From: Dipteris shenzhenensis
Taxonomy: Eukaryota
Length of the DNA: 64,000 bases
Reading direction: 5' to 3' (one strand)
Assembly: GCA_047967505.1 (NCBI GenBank)
Contig: CM106538.1
Shown here: positions 1-64,000 of the stretch, one piece after another
Numbering within the stretch: the first letter of the stretch is position 1
How the letters are laid out: the number at the start of each line of letters is the position of its first letter
Position numbers and translations under genes: made by a program
Notes under the pieces: model-generated
Seen by the model: the letters and a program-made list of their open reading frames with translations, nothing else
Database searches by the model: none
Told to the model about the DNA's origin: nothing

Positions 1-269
1 ATAGTTTGAGGAGTTACGAGCTTGTTGCTGTGCAAGAGGAACAAACAAGGCACAAAATATCTTCATCATTGCATAGCAATGGTCATGCAATTGTGGCCCA
101 TGACAAGGGAAAGGGAATAAATATTGGTGCCTTTTTCAATCCAAGGCTACTTCAAAACAGCAGTCAAATAATGCAAAGGCTGATGCAGGGCAACCCAAGA
201 AGAAAGGGAAATGCCACTACTATAAAAAGCCAAGTCACATCCCTAAGAGAGGTTGCATGAATTTTATTT

Positions 270-535
270 TCCGATGAACACCATCACTCTCTTGTATAAG
301 ATTTTGGCCAAAGCCATCAGTTTGTGTATGAAGCCCCTTCTTCGAGCCCTTATACATGATACACAAGCATAAGTATATTTTTGATAACATATTTCATTTT
401 GGGAAGCTTCTCCGTGGACTATGCAGAGTGGCCAAAGACTTGCCATTCTACTCCTAGATTTTGAGAAAGCTTATGACAGAGTAGATTGGAGTTTTTTTTT
501 TTGGAGGGTACCCTTCTACGGTTTGGATTCTCAAA
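270..535 (+). mobile_element. Decayed L1-type LINE reverse transcriptase fragment
   Basis: YKILAKAI and LLLDFEKAYDRVDW motifs with stops and frameshifts. Confidence 0.8.
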
Positions 536-839
536 TACATGTTGTACAAATCAGCCCACAGCCCCAATGTTGTTCGGTGAGCTCAGACCATCCAACATTG
601 GGGAGCTTGCTTGCACTCTCCCTACCCATCCCAAGGCAGTTTCTCCCTTGCTATATCCCCTAACTCTAGCAGGAGTGAGACTAGTATTTAGGGGGGGGGG
701 GGGCTTAAATTAGCAATGTTAGTAGCTAGCCCGCGATTCTCTTTCCTTTTAAATCAGAATTCGACCCTTGGGAAGAAGACAAAAGGATCACTTCTCTCTT
801 CATCAGCTTCCATAAGTTTACTATTGGCTGCAAGCTTGC

Positions 840-1000
840 CACTAAATGGCTTCTTTTTCAAACAGAGGATTGAGATTGCAGGGCGACAAGATCACTTTTG
901 GATTTGCAGACTTAATGGGAACTTTGCTAGAGATTGCCCAAGAAAGAGAAAGGATCCCAAACAGAAATCCCACCTCTTCAAGTTGGTAAGATATTCAGTC
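840..1000 (+). mobile_element. Possible LINE ORF1 zinc-knuckle remnant
   Basis: WICRLNGNFARDCP resembles a degenerate CCHC knuckle; lies upstream of the endonuclease fragment. Confidence 0.4.
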
Positions 1001-1779
1001 CCTCCTCGACAGTGATGGGTTATGGTTTGTGGTGGCAAGACTTCGATAGCAAATCCAAGAGGCGCAAAGCATCCTTCTTCGGACCAAGCCTAATCGCACC
1101 CTCCCTCCCAACCTCAGCCCCTCTTCCCTTCTGCTCAACAGTACTTCCCCACAGTGGAGCTACACTTTTGTCCTTTCCCAAAATGACTAGGCCCATGGAT
1201 GCTTCCACTAGGGCGACAAGCTTAGTACTACTTCTCAATTTGTGGCTCACACACCAAGGAGGGTTCCCACTTCCAGATTCTACAGGGTAATGCTTTCATC
1301 AACAGATGCTGGAGACTTTATGGAGGTTGTTCTCTCTAGCTTCAAGGATAGAGACTCCAAAATCAGAGCCAAGCTTGGTCGAGTAGCAAATCGCCTACCA
1401 CTTGACACACACAATAGGATTTCTTTCCCTCAATGAACTCCTACCCTTGACATCTGCCAAAATATTTGCTAGACATGGATGCTTCCACCATTGGCTTCAT
1501 AGAATTATTAGCTGAAACATTGGCGGTGTTGCTGTCATTGCTTTCGAAGGCAGCTGATTCAGGGTCTTGGCAGATTTCCTCATCCAAGAGTTCCAGGAAG
1601 CCCTACTGATATTCTTTATTTCCATGGACACAAACTGATGATCCTCTTTGCAAAAAGCCACACAACTTACTCTCACATCACATTTTTTGGTCTAGTGCAA
1701 CAAGCACTAGAGGAGGGACTTTCATTTCTATTTCATCTTCTATTCTCCATCTAGTTGTTAAATATGGTATCATTGTCCC

Positions 1780-2170
1780 CTCCATGGCACAGTGGATTAC
1801 TCTTTGTTTGATATGCCCAAGATTAGATTTCTTAAGATAGGGAGAGTGTAATATTTATTCTCATGGACTTCAAAGGAAAAATCATGGATTCTTAGTGGAG
1901 ATTTCAACATGGTGGAGCAGCCCACACATAAGAAAGGAGAAAGCGAGGACACATTCACCTTCTTGAGAGGGACACTTGGGATTCGTTTATCTTTCACCTC
2001 AGACGCAAGGATTCCTAGTTACATGACGTTTTTCATGTCTGAGATCCCAACCTACTATTTCTAGTTAACTACGGAACACACAGAGCTTGTCCATGAATGG
2101 ATTGATAGGTTTTGTGTTGATTGGGCTCTTGGTATCATTTGTATTGCTCTTGGTGCATTTCATATTTAAC
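1780..2170 (+). mobile_element. Decayed LINE AP-endonuclease fragment
   Basis: WILSGDFNMVE at about 1884-1917 and WIDRF at about 2098-2112. Confidence 0.7.
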
Positions 2171-2339
2171 CATTAAATTGATTTCAAGTTTATAGAACTC
2201 CTTTTTTCGGACCCAGATCTTGCCATAATTCTGTAGCATTTTCTATATAACCAGATCAGATATCTCCCACATCCACAAGGATATCTACAGGCTGTATTCC
2301 CACAGCTCCATCCATTTGACACCGTCTTTGTGCCATCTT

Positions 2340-3250
2340 GTGGTTTTGTGGCCTTCGCTGCCCTACATGGGATCCTGTTTGCCTCCATTTTCTCCACTTT
2401 GTTGAGGTAGACCATCTACTAGCACGTCAAGAGGTATCATCCCTATCTTTGCTAGTACAGGTTGAAGGTTCGTACTTTGGTTCCCAACTCCCCGATGAGA
2501 AACTGTTTGTGGATTGTCTCTATTCTTTTCCAATATGCCCTGAATGGCCAGATGCCCATGCCGAGCATCCATAGAGGACCACTGTCTACACAAGCATAGT
2601 GTATAGGAACTTTCTCATTTTCGAGCTCCATAAATGTACTTTCCTGCATTTGTTTTGAAAGCTATATAAGGCTTTCAGCCCTCCCGCTACTTTAGTTCCC
2701 AACTCCCCGATGAGAAATCGTTTGTGGATTGTCTCCATTCTTTTCCAATATGCCCTGAGGGGTCCGGTGCCCATGTGAATCCATAGAGGATACAGTTTGC
2801 AAGAGCATAGTGTATAGGAATTTCTTATTTCCCAGCTCCATAAGTGTACTTTCCTGCATCTGTTTCAAAAGCTATATAAGGCTTTCAGCCCTCCCGCTAC
2901 TCTCCTTTCCATACACTCATTCCACTTGTAGTTGTCATCAAATTCAATGCCTAGGTGCTCGTATTATGCAACTGCTTCTAGAGGTCCCCCTTCCGACATA
3001 AAAGACAATTGCAGTTTCATGTGCCAATTACCATGACTTTTGTCTTGATAATATTCACTTGCATAACCAAGTGTTTATAGAATTTACCGAATGCATTCAG
3101 GTGCATCTGCATGCCCTCTTTGCCTTTCACAAAGACGACCACATCAACTGCACCAATGAGCAGCAGTAAAACATAACCTGCAATTTGGACTTCCTCTCCA
3201 CTGTGTGCTCTCATCCACTGAGAGTGAGAGAGAGATGTTGGACAAAACAC
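2340..3250 (-). mobile_element. Decayed RTE-type LINE RT/C-terminal fragment with internal tandem duplication
   Basis: GMQMHLNAFGKF...VNIIKTKVMV and WKRIETIHKQFL motifs; about 215-bp segment repeated (about 2476-2690 and 2692-2900). Confidence 0.7.
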
Positions 3251-3403
3251 CTAACCAAACTAGAGTCAAAATGAATGACCACTCAGCAGAGCAACACATT
3301 TTTCCGCATCAGTACCCAAATACAAGCTGTTGCCAAAACTTACCTACTGATATATTAAGCCATCATTTGTAGACAGAGAGAATCTGAAAATGTACCCTCA
3401 TAC

Positions 3404-3454
3404 CTGCCGCTCTTTCCAAGCTCCTTCAATATCCAGCTCAGATTCATGTTGAGT
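3404..3454 (-). CDS. PTAC10: PTAC10 exon (TQHESELDIEGAWKERQ), last exon found
   Basis: CAG acceptor, GTATGA donor, 51 nt; ELD.E.A..ER motif; an alternative in-frame acceptor at 3490 is possible. Confidence 0.82.
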
Positions 3455-3592
3455 CTGTTTCAACACTTGAAAACATGAGCATAGGCCCATCTAATTTTGA
3501 AGTGCAGAATGTGACTTTAGACAGACTGATGTTACAATAGCCATGTTAAACAGATTAACAGATTTTATCCTGTCAAAACCAGAATTGCATAC

Positions 3593-3769
3593 CAGAAAAA
3601 CAGAAGGGAACTTGAACTTCCCTATTTTTTCCGTGGTCCAATAGCTATCTTTATCTATATACAGCCTTCCTGAAGCTTCATGAATATTCGGTGGTTGAAC
3701 AATTTCTCCAGCAGCACGTCTCTCTTCCTCATCTAAAACCATCTGCTCAGCCATGTGAATCTGCCATGC
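3593..3769 (-). CDS. PTAC10: PTAC10 exon (AWQIHMAEQMVLDEEERR...KFKFPSVFL)
   Basis: TAG acceptor, GTATG donor, 177 nt phase 0-0; WQ.H.AEQM.LD motif follows HPY in PTAC10; joined across a 24.7-kb intron. Confidence 0.88.
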
Positions 3770-4679
3770 CTAATTTACAGGTAAAACAATTTAGTAACAG
3801 TTTCCGAATGTACTTGCTTAATTAAGATCTATTTTCCTCCATTCTTAAAGCCTTTCCCTTGAAATTTTCTATTAATGAATTTATCAGAACATGAGTTGTT
3901 ACCTGTAAAGGACTTCAATTTGGAGAATCTTTTAGTACTCAACATAAGAGGATTAATCGACGTATCTTCTATCATATTTGAGAAAGAAAAAGAAAAAACA
4001 TAGGCAGTTCTTGACAGATGCCCGTCGACTCCATCAAGACAGCATACTTTAAGAGCATTCAAGGAGTAGTAGTAGTTCTTCGTAGTACAAAGGGTGCAAT
4101 TCTCTCACTACTGTAAAGCAATTGGTAGATTGAATTCGGCACAGTTTACTTGCAACCGATTGCACAAATTATGCCCATAGACTATATGATCCCCCAAACC
4201 AGCCAGGAATCCTTCTGATTAGTTGGCCCCGGGACTTCCCTGTTTTTTTTTGGGGGGCAAAGAGAGGGACTTCTATTACGTATAACCAGAAGAGACAATA
4301 AAACCAGGAGTAATTCCTGTGAACATCAGCATCCCACATGATGATTACAAATAACCAGGCAGAAAGTGAGATTAGCACAGCCAATAAGGAAACTGAAAAA
4401 TGCCATCAAGGGGCTTTGGGTGTGTGTGAGAAGCACAATCCATGGCCCGACTCCCTCATAAAGAGGATAGGACTTCCCTATTTCCACCGTGGACATGATT
4501 GTATCAAAGAAATAGAAACAAGGGGTATTAAGACTTGCAAGCAGAATTTCTCATCCATCATTGTATGGCACTTGATTCATTATTGCAGGCCTTTTCAATG
4601 AAGCAGCAAAGCTGGGCTCACCATCATCCAGCAAATGGATGCAATTCAGCCTATATACGAGATGGGGACCACGGGCCCA

Positions 4680-5270
4680 TCATTAAACAATGAAGACTGG
4701 ATATGTCATGGCTAAGCTGCGAAATACAACACTTTTCCGTAGATGTGCAGTATCATGTCAAAGCATTAAGCACAATTATGGAGGATCAATTCACGATCGA
4801 TCACATTTTTACTCTGTGTGCCCTTATTGAAGGGGCCAATACTATTAATTTTGGGTTCGTGCAATGCTCATGCACAAACCTCCCTCTTGTACAAGAGGGC
4901 ATTTGGGCAACGATGGCTCTATATGTACAATTGAAAGGCCTTTCACCCTGACCAGCAGGTTTATCAAAGCAATTGTCATCAATAAGGGTAAAACAGGGAT
5001 GCCCTGTATGCCCCACCTCCTAGCCTCTAGGCTGTACATTGATGCTTAGATAACGCAGATGAGCTCTAAGTGTTACAGTTGCAGGGACATCTCTGTCAAT
5101 CCTACTTTATGCTAACAGTGTTGCCTTGGTTTCATTCATCCCAGAGATGAGATGGGGAGACAAGTGGATTGCATGTTCAAGTTATGTAGCACACCACAAT
5201 TGGTAAACAAAGACTCACCACACAGGTTGAGGATGAAGATGAGAAAATCAAGAGGCATGGCCATCAGTAG
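4680..5270 (+). mobile_element. Decayed RTE-type LINE RT fragment
   Basis: TIDHIFTLCALIE, GVKQGCP-like (GGTAAAACAGGGATGCCCT) and LLYANS (degenerate YADD) motifs. Confidence 0.65.
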
Positions 5271-5350
5271 ATAGACAAGTGTATGAGATCTTCCCCATTC
5301 TCACAAAATATGTTGAACACACGCACATATACATGTGTGTGTGTGTGTGT

Positions 5351-6578
5351 TATTAGCCGGAAGACCACAGGCTAGAGGCTAAGCATGGCGACACTCGAGG
5401 GCCATAGAGGAAAGGAGAACGTGAGGGCGAAACGTTATCATGGGAGGGGAAAAGGAATTAGAAGGGGAGGGAATGAAGAGGGAGACTATGACACAAGGGA
5501 AAAGGGAGAGGGGGAAGAGAAGCGTGTACATGATGGGAGAAAGAATATAAAGATGGAGACATCAAGGGAAGAGGACCATGCTTTATTTTGAAAGAAAGGA
5601 AAGGGAGAAATCAAAGTACTAGCTAGGTGGCTTTACAAGAATAAGTGTGTCTCATCAAGGAATAGCCCCCTCCTTTTATAGCCAACAGAGGGGGTCTCTC
5701 CCAATAAATGCATCCTCCCACATGCATGGTGTGTGTGGAAAAGTCTCCCATGTGGGCTAGGCGGTTACGCACTCTCAATAAATACATCCTCCCAATAAAT
5801 GCATCCTCCCACATGTATGGTGTGTGTGGAAAGTCTCCCATATGGGCTAGGCGGTTATACACTCTCAATTGTGTGCGACAACCCTTTGCCTCATTTTTCC
5901 ACATAAATCAAGCCCCATATCTCAAGTCTATGATACTCCCTTAGTCTCTCCCCAATTTTATAATATCTTCAAACCTCTAGGAGACAAGTGGAGCATTGGC
6001 ACAAGGAATCTTGCCACCTCATCCTACTTTCCCCATTATTTAACTTGCTCTCTTGGACCTTCTATACCTCCTCCACACAAGCCTATCCTATATGGAGGGA
6101 ATAACCTAATATAATATCCATCTCCATCTATTTCATATAGGAGACAAGTGGAGCATTGGCACAAGGAATCTTGCCACCTCATCCTACTTTCCCCATTATT
6201 TAACTTGCTCTCTTGGACCTTCTATACCTCCTCCACACAAGCCTATCCTATATGGAGGGAATAACCTAATATAATATCCATCTCCATCTATTTCATATTA
6301 CTTCTCCCATGGACTTTGAGCCATATCTCACTAAATGCAGCCTAGGTGGAGAGATGGCACATGAAGCAGCCATGCCATCTTACATTTTATAATATTACTA
6401 CCATGGATTATGTACATCACACCTTATGGGTCCTCTTACGTGGAAGGGTGGCACATGGTCATGCCCTACCACCTCAACCCTGGGCCCTATGCACACCATA
6501 TTTTATTATACTATTGTCACACAAACAAACACACACACATATTAATGCCTTTTTCCTTAGACAAATTTATCCATAACA
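5351..6578 (-). repeat. 3' LTR of element A
   Basis: On the minus strand starts TGTTATGG after PPT GGGGGAGGGAAT and ends GCTAATA against a (CA)n flank; contains about 90-bp and 160-bp tandem duplications; TATA-like GGCTATAAAAGG near 5672-5684. Confidence 0.88.
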
Positions 6579-6591
6579 ATTCCCTCCCCCA

Positions 6592-7052
6592 AGCTTCGAG
6601 GTGTATCTCCAGCAGGAAGGGCGTGGAGAATGACAGAGAAACGGAGGAGAACAGGCTTAAGCAAATTTTGGGAAGAACAGGAAGAGATGGTGAAGAAGAA
6701 GATGGAGAAGAAGATGATGATGTGGTAGAAATGGGATCAAGGGGGATCAAATAGCTCTGATACCATGTTGGTAAACTGAAAGAAAAGAGTAGAGTGGACA
6801 CAAATTCAGAATACTTATAGAATGAAGAAGAGTGAGGTCCTTACGTAGGCACCTCTTACATGCTCACTGACATCACTGATGACTTCAGAGCTCCACAATC
6901 ATCTCCTCGATCTGCTCCTAGATTCTCTCAATCATCCTATGTGGCTTTCCACCACCTAACTGTGCTTATGGACACCTAACTGTGTCCGCCTTTAGCACTC
7001 ACACATAGAAACCAAGGTGTGCCTGAGGCATACACCTTGAGATATCCCAACA
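6592..7052 (-). mobile_element. Truncated copia-like insertion: 287-bp LTR (6766-7052), tRNA-iMet PBS and start of internal region
   Basis: TGTTG...CAACA termini, adjacent TGGTATCAGAGC; absent from the homologous segment at 27825-27880. Confidence 0.75.
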
Positions 7053-8197
7053 GGTCCATCACGCACAAAGAAGGGCTTGAGATAACGCTTGTTGATCACC
7101 TTCCAGCCATATGGCTCATGCAGCTCGTGAACTTATACAGACCCATTGCTATTTCTTGATGACTTTGCATGGACCGGTACACAGTGGCAGAAACTTCTTA
7201 TCCATTTGGTGGTCCAATCTGTTATCAAAGCATAGCACAACATCCCCCTCAGCAAAGTGTCTTTCCCATCCCTTGCGAATCTTAGCATCAAAGCGAGCCT
7301 TTTGTCGATTCTTTTGAATCTCTGTTTGATGTAGGGCAAGGCGTCGGGTTTCATCTAGCTTCTCAAGTTGCACCAATCTGGCCTCTACATGTTCATCTTC
7401 TCTCATCCTCTGTTCTTGTGCCAATCTCAAGGCCGGAATCTCTATCTCTAGTGGTAAAACTGCCTCAGTTCCATACACCAACTCAAAAGGAGTGTGACCT
7501 GTAGACGTTTTATGAGTAATGTTGTAAGCCCACACGGCTTCAGTGACCTTCTGATCCCACTGGCTCCTGTTTCATGTGGCCATTTTTCCCATGGTTTTAC
7601 AAAGGAGGCCATTGGTCCGCTCCGTTCGACCCATGGATGCTGGATAATAGATGCTACAAGTGCGATGATCAATACCCATGCGATCCATGAGTAACTCCAC
7701 TGATTCATTTAAGAATGGACTCCCATGGTCGGAGACTATTTCCATGGGTATCCCAAACTTGTGCAGATACGTTCAAATATAAAATTTGAAACTGCCTTAC
7801 CATTTGCAGCGGGTAGGGCGATAGCTTCAGCCCACTTAGTGACATACTGAGTAGCTACCAAAAGATACTTCTTTTTACGGGCAGTCATGGGCAAGGGCCC
7901 GACAAAATCTATTCCCCACTTCTGAAACGGATGGATGGACATCACTGGGTGATGTTGCCCAAGATGCAAATCCTTCCTACCAAAGAATTGGCATGGTTCA
8001 CAGGTTTTGCAATACAAACTGACGTCCTTGAACAAGGTCGGCCAATAGTATCCAGCATGTAAAATCTTCTTAGTTGTATAGTCACTGGCATAGTGGCCTC
8101 CACAAAATCCATCATGATAATGCTTCAATACCTTAGCCACTTCATCTGCATCAATGGCCCATCTTAGTACCCCATCCATGCCTTGACGGTACAACAC
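7053..8197 (-). pseudogene. Element A integrase (frameshifted)
   Basis: H..GGH/C..C zinc motif, WGIDFVGPLP, KWAEAIAL, TPFELVYG, GP.KV; no chromodomain. Confidence 0.92.
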
Positions 8198-8252
8198 CCC
8201 ATCAAAGAGGGTGTAGCGCCTACTATCTCTGCGGATCTTCTTTCTCTCATAG

Positions 8253-9758
8253 CTAGTACTTTCTGGAGGAAAGGAGAAAGGCAGTCAGAAACCTGTAGAT
8301 ACCGCCATACCATGGATCCCTCACTTCTATGGCTGCTACAAGGGTTACATCAAGACACTCCTCTAAATCAATCAAAGCATTCTTCAAGTTGGAACGATCC
8401 CCTTTTACAATTTTGAAAGAAAAATCATATTCTTGTAGAATTGCCAACCATTTGGCTAACCGGCCCATGGGATTTGGTGATTGAAGAACCTGCTTTGCAA
8501 GACCTTTGCTAGAGATTATAATTAAGGATTTTCCCGCCACATAATGCTTAAATTTCTCAATGCAGAAAACTAAAGACAAGACATGCTTGTCAGCCTCTGA
8601 GTAGCGTTGTTCGGTGTCGAGCAATTGTCGAGAAGCAAATCGAACGGGATATATGATCCGATCCTCCCCTTGTTCGAAAAGAATACCTGCCAGAGTATGC
8701 TCACCAAACCCAGGATTGATATAGAAAGTCTTTGACCAATCTGGATTACGTAGAATGGGTTTTGAAGCCAGAGCATTCTTGATTTGTGCAAACCCATGAT
8801 CACAATTCTCATCCCAAGAGAAATTAACCCCATCTTTTAATAGCATAGTCATGGGTCGTGTCAAAGCAGCATATTGATCAATGAAGCCGCGATAATATCC
8901 TGCTAGATTGACAAATGAGCGTACCTGACGTTTGGTTGTTGGTAGGGAGAGTTTGAGGATGGCTTCTATCTTCTCGGGGTCAGGCTTGACACCCTCGGAT
9001 GAGACAATATGTCCTAGTAACCTCCCTTGAGTGACTCCAATGGTGCATTTCTCCAGGTTAAGACTGCCATTCGCATCATTGATCCTTTGGAAGGTGAACC
9101 TAACCTTCGTGACGTGCTCCTTACATGACGAGAATATACAAGAATCATCTACAAACGCCTCCAAGAAATCCCCCAAATAAGGAGCAAACACCATCCGCAT
9201 AAATCTTAGAAAGGTAGCAAGAGCATTGGTGAGGCCAAATGGCATTACTTTGAATGCAAATGTCCCCCAGGGTGTGGCAAATGTGGTTTTAAGCACATCT
9301 TCAACAATTGTGATTTGATAAAATCCAGAGTAACCATCACAGAAAGTATACATCTCATGACCACTTATCTTCTCAAGAATGAGGTCTTGAAAGGCAAGAG
9401 GATGATGGTCCCTCTTGGTGGCTGCATTGAGTTTCTTATAGTCCATGCAGACTCGCCACTGGTTGTTTTTCTTTGGGGTAACTACCACTGGTGAAACCCA
9501 TTCAATATTGTGAACCGGAACAATAAACCAAGCTTCTACAAGCTTTTGCAACTCCGAGCGCAAAGCATCGGTCTGTAGGGACCCTAATCTCCGATACTTT
9601 TGCGCCACAGGCTTCGCATCAGGCTTCAGCTCTATCCTGTGCTCTATGGCAGTCACATGGCGAAGGTGGTGGTAGCTAGTTGCAAAGAGGTCAGAGAAAT
9701 CTTTGAACATTTCTAGGAACTCATCTTTCTCACTTCGAGTGAGGTCTGGGAAAAGCAT
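8253..9758 (-). pseudogene. Element A reverse transcriptase plus degenerate RNase H
   Basis: [25 protein letters not shown] region FYINPGF lacks the TDAS catalytic Asp. Confidence 0.93.
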
Positions 9759-9899
9759 AGATTCAAGCTGTTGAGAACTAGTTGTTACCTTTTCTGCGGG
9801 GTCGGAGACACCCCATCATGTAAACTTCCTCCTCTGAGAACTCCTCCGCCCCGCCTAAATCTTCTATTGATTCAGACTTCTATTGATTCAGACACTGAG

Positions 9900-11690
9900 G
9901 ATGAGAGAGTATCACTGTCTTGCTCCTCTTCTTCTTCTGGTTCCATGACACCTGGTTGCACCGGGATCTTCTCCTTAGAAGCACCAAAAGACATGTGTCA
10001 TGTCTTCCAATAGCTGACTGCATCACTCTTTCTCAACCATGGTCTTCCGAATATGACTGGGTAACTCCTACCTGTATCTTCAATGTCCACTACATAGAAA
10101 TTGACGGTGATGGTCAACCCATTGATAGTGATGGACAAATCCTCAATGACTCCCGGGGTGGAGAGTCGTCGACCATCTGCTACCTTGATTCAAGTGGAGG
10201 AATGCCTTGTATATTTCAAATTCAATTTCTTCATAATTCGGGGCACCATGATATTACATGCAGCTCCCCCATCAACACACACAGTTTTAACACAGCAATT
10301 ATCTATGATGACATCAACTGTATGTGGGTGCCGATCAATTTCTTCAGAGATAGAAGAGACCTCTCGTACCTTTCCATTTTTCTTATTCCTCCTTGTTGAG
10401 AGCCCTTACTGCAGCTCACGTCTCACCTTAGGGCTTAATGCTATTAGTTGAGGGAGCGTGATGCTCAAAGAACGATGAGCAAGGTCCTGAACGACCGAAT
10501 AGTCTTCTTGCCCCATCCGATGGGAAAATCCGAGGGCGACCACTTACTCCTGTAGAATCTTTTAGTCTTCTCTGTTGGTGGGTCTGCCATCTCAACCTCT
10601 GAGGGCTCCGAGAAAGACATCTTCTTCCTGGGGCGACCGGTCCACGGTTTGGAGAGGGGTCCGAGGTGGTACGACTTCTTTTCCCAAGGCCAAGGATCTC
10701 TACGTCAGAATCCTCAGTCCCTGATTCACTTAGAAGATTCACCCTTGGAATATTGTGATATTTCGTACGATAACGATCCTTCTGGTGGCACTCGTAGCAT
10801 ACAACATTAGCACGGTCTCTTGGAGGACGGTTGACTTCATTTTTTATGTCCACCATCTCAAGCCGAAGATCATTCAAGGCCTTGGCTAGGTCATTGATTC
10901 CAGGTTCAGTTGCAGGGAGGGCCTCTTTAGCTGGAGGGGCCGAGGGAGTAGACAGGAGGCGAGCTCGTGGGCGAGGCTGGAGAAATCTTCGTGGTGGAGG
11001 GTGATAATATACACCTTGTTGAGGATAAGCATCTAAGGGAGGACCATACATTTGAGGTGGAGGCGGTGGATACATCCCTGATGAGGGGTGGGGGTATGCC
11101 CCTGAGTTAGACCCCCTAGGTTGTTCTTGCAAGAATTGAGAGGGTTGCGGAAGGACAATCGTCTTCTTTGAAGCGGGGTCAGACTGAACTTTATCAAACT
11201 TTTGAGCAATCTCATGTGCTAGCACCATAGTTTCTGGATTCTCCCATTTAAGCTTAAGGCGAAATTCATCACTTGCTCCTGCAAGAAGGTAGCGCAGCAC
11301 ATGCTGAGTCATTCCAGCTCGAAATCCGGCATTGTCCTCTTGTGTGGCAATTAAACGGTCTAGGACCACGGCCGCTCGATCCACATATCGACGCACCGTT
11401 TCATCTTCTGACCGCTTCAAGTTTGCCACCTGCACGTACACATTCTCTGGCTCCTCTTCTTTACCGAAATACTCAATCATCGCTGCTGTCAACCTTGGCC
11501 AGCTTTGGCGAACATCTTCGGTCTGCTTCTCATACCACACTTGAGCCAAACTCTCTAGCAATGTGGGAAGAACCAACAGTCATCTGTCTTCGGTATGAAA
11601 GTTGAGAGAAACACAACGGCGCTTGAAGACCAGAAGATACTCATTTGAATGTTCTTCCACCCGTCCACAAAACACGAGAATGTCAGCCAT
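9900..11690 (-). pseudogene. Element A gag and aspartic protease (frameshifted)
   Basis: LAQVWYE gag motif, CYECHQKD knuckle, VCVDGGAACNIM protease active site, LGRPW-like motif. Confidence 0.88.
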
Positions 11691-12259
11691 GCTTGGAAGA
11701 TGGAAAAGAGAGAGGCAAGACGAGGCTTATCTATGGACAAACAATAGAAAGAGGAAGCTTGAACTGAAAATCGAATGAAAATACATCCACAAAGCACACA
11801 TAGGCAGGATAGGATGTGACTGATGTATTGTGAAATACTACACGGGAAGAATCTTCAGCATAGAATAGCACATAGACAATCTTAAAAGGACCAACCCTTA
11901 TGATAAAACATCCATCTTTACAAGCGAGGTTTAGAGACACGGCGCTGCATGAGGTTGTTCATCAAGGCAAACAAGAATGCCATGACAAATGTCAACAGTT
12001 GGAAAGCTTACGCATCACCTTCAGCTTCTTCCAGTTCTTGTAGTCGCCATGCTATTTCTTCAAGGGATGTGCGGTCTAGTATCCTTCTTTTGAGCAATGT
12101 CCTTGAGCACCTTTCTGATGATCTTCCGAAGTCGGTAAACTCGTATCAAGTATGCCCAACACTTAGTTTCATGATGACCACAATCTTTGCCCTCCTTCGT
12201 GGCTTGCGGCTTTGTTGCGGTAGTGCTTTCACTCGCGTTATGCGTGATTGAAGTACAAG

Positions 12260-12632
12260 CTTCACGTGCCAAGAAGTCAGCAACTAGATTTCGAGCTCAA
12301 GGGATATGCTGAATTTTTACCTATTCAAATTGATTGCAAAGTTCCAATGCTTGTTGATGTCGAGGAACCAAGCCTTTGCTCCGCACCTTCCATCTTCTCC
12401 TAACTTGTTCACACACTAGTTGAGAATCTCCTTGCACCTCAAGTTGCTTGACGTGATGTTCTTGTGCCTTTTGTAGCCCAAAAATGAGCGCCGAGTACTG
12501 AGCTTGATTACAAGTACTTGCAGGTGCAAACTTGCTATAACAATACTCCTCACCACTCGGTGAAGTGAGCTTTACACTCACGTCAGCAGCCTTAGTCAAA
12601 GGTTTGTAAGCTCCATCAAATTGAAGGATTCA
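12260..12632 (-). pseudogene. Additional cellular/archaeal-type RNase HI domain upstream of gag in element A
   Basis: LQFDGA, TCNQAQYSALIFGLQKA, LEVQGDSQLVCEQV...WKV, HIP...NLVADFLA. Confidence 0.88.
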
Positions 12633-14083
12633 AGATGTCATCACACCAAGACTAAAATTCGGACATCCTAAGTTTCTCGGTAGTCCAAGATAGGTAGAAG
12701 GAGAGGGTGGGGAGAATTCAATACTTGAGCCAAATGTTCAGCACCGAATAAACTTGCAATTCTTTGTTGATAGTTTATCTTCAGACCAAAAAGAATTACA
12801 ACTTGAAACTCGAAATGAGGCAGAAAAGGTTGATTGGGTACAAATGGATTCCTTGGTCGAAACATTACCAACCATAGCTGAGGCTTAGAAATCTTTGTAG
12901 TGAGATTGAGAATAAACCATTCAAGACGAGCTTATCTTCAGGAATTAACAAGCAGATGCGCCAAATCTCCCTCCAAGCTTGGGGAGCATCCCACCCTTCG
13001 ATGAAAGACACCCTTTTAATTACCTCCAAAGCAGCAAGTAGCTCAATCACCGCACAATGAGTGGAATTAAAATCAAAGTTCTCCCAGCGAATCAATAGTT
13101 CTTCACCTTGAACCAACCATGATTATCATCACACCCGTCATCTCCTTGAACAATGCACTAGACAATCAGCCGTTGAAGATCGACATGAAGATCAAGAAAG
13201 AGATCTCGCCAATTGTTAGCCGTAATGAGCGGAGGACCAGGCACCAAATCCTTAAACTCGTCGAGAAGTTACTAAATATCCACTCTCCTCTTGTGGCGTG
13301 CGTCGTGTGCGTTCGTGAAGTGGACTTGAAAAATTTCCGAATCGACGATCTAGCACGAGATGTGAATAGAGCACATGAAATGAAGTACTTTTACTTTTTA
13401 CATCAAGAGTAAACTCCCCACGGTTAGAGAGTTACAGTTCCCGAGATTTCATATAAATAAAAATCATTACATTTTCATCACTTCCAACTTGTTGGCCCAA
13501 TGATAAGTCTCCCTTTTATGAAGGGGGAGGTCTTGGGTTCAAATCCTATTCTTTAATAAAAAGAGAGGAGAGGAGAGGAGAAGGAGAAGAGAAAGAGAAG
13601 GAGAAGAAGAACAAGGAGAGAAGAGTGAGGAGCGCAGAATCTGCTGTTACAGTTTTGCAAAAACTCAGAAAAACTGTCCGCGACCAGAAGACGCAGGAGC
13701 CCAGAAAACTGTCGCGCGGGTGAACGAACTAGACGCGCGAAGCGAGAAAACTGTCCGCGATCAGAAGAAGCAGGAGCCTTGAAAACTGTCGCGCGGGTGA
13801 ACACAGTAGACGAGCGAATCGAATGCACGCGTAAGAACTCAAAAGGAGCACAGATGTTACAATTATGCAGATGCGACCGGTACAAGCAGAAGATTTGCCA
13901 ACCAGAATACACGTAGGAACCGTGAGCAGAAATCAGGCAGACTGAAAGTGCAGAAGCGGAGAGGTTTTGCAGCCGTAGGGACAGGGAAGGTACACAGTTT
14001 GGAGATACAAAAGTAAAGAACTGTGCACAGAAGAGACTGCAGAGCCGCACCTAGTTGTAGGAGTAGCAGGTTTTACACAACTA

Positions 14084-14116
14084 GCCGTGGAGATTTCGAT
14101 CTCAGCAGCCACACCA
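14084..14116 (-). other. PBS of element A, complementary to tRNA-His 3' end (bipartite)
   Basis: TGGTGTGGCTGCTG(A)GAT then TCTCCACGGC, 4 nt inside the LTR; compared with plant tRNA-His(GUG) from memory. Confidence 0.75.
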
Positions 14117-14120
14117 TTTC

Positions 14121-15055
14121 TATTAGCTGAAAAAGAAATCAGGACCAAAGACTAGAGGCTAAGCATGGCGACGCTCGAGGGCCATATAGGATAGGAGAAC
14201 GTGAGGGCGAAACGTTATCATCGGAGGAAAAAGGAATTAGAAGGAAAGGGAATGAAGAGGGAGACTATGACACAAGGGAAAAGAGAGAGGGGGAAGAGAA
14301 GCGTGTACATGATGGGAGAAAGAATGTAAAGATGGAGACATCAAGGGAAGAGGACCATGCTTTATTTTGAAAGGAAGGGAAGAGAGAAATCAAAGTACTA
14401 GCTAGGTGGCTTTACAAGAATGAGCGTGTCTCATCAAGAAATAGCCCCCTCCTTTTATAGCCAAGAGAGGGGCTCTCTCCCAATAAATGCATCCTCCCAC
14501 ATGTATGGTGTGTGTGGAAAAGTCTCCCATGTGGGCTAGGCAGTTACGCACTCTCAATTGTGTGCGACAACCCTTTGCCTCATTTTTCCACATAAATCAA
14601 GCCCCATATCTCAAGTCTATGATACTCCCTTGGTCTCTCCCTAATTTTATAATACATTCAAACCTCTAGGAGGACAACTGGAGGATTGGCACAAGGAATC
14701 TTGCCACCTCATCCTACTTTCCCCATTATTTAACTTGCTCTCTTGGACCTTCTATACCTCCCCCACATGAGCCTATACTATATGGAGGGAATAACCCAAT
14801 TTAATATCCATCTCCACCCATTTTATATTACTTCTCCCATGGACTTTGAGACATATCTCACTAAATGCAGCCTAGGTGGAGGGGTGGCACATGGAGAAGC
14901 CATGCTACCTTATATTTTATAATATTACTACCATGCATTATGTACATCACACCTTATGGGTCCTCTTACGTAAAAGGGTGGAACATGGTCATGTCACCTC
15001 AACTCTGGGCCCTGTACACACCATATTTTATTATGCTATTGCCACATACAAACAC
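14121..15055 (-). repeat. 5' LTR of element A, major part (remainder 27775-27824 beyond inserted B)
   Basis: Homologous to 5351-6535; breaks in the (CA)n tract and resumes at 27775 as ACACACACATATTAAT...CCATAACA. Confidence 0.88.
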
Positions 15056-16037
15056 TGTTAAGCATAAAATTGTCTAGAAAAGGCATTAATATGTGTGTGT
15101 GTTTGTATGTGTGGCAATAGTATAATAAATTATGGTGTGCATAGGGCCCAGGGTCGAAGTGGCAGGGCATGACTATGTGCCACCCTTCCACGTAAGAGGA
15201 CCCATAAGGTGTGATGTACATAATCCATGGTAGTAATATTACAAAATATAAGGTGGCATGGCTCCTCGATGTGCCATCCCTCCACCTAGGCTACATTTAG
15301 TGAGATATGGCCCAAAGTCTATGGGAAAAGTAATATAAAATAGGTGGAGATAGATATTATATTGGGTTATTCCCTCCATATAGGATAGGCCCATGTGGGG
15401 TATAGAAGGCCCAAGAGAGCAAGTTAAATAATGGGAAAAGTAGAATGAGATGGCAAGATTCCTTGTGACAACCCTCCACTTGTCCTCCTAGAGCTTTTAA
15501 CATATTATAAATTTGGGAAGAGACCAAGGGAGTATCATAGACTTGAGATATGGGACTTGATTTATGTGGAAAAATGAGGCAAAGGGTTGTCGCATACAAT
15601 TGAGAGTGCGTAACCGCCTAGCCTACATGGGAGACTTTTTCACACACACCATGCATGTGGGAGGATGCATTTATTGGGAGAGACCTCCTCTCTTGGCTAT
15701 AAAACGAGGGGGCTATTCCTTGATGGGACACGCTTTTTCTTGTAAAGCCACCTAGCTAGTACTTTGATTTCTCCCTTCCCTTCCTTTCAAAATAAAGCAT
15801 AGTACTCTTCCCTTGATGTCTCCATCTTTACATTCCCCGTCCCATCATGTACATGCTTCTCTTCCCCCTCTCCCTTTCCCCTTGTGTCATAGTCTCCCTC
15901 TTCATTCCCTCCCCTTCTAATTCCTTTTTCCCTCCCATGATAACGTTTCACCCTCATGTTCTCCTTTCCTCTATTGCCCCCGAGCGTCGCCATGCTTAGC
16001 CTCTAGCCTCTCGTCCTGATTTCTTTTCCGGCTAATA
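15056..16037 (+). repeat. 5' LTR of element B
   Basis: Reverse complement of the A LTR; starts TGTTAAGC, ends GCTAATA followed by GAAA and TGGTGTG PBS. Confidence 0.88.
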
Positions 16038-17419
16038 GAAATGGTGTGACTGCTAGGATTGAAATCTCCACGGCTAGTAGTGTAAAACCTGTTACTCCTA
16101 CGACTGGGTGCGGCTCTGCAGTCTCTTCCGTGCACAATTCTCTACTTTTTCACCTCCAAACTGTGTACCTTCCCTTTTCCTACGGCTGCAAAACCTCCCT
16201 GCTTCTGCACTTTCAATCTGTCTGCTTTCTGCTCACGGTTCCTACATGTATTCTGACCGGCAAATCTTCTGCTCGTACCGATCGCATCTGCAGAACTCTA
16301 ACATCTGTGCTCCTTCTGAGTTTCTGCGTGCGCATTCGATTCGCGTGTCTACTGTGTTCACCCATGCGACAGTTTTCTGAGCTCTTACGTCTTTTGATCG
16401 CGGACAATTTTTCTGAGTTTCTGCAAGACTGTAACAGTAGATCTCGCGCCCCTCCCTCTCTTCTCTTCTTCTTCTCCTTCTCTTTCTCTTCTCCTTCTCC
16501 TCTCCTCTCCTCTCCTCTCTTTTTATTAAAGAGTAAGATTGAACCCAAGACCTCCCCCTTCACAAAAGGGAGACTTATCATTGGGCCAACAAGTTGGAAG
16601 CGATGAAAATGTAATGATTTTTGTTTATATATTGAAATCTCCGGAACTGTAACTCTCTAACCGTGGGGAGTTTACTCTTGCTGTAAAAAGCAAAAGTACT
16701 CCATTTCATATGCTCTATTCACATCTCGTGCTAGACCGCCGATTCGAAACTTTTTCAAGTCCACTTCACGGACGCATGCCACATGAGGAGAGTGGATATT
16801 TATGTCACTTCTCGACGAGTTTAAGGATTTGGTGCCTGGTCCTCCACTCATTACGGCTACCAATTAGGGAGATCTCTTTCTTGATCTTCACGTCGACTTT
16901 CACAGCTAATTGTCCAGTGCATTGTTCAAGGAGACGACGGGTGGGATGATAGACCGTGGCTGGTTCAAGGTGAAGAACTATTGATTCACTGGGAGAACTT
17001 TGATTTTAATTCTACTCATTGTGTAGTGATCGAGCCACTTGCTGCTTCGAAGGTAATTAAAAGGATGTCCTTCATCGAAGGGTGGGATGCTCCCCAAGCT
17101 TGGAGGAAGATTTGGCGCATCTGCTTGTTAATTCCTGTGGATAAGCTCGTCTTGAATGGTTTATTGTCAGGCCTCGGCTATGGTTGATAACGTTTCGACC
17201 AAGGAATCCATTTGTACCTAATCAACCTTTTGTGCCTCATTTCGAATTTCAAGTTGTAATTCTTTTTTGTCTAAAGATAAACTATCAACAAATGATTGCA
17301 AGTTTATTTTGTGCTGAACATTTGGCTCAAGTGTTTAATTCTCCCCACCCTCTCCTTCTACTTATCTTGGACTACCAAGAAACTTGGGATGTCCGAATTC
17401 TAGTCTTGGTGTGATGATA

Positions 17420-17800
17420 TCTTGGATCCTTCAATTTGATCGAGCTTACAAACCTTCGACCAAGGCTCGTTGCGTGAGTGTGAAGCTCACTTCACCGAGT
17501 GGTGAGGAGTATTGTTATAGAAAGTCTGCACCTACAAGTACTTGCAATCAAGCTCAGTACTCGACGCTCATTTTTGGGCTACAAAAGACACAAGAACATC
17601 ACGTCAAGCAACTTGAAGTGCAAGCAGATTCTCAACTAGTGTGTGAACAAGTTAGTGGAAGGTGGAAGGTGCGGAGCAAAGGCTTGGTTCCACAACATCA
17701 ACAAGCATTGAAACTTTGCAACCAATTTGAAGAGGTAAAACTTCAGCATATCCCTCGAGCTCGAAATCTAGTTGCTGATTTCTTGACATATGAAGCTTGT
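17420..17800 (+). pseudogene. Additional RNase HI domain upstream of gag in element B
   Basis: WILQFDRA, TCNQAQYSTLIFGL, QADSQLVCEQVSGRWKV, HIPRARNLVADFL within ORF 17384-17905. Confidence 0.9.
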
Positions 17801-18381
17801 ACTTCAATCACGCATGACGCAAGTGGAAGCACCACCCCAACAAAGCTGCAAGCAACGAAGGAGGGTGATCATTTGCAAGGAATGCAAAGATTGTGGTCAT
17901 CATGAAACTAAGTGTTGAGCATACTTGATACGAGTTACCGACTTCGGAAGATCATCAGAAAGGTCCTCAAGGACATTGCTCAAAAGAAGGATACTAGACC
18001 GCACATCCCTTGAAGAAATAGCATGGCGACTACAAGAACTGGAAGAAGCTGAAGGTGATGTGCAAGCTCTCCAACTGTTCACATTTGTCATGGCATTCTT
18101 GTTTGCCTTGATGAACCACCTCATGCAGCGCCGTGTCTCTAACCCTCGCTTGTAAAGATGGATGTGATATCATGAGGGTTGGTCCTTTTAAGATTGTCTA
18201 TGTACTATTCTATGCTGAAGATTCTTCCCGTGTAGTATTTCGCAATACACCAGTCGGACCTACCCTGCCTATGTGTGCTTTGTAGATGTATCTTCACCCG
18301 ATTTTCAGTTCAAGCTTCCTCTTTCTATTGTTTGTTCATAGATAAGCCTCGTCTTGCCTCTCTCTTTTCCATCTTTCAAGC

Positions 18382-19456
18382 ATGGCTGATATTCCCGTGT
18401 TTTGTGGACAGGTGGAAGAAAATCCAAATGAGTATCTTCTGGCCTTTAAGCGCCGTTGTGTTTCTCTCAACTTTCTTACTGAAGACAGATGGCTGTTGGT
18501 TCTTCCCACATTTCTAGAAGGTTTGGCTCAAGTGTGGTATGAGAAGCAAGCCGAAGACGTTCGCCAAAGCTGACCAAGGTTGACAGCAGCGATGATTGAG
18601 TATTTCGGCAAAGAAGAGGAGCCGAAGAATGTGTACCTGCAGGTGGCAAACTTGAAGCAGTCAGAAGGTGAGACGGCGCGTCGATATGTGGATCGAGCGA
18701 CCGTGCTCTTGGACCGTTTGATTACCACGCAGAAGCACAATGCCGGATTTCGAGCTGAAATGACTCAGCATGTGTTGAGCTACCGTGTAGCAGGAGCAAG
18801 TGATGAATTCCGCCTCAAGCTTAAATGGGAGAATCCAGAAACTATGGTGCTAGCACATGAGATTGCTCAAAAGTTTGATAAAGTTCAGTCTGACCCCGCT
18901 TCAAAGAAGACGATTGTCCCTCCGCAACCCCCTCAATTACTGCAACAACAATCTGCGGGGTCTAACTCAGGGGCATACCCCCACCCCTCATCAGGGATGT
19001 ATCCACCACCTCCACCTCAAATATATGGTCCTCCCTTAGATGCTTACCCTCAACAAGGTGTATATTCTCACCCTGCCTCGACGATTTTCCCAGCCTCGCC
19101 CACGAGCCCCCCTCCTTTCTACTCGCTCGGCCCCTCCAACTAAAGAGGCTCTCCCTGCAACAGAACCTGGAATCAATGACCCAAGGCCCTAAATGATCTT
19201 CGGCTTGAGATGGTGGGCATCAGAAATCAAGCCAACCGCCCTTCAAGAGACCGTGCTAATGTTGTATGCTACGAGTGCCACCAGAAGGATCATTATCGCA
19301 CGGAATGTCGCAATATTCTAAAAGTGAATCTTCTAAGTGAATCAAACACTGAGGATTCTGACGTAGAGATCCCTGATCTTGGGAAAAGAAGTCGTACCAC
19401 CTCGGACCCCTCTCCAAACCGTGGACCGGGCCGCCCAAGGAAGATGTCCTTAGAGC
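18382..19456 (+). pseudogene. Element B gag (stop and frameshift), interrupted by element C
   Basis: Highly similar to A gag; CYECHQKDHYRTEC knuckle. Confidence 0.9.
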
Positions 19457-20039
19457 TGACACATCCCAGCACTCCTGAAACCTCTGATCTGCAAAACAAA
19501 CACACACCACGTGAGAACTGAGTAGGCTGCTCACCACCCAACCATGACATCTACGGGATGTGATCCCGAATCAGGAGATGTCCCCTCCGAGCCACGAGCT
19601 GAGCTACTGGCACGAACTCCCAATCAGATCCAAACCAGCCTGGTGTCCCATACCACCAGGTGGCACTGTGAAGCCCTGGATCTGCCACTGGGCCTTGGGC
19701 TACGCTAAGATGCAGGCGCGCGTCCGCGACTCAATCTAGGAACAAACCTGGCACCCGGAAACGAAACTTGCTCCCAACTGCACACTGAGAACTGAACCCC
19801 CTGGGCCCCTTTTATAGACTCGGGCCCCGAGCGCCAAAAATAGCGAAGACCTATAAATAGTTCGTACCCTTGCCACTCAACCCGAGAATCAAGCCTGCCT
19901 AGCTCTAAGCCTCCCCAAGCTACCTGAGCTAGTCATGTGTACCTAGCACACGTCAGATACCAATCCGTGTCCGTGCACATGACATACTCCCCTTCCTCTA
20001 AGAACTCACTCCTGAGTTCGCTAAAAAACCCGGGAATGT

Positions 20040-23000
20040 TCTTTGGAGGTTTTGTAATGTCTTCCATGTTGCATCCTCCTCAACACGATCCTTCCACTTG
20101 ATCTTGTATTCCGTGATAGATCGATTGCGAATCTGTCTGTCACGAAATTCAAGAATACTCAGGTTCGTGTGGAATAAAAGTCAAATCTGTAACTTTTATT
20201 ATCTCGTGAGGAGAAACAAGTTGATCATCCGCACCCAAGACTTCTTTCAGTCTACTGACATGAAAGACTGGATGTACTTTAACATCAGAAGGCAATTCTA
20301 GTCGATATGCAACTGGTCCAATTCTTTTAACGACCTTGAAAGGACCACAGTATCTGGGGGATAATTTCGGAACCAAACCAGTACTTAGGCTCTTGGATTC
20401 CTTAGGAATTCGTAAATATACCATCGTTCCTTCAGAGAACTCTCTTGGTGAACGATGTCTATTAGCATAAAATCTGTCTCGATCTTGGGCACTTCTAATA
20501 GACTCCTTGGCAAACTGCAACATTTCCTGCATGTCTAGCAAGAAGTTCTTAGCAGCATCATTTTGAATTCCTTTGAACCCAACCATAACTGGTGACTTAG
20601 GTTGAAACCCGTACATAAGCATAAAAGGACTATAACCAGTACTAGAATGCTTTGCACTGTTGTAAGCAAATTCTATCATAGGGAGATAATCTTCCCATGA
20701 AGACTGTCTCATAGATACATATGCCCGAAGCATGTCTTCAACCAACTGGTTAACCTTCTCTGTACTGCCATCGGATTGTGCATGATCTGAGGAACTCATA
20801 CTTAGAGTAGTTTCTAACTTCTCAAAAACAAGTGTCCAAAAATTACTTGTAAACTTTGAGTCCCTGTCACTAACTATGTTAGATGGCAAACCATACGGCT
20901 TAAACAAGTGGTCCACAAACTCGTGAGCCAGCTGAACAACTGAAATAGTTGTTCCAGTAGGTAAGAATCTAGCCATTTTTGTCAAACGGTCGACTATGAC
21001 CCAAATGGAGTCATGACCCTTGCGCGTTCGAGGCAAACCAGTAATAAAATCCATGGAAATACTTTCCCATTTATTACCTGGAATCTGTAATGGCTGTAAT
21101 AAACCCGCGCTTCTAAGGCGTTCTGCCTTAGTAACCTGACAAACTCGGCAACCTACTACATAGTTCTCAATAAATACACGCATCTTTGGCCAATAGAAGG
21201 TATGCTTCACAAGAGACAGAGTCCTATGTATACCTGGATGTCCAGCACTAGGAGCATCATGACACTCCCAGAGAATCTTGGATTTAAGGTCCGAAACATC
21301 TGGCACACAAATCTTTTTATTCCGGAACAGCAAGCCGTTCCTAATCATCCACTGACCTCCCGCCGCCTGTATCGTAGGTGGCACAATCCCTGAGTCCTGG
21401 TCAACCATGGAGCTCCCATCCTGGACTCTCTGCCAATAAGAATTGAAATGACTATCAGTTGCGTATAGCCCTCTCAAGGATTGAAATAGGTCTGAGGATA
21501 TTTCCGTAAATGACAGAGCATTTACAAACTTAACTCGACTTAAGGCATCCGCCACACTATTCAACGAACCCTTACGATAACGTATTTCAAAATCAAAATC
21601 TTGCATTAATTATGCCCATCGAGCTTTCCATCCCCTCAATTCAGATCCATCACACACATACTTAATTGACTGAAGATCAGTCAATACAAGGAACTTTGAA
21701 CCATACAAGTAGTGTCTCCAAACCTTAAGAGCATACACTACAGCATAAAGTTCCTTCTCGAGTGTGGGCCAACGATATTGAGTGTCGTCTAGCTTCTTAC
21801 TCTCGAAAGCTACAGGTCTGCCTTCTTGGAATAGAGCTACCCCAATCGCATAATCACTCGCATCGGCCTCTAAAACATAAGGCCGGGTAGGATCAGGTAA
21901 TGCAAGAACGGGTGCTTCCTTAATAGAAAACTTCAAGGTTTCAAAAGCCTTGTTCATTGCATCATTCCAAGAGATCGGCTGGCTAGACCTGCGTCCACGA
22001 CCTTTCAATATATTTGTCAATGGTGCCGTGATATGTGAATAATCACGCACAGACTTCCGTAGAAATACCGTAAATCCTAGAAAAGAACGAAGTTGTTTCA
22101 CAGTCTGAGGGATAGGCCATTCTAAAACCTTCTGGATACGATCCAGATCAATGCTAATACCTTCAGAAGAAATCTTGTGTCCTAAGTAAATGATCTCCTT
22201 CATAAAGAAGTCACATTTACTCATCTTGGCATAGAGCTTATGCTGTCTTAGAATAACTAAGACAATCCGCAGGTGTCCTATGTGATGCTCAAGTGTTCTG
22301 CTATATACCAAGATGTCATCTAAGAACACTACAACAAATTTGCCCAGAAAATCCCTGAACAAATCGTTCAACATCTGCTGAAAAGTAGCAGGAGCATTGG
22401 TCAAACCAAAAGGTAATACAAGAAACTCGTAATGACCATACCTAGTTCGGAATGCGGTTCTATCTATGTGTTTAGCATAGATACGGATTTGGTGATAACC
22501 CGTATGCAAATCAATCTTAGTGAAATACTTCGCTCCGGCCAAACGGTCTATCAGATCATCGGAACGCGGTAGAGGGTATCGATTCTTAATTGTCACTTTA
22601 TTTAATCGTTTATAATCTATACACATTCTCCAGGTAGAATCTTTCTTCTTTCTTAAGAGGACAGGTGCACCCCAAGGTGATTTACTTGGGTGTATATAGC
22701 CCATATTCAGGTAATCCTGAAGCTGTAAAGCTAACTCATCCTCCTCTACCTGGCTCATCGTATAAGGTGGTACACTAATAGGTTGAGCCCCTGGGACTAA
22801 ATCTATGCGATGATCTACTGCCCGTTTTGGAGGTAAACCTTCCGGCAGTTGAGCAGGAAATACATCCTTAAAACTATCTAACAACATTCTCAATTCACGG
22901 TGTTCAAACACACTTAAATCATTCTTGTTAATTACAGAAACAACAACAACTCTATTCCGATCAACAAGTCTACATGCTCCAGGTGCATAACATAACACGT

Positions 23001-24380
23001 AAGAACCCCTGTGTAGGCTTGAATCCGGATAGGAAGCGCTTCAACCTTGCGACCCCAAAACTGCTTCCCAGCTGGAAGCTGCACCTCATAGGTGTGGTCG
23101 CTAGGTACTGTGGACAGCCCCATCTTCTGCACAAATTTGTAATTAACAAAGTTGTGAGAGCTGCCCGGATCAAAGAGAATGTGAACCTATTGATCCCTAG
23201 CTTCTCCATAAACTCGGAAAAGATCATGGGAACCAAACAACGAAGTATTGAAAGTACAATTACAAGAGAGTGGGCAGGTAATGACATTTACAGAAATACC
23301 TGTCATCGAGACTTGGTTCGCTCCCTTGGCTGTGGTACGTGGACCCGCCTGGAGCTTCGATCCAAGCACTAACTTTTGATTCTTGCGCTTTGGACACTCA
23401 TTCTTGCTGTGGCCCCGCTCCTCGCAATAGAAGCAACGTCCTTCTTTCTTAAGCCTCAAAGTACGAAGGAAACGGGCTTTACCATTCTTAGCCTGAGTCA
23501 AGTGTTTCTTGGAGGCGTTGTCCGTAGACTTCGTCTCCCCAGTACTAGTCGTAGGCTGAAAGAACTTGCGTTTGTTCTTTCCACTCGTGTCGAAAACTGT
23601 AGTTGCTTTAGCACCGGCCATGGTATCATCATAAATGCGCGCATAATTCATGGCCTCTTGCAACGTTGTGCATTTGTTGTTCTTTATTTGCAACTTGTAT
23701 GAATCTGGCAAACCATCCACGAAGAAACCTAACAAGGTCACTGGATCCATCTTTGTGGCCCTGCTCTGCAGATCCCGAAATCTTTGAAGATAAACTTCAA
23801 AGGACAAGTTTAGCTTTGACATATCGAGGGCTTTAAGCTTGCCAATGATATCATAATTGTCCTCCTTCTTCAGGAACTCCTTCCTGAAGATCCCTTCGAA
23901 ATCTGTCCATGTATCCGGCTTAGGCTGGAGTTCCTTCCACCATAGCAACGCTTCACCTGACATGGACCCGGCTGCAAGCTGGATTTTATTCTCATCTGGG
24001 TATGGGTGGAACTGAAAGTGTACCTGCCACTTGTGTAACCAAGTATCAACTACCTCCTTCGTTCGAGACTTTTGATCTCCCGGAAAAGGGTCTAGAGTTA
24101 TATTCGGACCTAGCATTGAAGCCATGGCATCCACATGCGTGAGTGCCTGCACAGTGCTAGCCAGAAGAGTGAGAGTCGCCTGAATCCCTTGGAGTTGCTG
24201 TGTCAACCCCGTTTGATTTGCATTAACCTGCTCGAATTTTCCATCCAGAGCAATGGTGAATTCATTGAAGGCCTTTTTCGTAATCAGGTCATCATAAAGA
24301 CCCTGATCCTCCTCTCCCACAGGAGTGTAATCCAAATCCTGCTCTCCCATGGTGAACTCGGGATTTGCAGAGTCAGACAT
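20040..24380 (-). pseudogene. Element C gag-PR-RT-RH-IN-chromodomain (a few stops and frameshifts)
   Basis: [63 protein letters not shown]. Confidence 0.94.
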
Positions 24381-24589
24381 AACTGAAATCTGATTTGAAT
24401 ATAAACTAAGAGAAATAACTGACTGAATCGAAGCGCAAAGGAGAATGGAATAGAGGAAAACCGTCCCAAGAGATGCTGACGGAAGGAGATGCTGAAAACT
24501 GGCGAACCCGGAGGCGCAACAATCCCGGATTCTGGCTGAAGTCAATGCTGGATGCAGCGTACGGAATCTTGCAACGATCCGGTATCCTG

Positions 24590-24770
24590 CTGACCGTACA
24601 GGTGACACAGCAGTACGGACGGGTGACGTGGCTGTACGGCAGCTGACGCAGTCCGTACGACAGCTGACGCAGGCCGTACAACAGCCGACGCAGGCTGTAC
24701 AACGACTGACGCTGGCCGTACAGTGGCTGACGCAGGCCGTACGACGGCTGATGACGCAGGTACGGATGGC
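24590..24770. repeat. About 21-bp tandem repeat array in the 5' leader of C
   Basis: Repeated (G)CCGTACRRCAGCTGACGCAG-like units. Confidence 0.85.
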
Positions 24771-25826
24771 TGGCGCAAGTGAGGGATGTTTGCAAAGGCT
24801 ATGGCTGGTGGTTGGAGCCCTGTCCTACTATATAGGGAACAGGGCAGCCTAATTAGGAAGCCCTGCTTCCAAAAAAGGCCCAGCCTCCCAGCTTTGGAGG
24901 GTGGTGCTTTATCGAAAAAAGCAACACACCTCCCAGGGGGTGGCCGCACCCTACTCCTGCACCTTGCGCCTCTCCCTACCCTGCCGAAATCCATACCAGC
25001 CATGGCGTCCAATCTCCGCCTCCCCCGCAGCCCTTGTCAGTCCCTTCGCCTCTCTTTCCTCCTTCTCTGCTCTCTCTCTGCTTCCTACATCCTTCTCTCT
25101 CAGCCCCCTTCAGGAAGTTCGAAATTCTCTCCTTCTTTCTCCTACCTTTTTCCAACATCCTGCCCACCCCTTCTAACCCAAGAACCCAGCAGAATTCTCA
25201 ACAGCAAATTTCGAATTTTAGGGCATACCTGGAGAAAGAATTCGTCAAAAATTCTCGCATCAGAAATTCCTACCTCAGGAGCTGGCTCTGATACCAACTG
25301 ACACGTCCCAGCACTCCTGAAACCTCTGATCTGCAAAACAAACACACACCACGTGAGAACTGAGCAGGCTTCTCACCACCCAACCATGACATCTACGGGA
25401 TGTGATCCCGAATCAGGAGATGTCCCCTCCGAGCCACGAGCTGAGCTACTGGCACGAACTCCCAATCAGATCCAAACCAGCCTGGTGTCCCATACCACCA
25501 GGTGGCGCTGTGAAGCCCTGGATCTGCCACTGGGCCTTGGGCTACGCTAAGATGCAGGCGTGCGTCCGCGATTCAATCTAGGAACAGACTTGGCACCTAG
25601 GAACGAAACTTGATCCCAACTGCACACTGAGAACTGAACCCCCTGGGCCCCTTTTATAGACTCGGGCCCCGAGCGCCAAAAATAGCGAAGACCTATAAAT
25701 AGTTCGTACCCTTGCCACTCAACCCGAGAATCAAGCCTGCCTAGCTCTAAGCCTCCCCAAGCTACCTGAGCTAGTCCTGTGTACCTAGTACACGTCAGAT
25801 ACCAATCCGTGTCCGTGCACATGACA

Positions 25827-27392
25827 AAAGTCCTCAGATGCTGAGATGGCAGACCCACCAACAGAGAAGACTAAAAGATCCCGCAGGAGCAAGTGGTCGC
25901 CCTCGAATTTTTCCATCGGCTCGGGGCAAGAAGACTATTCGGTCGTTCAAGACCTTGCTCATCGTTCTTTGAGCATCACGCTCTCTCAACTAATAGCATT
26001 AAGCCCTAAGGTGAGACGTGAGCTACAACAAGGGCTCTCAACAAGAAGACTATTCGGTCGTTCAGGACCTTGCTCATCGTTCTTTGAGCATCACGCTCCC
26101 TCAACTAATAGCATTAAGCCCTAAGGTGAGACGTGAGCTACAGCAAGGGCCCTCAACAAGGAGGAACAAGAAAAAGGAAAAGGTAAGAGAGGTATCTTCT
26201 ATCTCTGAAGAAATTCATCGGCACCCACATACAGTCGATGTCATCATAGATAATTGCCGTGTCAAAAATGTGTGTGTTGATGGGGGAGCTGCATGTAATA
26301 TCATGGTGCCCCGAATCATGAAGAAATTGAATTTGAAATGTACAAGGCGTTCCTCCACTCGAATCAAGGTAGCAGAGATGGTCGACGACTCGCCACCCTG
26401 GGAGTCATTGAGGATTTGCCAATCACTGTCAATGGGTTGACCACCACCGTCAATTTCTATGTAGTGGACATTGAAGATATAGGCAGGAGTTACCCAGCCA
26501 TACTCGGGAGACCATGGTTGAGAAAGAGTGATGCAGTCAGCTATTGGAAGACAGGACACATGTCTTTTCGTGCTTCTAGGGAGAAGATCCCGATGCAACC
26601 AGGTACCACGGAACCAGAAGAAGAAGAGGAGCAAGACAGTGATACTCTCTCATCCTCGATGTCTGAATCAATGGAAGAATCAAATGGGGGGGGAGTTCTC
26701 AGAGAAGGAAGTTTACATGATGAGGGTGTCTTCGACCCCGCCACCTGCAGAAAAGGTAACAGCTAGTCCTCAACAGCTTGAATCTATGCTTTTCCAAGAC
26801 CTCACTCCAAGTGAGAAAGATGAGTTCCTAGAAATGTTCAAAGATTTCCCTGACCTTTTCGCAACTAGCTACCGCCACCTTCGCCATTTGAGGGCGTCAA
26901 GCCTGACCCCGAGAAGGTAGAAGCTATCCTCAAGCTCTCCCAAATAATAACTCAACATCAGGTACGCTCATTTGTCAATCTAGCAAGATACTATCGCCGC
27001 TTCATTGATCAATATGCTGCTTTGAGAAGACCCATGACTATGCTATTAAAAGATGCGGTTGATTTCTCTTGGGATGAGGATTGTGATCATGGGTTTCCAC
27101 AAATCAAGAATGCTCTGGCTTCAGAACCCATTCTACGCAATCCAGATTGGTCAAAGACTTTCTATATCAATCCTGGGTTTGAAGAGCACACTCTGGCAGG
27201 TATTCTTCTCTAGCAAGGGGAGGATTGGTTCATGTATCCCGTTCGATTTGCTTCTCGACAATTACTCGACACTGAGCGACACTATTCAGAGACTGATAAG
27301 CATGACTTGTCTTTGGTGTTTTGCATTAAGAAATTTAGGCATTATGTGGCTGGAAAGTCCTTAATTATACTCACTAGCACTGGTCTTGCAAA
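25827..27392 (+). pseudogene. Element B protease, RT ends (core deleted near 26888) and degenerate RH
   Basis: VCVDGGAACNIM, LGRPWL; HLRH joined directly to EGVKPDPEK; DWSKTFYINPGF; about 115-bp tandem duplication at 25929-26160. Confidence 0.88.
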
Positions 27393-27774
27393 GCACTCTC
27401 AATTGTGTGCGACAACCCTTTGCCTCATTTTTCCACATAAATCAAGCCCCGTATCTCAAGTCTAAGATACTCCCTTGATCTCTTCCCAATTTTATAATAC
27501 GTTCAAACCTCTAGGAGGACAAGTGGAGGGATGGCACAAGGAATCTTGCCACCTCATCCTACTTTCCCATTATTTAACTTGCTCTCTTGGGCCTTCTATA
27601 CCCCACATGGCTATCTTGCTCTTCATTCCCTCCCCTTCTAATTCCCTCCCCTTCTAATTCCTTTTTCCCTCTCATGATAACGTTTCACCCTCATGTTCTC
27701 CTTTCCTCTATTGCCTCCGAGCGTCGCCATGCTTAGCCTCTAGCCTCTGGTCCTGATTTCTTTTCCGGCTAATA
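27393..27774. repeat. Rearranged 3' LTR of B: inverted LTR piece (27393-27610) plus U5 end (about 27618-27774)
   Basis: First part matches the A LTR orientation; second part matches 15898-16037. Confidence 0.8.
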
Positions 27775-27824
27775 ACACACACACATATTAATCTCTTTTT
27801 CCTTATACAAATTTATCCATAACA

Positions 27825-28145
27825 ATTTCCCCTCCCAGGCAGGGAATGCACAGCATTTCCATGCATGGGTCCATCACGCACAAAGAAGGGCTTGAGATAA
27901 CGCTTGTTTATCACCTTCCTACCATATGACTCATGCAACTCCTGAACTTGTACAGACCCATTGCTACGTTCCTTGATGACTTTGTATGGACCGGTCCACA
28001 GTGGCAGAAACTTCTTATCCATTTGGCGGTCCAATCTGTTATCAAAGCATAGCACAACATCCCCCTCAGCAAAGTGGCTTTCTCATCCCTTGCGAATCTT
28101 AGCATCAAAGCGGATCTTTTGTCGATTATTTTGAATCTCTGTTTA
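27825..28145 (-). mobile_element. PPT and integrase C-terminus of a third, truncated A-family copy sharing A's LTR
   Basis: Homologous to 7053-7330; LCFDNRLDRQMDKKFLPLWTGPYKV; PPT GGGAGGGGAAAT abuts the LTR. Confidence 0.88.
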
Positions 28146-28239
28146 ATGTAGAGCAGTGTGTGGGGGGGGGGATGTGCTCATCCCATTTTGGGATAGTGAC
28201 TCTGTAATATAAAGCAACAAAAAATTTTCACACAAAAAA

Positions 28240-28330
28240 AGAGTGTGTGTGTGTGGGGATGTGTGTGTGGGCACATGCGTGTGCGTGAGTGTGAGTGCAC
28301 GTGCGCACGCGCGTGTGTGTTTTTTTTTTG
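28240..28330. repeat. Compound (GT)n microsatellite
   Basis: Visible GT/GC dinucleotide runs followed by a T run. Confidence 0.85.
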
Positions 28331-28496
28331 CATCCAAGGAAACTATGGGTCACCAATGACATGTCACAGATACTTTGGAGACACAAACATGCCTTTGAAA
28401 AACTTGGGATCGAGTACTTCTTTTTAAAGAAGAACTTATCAAAGGTAATAAAAGGACATCCCCACACTGAATCACGAGCATCCCGCAAGCATATAC

Positions 28497-28589
28497 CTTG
28501 AAACGGTATGGATGATGCGAAATTGGTTGTTTCTTCTCATCCTCAGGATGAGGCCTCCTTCGTGGCCAGTAAGGTCTACCCGCATCCCT
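28497..28589 (-). CDS. PTAC10: PTAC10 exon (RDAGRPYWPRRRPHPEDEKKQPISHHPYRFK)
   Basis: CAG acceptor, GTATAT donor, 93 nt phase 0-0; RD.GRP...HPY motif. Confidence 0.88.
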
Positions 28590-28751
28590 CTGCAGCAGAC
28601 TCTTTGATGAGGAAAAAAACAATACAAACTAGAATTCATCACATAACTTCTTTGGAGTCCAAAAAAGTGAATTTGTGAAAAAAAGTAGAATTCATTGCAT
28701 AACTTCTTTAGAATGAAAAAAAATTAGATTTGTGAACTGCAAACATCTTAC

Positions 28752-28818
28752 AGTTACAACATCCATGTTGGTTTCGTCTTTTCTCACAAAGATAGGAGGA
28801 TGCTTGAACCTATGGAAT
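28752..28818 (-). CDS. PTAC10: PTAC10 exon (IFHRFKHPPIFVRKDETNMDVVT)
   Basis: TTTTTCAG acceptor, GTAAG donor, phase 2-0 consistent; F.RF..PPIF motif. Confidence 0.9.
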
Positions 28819-29320
28819 CTGAAAAACAAGTAGGGCCATGACAAAAGTCACATTCGGCCAAATTACAAGCTTGGAATAATTTTTTGCTCAAATTAGAGAA
28901 TTAGCGAATCAATGCTTTTGGTTAGATGCAAATTTTTATACATGCATCCCCTTCATACACTCTTTTTGTGCTGCACTTTCATGTGATATACTACCATTCA
29001 TGTATGCATCATTTGATGTACTACCTTTCATGTATGCATCTTTTTACCATGATGGGCCATGCTTCACGCCACCTGAAAAGTCCAAGCGAAGCCTAAATTG
29101 CTTATAATAGTTCACATAGGCATCCTATGTAGATTGGGCGTATGGGGAGGCGGTATGAAACAAACAACCCCCTAGAAAAAAAAACATTATAAAAGCAAAT
29201 AGGTTCCATCCTCCTTGATCCTTGAGCTGCTTTACTATCGGTCAAATACATTCATTGACATTCCTAAGGTTACAAAGGCAAAAGCACCTCTAGATTCACA
29301 CTAAGGAGCCAAAAACTCAC

Positions 29321-29394
29321 ATAAGATGGTCAATGTTTGGATTTACAAAACGCATCTCCACAGGAAACCGAAAGCGATATGGATCTCTCTTTGC
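29321..29394 (-). CDS. PTAC10: PTAC10 exon (AKRDPYRFRFPVEMRFVNPNIDHL)
   Basis: CAG acceptor, GTGAGT donor; AKRDPYRFRFP.E.RFV.PNIDH is a highly conserved PTAC10 motif. Confidence 0.93.
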
Positions 29395-29644
29395 CTGCAC
29401 AAGGGCACTAAAATGAAAAATTTGTTAACGCTACTAACAATCATTTATGATTTCATTAAATCCATTCCATTCCACACACAAAAATCTGAACAAATTAGAA
29501 TGATAAAATCATGTGTGCACTTTGCCTGTATTTCATAGCTTGTATCAATTAGTAGCCTTATCCCACAATGGTAGACGAGCTCCACATGTTTATTGACGTC
29601 AAGGACTGATTAGATAAATGCATGTGATTAGAGGAGGTACTTAC

Positions 29645-29726
29645 TATAACTTCAACTTGAACCACCATGCCGACTTTGATATGATCTCGAATATAATACC
29701 AATCATTGCGCCTTATCGGAATCCAC
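29645..29726 (-). CDS. PTAC10: PTAC10 exon, S1 domain (GWIPIRRNDWYYIRDHIKVGMVVQVEVI)
   Basis: TAG acceptor, GTAAGT donor; completes the Gly codon from the previous exon; W.PI..NDW..IR..IKVGM motif. Confidence 0.92.
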
Positions 29727-30111
29727 CTACAGTTCACAATAAAAATTATAAAGTAGCACCCCCAATACCCATTCCTAATCATCAAAACTACTAGCAACAA
29801 ATGTGCAAGTTCTTAAATTGTGTTAAAAATATTGAGAGATAGTTAGCCTTAAAACTCAGCTAAGAAAAGAAATGTTAGAACAATTTCATGTATGATTCCA
29901 AAGCAAGTTTGTTAGCACTCGCATATTTTGAAAGACAGAAAAACAAAAATAGACTTGTAAAATCATTCAAAGTAGAGATCATTTGAAAGGGGGAAATTTT
30001 ACAAAGGAGCAAAGAGAGAACAAGATGAGGATTACATACGGATGGAGCTTAAAAAAGGTTAAGTATTCACACTCATATATTACACAAAGTAAGCATCGGA
30101 ACTGCAAGGTA

Positions 30112-30246
30112 TGACTAGAGTGGATCTGCAAAGACATAGACTTTAGCCTAAATTAAAAACCCTAAAAGTGCCTAAAATATGACAAGAGTGGATCTGCAAA
30201 GACATAGACTTTAGCCTAAATTAAAAACCCTAAAAGTGCCTAAAAT
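30112..30246. repeat. Two-copy tandem duplication, about 68 bp
   Basis: AGAGTGGATCTGCAAAGACATAGACTTTAGCCTAAATTAAAAACCCTAAAAGTGCCTAAAAT occurs twice. Confidence 0.9.
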
Positions 30247-30739
30247 TGAACTCTGCATCCAGTAACATATATAGACAAATCATGAAAATGTGCAACCCAA
30301 ATGATAAATCATTAATAAGGACTCTAAATAATAATTGTTGAATAACTTCAATGCTGTGACTAAAAATAAAGTCTAAACTCACCCAAAAAAACAATTGAAT
30401 TATATTTGAACCCCCTCATGGAGGAAGTAGAGCAAGACAAACCATCATCAGGTGATTGCCTAGTCCATAGTCTATCGTAAAGTATACAATCTATAAGATT
30501 TGTCAAAAAAAGACTAATCTCCACCAGTCACACCTTCGTCCCACCAAACCCATCTAGCTTGCCACTATAATCTTCAAGATTGCCCGTCAACCAGATTGAA
30601 ATTCCAAAACCCATGCTGTCTAAGCACTCATTCGGCAAATAAATCAAGATTATTCTAATGGATTAAAAAACAACATTTCCAACAGATAGCGTGTTCGGAA
30701 GGCAGTCACTTGCTGCGGTTGGTACGGCAGCGTCACTTG

Positions 30740-31100
30740 CACTTGAACTTTATCGAATCAAGCAAGCTTGATGGAACGAACTCTTCATTGTGGAAGTTTA
30801 AGATGAAGACCCGGTCATGGTGGGGAACCCATGGAAGGTCGTGATCTGCTTGGAGAAGCGTGCAGTCTCAACTGCCATATGAAGGTCGTGATCAGCTTGG
30901 TAAAGTGTGCAGTCTCAACTTCCATTACACCAAACAAGGAGGTCGTTGAAGATGATGATGATGAAGATGAGAGTGGGAGGAGAAGGATGCACAAACAGTA
31001 GTTACATGAGGGTGAAGCTAGCGGACAAGAATGTAACACTAATCTAGAGGGATACAACCGCAATGGAGGCATTGGAGATCTTTCAAGGCCGGTACGAGCC
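30740..31100 (+). mobile_element. Decayed copia gag N-terminal fragment
   Basis: KLDGTNSSLWKFKMK at about 30764-30808. Confidence 0.55.
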
Positions 31101-31799
31101 CCGAATTCTAGCCTGTGTGATCGAGAAATAAAGAAATAAAGTTTATTAAAGTCTTCGGAAGACCGATGGTTCACTGAGACCATGAGAAACCTGATACAAC
31201 ACAAGCCGAAAGGGTGGAAGGGTGGAGCTACTAAACGAGCATCAACACCCATACTAAAGTGCTAAATGCCACTTAGTTATAATAACATCAGTGATAACAT
31301 CATATCAATATTAATATGGCCAACTCTATCATCACAACCACCACATGTCATCAAAGTACAAGGCCCCCCACCCCTCCCCCCCCCCTTTGCCCTCAAGGAT
31401 GGTGGGGGAGTGGTAACATGAAATCAGATATAGAGTGCTGTCAATTCTCTGTGGGTGTAGGCGTGCACCATCTCCTAGCTGTGGCCCTGCGTCTAACAAG
31501 GGCTATGATGACCCCTGTCCGTCGCACTCCAACCCTAATCATGGAGGGAATACCCCAAGTGTAATCTATGCATCCCTCCTCTGTTAGGTGTGTCGCATCG
31601 CCGGCTCAGGATCACGTCCGTGTCGGAGGCCCGCAGGGCAAAGCCTATGTGGTCTGGCTGGAAAAACTCGGTGATCATACTCTGAGAAGAGTTTGCTACT
31701 GTGCCCTGTCCCTATCTCTCTGATCTAAGTAATCGCTCTCGGTGTCGAACTGTCTCATGAAGGTAAACGGCCAAAAATCTCTAGTTCAGAAGAGAGAGA

Positions 31800-32990
31800 A
31801 AGCAGGATAGCAACTTGGAGCTATCTCTAAAGAGAGAAAAGTAGAGCACCTTTGGATCTCATGGTACACTGTGGATCTGAAAATGAAATGCTCCTCCAAA
31901 TCAATCTCTTGTAGATCACAAAAGGTGCATATGCGCCTCTCCCTGGGTACTCCCTCAACTTGACCACTCTCGATGAGGAGCCGATGTGAAGGGACCCGAA
32001 ACTGCCCAATAGCGATCCTCAGTGCATGGAAAAGATGGATCCGAGTATATCTCGAGGATCAACAAAGCCCTCCTATGAACTGCATAGGCAATGATCTTTG
32101 TAGAAGCTAAGCTTCACTGGGAGCTCACTCGGTTCCAACCAGGTCCAGAATGTGTCTAGCTGCAGGAGGTCCTCACGTATGACCCAGTTGACCTCGTGGT
32201 ACCCAGGTGGGAGAAATGGCATGTCATTGCTGTATTGAAAGGGAGGAAGTCTATCCATGTGGAGTCCCAATCTCTCGAACCACCTGTATGCACGGGTATA
32301 CCACCATCTCTGCTCACTCGCAACTACTAGGACCATAGACGAGAATAGTGCTAACCATGGTAGTCTACAACGTCCTGAAGTGCAGTCTCCATACCCTCTA
32401 ACATGCCATAGATACGTGAAGATCTGGAATGCTACATCAAGCTGTAATGGGGATGATCCAAACTTAGCCTGGATATCTGGTGGGAAACCAACGGCTTAGT
32501 GTGAATCATCCGTGATAGCATAAGAACATGTAGATGCTCCACCCGAGCCCACTTTGCATCTGAGAGATCCGACCCCCAACAAGAGCTGTCGTACATCCCA
32601 ATTGGTCTGACCAAGGAATTAAATAGAAGGGCCTTGGTCCGAGGGTCTAGGAAGTGCGAGTGGAAGAATTGCCTCTCTAACCGGGCTAGACAGGCATATC
32701 CTCTACTGAAATGGGCCTGCATCACCGGTCTCATCATAAAGAGAGGGCCAGAAAAGAGAACCCCTAGGTATGTGTAGGATGAAACAATCTCAACCGATGA
32801 TCAATCAAAGGTGAACCGCTCTCTATGCATGCCTGCTCTGGATGTATTAACCTTGGTCTTACCAAGATTGACCATCAAATCATGTGACTCGCAAAAGACT
32901 GTAATGCATCTAAATGTCTCTAGAGGCCCTCCACAGAGGAAGATAGGAGTACCATATCATCTGCGTATAGTAAAATCTGAATCAAAGCGC
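31800..32990 (-). mobile_element. Decayed RTE-type LINE 3' portion
   Basis: VNLGKTKV, TYLGV, TKALLFNSLVRP..MY....WG and degenerate C-terminal motifs. Confidence 0.7.
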
Positions 32991-33559
32991 TAGCAAGAGA
33001 GCATCTAGCCCCTCTTTGGTTGGCCCACAGACCTGCTGGCCAGCCAGATTAAGTGCTTACTCCTATCTACCTAAGCCTCTCCTATTAACGCATGGAGCAG
33101 AGAATGAGTTGCGGCAGCAGTTCCTTCAGTCTGAGGGAACCTACAATGAGCCTGTTATCTCTGGTTCATTCTTTTTATCTGCTGCAATCAAATCCAGATC
33201 AGTAAAACTGAGTATTTCGTCAGGTGACCTTGTGTGAGGTGCTTAGTTGTTGTGGACTTCTCAGCCTCGGCACATCTCCTTCTATTTTTCTACAACTTGC
33301 ACAAGGAAGTGTCACTGGAGGCCAAGGTTGTTGGATAATATGGGTCAACTCCCCGCATTTTAGCCCCCATATGAGGGGAGCAAAGGGAAATGATACCCAT
33401 AGAAAAATAGAGGGTGTGATCAGGCAATGAGAACCTGCCACATGGACAGGGAACGGGCTGCCATGTGGGCAGGACCTCAGGGGCCAGATGCGCCATGTTA
33501 CGGCAGATGCATGGTTGGACAAGCACCAAGCAAAAACTTCTGAGATATGTTGACAGTCC

Positions 33560-34330
33560 ACAGGTTCAAAGGGAAGACCCAAGGATCCTAATGAGCTGGT
33601 AGAACATCTCTCGCGATTGGAAGAACATTTCAAACTTTATCCAATGACTAAGGAGGGCAAGATCCTTTATGTTGGCATTCACTTGGACAACTATGCCCAT
33701 TCTTGGTGGAGGAAGATGAGGAGTTCATCATGAAGCCAATTTTTCCTCTTTCCATACCATTCATCAGGCTTTTGCAAGCAGCCGGTGCGTAAACGGCAGT
33801 ACATCCAAGGATTGAAGCCCTATGTTGCCTCACACATGTGCGAGCTCAAGATCCTGGGAATTGAAGTACATAAACTTTTGGAGCTGTTTGAGCCCAAATA
33901 CAGCAGCTATAATGAAAATCATGTCAATTCCTCACATTTGGGCAGGACACCATATCCGAATATGCAATGCAAAGACAACTCCTTGGAGCTGCCATGCAGG
34001 TATATGGCATTGCAGTCAGTCAATGGTTATATGAAACGTCAAGAGCAAGACACAAAGGGGTGTGCAAGGCACAAAGGGGAAAGGTCAAGGTCTATGTGAT
34101 CTGAAGCTTCTTGACGACAAGATCTATGTGATTCTAAAGCTTCTTGATGACGAGCTTGTCAGGATGGGTCGATACTTATTGTTTGCATGACCCAGAAAGT
34201 GCCACAACATCAGTGGCAAAGAGCTACATCCATTTTCCTTTTGAGACAAGTGACATGCATGATGGAGTAAGCTCTTTCTGCAGTAGGGAGCTTGGGATGT
34301 ATGGCCATCAATTACAAGTTTATAGGAGAA
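33560..34330 (+). mobile_element. Highly decayed gypsy gag/protease remnant
   Basis: KILYVGIHLDNYAHSWW, KRQYIQGLKP. Confidence 0.55.
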
Positions 34331-34844
34331 AATTAGTTTAGGCAGGAATGCTTGCAATAAAGGCCAAAATGGGCCAATTTAGTGAATTAGGCTAATTTGG
34401 CTAGGGGTTTTTGGTTGTTCTAGACACGGCTAAAAAGCATATAGTGGTAAGGACTGTGTAAGTCCACCTCCCTCACATTTTGATATGACATCTTCACTCC
34501 CTACTCTACTCAGCTCTCCTGCATTCCTCTCCAAATATCCTATGCAAGCTCTATCTTTTTCTACCCCCCTCTCTGTGTTTCACTCTTGTGCCCTTCTTCC
34601 CCTTTCCCTACGTAGCTGCTTTTGTATCCTTTTCAAAGCATATATAGAAGGTACTTTTATTCCATCCTGCGTCACCATAAGACTTACACATCATTTACAT
34701 GAATGATCCGCATTAATAATGCAACCAATGCAAGTCTACTAGAGCATGTAAAAGTTCCATATTTATCAAAAGGCAGTAGTCCACATGACTTTCCATCCTC
34801 AGTGTGCCTGGCAGCATGAAAAGCAGGGTCTATTAGAGGCTTAC

Positions 34845-34918
34845 CCATCATGTACTCCACCAAAATATACAAAAGCTCCTTCGTATAAATGCACATATGT
34901 GACTTCTCCCAGATAATG
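34845..34918 (-). CDS. PTAC10: PTAC10 exon, S1 domain start (HYLGEVTYVHLYEGAFVYFGGVHD)
   Basis: CAG acceptor, GTAAG donor, 74 nt ending phase 2; S1-type G.V....YGAFV..G motif. Confidence 0.9.
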
Positions 34919-35093
34919 CTGCATGGACACAGGTTTTTAAAAATGACATTACTGAACAGGTGATCGCCCAAAAAAAAGGATAAAGGACTGGACATGGTAG
35001 CAAGAAAACCGATAACAGTCATTACGAATTTGTGCAGCATGCACATGTTTCAAAAATAATGTAACTGATGCAGGTTAATATAAGAAAAGATAC

Positions 35094-35123
35094 CTGTCCA
35101 GGATATATAAATGGAAGCTCGTA
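35094..35123 (-). CDS. PTAC10: PTAC10 exon (YELPFIYPGQ)
   Basis: CAG acceptor, GTATC donor, 30 nt, phase 0-0; resembles the LPFYYPGQ motif recalled just before the PTAC10 S1 domain. Confidence 0.82.
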
Positions 35124-35224
35124 CTGTCTCCAGCATTATCACATGCATCACATCCCCAACCAAAGGTGTAAACAAAAAATCCACAATGAAAATGCAAATG
35201 CTAGCATGAAAAAACATGAATTAC

Positions 35225-35270
35225 GATTTCTTGAACCCCTCTTTGATTCCGAGTGTAATGAAGAGCCTTC
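35225..35270 (-). CDS. PTAC10: PTAC10/PAP3 homolog, most 5' exon found (KALHYTRNQRGVQEI)
   Basis: TAG acceptor and GTAATT donor; in frame with the next exon; weakest protein resemblance of the set. Confidence 0.6.
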
Positions 35271-36157
35271 CTAGAGAGCTTCAAACCACTGGATAGTTTC
35301 GATCATATATCAGACACAGGTCAGCTTGTTGGGTTTATGGCAACCTCTAGAATGGGAGGGGAGGACTCAAGCATATTTTAGCACTAAAATCCCATCCACT
35401 CACAATGACTGTCATGGTTACACTTTCATATATGAAAATGTAAAGGTTTTTAGAACTTGGACAAATCAGTTGCAAAGCCCTTGATGCACTTATCAAGCAG
35501 AATTTGCATGTCCAGTAATACAGAACAGCAATGAAAAGCTAAAAGGATTATTACACAATTCACACACAATTTTCATCATTGACATCATCAGTTCATCTGA
35601 CAAAGTTCAACTCATAATTCTTCTACAGAGACACTCATTTTATATCCACACCTGGACATTATGTGGCTGGTGATATGGAGGTCAAGTTAACCTAGGGTCG
35701 TGTAACCTAACCTCGGGACAGTGAGAACATGAAATACCTTTGGTACAATTAGGGCAGTCTTAGGGTTGAGACAATTAAGTGTGAGCCTTAGCTTGTTTGG
35801 GGCATTTTTGGGAGTGGGGCCTCCTCAGGATACCCAAACGAGCATCCAAGTAACAAAATGCTTACACCATCTAGCTGATAGGGCAGAGAGAATTTATCAC
35901 AATATCAGTAGGCCACAACATGGGCAAAAACTTCACAAGGTGAAATTTGCATGTCCACTAATGCGGCAGAAATATATATCTAGATGAATCCAGAAACATG
36001 CCCAAACTCATCCTCTAAAATACAACACGTAGTGCAGTTTCAATCTCACGATAGTCGCTCACAAGATTGAAAACCATAAACTCCATCACGCATAGCAGGG
36101 ACAAGATACTGTGACATCCCCACTGACGTCATCAGCACCCAACAGTGGTTTGCAATC

Positions 36158-36560
36158 GTGCCACTGCGAAGCCGCCTCAAGTCATCCACGGTAAGCAAGG
36201 CACCACTGGAGGAGCAACCTCAGAAGAAGGGAAACAAACCCATAATGGAAGTGGAATCAATTGTGGAAGTACCAATTCAGATTTCATTGAGTAAGCTACT
36301 AAATCTTGTACCGCAATTTCACAAGCAGCTTCTGCAATCCATAGCCAAAGGGTCACAAATTCCAGCAGTGCTAACACTTCAGGCAGACTTAACACTAGTC
36401 GCACCAAGCCCATTGACAGATATGAGAGTTCCGGTCATCATTACTAAGGCACAGGGAAGGATATTCAAACAAGTTCTCATCAATAGTGGTTCAGGAGTTA
36501 ACATTGTCACACTGAAGACATGTCGGGAAATGGGATGGCTAGAATGGGAGCAGCAAGCGT
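36158..36560 (+). mobile_element. Gypsy protease fragment
   Basis: ISLSKLLNLVP and VLINSGSGVNIV (degenerate DSGS), same layout as the A/B protease region. Confidence 0.7.
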
Positions 36561-36949
36561 TGTTCCACAATACATGCTTGTCTAGTAGCACAACACTTAG
36601 GAACTGTTGTCTGGTAGCGCAGCATTGTGCTATAGTAGTTTGCGAGCTAAATGTCTGGTATGTTGTAATTATCGCCATATTTCATGGCAGTGACCAATGT
36701 ATGGTCAATAAGTGAGTTAGGGGCACTTTTTCCCTCATTTCCTAACCACAGTTAGGATCCCTAACTACGGTTAGTGGATAGGATAAGGTTTTGTCAATTA
36801 GGCAAAACCTTCTCCTTTTGTATGTTCTCTCTCTCTCTTATTCAGTACGTTTTGTGTGGCTTGCTCTCCATCTCTCGTTTTCCTTCATTTGGTATCAGAG
36901 CCCAGCTTCTGGACCTGCCTCTGCTTATGTCCATCTCCTACTCCAGCCA

Positions 36950-37395
36950 GGAATCCGTACAAGCAGCTCAATACAGCTCGTGTGCTGCTCCGTCGACACT
37001 ACCCGTACAACTCGGCCGTCAAGCTCCCCGTACATCGTACGGATTGACTCTTCGTCGCCATACGTACCTGCAGCTCCAACCCGCCCATACAACACCTGCA
37101 CACTCCGTCCGTACAGGGTACCACATCATACAACGACTGTACGCTCTCCGTGTAGCTCCCATACAACAGTATGGCTCCAGACTGTTCATCGTCCGTACAC
37201 GCCTTAATGTCCTTGTCTGTACTGCTCGCCATCCGTACAGGAGCCCGCAGTCCCTGCCCGTACACGTCCGTTTGTACTCCGTCTGTACAGCCGTACATTG
37301 CCCTACAGCCGTCCATTGCCCTACAGCCATACATTGCCATACAAGCCCGTCCGTACTCATTCTGGGCATCTGACCATATAGTCCGTACTGTACAA
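36950..37395. repeat. CCGTAC-rich degenerate repeat leader of D
   Basis: Many CCGTAC/CGTAC/TGTAC words. Confidence 0.75.
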
Positions 37396-37905
37396 ATTGT
37401 GGTGACGAATTCAGCTCCCCGGCGTCACGTTTTCTTGCAGGGTGCTTTTTTGCATTAAGCCATTGTTTGGCTGTGGAAATTTTTGGGGCAGATTTTCTTG
37501 CTTTGTAGGCTTTGCACATAAATCTGTAAATTTGGGGCTTTTGCAGGCAAATTGCAAAATTTGGGGCTTTCAGTAAATTTTCCCTCTTTCGGTTGCAATT
37601 TTCCCGCAAGAATTTGGGGCTTTTGCCATTTGGATGCAATTTGGCAGTGTACAAGCTGTTTGGCATCTTTGCAGCCAGTTTTGGACTCAGTTTGAATGGC
37701 ATTGAAGCACTGGTCCATTTTGTAGTGTTATTTTGGCAGCTTTTCATTTGCAGGACATTTTGGGTGCATTTTGAGCCTTTGATTGGCTTTGACAGTAAAG
37801 CTATCATTGTGGACAGATTTTTTGTCAGCTTTTGGGTTGTGCATCTTAAATCCCAGGAATGGATATTCTTGTCACATTTGCTGCATTTTGTTTTCTTTGG
37901 CAGTT

Positions 37906-38359
37906 ATGACCCAGAACAATCCCAATGAAGTGTTTAGCATCCTCACACAGGAGGATAAGTTGGATGGTACCAATGACTCCTTATGGAGTTTCATGGTACG
38001 CAATATTTTAGTTGGCAAACATTTGTGGGATTATGTCATTGAGGATGAGACACGGCCAGAGAATGTGGTTGCACTTGCCACTCCTCCTCAACAAGGTGGA
38101 GGAAGGGGTAGAGGACAAGCTCAGGGCAGAGGACAAGTGCCAGGTGCACTAGCTGCTGCAGTGGTGCCTCCCACACACGAACAGAAAAGGTGGGATTCAC
38201 GTGATGCACAAGCACTTTCAGCAATCTCCCTTTCTGTCAAAAGAATTATTATTCCGCACATTCGGTCATACAAGAACTCAAAGGCAGCTTGGGATATTTT
38301 GGAGAGTATGTTTTCAACCCACAATGATGCCAGGGTCTCTTTCCTAAAGAGAGAGTTGA
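37906..38359 (+). pseudogene. Element D gag 5' part
   Basis: QEDKLDGTN..LWSFMVRNIL, WDSRDAQAL, AWDILESMF; resumes at 49639. Confidence 0.9.
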
Positions 38360-39099
38360 TGTTAGAACAGTCACTGCCCCGCCTGCGAGCCCCCGTTTTG
38401 AGGGGACAAGGGGGCAGGGGACTGTAGGGGGGCAGGGGACTGTAGGGGAGTAGGGGACAGAGGATCTACCAGGCTGGAAATCCGTGCCGCAAAGGAGAGG
38501 GGTGCGGCCCTTCTACGCAGCTCTTGGAGCAGGAAACGGCGCGGCAGCAGCAACCCATGTGCTTGTGCTGGGCACATGGGCCCTTTTATAGGGATGGGCC
38601 AAGCCAACCAACCAGGTCAGTGGAGGCCAGCCTACAGGTTGGTGCTGCAAGCAGGGGGCCGACCCCCTGCTGGTCGGTTTTTACAGCCCCAAGCAGGGCC
38701 TATATAAAGCCCCCTCTCCCCCCCTCATTTCTCATCACCTGCACAGACTGCCTTGCACACAGGCAAGTGCACAAAGGGACAGAAGTGGCTCAGCACTTGA
38801 CAGCAACCTTTGTCTGTTTGTACATGCTCACCCGGTGAGCTTTTGTCTGCCCACGATTGTGAAAGAATATATTGGAGTTTTGACCATCTCTTTCTCCATC
38901 TCTCTGAGTGTTGTATGAGCTAGATCAAGAGTGAGGTGTGTGTGATTCTATCCTCTATTCCATCATGGTATCAGAGCTAGGTTCACAGCTCTAGATCGGA
39001 GTACCTCAGCAAGTAGGCGACTCCAATCGACACTCAGGTTTGCTGCGTGGTCAAGTTCTCCGCTGTAAATTCAGTTTACTGTTCTTTATTACAGCAAGG

Positions 39100-40792
39100 A
39101 TGGAGGACAAAGATTCTACTATTGCCTCTTCAGCCCCTTCTCTTCCTTCCTCCTCCTCGAAATTCCTCTCATTCACAATCCCAAACTTCGGAGAGTCAGG
39201 GAAGGTAGACGGGTCGAACTACCCGATCTGAAAGATGAAAATCCGGAGCCATCTTGTGGCCTGGAAGTTGTGGAAGCTAACAACGGGGGTGGAGGCAAAA
39301 CCGGAAGACTTGCTGGACAGCAAGGGGAAGATTGTCATTCTTGTGGATGGTGAAGAGCTTGAGAATTGGGAAGAGAGAGATGCCCACTCCCTAGCATTAA
39401 TCATTGGGACCACGGTGGACTCTGTTCTTCCGCACATCCAAATAGCCGAGACGTCTGCAGAGGCGTGGGCTATCCTGAAGGATTTGTATGAAACTGATAA
39501 TACATCTCGAATTTTGATGCTCCAACATCAACTGTACAATCTAGACATGACTAAGGCAGACAATGTTCATGACTATCTAACAAAAGTCAAGGTGGTAAGG
39601 GACCAGCTCGCGGCAGTTGGTCAAAAGGTAGATTCAAGTCAACTAGCACTGTTGATTTTACACAAGCTACCTCAAAGTTTTAAGAGTTTCGTGACTACGA
39701 TCACTGCAAGACAGAGGACCAAGTCTCTCACCTTCGAGGAGCTTGGGCCTTTACTATTGCAAGAAGAGGCTTGGGAAAAATTGTTTACTCAATCGGACAA
39801 GAAGGCTCTCGTAGCAAGGGACAAGCCCGGCAAGGGTAAGTTCAAAGACTCCAAGAACAAAAGCAAGACCGAGGATGCAAAGAAAAAGAGGCAGATGAAG
39901 TGCTTCTACTGTGAGAAGCTTGGTCATTCTGCTAAAGAGTGCCGCAAGAAGAAGGCGGCGGACCTCAAGAAGAGGGAGTCCAAGTCCAAGGAGGAGCCAA
40001 AGACTGAATCAGCAAATGTCACAACCGGCGCTCTCTTCATCATCACTGAGTACTACTCCGCTTATGCAGTCAGTGAAGGAGAGGAAGGTTGGTATGTGGA
40101 CAGTGGAGCTTCAAAGCACATGTCCAACAAGGAGTAGTTCAAAACCATGGAAGGTACGCATCTCGATTCCAATGTCACTGTTGGGGATAACCGGTCATGC
40201 CCTGTGAAGGGTGTCGGTAGTATTCCATTCATAACGATTGTAGGAAACGAGGAGTTGATTTCCGGTGTACTGTATGTACCGAATTTGTAACCTATTGTCT
40301 GTCAATCAGATGGACAAGCACAATATGTCGGTCTTATTCGACAACGGCAAGGTCACTGTCACATCCAAGGCAAATGGATAGGTGGTGGCTCAAGGTGTCG
40401 AGGAGCATGGGCTATATCGGCTCAACGCTCTGTTGGTGCACGGGGACCATGGCGAATCCAAATTATGGCATGAGCGGTTCAATCAAGTCAACGATGGCAC
40501 TCTCTCCAAGATGCAGAAGACAAAGATGGTGGATGGACTTCCACCGATTGCGGTCAATGATCGTGTCTGCAGGGCTTGTGTGGAAGGCAAGCAACACAGG
40601 GACAAGTTCCCACACGAGGCCTCATCACAAGCCAAGAAGCCGCTCGAGTTGGTTCACGCCGACATCTGCGGACCAATGTCAACAAATTCATTCGCAAGTT
40701 CGCAGTATTCTCTTATTAGAGGATGATTTCAGTCGCATGACGTGGGTATTCTGCTTGGCCAAGAAATCTTAAGCTTTCGAGAAATTCAAAGA
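39100..40792 (+). pseudogene. Element E gag, protease and integrase N-terminus
   Basis: CFYCEKLGHSAKEC, WYVDSGASKHM, LWHERF, CRACVEGKQ, LELVHADICGP. Confidence 0.92.
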
Positions 40793-41136
40793 GAGCAGAG
40801 AGCAAGGTCAACCCGCTCTGATACCAAATGTGAGGAGATGGTGAGTGAGAGAGAGTAAGAGAGAGTGAGAGCTGGAAGCTGGGAAGCTGAAAGCTGAGTT
40901 GCAATAGAAGAGTGTGAAAGAGTACAACTCAATGAGAGAGAGATAAGGTTTTGTCCTAGTGACAAAACCTTAGTAGTCACTGACCATAATTAGTGAACTA
41001 ACTGCGGTTAGGGGGAAAAACCTCTTAAAGAGGGAAAAGTGCATCTAACTAGCTTATTATATTACATTGGTCACTGCTGAATTATATCTATAATTCTAAC
41101 ACCCCCCTGCAGTGCCAATGTCATGTACAAGGCTGA

Positions 41137-44100
41137 TCAATCACCAAACGGATATAAGTTCAGGGCACTGCAAAATGCCTCAAACTTTTCACGTGGTAGT
41201 GCTTTGGTGAAAATATCTGCAACGTTGTCATGTGTGGACACAAAGATCATACTGATCTCTCTTGCATGCAACTTCTCTCTGACGTAGTGATAGTGAACCT
41301 CAATGTGCTTCGTGCGAGCATGAAACACTGGATTCTTTGCCACTGCAATGGCACTCTGACTATCAGTGAGAATTGGAGAAGGACCCTCTAAAGACAGATG
41401 AAGATCAGCAAATAGACGTCGCAGCCAGACACATTCAACTGTTGCTATGAAAGCTGCCCTGTACTCAACTTCACATGATGAGGTAGCCACTGTAGATTGT
41501 TTCTTGCTCAGCCAGGAAATGCAAGATTTACCCAAAAAGAAACAATTGCCACTAGTGGACTGCCTAGTGTCATAATCACCAACCCAATCTGAATCACTGT
41601 AGGCATGCATCTGCAAGTCACCCCCCCTAGGAAATAGCAAGCCAAAAGACTTTGTGCCCTGCAAATAACGGAAGATGCGCTTAACTGCCTGCCAATGCAT
41701 AGTTTTTGGGCTGTGCATGTACCTGCTCACCTGAGATACTGCAAACTGAATATCAGGTCTAGTGTTGCAGAGATATATGAGGCATCCAACAGCCTGACTG
41801 TAAAGTGTGGCATCAACTGATTCTCCTGCATCATGCATTGTGAGTTTCAGCCCTAGCTCCATGGGAGTGGCTATGGGCTTACTCTCATGCATGTTAAATC
41901 TGTCCAAGAGTTTCTGAACATACTTGGACTGAGACATAGCAGTGCCACGTCTCTCATGAGAGAACTGGATCCCCAAATAAAAGTGAAGCAGCCCCAAATC
42001 TGACATGTCAAAGTTGGTCTACAAATCAGCTTTGAAATCTGCAATTTTGTCTTCATTGGACCCTATGAGCAATAAGTCATCGACATAAAGAAGGATGACT
42101 AAAATTTCCCCCCCATCCATCTTGATGTAGAGGGTGCTCTCAGTAGGACTATTGTGCAGCCCCTTGCTGGTCAAAAAGGCATGGATCTTGGCATACCATG
42201 CACGAGGGGCCTCTTTCAGCCCATATAAAGCTTTGTTGAGCCTGCATACTTGAAGTGCATTTGCTGTAATTTCAAAGCCCGGAGGTTGTTTGACATACAC
42301 CTCTTCCAGCAAGTCCCCATTTAAGAAGGCTGTTTTTATGTCCAACTGATGAACATTCCACTCAAAATGTGCAGCCATTGCAATAACTGATCGGATGGTG
42401 GTCATCCAGGATGTAGGAGCGAATGTCTCCTCATAATCTATGCCCTTTTTCTGAGCATAGCCTTTAGCAACCAGCCTTGCCTTATATCTGTCAATGGAGC
42501 CATCCGGCTTCCGTTTGACCTTGAAAACCCATCGTGTGCCAATGGCATGTTTACCCTGTGGCAAGTCTACAACATCCCAAGTCTGATTTTTTGCAATGGA
42601 CTGCAACTCATCGTGCATGGCATTCATCCAATGCACATTATCCTTTGCCTCTTCGAATGTGGCAGGCTCCTCCTCATCAAGGAGAGTACCTGCATATGCT
42701 AATTCCACTGAATTAGCACCTTCCATGTGCCTTGCTGCACTGCGAGTCCTGCCAGATAACGGAGCATCAATTTTACTCTCCCTGAGAGTCTGTAACAGCC
42801 AGTTTGGGACTGTTTTTGCTGCATGTATGTCTGCAATTTCTTGCTGCACCACCTGTTCCACTGCCTGTGGAACAGGCAAGACATCCTGTGGCGGAACTGA
42901 AGCATCTGGAGGTTGCTGTAAATTCTGATTTGCATCAGAAAAATCAGCAAGGGAACCCAAGGCAATGGGTAGCAACCCCTCAAAGACATCCTCTGAAGAC
43001 GAAGGCATTTGAAATTCAACCTGAGTGTGAGCTGAATTTTCAGAAAATATCACATCTCTACTTACTATGATCTTGCGTGTAGCAGGATTGTAGAGACGGT
43101 ACCCCTTGCTTTCTGCACTGTATCCAACAAATATGCATTTGATGGCTTTATCTGACAACTTGTGCCTAAATTCAACTGGCACATGCGCATAAGCAAGGCA
43201 TCCAAAGACTCGGAAGTGATCCACTGAAGGCTTCCTGTCATTCCAGACCTCATAAGGAGTTTTTGTTTTTAAAGCCTTAGTGGGAGCCCGATTCAAAATG
43301 TAATTGGCACACATCAAACCCTCTAGCCAGAATTTGTGAGGCATGTGTTTGCTTTTCAGCATACATCTGTCCATCTCCATGAGGGTTCTATTTTTCCTCT
43401 CAGCTTTGCCATTTTGCTGAGGGGTCAGCCTGACTGTGAGCTGATGCACAATACCCTTGCCTTTCAGAAAAGCATCAAATTCTGCAGACAAGTGTTCCCC
43501 ACCTCTATCTGTGCGCAATGTCTGTATCTTGAGTCCGGTTTCATTTTCAACCATGGCTGAAAAGTGTTTAAACACCGTGAACACTTCAGATTTCTGTTTC
43601 AACCCATAAACCCAAGTAAAATTGGAGTAATCATCAATAAATGTAACGAAGTAGAGATGACCACCCAATGATGGAGTCCTCATGGGACCACAGACATCAC
43701 TGTGTATAAGCTGTAATTTGCGGACAGCTTTAACTGAACCATCCTTCTTGAAGGGGAATCTATGCATCTTGCCTAAAATGCACCCTTCACAAGCATGTGG
43801 AGGAGGTATCTCAAGAGGTGGCAATGCATCAACCATGGAAAACTTCTGAAGTGTCATCAAGCTGTTGTAATGCATGTGGCCATATCTGGCATGCCATAAT
43901 TCTACATTCTGCATGGCAGCTGTAGGGGTAGAAACTGCAAGAGCATGGGCTGCTCTTTTCTCAAAAATATCAAGCTGAAAAAGCCCACGCAGCAGTGTAC
44001 CAGATAACCTTAAGGCATAGTCATCTTCCCTGTCTCGGACACCACATTTGTCATCCCCAAAGATGACATGAAATCCACCTCTGTTAAGAGTGGACACTGA

Positions 44101-45480
44101 AAGGAGATTTTTGGTTATGCCAGGCACATATAAGACATCTGAAAGTCTGAAAATTGAGCCATCAATGGCAATGAGCTCAACATCTCCTGTGCCACGTACT
44201 GAATATGATGAGTTGTTGGCACAAGTGACTTTCTTACCAACGGGAGGTGGATGCAAGGAAGTAAAAAGACACTTCCTAGAAGTGATGTGCTTGGATGCAC
44301 CGCTGTCAAAATACCAAGTGTCCAGTGTTTCATTGACACTGAAAGCAACTGCATCTGTAGAAGAGTCATAGCTGCAAGTCAAAAATGCATATGTATCATC
44401 ACTGCAAGTGGCTGTACTATCCCGAGCATCTGGAACAGCCAACCTAGAATCTGAAATGCAAGATAAAAAGGCATAATCCTGTCCAACAAAGTTGGCTGCA
44501 GCATCCCCACTGTCAGATTCATGAGGAGCTGAATCTGAAACAGCCATACCTGAGCTGTTTTTCTTTTCTTTTGCAAGCCTTTTCCTGCATTCTGCTATGT
44601 GATGACCTGGCTTTTTGCAGTAGTGACAAAAACCCTTCTTCTTGGGCTTACTTGCATCATTTTTAGCCTTTTGTGAAGGCTGTCCTGACCCACTGGAAGG
44701 CTGATTTACTAATGTCTTTGCCTGTCCCTTTGTTTTTGATTTAAACTTTGAGAGCATGGCTTGTTCACCTGCACGTGAAGCCAAATTTTTCCTGGTCTGC
44801 TCTTCCTAAAGCAGAAGTCCTATCAACTCATGAAAAGTGAGAGGATTTGCACCCCCCCTCAATGATAAGTTCAGCGAGGTATGAAAGCTGAGATAAGACT
44901 CAGGAAGAGAATTCAGAGTGGTTGTAATCATCTATGAATCAGGAATAATTTCATCTATGTTTAACAATTGCTCTCTGAGATCCTGTAGCTTTGTGAGGTG
45001 GACTGACATGGAGTCACCCTCTTCCATATGTGTATTACTCAACTCTCTTTTCAAGAAAGATACCCTTGCATCATTCCGAGCTGCATACATGCTTTCCAAA
45101 ATATCCCACGCTGCCCTGGAGGTCTTACACGACCGGATATGCGGAATGATAAATCTTTTCACTGAAAGAGAGATGCATGACAAAGCTAAGGCATCCCGTG
45201 AATCCCATCTCTTCTGCTCTGGAATAGTGACTGTAGCTGCACCAACAACTTGTACTGCAGCTGCACCCTGTGCACGACCTCTTCCACCTCCTTGCTGGGG
45301 AGGGGTAGCAGGTGCAATATCTGCTGGTCGGATCTCATCCCCATTGACATAATCCCATAAATTGCAAGAAATCAGAATATTGCGTACCATGAAACTCCAG
45401 TTTGAGTAATTGGTACCATCCAACTTGTCTTCCTGTGAAAGACCACCGAACTGGAACTCATTCTGATTTTGATGGGCCAT
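41137..45480 (-). pseudogene. Element F gag-PR-IN-RT-RH polyprotein with a few in-frame TAG stops
   Basis: CHYCKKPGHHIAEC, WYFDSGASKH, HSDVCGP, RTDRGGE, YKARLVAKG, LYVDD, YSDSDW, ADIFTK. Confidence 0.95.
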
Positions 45481-45949
45481 ATCTGAGAAAAAGATTGAAG
45501 CAGATACAAAGCTGAATTCCCTTACTGGGAATGAAATGCACAACTCCCAAAAAACACAGCCAAGCACGGGCTGTAAATGCAACTTAGATTTCTGTACTTG
45601 CACTGTCAGAAATCTGTCCAAGCATCAAAAACTCTCCAAAATCTGCCAAAAGTGTTGCAAAACACTCCAAGAAAGGCAGTATGAACTGAAAACTCTAGAA
45701 ATTGCTCTCCCAACACAAAAGCCCCAATTTGTGGCTTGAAATTGCAACCAGAAAGGGACTGATTTACTAAAAGCCCCAAATCTGCAATTTCTGGACAAAA
45801 GCCCCAACTTTGCAATTTCTGAACAAAAGCCCCAAATTTCAGACTAGATCTACAGATCTGTCTGCAAAAGCCCCAAATCTGTAATTTCTGTCAAAGCTCC
45901 AAATGTATTTCCAAAAATACAGCCAAACAATGGCTATCTGCAAACAAAG

Positions 45950-46430
45950 CCTAGTACGGAACTGTCAGTGTACAGAACTGTCTGGTACGGATTTCGTACA
46001 TTGTACGGATGACCGTACGAATGTACAGAGTACGTACAACGGCGCTGTACGGAGAACGGACAGCGAGGTACCGCGCAGATCTGTACGGAGTACGGACGGC
46101 GAGGTACGGAGCAGAGCTGTACAGCGCTGTATGGCGCAATCTGTACGGCACGCGGGTACAGTACGGTGTTGAATGGCGAGCAGATCTGTACGGAGCGTAG
46201 GTACAGTACGGTGCTGAATGGCGAGCAGATCTCTATGGAGCGCAGGTACAGTACGGTGCTGATCGACGAGCAGATCTGTACGGAGTACGGAGACGATGTA
46301 CGACGAGCAGATCTGGTACACGGTGCACAGACGAGCAAGTACGGTACGGTACGGCAGATAGGTACGACATGTACGGTCTGTTGGTACGACAGGATTCCGT
46401 ACAATCGTACGGACTGTACGGACGAATTGT
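45950..46430. repeat. GTAC-dense tandem repeat leader of F
   Basis: About 42-bp units GAGCAGATCTGTACGG...GGTACAGTACGGTG and numerous GTACG words. Confidence 0.85.
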
Positions 46431-46796
46431 AGCAGCGAAGGTAAGTTGCAGCTAGAGCTCAACGGGGAGGTTGGAGCTGGATGCGAGAAGCAGAGAGCAG
46501 GGTCAACCCACTCTGATACCAAATGTGAGGAGATGGTGAGTGAGAGAGAGCAAGAGAGAGTGAGAGCTGGAAGCTTGGAAGCTGAAAGCTAAGTTGCAAT
46601 AGAAGAGTGTGAAAGAGTACAACTCAATGAGAGAGAGATAAGGTTTTGTCCTAGTGACAAAACCTTAGTAGTCACTAACCATAGTTAGTGAACTAACTAC
46701 GGTTAGGGGAAAAAACCTCTTAAAGAGGGAAAAGTGCCCCTAACTAGCTTATTATATTACATTGGTCACTGCTGAATTATATCTATAATTCTAACA

Positions 46797-49161
46797 ATGA
46801 CGTGGGTATTCTGCCTGGCCAAGAAATCTTAAGCTTTCGAGAAATTCAAAGACTGGAAGGCTCACGTAGAGAAGGAGAGCGAGGAGGTAATTAAGAGACC
46901 GCTCACTACAGCTCGCACATCTCAGCAGAATGGAGTTGCTGAGAGAAAGCACAGGACCGTCACAGAGACAGGGTTGACCATGTTGCGAGGGAGGAATCTC
47001 TCGAAAGCCTACTAGGGTGAAGCTGTGAACACTGCCATTCACATCCTCAACAGGACCAAGATTAAGGCTGTTGATGACAAGACTCCGTACGAAGCTTATT
47101 ATGGTAAGAAGCCCATCATATCTCATCTAAGGGTTCTAAAGCATTTGTGCATGTACATAAAGATGAGCGGACAAAGCTAGATCCCCATAGCCGGAGCTGT
47201 ATCTTTGTGGGATACAGCAAAGAGTCAAAGGCCTATCGCCTATTCGACCCGGACAGAAGAAGATCCGTATCAACAAGGATGTGATCTTTGAAGAGACTGA
47301 GCCACAGCCTGCAGAAGAGGTTCCAGAACTTCCGGCGTTACCCCCACCCAAAGTCACCATCTGAGAGGTGGAGCCGACTAAAGACCCCGAGAAGAAGGAG
47401 CATGTCATTGCGGAGCCAGTTCCCAAGTCAACTCCATCAACTCCATCAAAAGCACCTCCATCTGAGAAGAAGCTACCCAGTGGTATTTAAAGACGTTAGC
47501 AGACTCACGGATCACGGACATTCCGAGAGCAGTTTCGGAGCGCGGCGGTCTCAACAAAACATGAAGACTCCCTCCGTGAACTACGCTTTGGTAGCTCAGC
47601 TTGCTGAGCCCTGTTCCTTTCAGGAGGCGAAGGATATTCCAAAATCGCAAGAAGCCATGCAGGCAGAGATGGATGCCATTTTGAAAAATGACACCTGGGA
47701 TTTAGTGTCCAAACCAACCAAGCGGAAGGTCATCGGGACGAAATGGGTGTACAAGCTTAAGTTCAAGTCAGATGGGAGCTTGGACAAGTACAAAGCAAGA
47801 TTGGTGGTGAAAGGCTATGCACAGTTAGAAGGACTTGACTTCGATGAGACCTCGCCCCCACAACTAGGATGGTGACTATTCGGACAATCATTGCCTTGGC
47901 TGCTCATCACAGTTGGCCTATTTTTCAAATGGACGTCAAGTCTGCATATTTGAATGGTAACCTGGAGGAGGAGGTATATGTCGCACAGCCACCAGGATTT
48001 CAGATTCCACGATCCCCATCAAAAGTTTGCAAACTGAAGAAGGCCTTACAATGAAACAGGCCCCCAGAGCTTGGTACCAACGGATAGATGTTTTCTTTCA
48101 GAAGATCAGGCTTCACCGGAGTCCATCAAACGCAAATCTTTATCTCGACACAGAGGAAAAATTGTGACTGGTATTAATTCTATATGTAAATGGCCTCATC
48201 ATTACTGGGAATCATATGAAGAAGATTGCTCAGGTCAAGAGACTTCTTATGGAGGAGTTTGAGATGACTGACTTAGGCATACTTCACTACTTTCTTCAGA
48301 TTGAGGTGAAATAGAGAAAGAGCAGTATCTTTATTTCACAGGAGAAACAGGGAAAGAGCAGTTTCTATTTTCACATGAGAAATATTGCAAGGAACTGCTC
48401 AAACGCTTTGAGATGGAAAATTGCAAAGCTGCACTGACTCCCATGGAAACTGGTCTGAAGCTGAGTGTGCGTGATCCATCTCAGCCAGTTGATTCATCAC
48501 TGTATCGACGCCTGGTGGGGAGCTTGCTTTACCTCACCAATACCCAACCAAATATTTCCTTCGTAGTTGGATTGCTCTATCAGTTCTCCGCCACACCCAA
48601 GAAGGCTCATTGGGACGCAGGTATGAGGGTGCTAAGGTACTTGAAGGGTACCTGCACCTACAGCATCACTTATACGAGGGGCATTGAGTTGGGAGGTTTC
48701 TGTGATAGTGATTGGGCAGGTGACATTGGTACCTAGAGATTGACCTCTAGATATTATTTCTTACTCTTATCAGGAGCTGTGTCGTGGCTGAGTAAGAAAC
48801 AACCTACTGTCGCCCTTTCATCTACAGAGACAGAGTACAGGGCTGCCTGTACAGCGGCATGTGAAGCATTGTGGCTCAGGTGGATCTTGGAGGACATGAA
48901 TATGGCCCAAGAAGATGCGTGGTTATGTGCGACAACTAGAGTTGCATAGCAATCGCCAACATTTCCATGTTTCACGCATGGACGAAGCACATCGAGGTCC
49001 ACTACCACTTTGTTCAAGAACTCACCGACGAAGAAGTCATAGAGTTAATATACTGCCCGATCAACGACAACATCTCAGATGTCTTCACGAAGGCATTTCC
49101 AAGGGAGCAATTGGAAAACCTCATTCGATGCATGGGGATCGGCCCACAGTTGTGTCATTGA
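46797..49161 (+). pseudogene. Element E integrase remainder, RT and RH (degenerate)
   Basis: QQNGVAERK, YKARLVVKGY, MDVKSAYLNG, FCDSDWAG, KHIEVHYHFV. Confidence 0.92.
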
Positions 49162-49638
49162 GAGGGGGTGTTAGAAAAGTCACTGCCCCACCTGTGAGCC
49201 CCTGTTTTGAGGGGACAAGGGGGCAGGGGACTGTAGGGGGATAGGGGACAGAGGACCTACCAGGCTGGAAACCTGCGCAGCAAAGGAGAGGGACGCGACC
49301 CTTCTGTGCAACTCTTGGAGCAGGAAACGACACGGTAGCAGCAACCCATGTGCTTGTGCTTGGCACATGGGCCCTTTTATAGGGCTGGGCCAAGCCAACC
49401 AACCAGGTAGGTGAAGGCCAGCCTACAGGTCGGTGCTACAAGCAGGGGGCTGACCCCCTACTGGTCAGTTTTTACAGCCCCAAGCAGGGCTTATATAAAG
49501 CCCCCTATCTCACCCTCATTTCTCATCACCTGCACATACTGCCTTGCACACAGGCAAGCGCGCAGAGGGAGAGAGTGTTGTATGAGCTAGATCAGGAGTG
49601 AGGTGTGAGTGATTCTATCCTCTATTTCCAACAATTGA

Positions 49639-52600
49639 CTCATACTCGTATGGATGAGGGTGACTCTATGTCTGAGCACCTCACTAAACTTTAGGATTTA
49701 TGAGAGCAAATGTTGAATATTGATGAGATCGTTCAAGATTCAGAGATGGCTACTACCACTTTGAATTCTCTTCCTGAGTCTTATCTTGGTTTTCACACCT
49801 CATTAAACTTGTCTTTGAGGGAGGGTGGCAACCCTCTCACCTTTCATGAGTTGATAGGGCTTTTGTTGCAGGAAGAACATGGCTTCACGGGCTAGTGAGC
49901 ATGTCATGCTTTCGAAATTCAAGCCCAAAGGGAAGGGGCAGCACAAGCAGCATGCAAATCAGCCTACACAGCTGATTCTGGACAAACTTCTCACAAGGCT
50001 AAAAATGATGCAGAGAAGCCCAAAAGAAAGGGTGTTTGTCAGTATTGTAAGAAGCCGGGTCACTACATAGGAGAATCCAAGAAACGAATTGCCAAGGAAA
50101 AGAAAAAGGATTCAAGTATGGTTGTCACACATTCAGCTCCTCATGCACATGATGGTGATGCTTCAGCCAACTTACTGAAAGAAGACTATGCCTTTTTTAC
50201 TTGCATTTCTGATTTTCAGGCGGCTGCTCCGGATATTACAGCCACATCTGAGGATGACTCTTATGCTTTTCTAACTTGTAGTTATGATCCTTCTAAGGAT
50301 TCACACGCTTTCAATGTCAATGAGACATTGAATAATTGGCACTTTGATAGTCGTGCCACCAAACATATCAATTGCAGGAAGTGTTTGTTTGATTCTCTGC
50401 ATCTATCACCCACTAGAGAAAGAATGTCTTGTGCAAATGCTTCTCTTATTCAGTTCGTGGTATTGATGAGATTGTACTTACAGCCACAGATGGCACAAAT
50501 TTCAGAATTCATGACATGCTTTATAATCAAGAAGAATTTGCTTTTAGTGTCCTCTCTCAATAAGAGAGGATTTCAGGTTGTCTTTAAAGATGACAAGTGT
50601 GCAGTTCAAGATAGGGAAGATGTTTATGCCTTCAGACTATCTGGCACGCTGTTTCATGGTCTTTTTCAGCTTATGTTTTTTAGAAAAGACCAGATAACGC
50701 ACTTGCAGTTCCTTCTCCCACTATTGCTATGCAAAATGTGGAGTTATGGCATGCTAGATATGGGCATATGAGTTATGGCAGCTTGATGACACTTCAAAAA
50801 CATTCTATGGTTGATGCTTTGCCTCCCTTGGAGTCACCTCCCCCTCATGCCTGTGAAGGGTGCATACGTGGGAAGATGCACGGGTTTCCCTTCAAAAAGG
50901 AGGGTGTAGTGCGAGCTATTCGAAAATTACAGCTTATTCATAGTGATGTTTGTGGTCCCATGAGGACTCCTGCATTGGGTGGTTATCTCTCTTATGTCAC
51001 ATTTATTGATGACTACTCAAACTACACTAGGGTTTATGGTTTAAAGAAAAAATCAGATGTGTTTAAGCATTTTTGACACTTTGTGGCAAAGGTTGAGAAT
51101 GAAATTGTTGGGTATAGTGTAGAGAGCAAAGGTTACATCTCTACAATCCTGCTTCACACAAGATTTTTGTCAACAGAGATGTAATATTTTCAGAAAATTC
51201 AGCACATACACAAGCTGAATTTAATGTGCCAACTTCTTCTAGATCAGATGATGTTTTTGAGGGATTACTACCCATTGCTTTAGGTTCCGCATATGACATT
51301 CCTACTGAAAATCAGCATTTACAGCAAGCTCCTCCTATTCCACATGCTCCGATTCAGCCACAAGCTGATTTAGTTTCTCCACAGGCAGTGGAAGATGCTA
51401 TCATGCAAGAGATTACAGAAATACACTCAGCCAAAACTATTCCAAATTGGCTACTCCAAACTCTCAAGAAGAGTAGACTGGCAGAACTCCTAGTGCAGCA
51501 AGGCACGAAAGGGGGGCTCTTTCTGTTGAATCAGCTTATGCAGGTACTCTTTTTGATGAGGAAGAGCCTCATACTTTTGAAGAAGCTAAGGACAATGTGC
51601 ATTGGATGCAAGCCATGCAAGATGAGTTGCAATCTATTGAGAAAAATCAAACCTGGAATCTTGTAGATTTGCCACCAAGAAAGAATGCCATAGGTACCAC
51701 ATGGGTTTTCAAAGTAAAAAGGAAGTCAGATGGGTCCATTGACAGGTACAAGGCACGGCTAGTTGCAAAAGGCTATGCTCAAAAGAAGGGCATTGATTAT
51801 GAGGAGACATTTGCTCCTACTTCCAAGATGACCACTATCAGATCAGTTATTGCTATGGCTGCACATTTTGATTGGAATGTTCATCAGTTGGACATAAAAA
51901 CAGCTTTTCTTAATGGAGACTTGTTGGAAGAGGTGTATGTCAAACAACCTCCTGGCTTTGAAATTTCAGGTAATGCACATAAAGTTTACAAGCTGAATAA
52001 AGCTTTGTATGGGCTGAAACAAGACCTACGTGCATGGTACTCCAAGATTGATGCCTTTCTGACCAGCAAGGGGCTTCATAACAGTCCAATTGAAAGTACC
52101 TCCACATCAGGAAGGATGGGGGGGATATTTTGGTCATCATTCTTTATGTAGATGACATGCTGCTTACAAGGTCACATGCATAACAAATTGCAAATTTCAA
52201 AGCTAAATTGAAAGCTACATTTGACATGTCAAATTTTGGCATGTTACATTTTTATTTCGGGATCCAATTTTTACAAGAGAGACGTGGGGTTATTATGTCT
52301 CAATCCAAGTATGTGCAAAAGCTCTTGGGTCGGTTCAACATGCAAGATTGCAAGCCTACAGCCACTCCCGATATTCAATTTACAGTATCACACGTGAGCA
52401 GGTATATGCACAGCCCAAAGACAACACATTGGCAAGCTATAAAATGCATCTTCCGTTACTTGCAAGGCACAAAGTCTTATGGCTTGATGTTTCCCAAGGG
52501 AGTGACTTGCATATGCATGCTTGCAGTGCTTCAAATTGGGCTAGAGATTATGACACTAGGCAGTCCACAAGTGGTAATTGTTTCTTTTAGGGACATGCTT

Positions 52601-53010
52601 GCATTTCTTGGCTAAGTAAGAAACAATCTATTGTGGCTACTTCCTCATGTGAAGCTGAGTATAGGGCAACTTTCACAGCAAAAGTTGAATGTGTGTGGTT
52701 ACGCCGCTTATTTGCTGATCTTCATCTATCATTGGAAGGTCCTTCTCCAATTCTCACTGATAGTCAGAGTGCTATAGCAATTGCAAAGAATCCTATGTTT
52801 CATGCTCGCACAAAGCACATTGAGGTTCATTATCACTACGTCAGAGAGAAGTTGCATGCAAGGGAGATTAGTATGATCTATGTCTCCACACATGACAATG
52901 TTGCACTCCATACATGACAATGTTGCAGACATCTTCACCAAAGCACTTCCACGTGAGAAGTTTGAGGCATTTCGCAATGCCTTGAACTTATCTCCTTTTG
53001 GTAATTGATC
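49639..53010 (+). pseudogene. Element D gag 3' part, PR, deleted IN, RT, RH (degenerate)
   Basis: WHFDSRATKH, HSDVCGP, YKARLVAKGY, KHIEVHYHYVRE; colinear with F; integrase core deletion near 51105. Confidence 0.92.
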
Positions 53011-53859
53011 TTTTCCTTGTACATCATCACATTCGCACTGCAGGGGGGTGTTGGAATATCGCCATAATTCAAGGCAGTGACCAATGTATGGTCAATGAGT
53101 GAGTCAGGGGCACTTCTCCCTCATTAGAGGTTTTTCCCCCTAACAACAATTAGGATCCCTAACTACGGTTAGTGGATAGGATAAGGTTTTGTCACTTAGA
53201 CAAAACCTTCTCCTTTTGTACGTTCTTTCTATCTCTCTTATTCAGTATGTTTTGTATGGCTTGCTCTCCATCTCTCATTTTCTACAACCGAGCTGGAGGG
53301 TAATAAACAGCCTATGGATTCACGTCAACGACTGAATTAAAACTGTCCACAGCTCTCCCTTCTCCAAAGCTCTCCCTCTCTCTCCCTCTCTCTGAACAAA
53401 CACTAGGGCCCACGACAAATTGTCGGGCTGGACCCCCCCGAAGGTCTTTATTACTTTCAGAAAAACTGTTACAAAAGTTCAGCAGGAAGCTGTCTCGTAA
53501 GTCTCTCCTCATACGTGAAAAGAAATCCTTCTTTACAAGGGCTTCAAACCCCATTCAAATTGGCAACATGCCACTTGTCTACAATCTAGACTAACTCTTA
53601 TTACAAGCCACTTAGGGCCATTCTGGAGTCTTCAAAGCTCTCGGTCACACGAACCGCTTCCTAGGTGCTTGTCAGGCTCCCATTTCGCTTAGGAAAAATA
53701 ATCCTTCTAGTACCTGCAACAATTAATTAAAGCGCACCACCATGGTACCCATTAATTGTTAGCACTTTGCATGCAAATAACACACTGTGGACTAATCCTA
53801 GTCACGGTGGGCGTCCCCACTGAACACATGTGCACATCTAAACAAATATATATATATTC

Positions 53860-54175
53860 TCTGGTTGACCGAGGTCAACACTCTTGATTATAATTAAAGA
53901 GCTTCGACCAAAGGTCAAGGCGCCTTAATTATAGCCAAGTCTCTCCAACCGGAGTTGGCACATCTTGGTTAACCGGGGTTAACCCTCTTGGCGCAGGCCA
54001 AGTCTTGTTGACCGAAGTCAACATTCTCTGACCGTAGTCAGGTTTACTTGACTGGAGTCAAGTATCTTTGACCGTAGTCAATCCTTTGACCATTAAAATG
54101 ACTCTTCGACCGTAATTAACACATATAACATTCTTTAATTAAGATCAAATAAATGGTCAACTGTACTTTGACTTA
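53860..54175. promoter_or_regulatory. W-box (TTGACY) cluster in U3 of the G LTR (also about 60815-61132)
   Basis: Roughly a dozen TTGACC/TTGACT or reverse-complement words in about 310 bp; function inferred. Confidence 0.5.
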
Positions 54176-54209
54176 GGATATTTACATTGTGGTGACATCC
54201 CCTCGGCTT

Positions 54210-57200
54210 CTATTCAGTTGACCTCAACTGAAAAGCTTCCTTGTAAACATCCAAAAGCTGTGGATGATCGGATAACATGTCTTCGTCCATCCACTTGGCA
54301 TCTAATGCCGTATAATTCTTGAATTTTACAAGATACCTGTAAAATTCCTTACCCTGAGGGCCTTTACGTACAGTATGGTACACAATTTGCTCTGGCTGAA
54401 GGACTTCCTCCAGCTCATCCACTTCTGGTGGATCTTCTGATACTGGTTCTGTAGGCTCTGGTCCTTGAAATTTCTTTAGAAGACTCACATGGAATGCATT
54501 GTGAATCCTCCAATGCTCTGGCAATGCTAATCTGTATGCAACCTCATTTATTCTTTCTGTAATCCTGAAAGGGCCATAGTATCTGGGAGATAACTTTGCA
54601 TACACTTTGTGTTTGCCTTTAAACTTGCGGAGCCTAGCTTTTTCAAACTTTAAAAGTATCCAGTCCCCTTCCTTGAGATCTAGCTGTCTCCTATGTTTAT
54701 CTGCAGCCCTTTTATGTTTCTCTTGAGACCTTTCAATTGCTGTCCGGACTTGGCTGTAAGCTGTCTGGAGGTCTCTTACAAACTGATCAGCTGCAAATAT
54801 TTCATCTTTAGTCCTTAATATAGGTGGCAAAATCACCTTCCCATATATGACTTCAAAAGGGGCTTTCCCTGTAGAGCTATGTACTGTATTATTGTAAGCA
54901 AACTCTACTAAGGGTAGGTACTTTTCCCAGTCTGAACTCTGGTCACCCACGTAGCATTTCAGCATATCCAAAATGGTAGAATTTGCTACTTCACTTTGAC
55001 CATCTGTCTGGGGATGGAAAGAAGAAGAAAAATTCAGATTCGTCCCCATGTTATCAAATAAAGCTCTCCAGAATAGACTGGTCATTCTGGGGTCTCGATC
55101 ACTAACAATGGACTTAGGCATACCATGATGTTTAAAGATCTGTGCCATGAACAGCTTAGCCATATGATCTGCCTTTATGGTTTTGCGAACCGGAATGAAA
55201 TGAGCTTGCTTGCTGAATCTATCAATGATAGTCCAGATCCCATCATTCCCTGACTTTGATCTCGGCAAATCAAAAATAAAGTCCATTGTAATATTTTCCC
55301 ATGGTGCCTGAGGCACGGGAAGAGGCATAAGTAGGCCAGGTGCCTTCTGTCTATCATACTTGATTTTCTGACACGTAAGGCATTCAGTAACAAACTGATG
55401 TATATCTTTCCGCATTCCTGGCCAAAAGAAATACCTCTCTAGTGCTAGAGTTGTTGCTGTAATTCCTCTGTGTCCAGCATAGGGAGGTGCATGGCATTCC
55501 CCCAAAATCTTTTTCCTCATCTCCTGGGTGATGCATAGGCAATCATCTTTCATTAAATACCCATCTTTCAGGGAATAGTGACTGGTGGATTGCCCTTCTT
55601 GCATCTGCTGTAAAATTTCACCAAAATCAGAATCATGAGCATATTGTTCCCTCATGTCTTCCAGGTCCTGATGATAAGCAATAGTTACATTATTGACCTG
55701 GGGTCTTCGGGACAAGGCATCTGCCACTCTGTTCCGAATTCCTGGAGTATGGACAATCTGAAAATGGTACATTGACAGCATGTTTGCCCATTTCATATGC
55801 TTCTCTGAAAGCTTGGTCTGAGTTAAAAAGTATTTCAGACTTTGGTGATCTGTTTTGACAGTAAAATCTGCACCCAAAAGATAGTGTTTCCATGTATGGA
55901 TAGCATGAATTACAGCCAATAACTCTTTCTCATAGATTCCTAAATATCTTTCCGCATCCCGAAGTCGTCTGCTTTCATAGGCTACTACATGACCATTCTG
56001 ATGCAATGCAGCCCCAACACATTCTCCACAAGCATCGCAATCCACATCAAAAGACTGATACAGATCCGGAACTACCAGAATAGGCTCTGTAGTCAACTTT
56101 TCCTTGAGTGTATTGAATGCTTTCTTCTGTGATAATCCCCATGTGAAAGCTGCATTTTTCTTAGTGAGGTCATGTAACGGAGCTGCGATATCAGCAAAGT
56201 GTCTGATAAATCTTCTGTAGTAAGAACACAAGCCTAAGAAGCTTCGAACTTCATGCACAGTTTTCAGCTCTGGCCATTCTTGAATGGCACGGATCTTCGC
56301 TGGATCCATTTGTATCCCATTCTTGGATATTATATGCCCCAGATAATGGATTTCTTCCAAGAAGAACTCACTTTTCTTGCTGTTTGCATAGAGCTGATGA
56401 TTTCTCAGCTCTTGAAACACTATAGCAAGATGTTCTCTGTGGTCTTCCTCTGTCTTAGAGAAAACTAAGATATCATCAAAGAAAGTACCAGTAAAATGCC
56501 TGTACTTCCGGAAGATGCGATCCATCATTATGTTAAATGTGGCTGGAGCATTTGTCAATCCAAAAGGCATCACTAAGTATTCATACAACCCGAATGTTGT
56601 GCGGAATGCTGTCTTATGCACATCCTGAGGCTGTATCCTCACTTGGTGGTAGCCACTCTTCAAGTCTATCCTGCTGAAAACTGAAGCTCCATTTAACTGA
56701 TCCAAGACATCATCAATACGCGGAATAGGGAATCTATTCTTGATGGTCATTTTGTTCAGTGCGCGATAATCAACACACATACGGAATGAACCATCTTTCT
56801 TCTGTACTAACAGTACAGGGGAACAAAAAGGAGACGAGCTGGGCTGAATCAAGCCTTTGGACAACAAGTCCTGTACTTGAGCCATAATCTCCTCTCTCTG
56901 AGTCGCACTGACTCTATAAGGGGGTCTGTTTGGTGGCTCACTACCAGGCATTAACTCTATCTGATGATCTTCTGGTCTCTCTGGGGGTAACTCCCCTGGC
57001 AAAACATCAGAAAAGCAATCTTTAAAGTTTACCAAAAACTGAAACTTATCTTTGTCTGCATCATTCATTTCAGCATGCATATCAGTCTCTTTTTCTTTTA
57101 CAAAAACCATGTACGCAGAAATTGCAGACTTTATTGCTTTACCGCATGAAACATCAGATACAATGGGGATAGTGTCCCCTTTATTCCTGGCAATTACACG

Positions 57201-58874
57201 CTGATTTTTCCCCCTATGTACAAATTCCAGCACTCTTTCAGGAAGAGTCAACTTCACTGCCTTGCGGTGAAACCAAGGCATCCCCAAAACTACATCATAA
57301 TGTTTCAGTGGAGAAATGAAGAAGTCTTCCTGATCCACATAACTTTGAACATGTAGACGGAGTTTCCCTATCAAGGGAGTAACTGGCACAGGATTCCCAC
57401 AAAACATTTGATCGGCATCCAAAGCCCTGCCTAACTCTTCCGTCTTTATTCCCAGCCTCAGGGCTAGATCCTCTGATATGAAATTATCAGTAGCCCCTGG
57501 ATCAAATAAAATTAGCGCTTGCTGGTCTCTAACTTTGCCCCATGATAGCAGCAATTCTCGTTCTTCTGGGTTCAAAGCATGACCCAGTATATCAGGAATA
57601 CCCCCCGCCATTGGCTTTTGCGGTCCTCGTGGCTTCTCTGCCTCTTTTCCCTTCGATGATGAAGGCTTTTCTGGGCACTGGGCAGCCACATGCCCCTCTT
57701 TACCGCACCTGAAGCATTTCCCATCTCTACGGAATTCCGCTATCTGTTCAGGGGTAAAAATAGATTTGCCTTTATAGGTCTTTGAGAACTGAGTACCCCT
57801 CGGCTTCTGAGGCTGAAACCCTTTCTTTTCAGCCTTAGGGGACTCTTTCTTTTCTGATTTTATGAAATCAGATTTCTTTTTATCAGCACGTCCTGCATGC
57901 AAGGATGGCACTGTAGATGGATCTTGTAGCGGTACAAGACTCGCTACTGAGGCTGAATGCATAAGATCTTGAATATTCTTTGCCCCCAAAGCATTCACTA
58001 CTGCCTGAATTCTTGGAGTGAGACCTGCTCTGTACTTTCTCATCTGGGTACCTTTGGAGATCTTTTTGAACGGTGCAACCTGCAAATAAGCATCCCAGAA
58101 CTTTTGGTTGTACCCATCTACTGTATCTCCTGCATCCATGTGCAAGCTATCCCAGTCTTGAAGAACATGGTCTCTGAACTGTTTAGGCATGAACTGCTGG
58201 TAGAAGGCTTTCTTGAAGCCCTTCCACTTTCTTGGGGCTGACCCATCTGTAGTCAGTGCACTCCACCATGCACTAGCCGTTGCTGTTAAGTGTAAGCTGA
58301 CCATTCTTAATTTGGAGGATTCTGAAAATTTCTCTGTACCGAATGCAGCATCAAACTGTCTGATAAACTGCAATGCTTTGTCTGTATGACCATACTGTCC
58401 ATTGTAGGTCATAAACTTGACAGATTTTCCTCCCTCTTTAAATTCCCTGGTCGCTTTGGAAGACTTTCTCTTCCCAGACTTCTCGTGTTTCCTTCTTTTC
58501 CTGGATGGTTTATCTGATAAGGAAGAAGAAGACACAGAAGTCGAACTCGAGGTAGACGGTGATGGACTAGGAGATCGGTGATGACGCCTCGATCTCTTTT
58601 TACTATGGGACCGTCTCCTATGAGATCTATGAGATCTCTCTCTCTCAGACTGTACACGGGAGTGTGCCTCTGGCATTGGCACGTCATATACTGGATTAGG
58701 CATAGCCTCTGCTGGAAACAAATGCTGAGCCCTGGGATCCCTTTTAAGATTTTCCAGCTCTTGTATACGAGTGCGTACCATTTGTTCAAATTCCTGTTGA
58801 GTTTGTGGCACATTCCTCTGTCTTGGATGCACATCCCTATCTTGAGAATCCCACTGGATAGGTGATTGATCCAT
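54210..58874 (-). CDS. Element G gag-pol polyprotein, 1554 aa (gag-PR-RT-RH-IN-chromodomain)
   Basis: Single open frame; [56 protein letters not shown]...AKW. Confidence 0.97.
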
Positions 58875-59559
58875 ATTCTGAGATCTGCAGATTTTCTCAC
58901 ACAGTGCAAGTAACTAAGGCACACTACCTTTGCTTTTCCAACAGAAAAGGGTACCTCAACAAGAGGTGTTTTGCATTCACAATCTATGCCAGTACTGGCT
59001 GTCAGTTCAAGGCATGTACCCACACAGTTGCCAAAGCATCATCAACTATGTTGCCCTTTTCTGGCTGCTGCAGATGGCTTCAAAAGGCATCTGTTTTTTT
59101 TTTTTCCCTCTTTTTACTGTTCAAAGGCATGCATTCTCCTTTTTCTGCAAATCTCTGTTTTCTCTGCTTTTCTCTGGTTTTCTGCTACTTTTCTGACAGT
59201 AAAAGTCTGACAGGCAGGTGAAAATTAATAACCAAAACTGTCTCTGCAACTGTCTCTCTTTTTTTTTTTTTTTTTTTTTTGTTGAAAACAGTAACCAGAT
59301 AAGTAACTACTGGTTACTCTAACCGACTGTCTGGTTCTGGTCTGGTTAGTCTGCAACTAGACTAACTGGACTGGTTACACCAACCAAACTGGTCTGGTTA
59401 GGCCAGCTTAACTGAACCAAAGTTGAACTAACTGGATACTGGTTCAACTAACCAGAGTTAACTGACTGCGGTTGACTTAACCAGGGTTTCACTAACCACG
59501 GGTCTACCAACCAGGGTTTAACTTTACCAGGATTAACTTAACCACTGGTCTGCCAGGCT

Positions 59560-59765
59560 GGCTGCCACGTGTCAGTGCCATGTCAGCATCTGAGCTGTCT
59601 GCCACCTGTACTGCGCCACGTCAGCGCCACGTGTCCTGTGCCACGTGTCCTGCCACGTCATCTGGTGCACTGTGTACCTGCTGGCTGCCACGTCAGCATC
59701 GCGTCAGCACCACGTGTCAGATCTGCCACGTCAGCAGAGATGACATCAGCGCTCCACGTCAGCCT
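59560..59765. promoter_or_regulatory. CCACGT (G-box/ABRE-like) repeat array in the G leader
   Basis: About nine CCACGTG/CCACGTCA words in 200 bp; function inferred. Confidence 0.45.
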
Positions 59766-60782
59766 CAGCGCAGCACCCACCTGCGTGGAGGTGTGTTAGC
59801 GCTGTTCTCTGGTGAAGGCGCGTCAGGTCCCGTCTCAAGGAACAAAGCCTCTGTCGACCAGCGTAGCTCTTCGTCGTCATTCACCAGCTGACACCCCCGC
59901 GCTTGCCTTTGAGATCATCAGCAGAAGATTGCCTTCCCGATTTCCATTGTTCGTCCTTTTGCATTTACAGGACCCCTTCCTTTGCCGTTCACGATGGCTC
60001 ATGGAATCTCTCCTTAGCTTCCTTTAGGAATTCCATCACATAATTACCCAGCAAGACACGACGCTGCTTGGGCTCTTGCCTAAAAAAAAGAGTTGCACTT
60101 CCGGTAGGGCAATATGTTTAGCCAGACTTGCCGCCGTATGCATAAACACTCGCTTGCTCCTCTTTATTCCAACACTTTGAATCGTCAAAAACTTCAGTAA
60201 GTTTTTGAGCCTCGGCTCTGATACCAATACAACCGAGCTGGAGGGTAATAAACAGCCTATGGATTCACGTCAACGACTGAATTAAAACTGTCCACAGCTC
60301 TCCCTCTCTCTCCCTCTCTCTGAACAAACACTAGGGCCCAGGACAAATTGTCGGGCTGGACCCCCCCGAAGGTCTTTATTACTTTCAGAAAAACTGTTAC
60401 AAAAGTTCAGCAGGAAGCTGTCTCGTAAGTCTCTCCTCATACGTGAAAAGAAATCCTTCTTTACAAGGGCTTCAAACCCCATTCAAATTGGCAACATGCC
60501 ACTTGTCTACAATCTAGACTAACTCTTATTACAAGCCACTTAGGGCCATTCTGGAGTCTTCAAAGCTCTCGGTCACACGAACCGCTTCCTAGGTGCTTGT
60601 CAGGCTCCCATTTCGCTTAGGAAAATTCGCTTAGGAAAAATAATCCTTCTAGTACCTGCAACAATTAATTAAAGCGCACCACCATGGTACCCATTAATTG
60701 TTAGCACTTTGCATGCAAATAACACACTGTGGACTAATCCTAGTCACGGTGGGCGTCCCCACTGAACACATGTGCACATCTA

Positions 60783-60813
<31 letters not shown>

Positions 60814-61494
60814 TCTCTGGTTGACCGAGGTCAACACTCTTGATTATAATTAAAGAGCTTCGACCAAAGGTCAAGGCGCCTTAATTATAGCCAAGTCTCT
60901 CCAACCGGAGTTGGCACATCTTGGTTAACCGGGGTTAACCCTCTTGGCGCAGGCCAAGTCTTGTTGACCGAAGTCAACATTCTCTGACCGTAGTCAGGTT
61001 TACTTGACTGGAGTCAAGTATCTTTGACCGTAGTCAATCCTTTGACCATTAAAATGACTCTTCGACCGTAATTAACACATATAACATTCTTTAATTAAGA
61101 TCAAATAAATGGTCAACTGTACTTTGACTTAGGATATTTACATTGTGGTGACATTTTCCTTCATGGTAGCGCGGCACTTGGGAAGCATAAGCGCTGGTAG
61201 GGGGGGGGGAGAGAGAGAGAGAGAGAGAGAGAGAGATGTTTGTGAGCAGCTTTTTGGCTCCTTTTTGCTGTTTCTGGCTCGTTTTTGCATGCACAACAGC
61301 AATCTGGTTGTCCGTAGAGTTTATGCATGAGCTTCAACTATTCTGGAGCAGCACCAAGCTGTCCATACACTTTTGGTACTGATTCGCTGTTCAGAACAGC
61401 AGCGCCAAGCTGTAACAGGCTGCAGAGAATTGGAATTTTCTGGCAGACTCTGCATGCAGGCACATGCAGAGGTAATGACAACCCAACTATCATG

Positions 61495-61760
61495 ACCACA
61501 TTCGTGCTACCCTTGTGGAGATGTATCTTCGAGGGAAGCGCCTTTTGTGGTGGCGGGATTTAAAGGAAAAGCCTTCTGCTCTTACAACTTTGAACAAATT
61601 CTGTGAGGCCTTCACAAAAGAATTCCTTCTCGAGCCAAACGAGTTTGCCAATTTTCGGAAGGTTCAAATCCTAAATAAGGCTGGAAAGCCCTTGGAGTCC
61701 TTCAACCAAAAGTTCAGGACAAGATAGGGCGTAGTAAGTTCAAGATACTCAATCGAGCAG
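61495..61760 (+). mobile_element. Decayed gypsy gag fragment
   Basis: YLRGKRLLWWRDL...FCEAFTKEFL, similar to C gag. Confidence 0.65.
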
Positions 61761-61918
61761 CCCACTTTGTGAAGGTCCATGATAGCACCCTGGCACATGA
61801 GGACGAGGAAAAGCTTCGACAGCCGGTCAAAGTGGAAGGCCTAAGAAGAACAAAAACAGAAACCACCAAGCCGGCAACTCCAATATCAAGTCTGAAAAGG
61901 CTAAGCAGACTTCAGGCC

Positions 61919-63496
61919 TGACACACGCAAATCTGTTGTGCCGCTGTTCTTTCTCCAATCACGGGCATAGGCACATTGATTGTCCTCCCAGCCAACCTCG
62001 GTGGTTGCAAGCTCTCCAAAGAAATCAACTATTACATGAAGCTCATGCTTACAAAATTCCACCAAGCCCCAAAATTCCCTAGATGGATCTAGTATGCCAC
62101 ATGTCTTCATTCTAGGGTCCCTCCTTAATGCATCATTTACCCCTCTCTTGGGATATCATTGAAACCATTTGCCCCTAGGCACATTTAATGCATTTAGGTC
62201 CCTTTAGCCTTAGATCCACCTAGTCTAGTGCCATATCACCCTCACCTAGGACCTTGACCTTGATTCCTTTTTTGATCATTTACATGAAGCCCAAAGAAAT
62301 ATAATACAAACAGTGATCCTTTAAAGGAAAATGTCGACTGACTCTTCCGAGGTCATGTTACCTCAACTTGAGCGTAACATTCCTTCCCTCTTCAAGCATC
62401 AGCGTCCTCGATGATAAAGTTTGGGAACACTCTCCGTAACTGGTATACGGATTCCCAGGTAGCTTCTGATAGAGGAAGACCATGCCATGCAACCAACACC
62501 GTGAGTATCTTCCGATTGCGTAATTGCATTGTTCCTTGGTCCAGGATTCTTGTTGGTTTGCGTCTTGCATTATCCTCTATCTCCTTAAACAAAACAACAC
62601 CCTCAATTAGTGAGTCACCTGTATGCAAAATTTTCTTTAAACGAGAAACATGAAACACTGGGTGCACCTTACAACCCTGTGGCAATTCTAATTTATAGAC
62701 TACCTTGCCTATTCTTTTCTCTCGCTTCAAGACACCGTTTCAATGCTCACGTTCACAACGAAGGCACAAGACCTGGGCTTAACTACTCTCCAAAATTGCT
62801 CCGTGATAAACGTAATTAAAAGGAATACCAGTGTGGTCAATCCGATGATGAAGAAGACTGATCTACGTAACTATTGTAACTCACGGACTTTGCACAGCAA
62901 TTGAACCCCCCCAGCCTTCAGTACTAACCAAATTATTAACCTGTGACTGTACACAATCCAGATATCATGGACAGACAACACAACGCCATCCACCTCCCCC
63001 CTTTTCCCAATCGCCTGCCTGGCTCTGATACCAAATGACACACGCAAATCTGTTGTGCCGCTGTTCTTTCTCCAATCACGGGCATAGGCACATTGATTGT
63101 CCTCCCAGCCAACCTCGGTGGTTGCAAGCTCTCCTAAAAAATCAACTATTACGTGAACCTCCTGCTTACAAAATTCCACCAAGCCCCAAAATTCCCTAGA
63201 TGGATCTAGTATGCCACATGTCTTCATTCTAGGGTCCCTCCTTAATGCATCATTTACCCCTCTCTTGGGATATCATTGAAACCATTTGCCCCTAGGCACA
63301 TTTAATGCATTTAGGTCCCTTTAGCCTTAGATCCACCTAGTCTAGTGCCATATCATCCTCACCTAGGACCTTGACCTTGATTCCTTTTTTGATCATTTAC
63401 ATGAAGCCCAAAGAAATATAATACAAGCATTGATCCTTTAAAGGAAAATGTCGACTGACCCTTCCAAGGTCATGTTACCTCAACTTGAGCGTAACA
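61919..63496 (-). mobile_element. Miniature (internally deleted) chromovirus H
   Basis: 461-bp TG..CA LTRs 61919-62379 and 63036-63496, tRNA-iMet PBS 63022-63033, PPT, perfect TSD AGGCC, 656-bp interior. Confidence 0.95.
62392..62715 (-). pseudogene. Integrase C-terminus plus chromodomain retained in H
   Basis: YKLELP...VHPVFHVSRLKK...VLVAWHGLPLSEATWE. Confidence 0.9.
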
Positions 63497-63699
63497 AGGC
63501 CCTCTTGCAAAGAGCCTCATACGCAAGCTGATGCTCATGCAAAGGGTCTATGCTTTAAGCACAGCAAGCCTAGTCAACTGTTGAAGTTTGCCCTTTAAAC
63601 CGTGTTAAGGATAAAGCAACACTCCACACCACTTGGTTAACCCCATCAAGAGTTGTAATGAAACCAAGATACTCAAAATTAACCATGCACAGCATAGTT

Positions 63700-64000
63700 T
63701 TCTTCTTATTTAGATAGAGACTAGCTTTTGCAAGGGAGAGCACCCACCACATGGGTGGAGTTTAAGCAGGTCTTTTCAGCTGCGTGGTTGACCACCACAT
63801 TTGAGGTTGACATCATGACGGCTTGGCAAAAGTTGGATGTATAGAATTGCCGTAATTTGGAGAATACAACAAGAAGTTTTGGGAAGCTCTATTACCAGTT
63901 AGTTCCTATCAGCATGTTCCGTTGCCTAACAGGTGGACTGTGGATTGCCAAAGGAAATTTGAGACTTTTGCACAAAGTCCAAGGTTTCTAACTATCGCAG
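63700..64000 (+). mobile_element. Decayed gypsy gag fragment running off the window
   Basis: TWVEFKQVF, YNKKFWEALL, resembling G gag. Confidence 0.65.

Follow-up and report, generated by a model that had tools for sequence, protein, structure and literature searches.

A primer-binding site for tRNA-His with a putatively tRNA-derived, split tail in a Tat-cluster Ty3/gypsy retrotransposon

Primer choice and the contacts between primer and template decide whether an LTR element replicates, and the primer-binding site also makes such an element a target of 3' tRNA fragments. To our knowledge, contacts beyond the primer-binding site are understood in only the yeast elements Ty1 and Ty3 and a few retroviruses, and our literature search found no such contact described for a plant element. 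In a 64-kb stretch of DNA from Dipteris shenzhenensis (the window), two copies of one retrotransposon, A and B, carry a primer-binding site that matches tRNA-His and that is followed, after an interruption, by ten more bases fitting the interior of the same tRNA. This raises the question of whether the second match is a working part of the primer-binding site or a trace of an earlier replication event.

An earlier note on this DNA had quoted one 33-mer from each copy, and both strings were present exactly as quoted (Table 1), beginning 4 nt inward of the 5' LTR end. When compared with the reverse complement of tRNA-His(GTG) plus CCA, copy A showed 14 exact bases counted from TGG. Since each of the mismatches within the 18-nt site (one in copy A, two in copy B) is private to one copy, the common ancestor of A and B matched at 18 of 18 positions. 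The rule for primer-binding sites given in Neumann 2019 (PMC6317226) asks for at least 12 nt of perfect match to the tRNA 3' end, or for at most 2 differences; copy A qualifies by its 14 perfect bases and copy B by its 2 differences. In both copies TGG starts 4 nt past the LTR end GGCTAATA, which is inside the 0-5 nt criterion. Because the string opens with TGG, the complement of the post-transcriptionally added CCA, it points to a mature tRNA rather than a gene fragment. Judged from these matches, the first 18 nt form a genuine site for priming by mature nuclear tRNA-His(GUG). The 18-nt site occurs only twice in the 64 kb even with 3 mismatches allowed, and a scan of viral contigs with the 18-mer returned 8 loci, all in unrelated coding or repeat contexts. 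Eight other primer sites in the window (0-1 mismatch) are of a different, TGGTATCAGAGC type, which we take to be the tRNA-iMet site. The earlier statement that every other primer site is for tRNA-iMet is right about the difference in type.

Table 1. Coordinates of the features of copies A and B and of the element nested in copy B.
Feature	Position	Strand	Match or remark
Copy A, quoted 33-mer	14084-14116	-	
Copy A, primer-binding site, 18 nt, complement of tRNA-His(GTG) 3' end with CCA	14099-14116	-	17/18
Copy A, 15-nt extension	14084-14098	-	5-nt spacer plus exact 10-mer (14084-14093)
Copy A, spacer GAAA (element strand), 4 nt, LTR end to primer site	14117-14120	-	
Copy A, 5' LTR	14121-15055	-	interrupted 46 nt from its start by the copy B insertion
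Copy A, missing start of 5' LTR	27779-27824		
Copy A, extra RNase H, between primer site and gag	12321-12629	-	Pfam RVT_3, E 9.6e-15
Copy A, gag-like ORF	10428-11579	-	Retrotrans_gag, E 1e-4, under Pfam cut-off
Copy A, RT, RNase H and integrase, in Ty3/gypsy order	7572-9815	-	split over several frames
Copy A, RT/RNase H	8253-9815	-	Pfam
Copy A, integrase	7572-8284	-	Pfam
Copy A, polypurine tract	6580-6590		just upstream of 3' LTR
Copy A, 3' LTR	5351-6578	-	internal tandem duplications
Copy B, quoted 33-mer	16042-16074	+	
Copy B, 5' LTR	15056-16037	+	start TGTTAAG, end GGCTAATA
Copy B, spacer GAAA, 4 nt	16038-16041	+	
Copy B, primer-binding site for tRNA-His, 18 nt	16042-16059	+	16/18
Copy B, 15-nt extension	16060-16074	+	includes exact 10-mer (16065-16074)
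Copy B, extra RNase H ORF, upstream of gag	17339-17905	+	RVT_3, E 2.4e-18
Copy B, 3' LTR end remnant	27630-27774	+	end GGCTAATA
Candidate 4-bp target duplication ACAC	15052-15055 and 27775-27778		
Unrelated gypsy element nested in copy B	19445-25828	-	TGGTATCAGAGC-type primer site at 25285-25296

The reference for these comparisons consisted of plant nuclear tRNA-His(GTG) genes from metagenome contigs, which may differ from the host's own. In 101 of 122 metagenome loci, all collected with a gapped pattern that was derived from the window sequence and demanded both the 10-mer and the 3' end, ARAGORN called 115 tRNA-His(GTG) genes; tRNA-His was called in 47 of the first 60 loci. The last 36 nt were identical in 112 of the 115 genes, and the tRNA-His sequence that the earlier note had given agrees with them. 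By the design of the pattern, these loci show that plant tRNA-His genes carry the 10-mer and the 3' end, and not how commonly they do so. No tRNA gene was found by ARAGORN in the 64-kb window itself.

Past the 18-mer, the alignment of both copies is interrupted by a gap of 1 nt, resumes briefly in the T-loop, skips 6-7 tRNA bases and then reaches the exact 10-mer TCTCCACGGC. The tRNA bases skipped by the longer gap are the last base of the variable loop, the 5' strand of the T-stem and the first base of the T-loop, and the 5-nt spacer between 18-mer and 10-mer includes 3 bases able to pair with the T-loop. The 10-mer is the exact complement of linear positions 37-46 of tRNA-His, colinear with the tRNA, and covers the 3' strand of the anticodon stem and the variable loop. 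The contiguous match ends after exactly 18 nt, one position short of A58, and the 10-mer match stops at G37. The alignment thus contains everything that had been described from the letters alone, namely the tRNA-His match, the skipped T-stem 5' strand and the further exact match of 10 nt.

We considered whether this string might fit tRNA-His by chance, or might stem from a SINE or an antisense tRNA-His pseudogene without any role in priming. The low copy number is the one point in favour of such an origin. Among 400,000 random 15-nt tails of leader composition, a 10-mer match to the remaining tRNA complement arose with a frequency of 1.8e-4, and this adds to the 18-nt match. In the 64 kb the 10-mer has 2 matches where 0.06 are expected, and two or more were seen in 0 of 100 shuffles. 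Genes do not encode CCA, and a pseudogene or SINE fragment would not be expected to open with its complement. Nor would such a fragment be expected to lie 4 nt from the LTR in A as well as in B, and no rival candidate for a primer site exists there in the element. Both chance and an antisense tRNA pseudogene were rejected on the 1.8e-4, the CCA complement and the constant distance to the LTR, and we regard this whole class of explanation as extremely improbable. Since an exact 10-mer cannot come from drift, reverse transcriptase must have copied it off the tRNA; read this way, the 15 nt after the primer-binding site are likewise derived from tRNA-His.

With a probability of roughly 0.55, we favour the view that plus-strand synthesis once ran through the primer from A58 to about G37 and left the tail as a templated relic, later shortened. 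For this view we assume that the host tRNA-His carries m1G37. Plus-strand strong-stop synthesis would normally halt after 18 nt, at the methylated A58. In one event in the ancestor of the family, synthesis would have continued past A58 and through the primer to about G37, and the product would have become fixed downstream of the primer-binding site and subsequently shortened by the 1-nt and the 6-7-nt gap. The resulting two-block pairing may make it easier for the primer to anneal, or may save strong-stop DNA that was over-copied, but since templated over-copying accounts for the 10-mer, a function is not required. According to Fukuda 2021 (PMC8599865), m1A58 is the plus-strand strong stop, and synthesis goes on into the tRNA when m1A58 is missing. 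Read-through at m1A is described as occurring in a non-negligible amount (PMC4787781), and both m1A58 and m1G37 are reported to be widespread in eukaryotic tRNAs (PMC10275265). One feature counts against the relic: the 6-7-nt gap is almost exactly the T-stem 5' strand, which simple read-through would not predict. This gap position would be predicted by a selected two-block contact or by the avoidance of a T-arm-like RNA hairpin. As for the 1-nt gap, a TT-to-T contraction or an ambiguity from a CpG transition may be all that lies behind it.

If the tail were instead a selected two-part site, the 10-mer and the 3-nt T-loop match would add a second helix with tRNA-His. Like the Ty1 boxes, this helix would make the annealing or packaging of the primer more stable or more specific. 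The duplex predictions are consistent with this. In copy A the predicted duplex has -51.3 kcal/mol with the tail against -30.9 for the 18-mer alone, and in copy B -42.6 against -24.0, a predicted gain of ~19-20 kcal/mol. The co-fold of tRNA-His with the leader proposed earlier gave the two helices, with the T-stem 5' strand looped out as a 7-nt tRNA bulge; as modelled, two blocks of the RNA together can pair with 31 of the final 40 nt of tRNA-His. In each copy the real tail was more stable in the predicted duplex than 996 of 1000 composition-matched shuffles, a rank that is expected for any tRNA-derived tail and would fit a functional one too. With the T-stem 5' strand alone removed, the template complements one strand per tRNA stem, and predicted self-folding drops from -14.8 kcal/mol for the full tRNA complement to -8.3 in copy A and -3.0 in copy B; against the two-part site, the copy A 33-mer is still predicted to fold into a small hairpin by itself. 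Neither the 10-mer nor the 7 bases next to it differ between copies that are ~10% divergent, but the comparison of 0/10 differences in the 10-mer with 12/120 (~10%) in the flanks gives P about 0.35 and comes from two copies only. Two public sequencing runs matched, with small shares (0.09 and 0.06), and their short contigs hardly covered the primer site. The CpG within the 10-mer is intact in both copies, whereas the 18-mer has collected 3 private changes, which weakly suggests constraint. Precedent exists in the extended contacts outside a short primer site that are documented for Ty1, Ty3, RSV and HIV (PMC3592414). Between -250 and +450, by contrast, we found no further tRNA-His complementarity of at least 7 nt beyond chance, and a selected site would still need a templated origin for its exact 10-mer. 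With a lone 10-mer, no other contacts and no measurable extra conservation, there is no sign of a designed multi-contact site. We consider the two-part site a possibility, though clearly the less probable account, and a function of the 10-mer in primer binding or strand transfer can be put forward only tentatively. Of the earlier note's reading, the tRNA-His site with a colinear 10-mer is supported, but no test supports the selected contact that its analogy to Ty1 box elements or the HIV PAS implied.

Two other accounts start from where the match ends, position 37, which we take to be a hard stop for reverse transcriptase on tRNA-His. DNA over-copied past A58 to near G37 might complete strand transfer if its last 10 nt paired with the minus-strand complement of the 10-mer, a non-contiguous version of the second-stop complementarity of lentiviruses. 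There, complementarity to tRNA-Lys3 continues past the 18-nt site to 1 nt before position 54, and Fukuda 2021 reads this extension as a back-up stop from which transfer is still possible (PMC8599865). Here the complement is interrupted, unlike in lentiviruses, and progeny should often have regained the full tRNA complement, which is absent in A and B; we think this account improbable. Alternatively, the primer could be the 3' half of tRNA-His, cleaved in the anticodon loop, with the template pairing along nearly the whole half apart from the strand that makes up the T hairpin. Complementarity does end at 37/38, where 3' halves begin, and half-molecule tRNA primers are known from plant copia lineages (Neumann 2019, PMC6317226). 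With the known half-tRNA primers, however, priming is from the 3' end of a 5' half and not from the CCA end, whereas the site here complements the CCA end of a full tRNA and does not belong to the 5'-half type; a stop of reverse transcriptase would account equally well for the endpoint, and a half-tRNA primer seems most unlikely. On the boldest reading, which we hold to be less likely than not, a split site would have evolved here independently of Ty1 and the lentiviruses, its second block serving as primer lock or as a landing pad from which strong-stop DNA over-copied to the m1G37 stop could still finish strand transfer. Such a site would engage 31 of the final 40 nt of tRNA-His, or an entire 3' half, and would deliberately omit the T-stem 5' strand. 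If the 10-mer proves to be selected, it would offer a simple, sequence-defined system for testing the extent to which the primer tRNA is unfolded by a plant retrotransposon. If the tail is a relic, it would be a rare natural record of plus-strand synthesis that passed A58 of a tRNA primer and went on to about position 37, and would indicate that a read-through product can be inherited.

In HIV-1, the PAS and A-rich motifs are located in U5, ahead of the primer site, and their partners are the T arm or the anticodon loop, whereas here no upstream complementarity to tRNA-His of at least 7 nt beyond chance was found as far as -250. The likeness to PAS/anti-PAS and the A-rich loop is the generic one that these too are extra template-tRNA contacts outside the primer site (PMC3592414). 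Ty1 comes closer: besides its primer-binding site it has boxes 0, 1 and 2.1 (Friant et al., via PMC3592414), which, like the block described here, are short complements to the interior of the tRNA located downstream of the primer site on the same RNA. Ty1 combines a 10-nt site with boxes complementary to two arms of tRNA-iMet, T and D (PMC3592414), while the present element has an 18-nt site and one 10-nt block directed at the variable loop and the 3' strand of the anticodon stem in tRNA-His; of the template blocks complementary to an internal tRNA region that define the Ty1 type, it has this single one. The function of the Ty1 boxes is demonstrated, whereas our block is known from its sequence. 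Lentiviruses likewise have downstream sequence complementary to the primer tRNA that is tied to strong-stop read-through, but their extension is contiguous and only 4 nt long, reaching to the position 54 stop of tRNA-Lys3 (PMC8599865). In copies A and B the complement has gaps of 1 nt and 6-7 nt and reaches to position 37, and contiguous second-stop complementarity of the lentivirus type is absent, with the 1-nt gap directly after position 18 in both.

By its domain layout, rather than by RT phylogeny, the element is a Tat-cluster Ty3/gypsy retrotransposon, about 9.7 kb long without the nested copy. Pfam matches on the minus strand of copy A follow the Ty3/gypsy order gag-(PR)-RT-RNase H-integrase, and both copies have an additional, archaeal-type RNase H upstream of gag, in the 5' part of the element. 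Downstream of the integrase core of copy A, the 5 minus-strand ORFs of at least 55 aa gave no RVT_3 or RNase H match, and a Protein Atlas search with the RT ORF returned generic gypsy clusters from many phyla, which gave no clue to the lineage. The primer choice, which had been called rare, is indeed uncommon but has precedent in plants: within the Tat lineage of Ty3/gypsy, 15% of 39 TatIII elements use tRNA-His (Neumann 2019, PMC6317226, supplementary file 3). TatIII differs in carrying its extra RNase H after integrase and in its mean length of 14.7 kb, and the excerpted text of PMC6317226 makes no mention of an extended or split complement for it. The Tat "pre-capsid" structure, in which the extra RNase H is an ORF of its own in the 5' UTR, resembles copies A and B in having an RVT_3-type RNase H before gag (PMC13468544); neither "PBS" nor "tRNA" occurs in the main text of that paper, which leaves the primer usage of this structure undescribed there.

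Rfam gave no match at gathering score in the window, and weak miRNA-like matches in the middle of the inverted LTR junction were regarded as a palindrome artefact. Copies A and B, both of them old, meet there head to head. A fold-back duplication as the cause of this layout was rejected because the far end of copy B adjoins the missing 46 nt of the interrupted copy A LTR, and a matching 4-bp duplication is present.

Both strings that the earlier note had quoted from copies A and B, two copies of one Ty3/gypsy retrotransposon family that are ~10% divergent, are present in the window letter for letter. Each 33-mer consists of an 18-nt head, complementary to tRNA-His at its 3' end with the CCA, and a 15-nt tail composed of a short spacer and an exact 10-mer. 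Across the whole 64 kb the 10-mer had 2 matches, both within these 33-mers (0.06 expected). The head also had 2 matches only in the window, with up to 3 mismatches tolerated, and a window search with a 15-mer spanning the 10-mer returned, besides A and B, just two look-alikes with 3 mismatches.

Features of copies A, B and C and of the element nested in B
Feature	Position	Strand	Remark
Copy A 3' LTR	5351-6578	minus	
Copy A polypurine tract	6580-6590	minus	
Copy A integrase + RT/RNase H	7572-9815	minus	
Copy A gag	10428-11579	minus	
Copy A extra RNase H, RVT_3-type	12321-12629	minus	E 9.6e-15
Copy A 33-mer TGGTGTGGCTGCTGAGATCGAAATCTCCACGGC	14084-14116	minus	exact string match
Copy A 5' LTR	14121-15055	minus	primer site between extra RNase H and LTR
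Copy B start	15056	plus	
Copy B 33-mer TGGTGTGACTGCTAGGATTGAAATCTCCACGGC	16042-16074	plus	exact string match
Copy B extra RNase H, RVT_3-type	17339-17905	plus	E 2.4e-18
Unrelated gypsy element nested in copy B	~19445-25828	minus	
Copy C (third, truncated)	27779-28155	minus	polypurine tract + integrase remnant directly upstream of LTR

ARAGORN detected zero tRNA genes in the 64-kb window, and the reference tRNA-His was taken from plant genes on metagenome contigs, from which the host's own gene may differ. The contigs were scanned with a pattern derived from window sequence only (the 10-mer and, 5-30 nt further on, the 11 nt preceding CCA); since this pattern fixes both flanks, the scan speaks for the presence of the 10-mer in plant tRNA-His genes, not for the share of genes without it. 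At least 122 loci matched. Among the matches listed, 115 of 137 had an identical 15-nt gap, and ARAGORN called 115 tRNA-His(GTG) genes from 101 of the 122 loci (47 of 60 in a separate run on the first 60 loci). Two 72-nt variants, differing at one D-loop position, prevailed among these genes (58 and 48 copies among the matches listed), and the last 36 nt were identical in 112 of the 115. Some of the genes neighbour an intron-containing tRNA-Tyr or a tRNA-Asp, in the manner of nuclear plant tRNA genes. In these pattern-selected genes the 10-mer complements positions 37-46.

When the two 33-mers were aligned with tRNA-His plus CCA in reverse complement, the head matched at 17 of 18 positions in copy A (the first 14 nt from TGG without mismatch) and at 16 of 18 in copy B. 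The proposed tRNA-His(GTG) primer is correct. Because no position of the head is mismatched in A and B alike (three mismatches in all, every one a transition), their common ancestor matched at 18/18. This is the canonical retroviral primer-site length, ending one base before A58. Directly behind the head, both copies lack a single base of the tRNA complement, with a placement made ambiguous by a C/T difference between A and B at a CpG, and two or three matching bases of the T-loop complement lie beyond it. In the main gap, one or two A stand in place of 6 or 7 tRNA bases, which comprise the T-stem 5' strand together with the variable-loop base and the T-loop base on either side of it (the last and the first of their loops, respectively). 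The exact 10-mer then complements three variable-loop bases, the anticodon-stem 3' strand, C38 and G37, where the match terminates; the skipped strand and the distal 10-nt match described in the earlier note are both visible in the alignment.

A comparable 10-mer appeared in 1.8e-4 of 400,000 simulated 15-nt tails of leader composition. We therefore rejected a chance origin and regard the extra block as tRNA-derived; the stretch behind the primer site must have been copied from a tRNA-His template. Within the replication cycle, the primer would be copied into plus-sense DNA solely during plus-strand strong-stop synthesis. A passage in PMC8599865 describes this synthesis as usually stopping at m1A58 and as proceeding into the tRNA without that stop, and m1A is described as leaky for reverse transcriptases in part of PMC4787781. 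If the tail is a relic of such read-through, which we consider somewhat better than an even bet (roughly 0.55), a strong-stop product would have reached the next hard block and become fixed, placing the complement of positions 57 to ~37 immediately behind the 18-mer. Save for its two gaps, this is the observed tail. The next block in tRNA-His is presumably m1G37. According to a portion of PMC10275265, m1G37 is widespread. A contiguous match that ends at 18 and a distal limit at G37 are consistent with read-through; the exact loss of the T-stem 5' strand is not a consequence of it, and is the best argument for later selective shaping, that is, for a selected split primer site, a reading we hold only tentatively and consider the less probable.

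Duplexes with tRNA-His were predicted at -30.9 (A) and -24.0 kcal/mol (B) for the 18-mer alone and at -51.3 and -42.6 kcal/mol for the 33-mer, for which RNAduplex gave two helices with 7 tRNA nt and 2 template nt bulged out. When the tail was shuffled 1000 times at matched composition, only 4 shuffles reached an equally stable duplex, in each copy. Self-folding gave -14.8 kcal/mol for an unbroken complement of tRNA positions 37-76, versus -8.3 (A) and -3.0 kcal/mol (B) for the 33-mers. Further complementarity to tRNA-His of at least 7 nt between -250 and +450 did not exceed shuffles appreciably (2 matches in A and 1 in B; shuffles 1.8-1.9). Copies A and B differ at 5/60 positions preceding the site, 3/18 in the 18-mer, 1/15 in the tail, 0/10 in the 10-mer and 12/120 in the following sequence; with only these two copies compared, ten unchanged bases have a 35% likelihood at 10% divergence. 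A functional extended contact is plausible as a hypothesis. Possible roles are a second helix holding the primer on, by analogy with Ty1, rescue of over-copied strong-stop DNA, comparable to the lentiviral second stop treated in part of PMC8599865, and a putative pairing with a 3' tRNA half.

In both copies the RVT_3-type RNase H separates the primer site from gag. This place matches the 'pre-capsid' Tat structure, for which a section of PMC13468544 gives an extra RNase H as a separate ORF in the 5' UTR, and it falls outside the three positions given in the relevant part of Neumann 2019 (PMC6317226). Because the RNase H is not downstream of integrase, TatIII identity was rejected. In TatIII, supplementary file 3 of Neumann 2019 lists a tRNA-His primer in 15% of 39 elements; the choice noted earlier as rare is thus uncommon indeed, but not unprecedented in this lineage. 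An excerpt of PMC10886601 also reports tRNA-His priming in animal gypsy and Helenus elements. The split, tRNA-colinear extension appears to be new, as a variation on known primer sites: we found no description of one for a plant primer site in the literature searched; similar cases may stand in the extensive supplementary tables that accompany Neumann 2019. The same article states, in the part concerned, that tRNA-Met does not serve as primer for gypsy elements outside the chromoviruses. Eight further primer-like sites occur in the window, all of the TGGTATCAGAGC type (0-1 mismatch). Six belong to other LTR elements (36890, 38966, 40815, 46510, 60215 and 63022), with identical sequence upstream of 40815 and 46510; several LTR pairs in the window are 96-99% identical. 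Compared with what we take to be the tRNA-iMet sequence, no TGGTATCAGAGC-type site matched beyond ~17 nt.

Copy B was inserted, inverted, 46 nt inside the 5' LTR of copy A, which accounts for a head-to-head palindrome (13747-16411, centre 15055/15056, ~1.3 kb per arm) extending into the element bodies; weak miRNA-like Rfam hits at its centre were dismissed as a by-product. The missing 46 nt were found at 27779-27824, adjoining what copy C retains of its integrase and its polypurine tract, so that C stands in tandem with A and the two have one LTR in common (LTR-body-LTR-body-LTR). Deleting B and one ACAC in silico rejoined the LTR at a gapless junction. LTR bounds of TG...TA, ending in GGCTAATA, with a 4-bp target duplication and a 4-nt GAAA spacer before the primer site, fit this outcome; owing to the surrounding (CA)n tract, a 5-bp duplication is also possible. 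CA/TG dinucleotide repeats follow all three LTR 3' ends seen (5335-5350, 27775-27785 and a public-run contig end at 16035), and may reflect an insertion preference for microsatellites or an uncertain LTR end (GGCTAATA versus ...ATAACA). Copy B has lost sequence after 27395 and terminates in a 3' LTR remnant at 27774. The gypsy element nested in it encodes Ty3 capsid, zinc knuckle, RT/RNase H, integrase and SH3_Tf2-1 domains, and has a TGGTATCAGAGC primer site and LTRs at 19456 and 25298 that are 97% identical. A ~160 bp tandem duplication (5983-6442) within the 3' LTR of copy A gives it an excess of ~300 bp over the 5' LTRs. A ~430 bp segment of the copy A 3' region (6590-7050), which copy C lacks, has TGGTATCAGAGC preceded by ...CA (motif at 6754-6765, minus strand) and looks like the LTR-end/primer-site junction of a different element.
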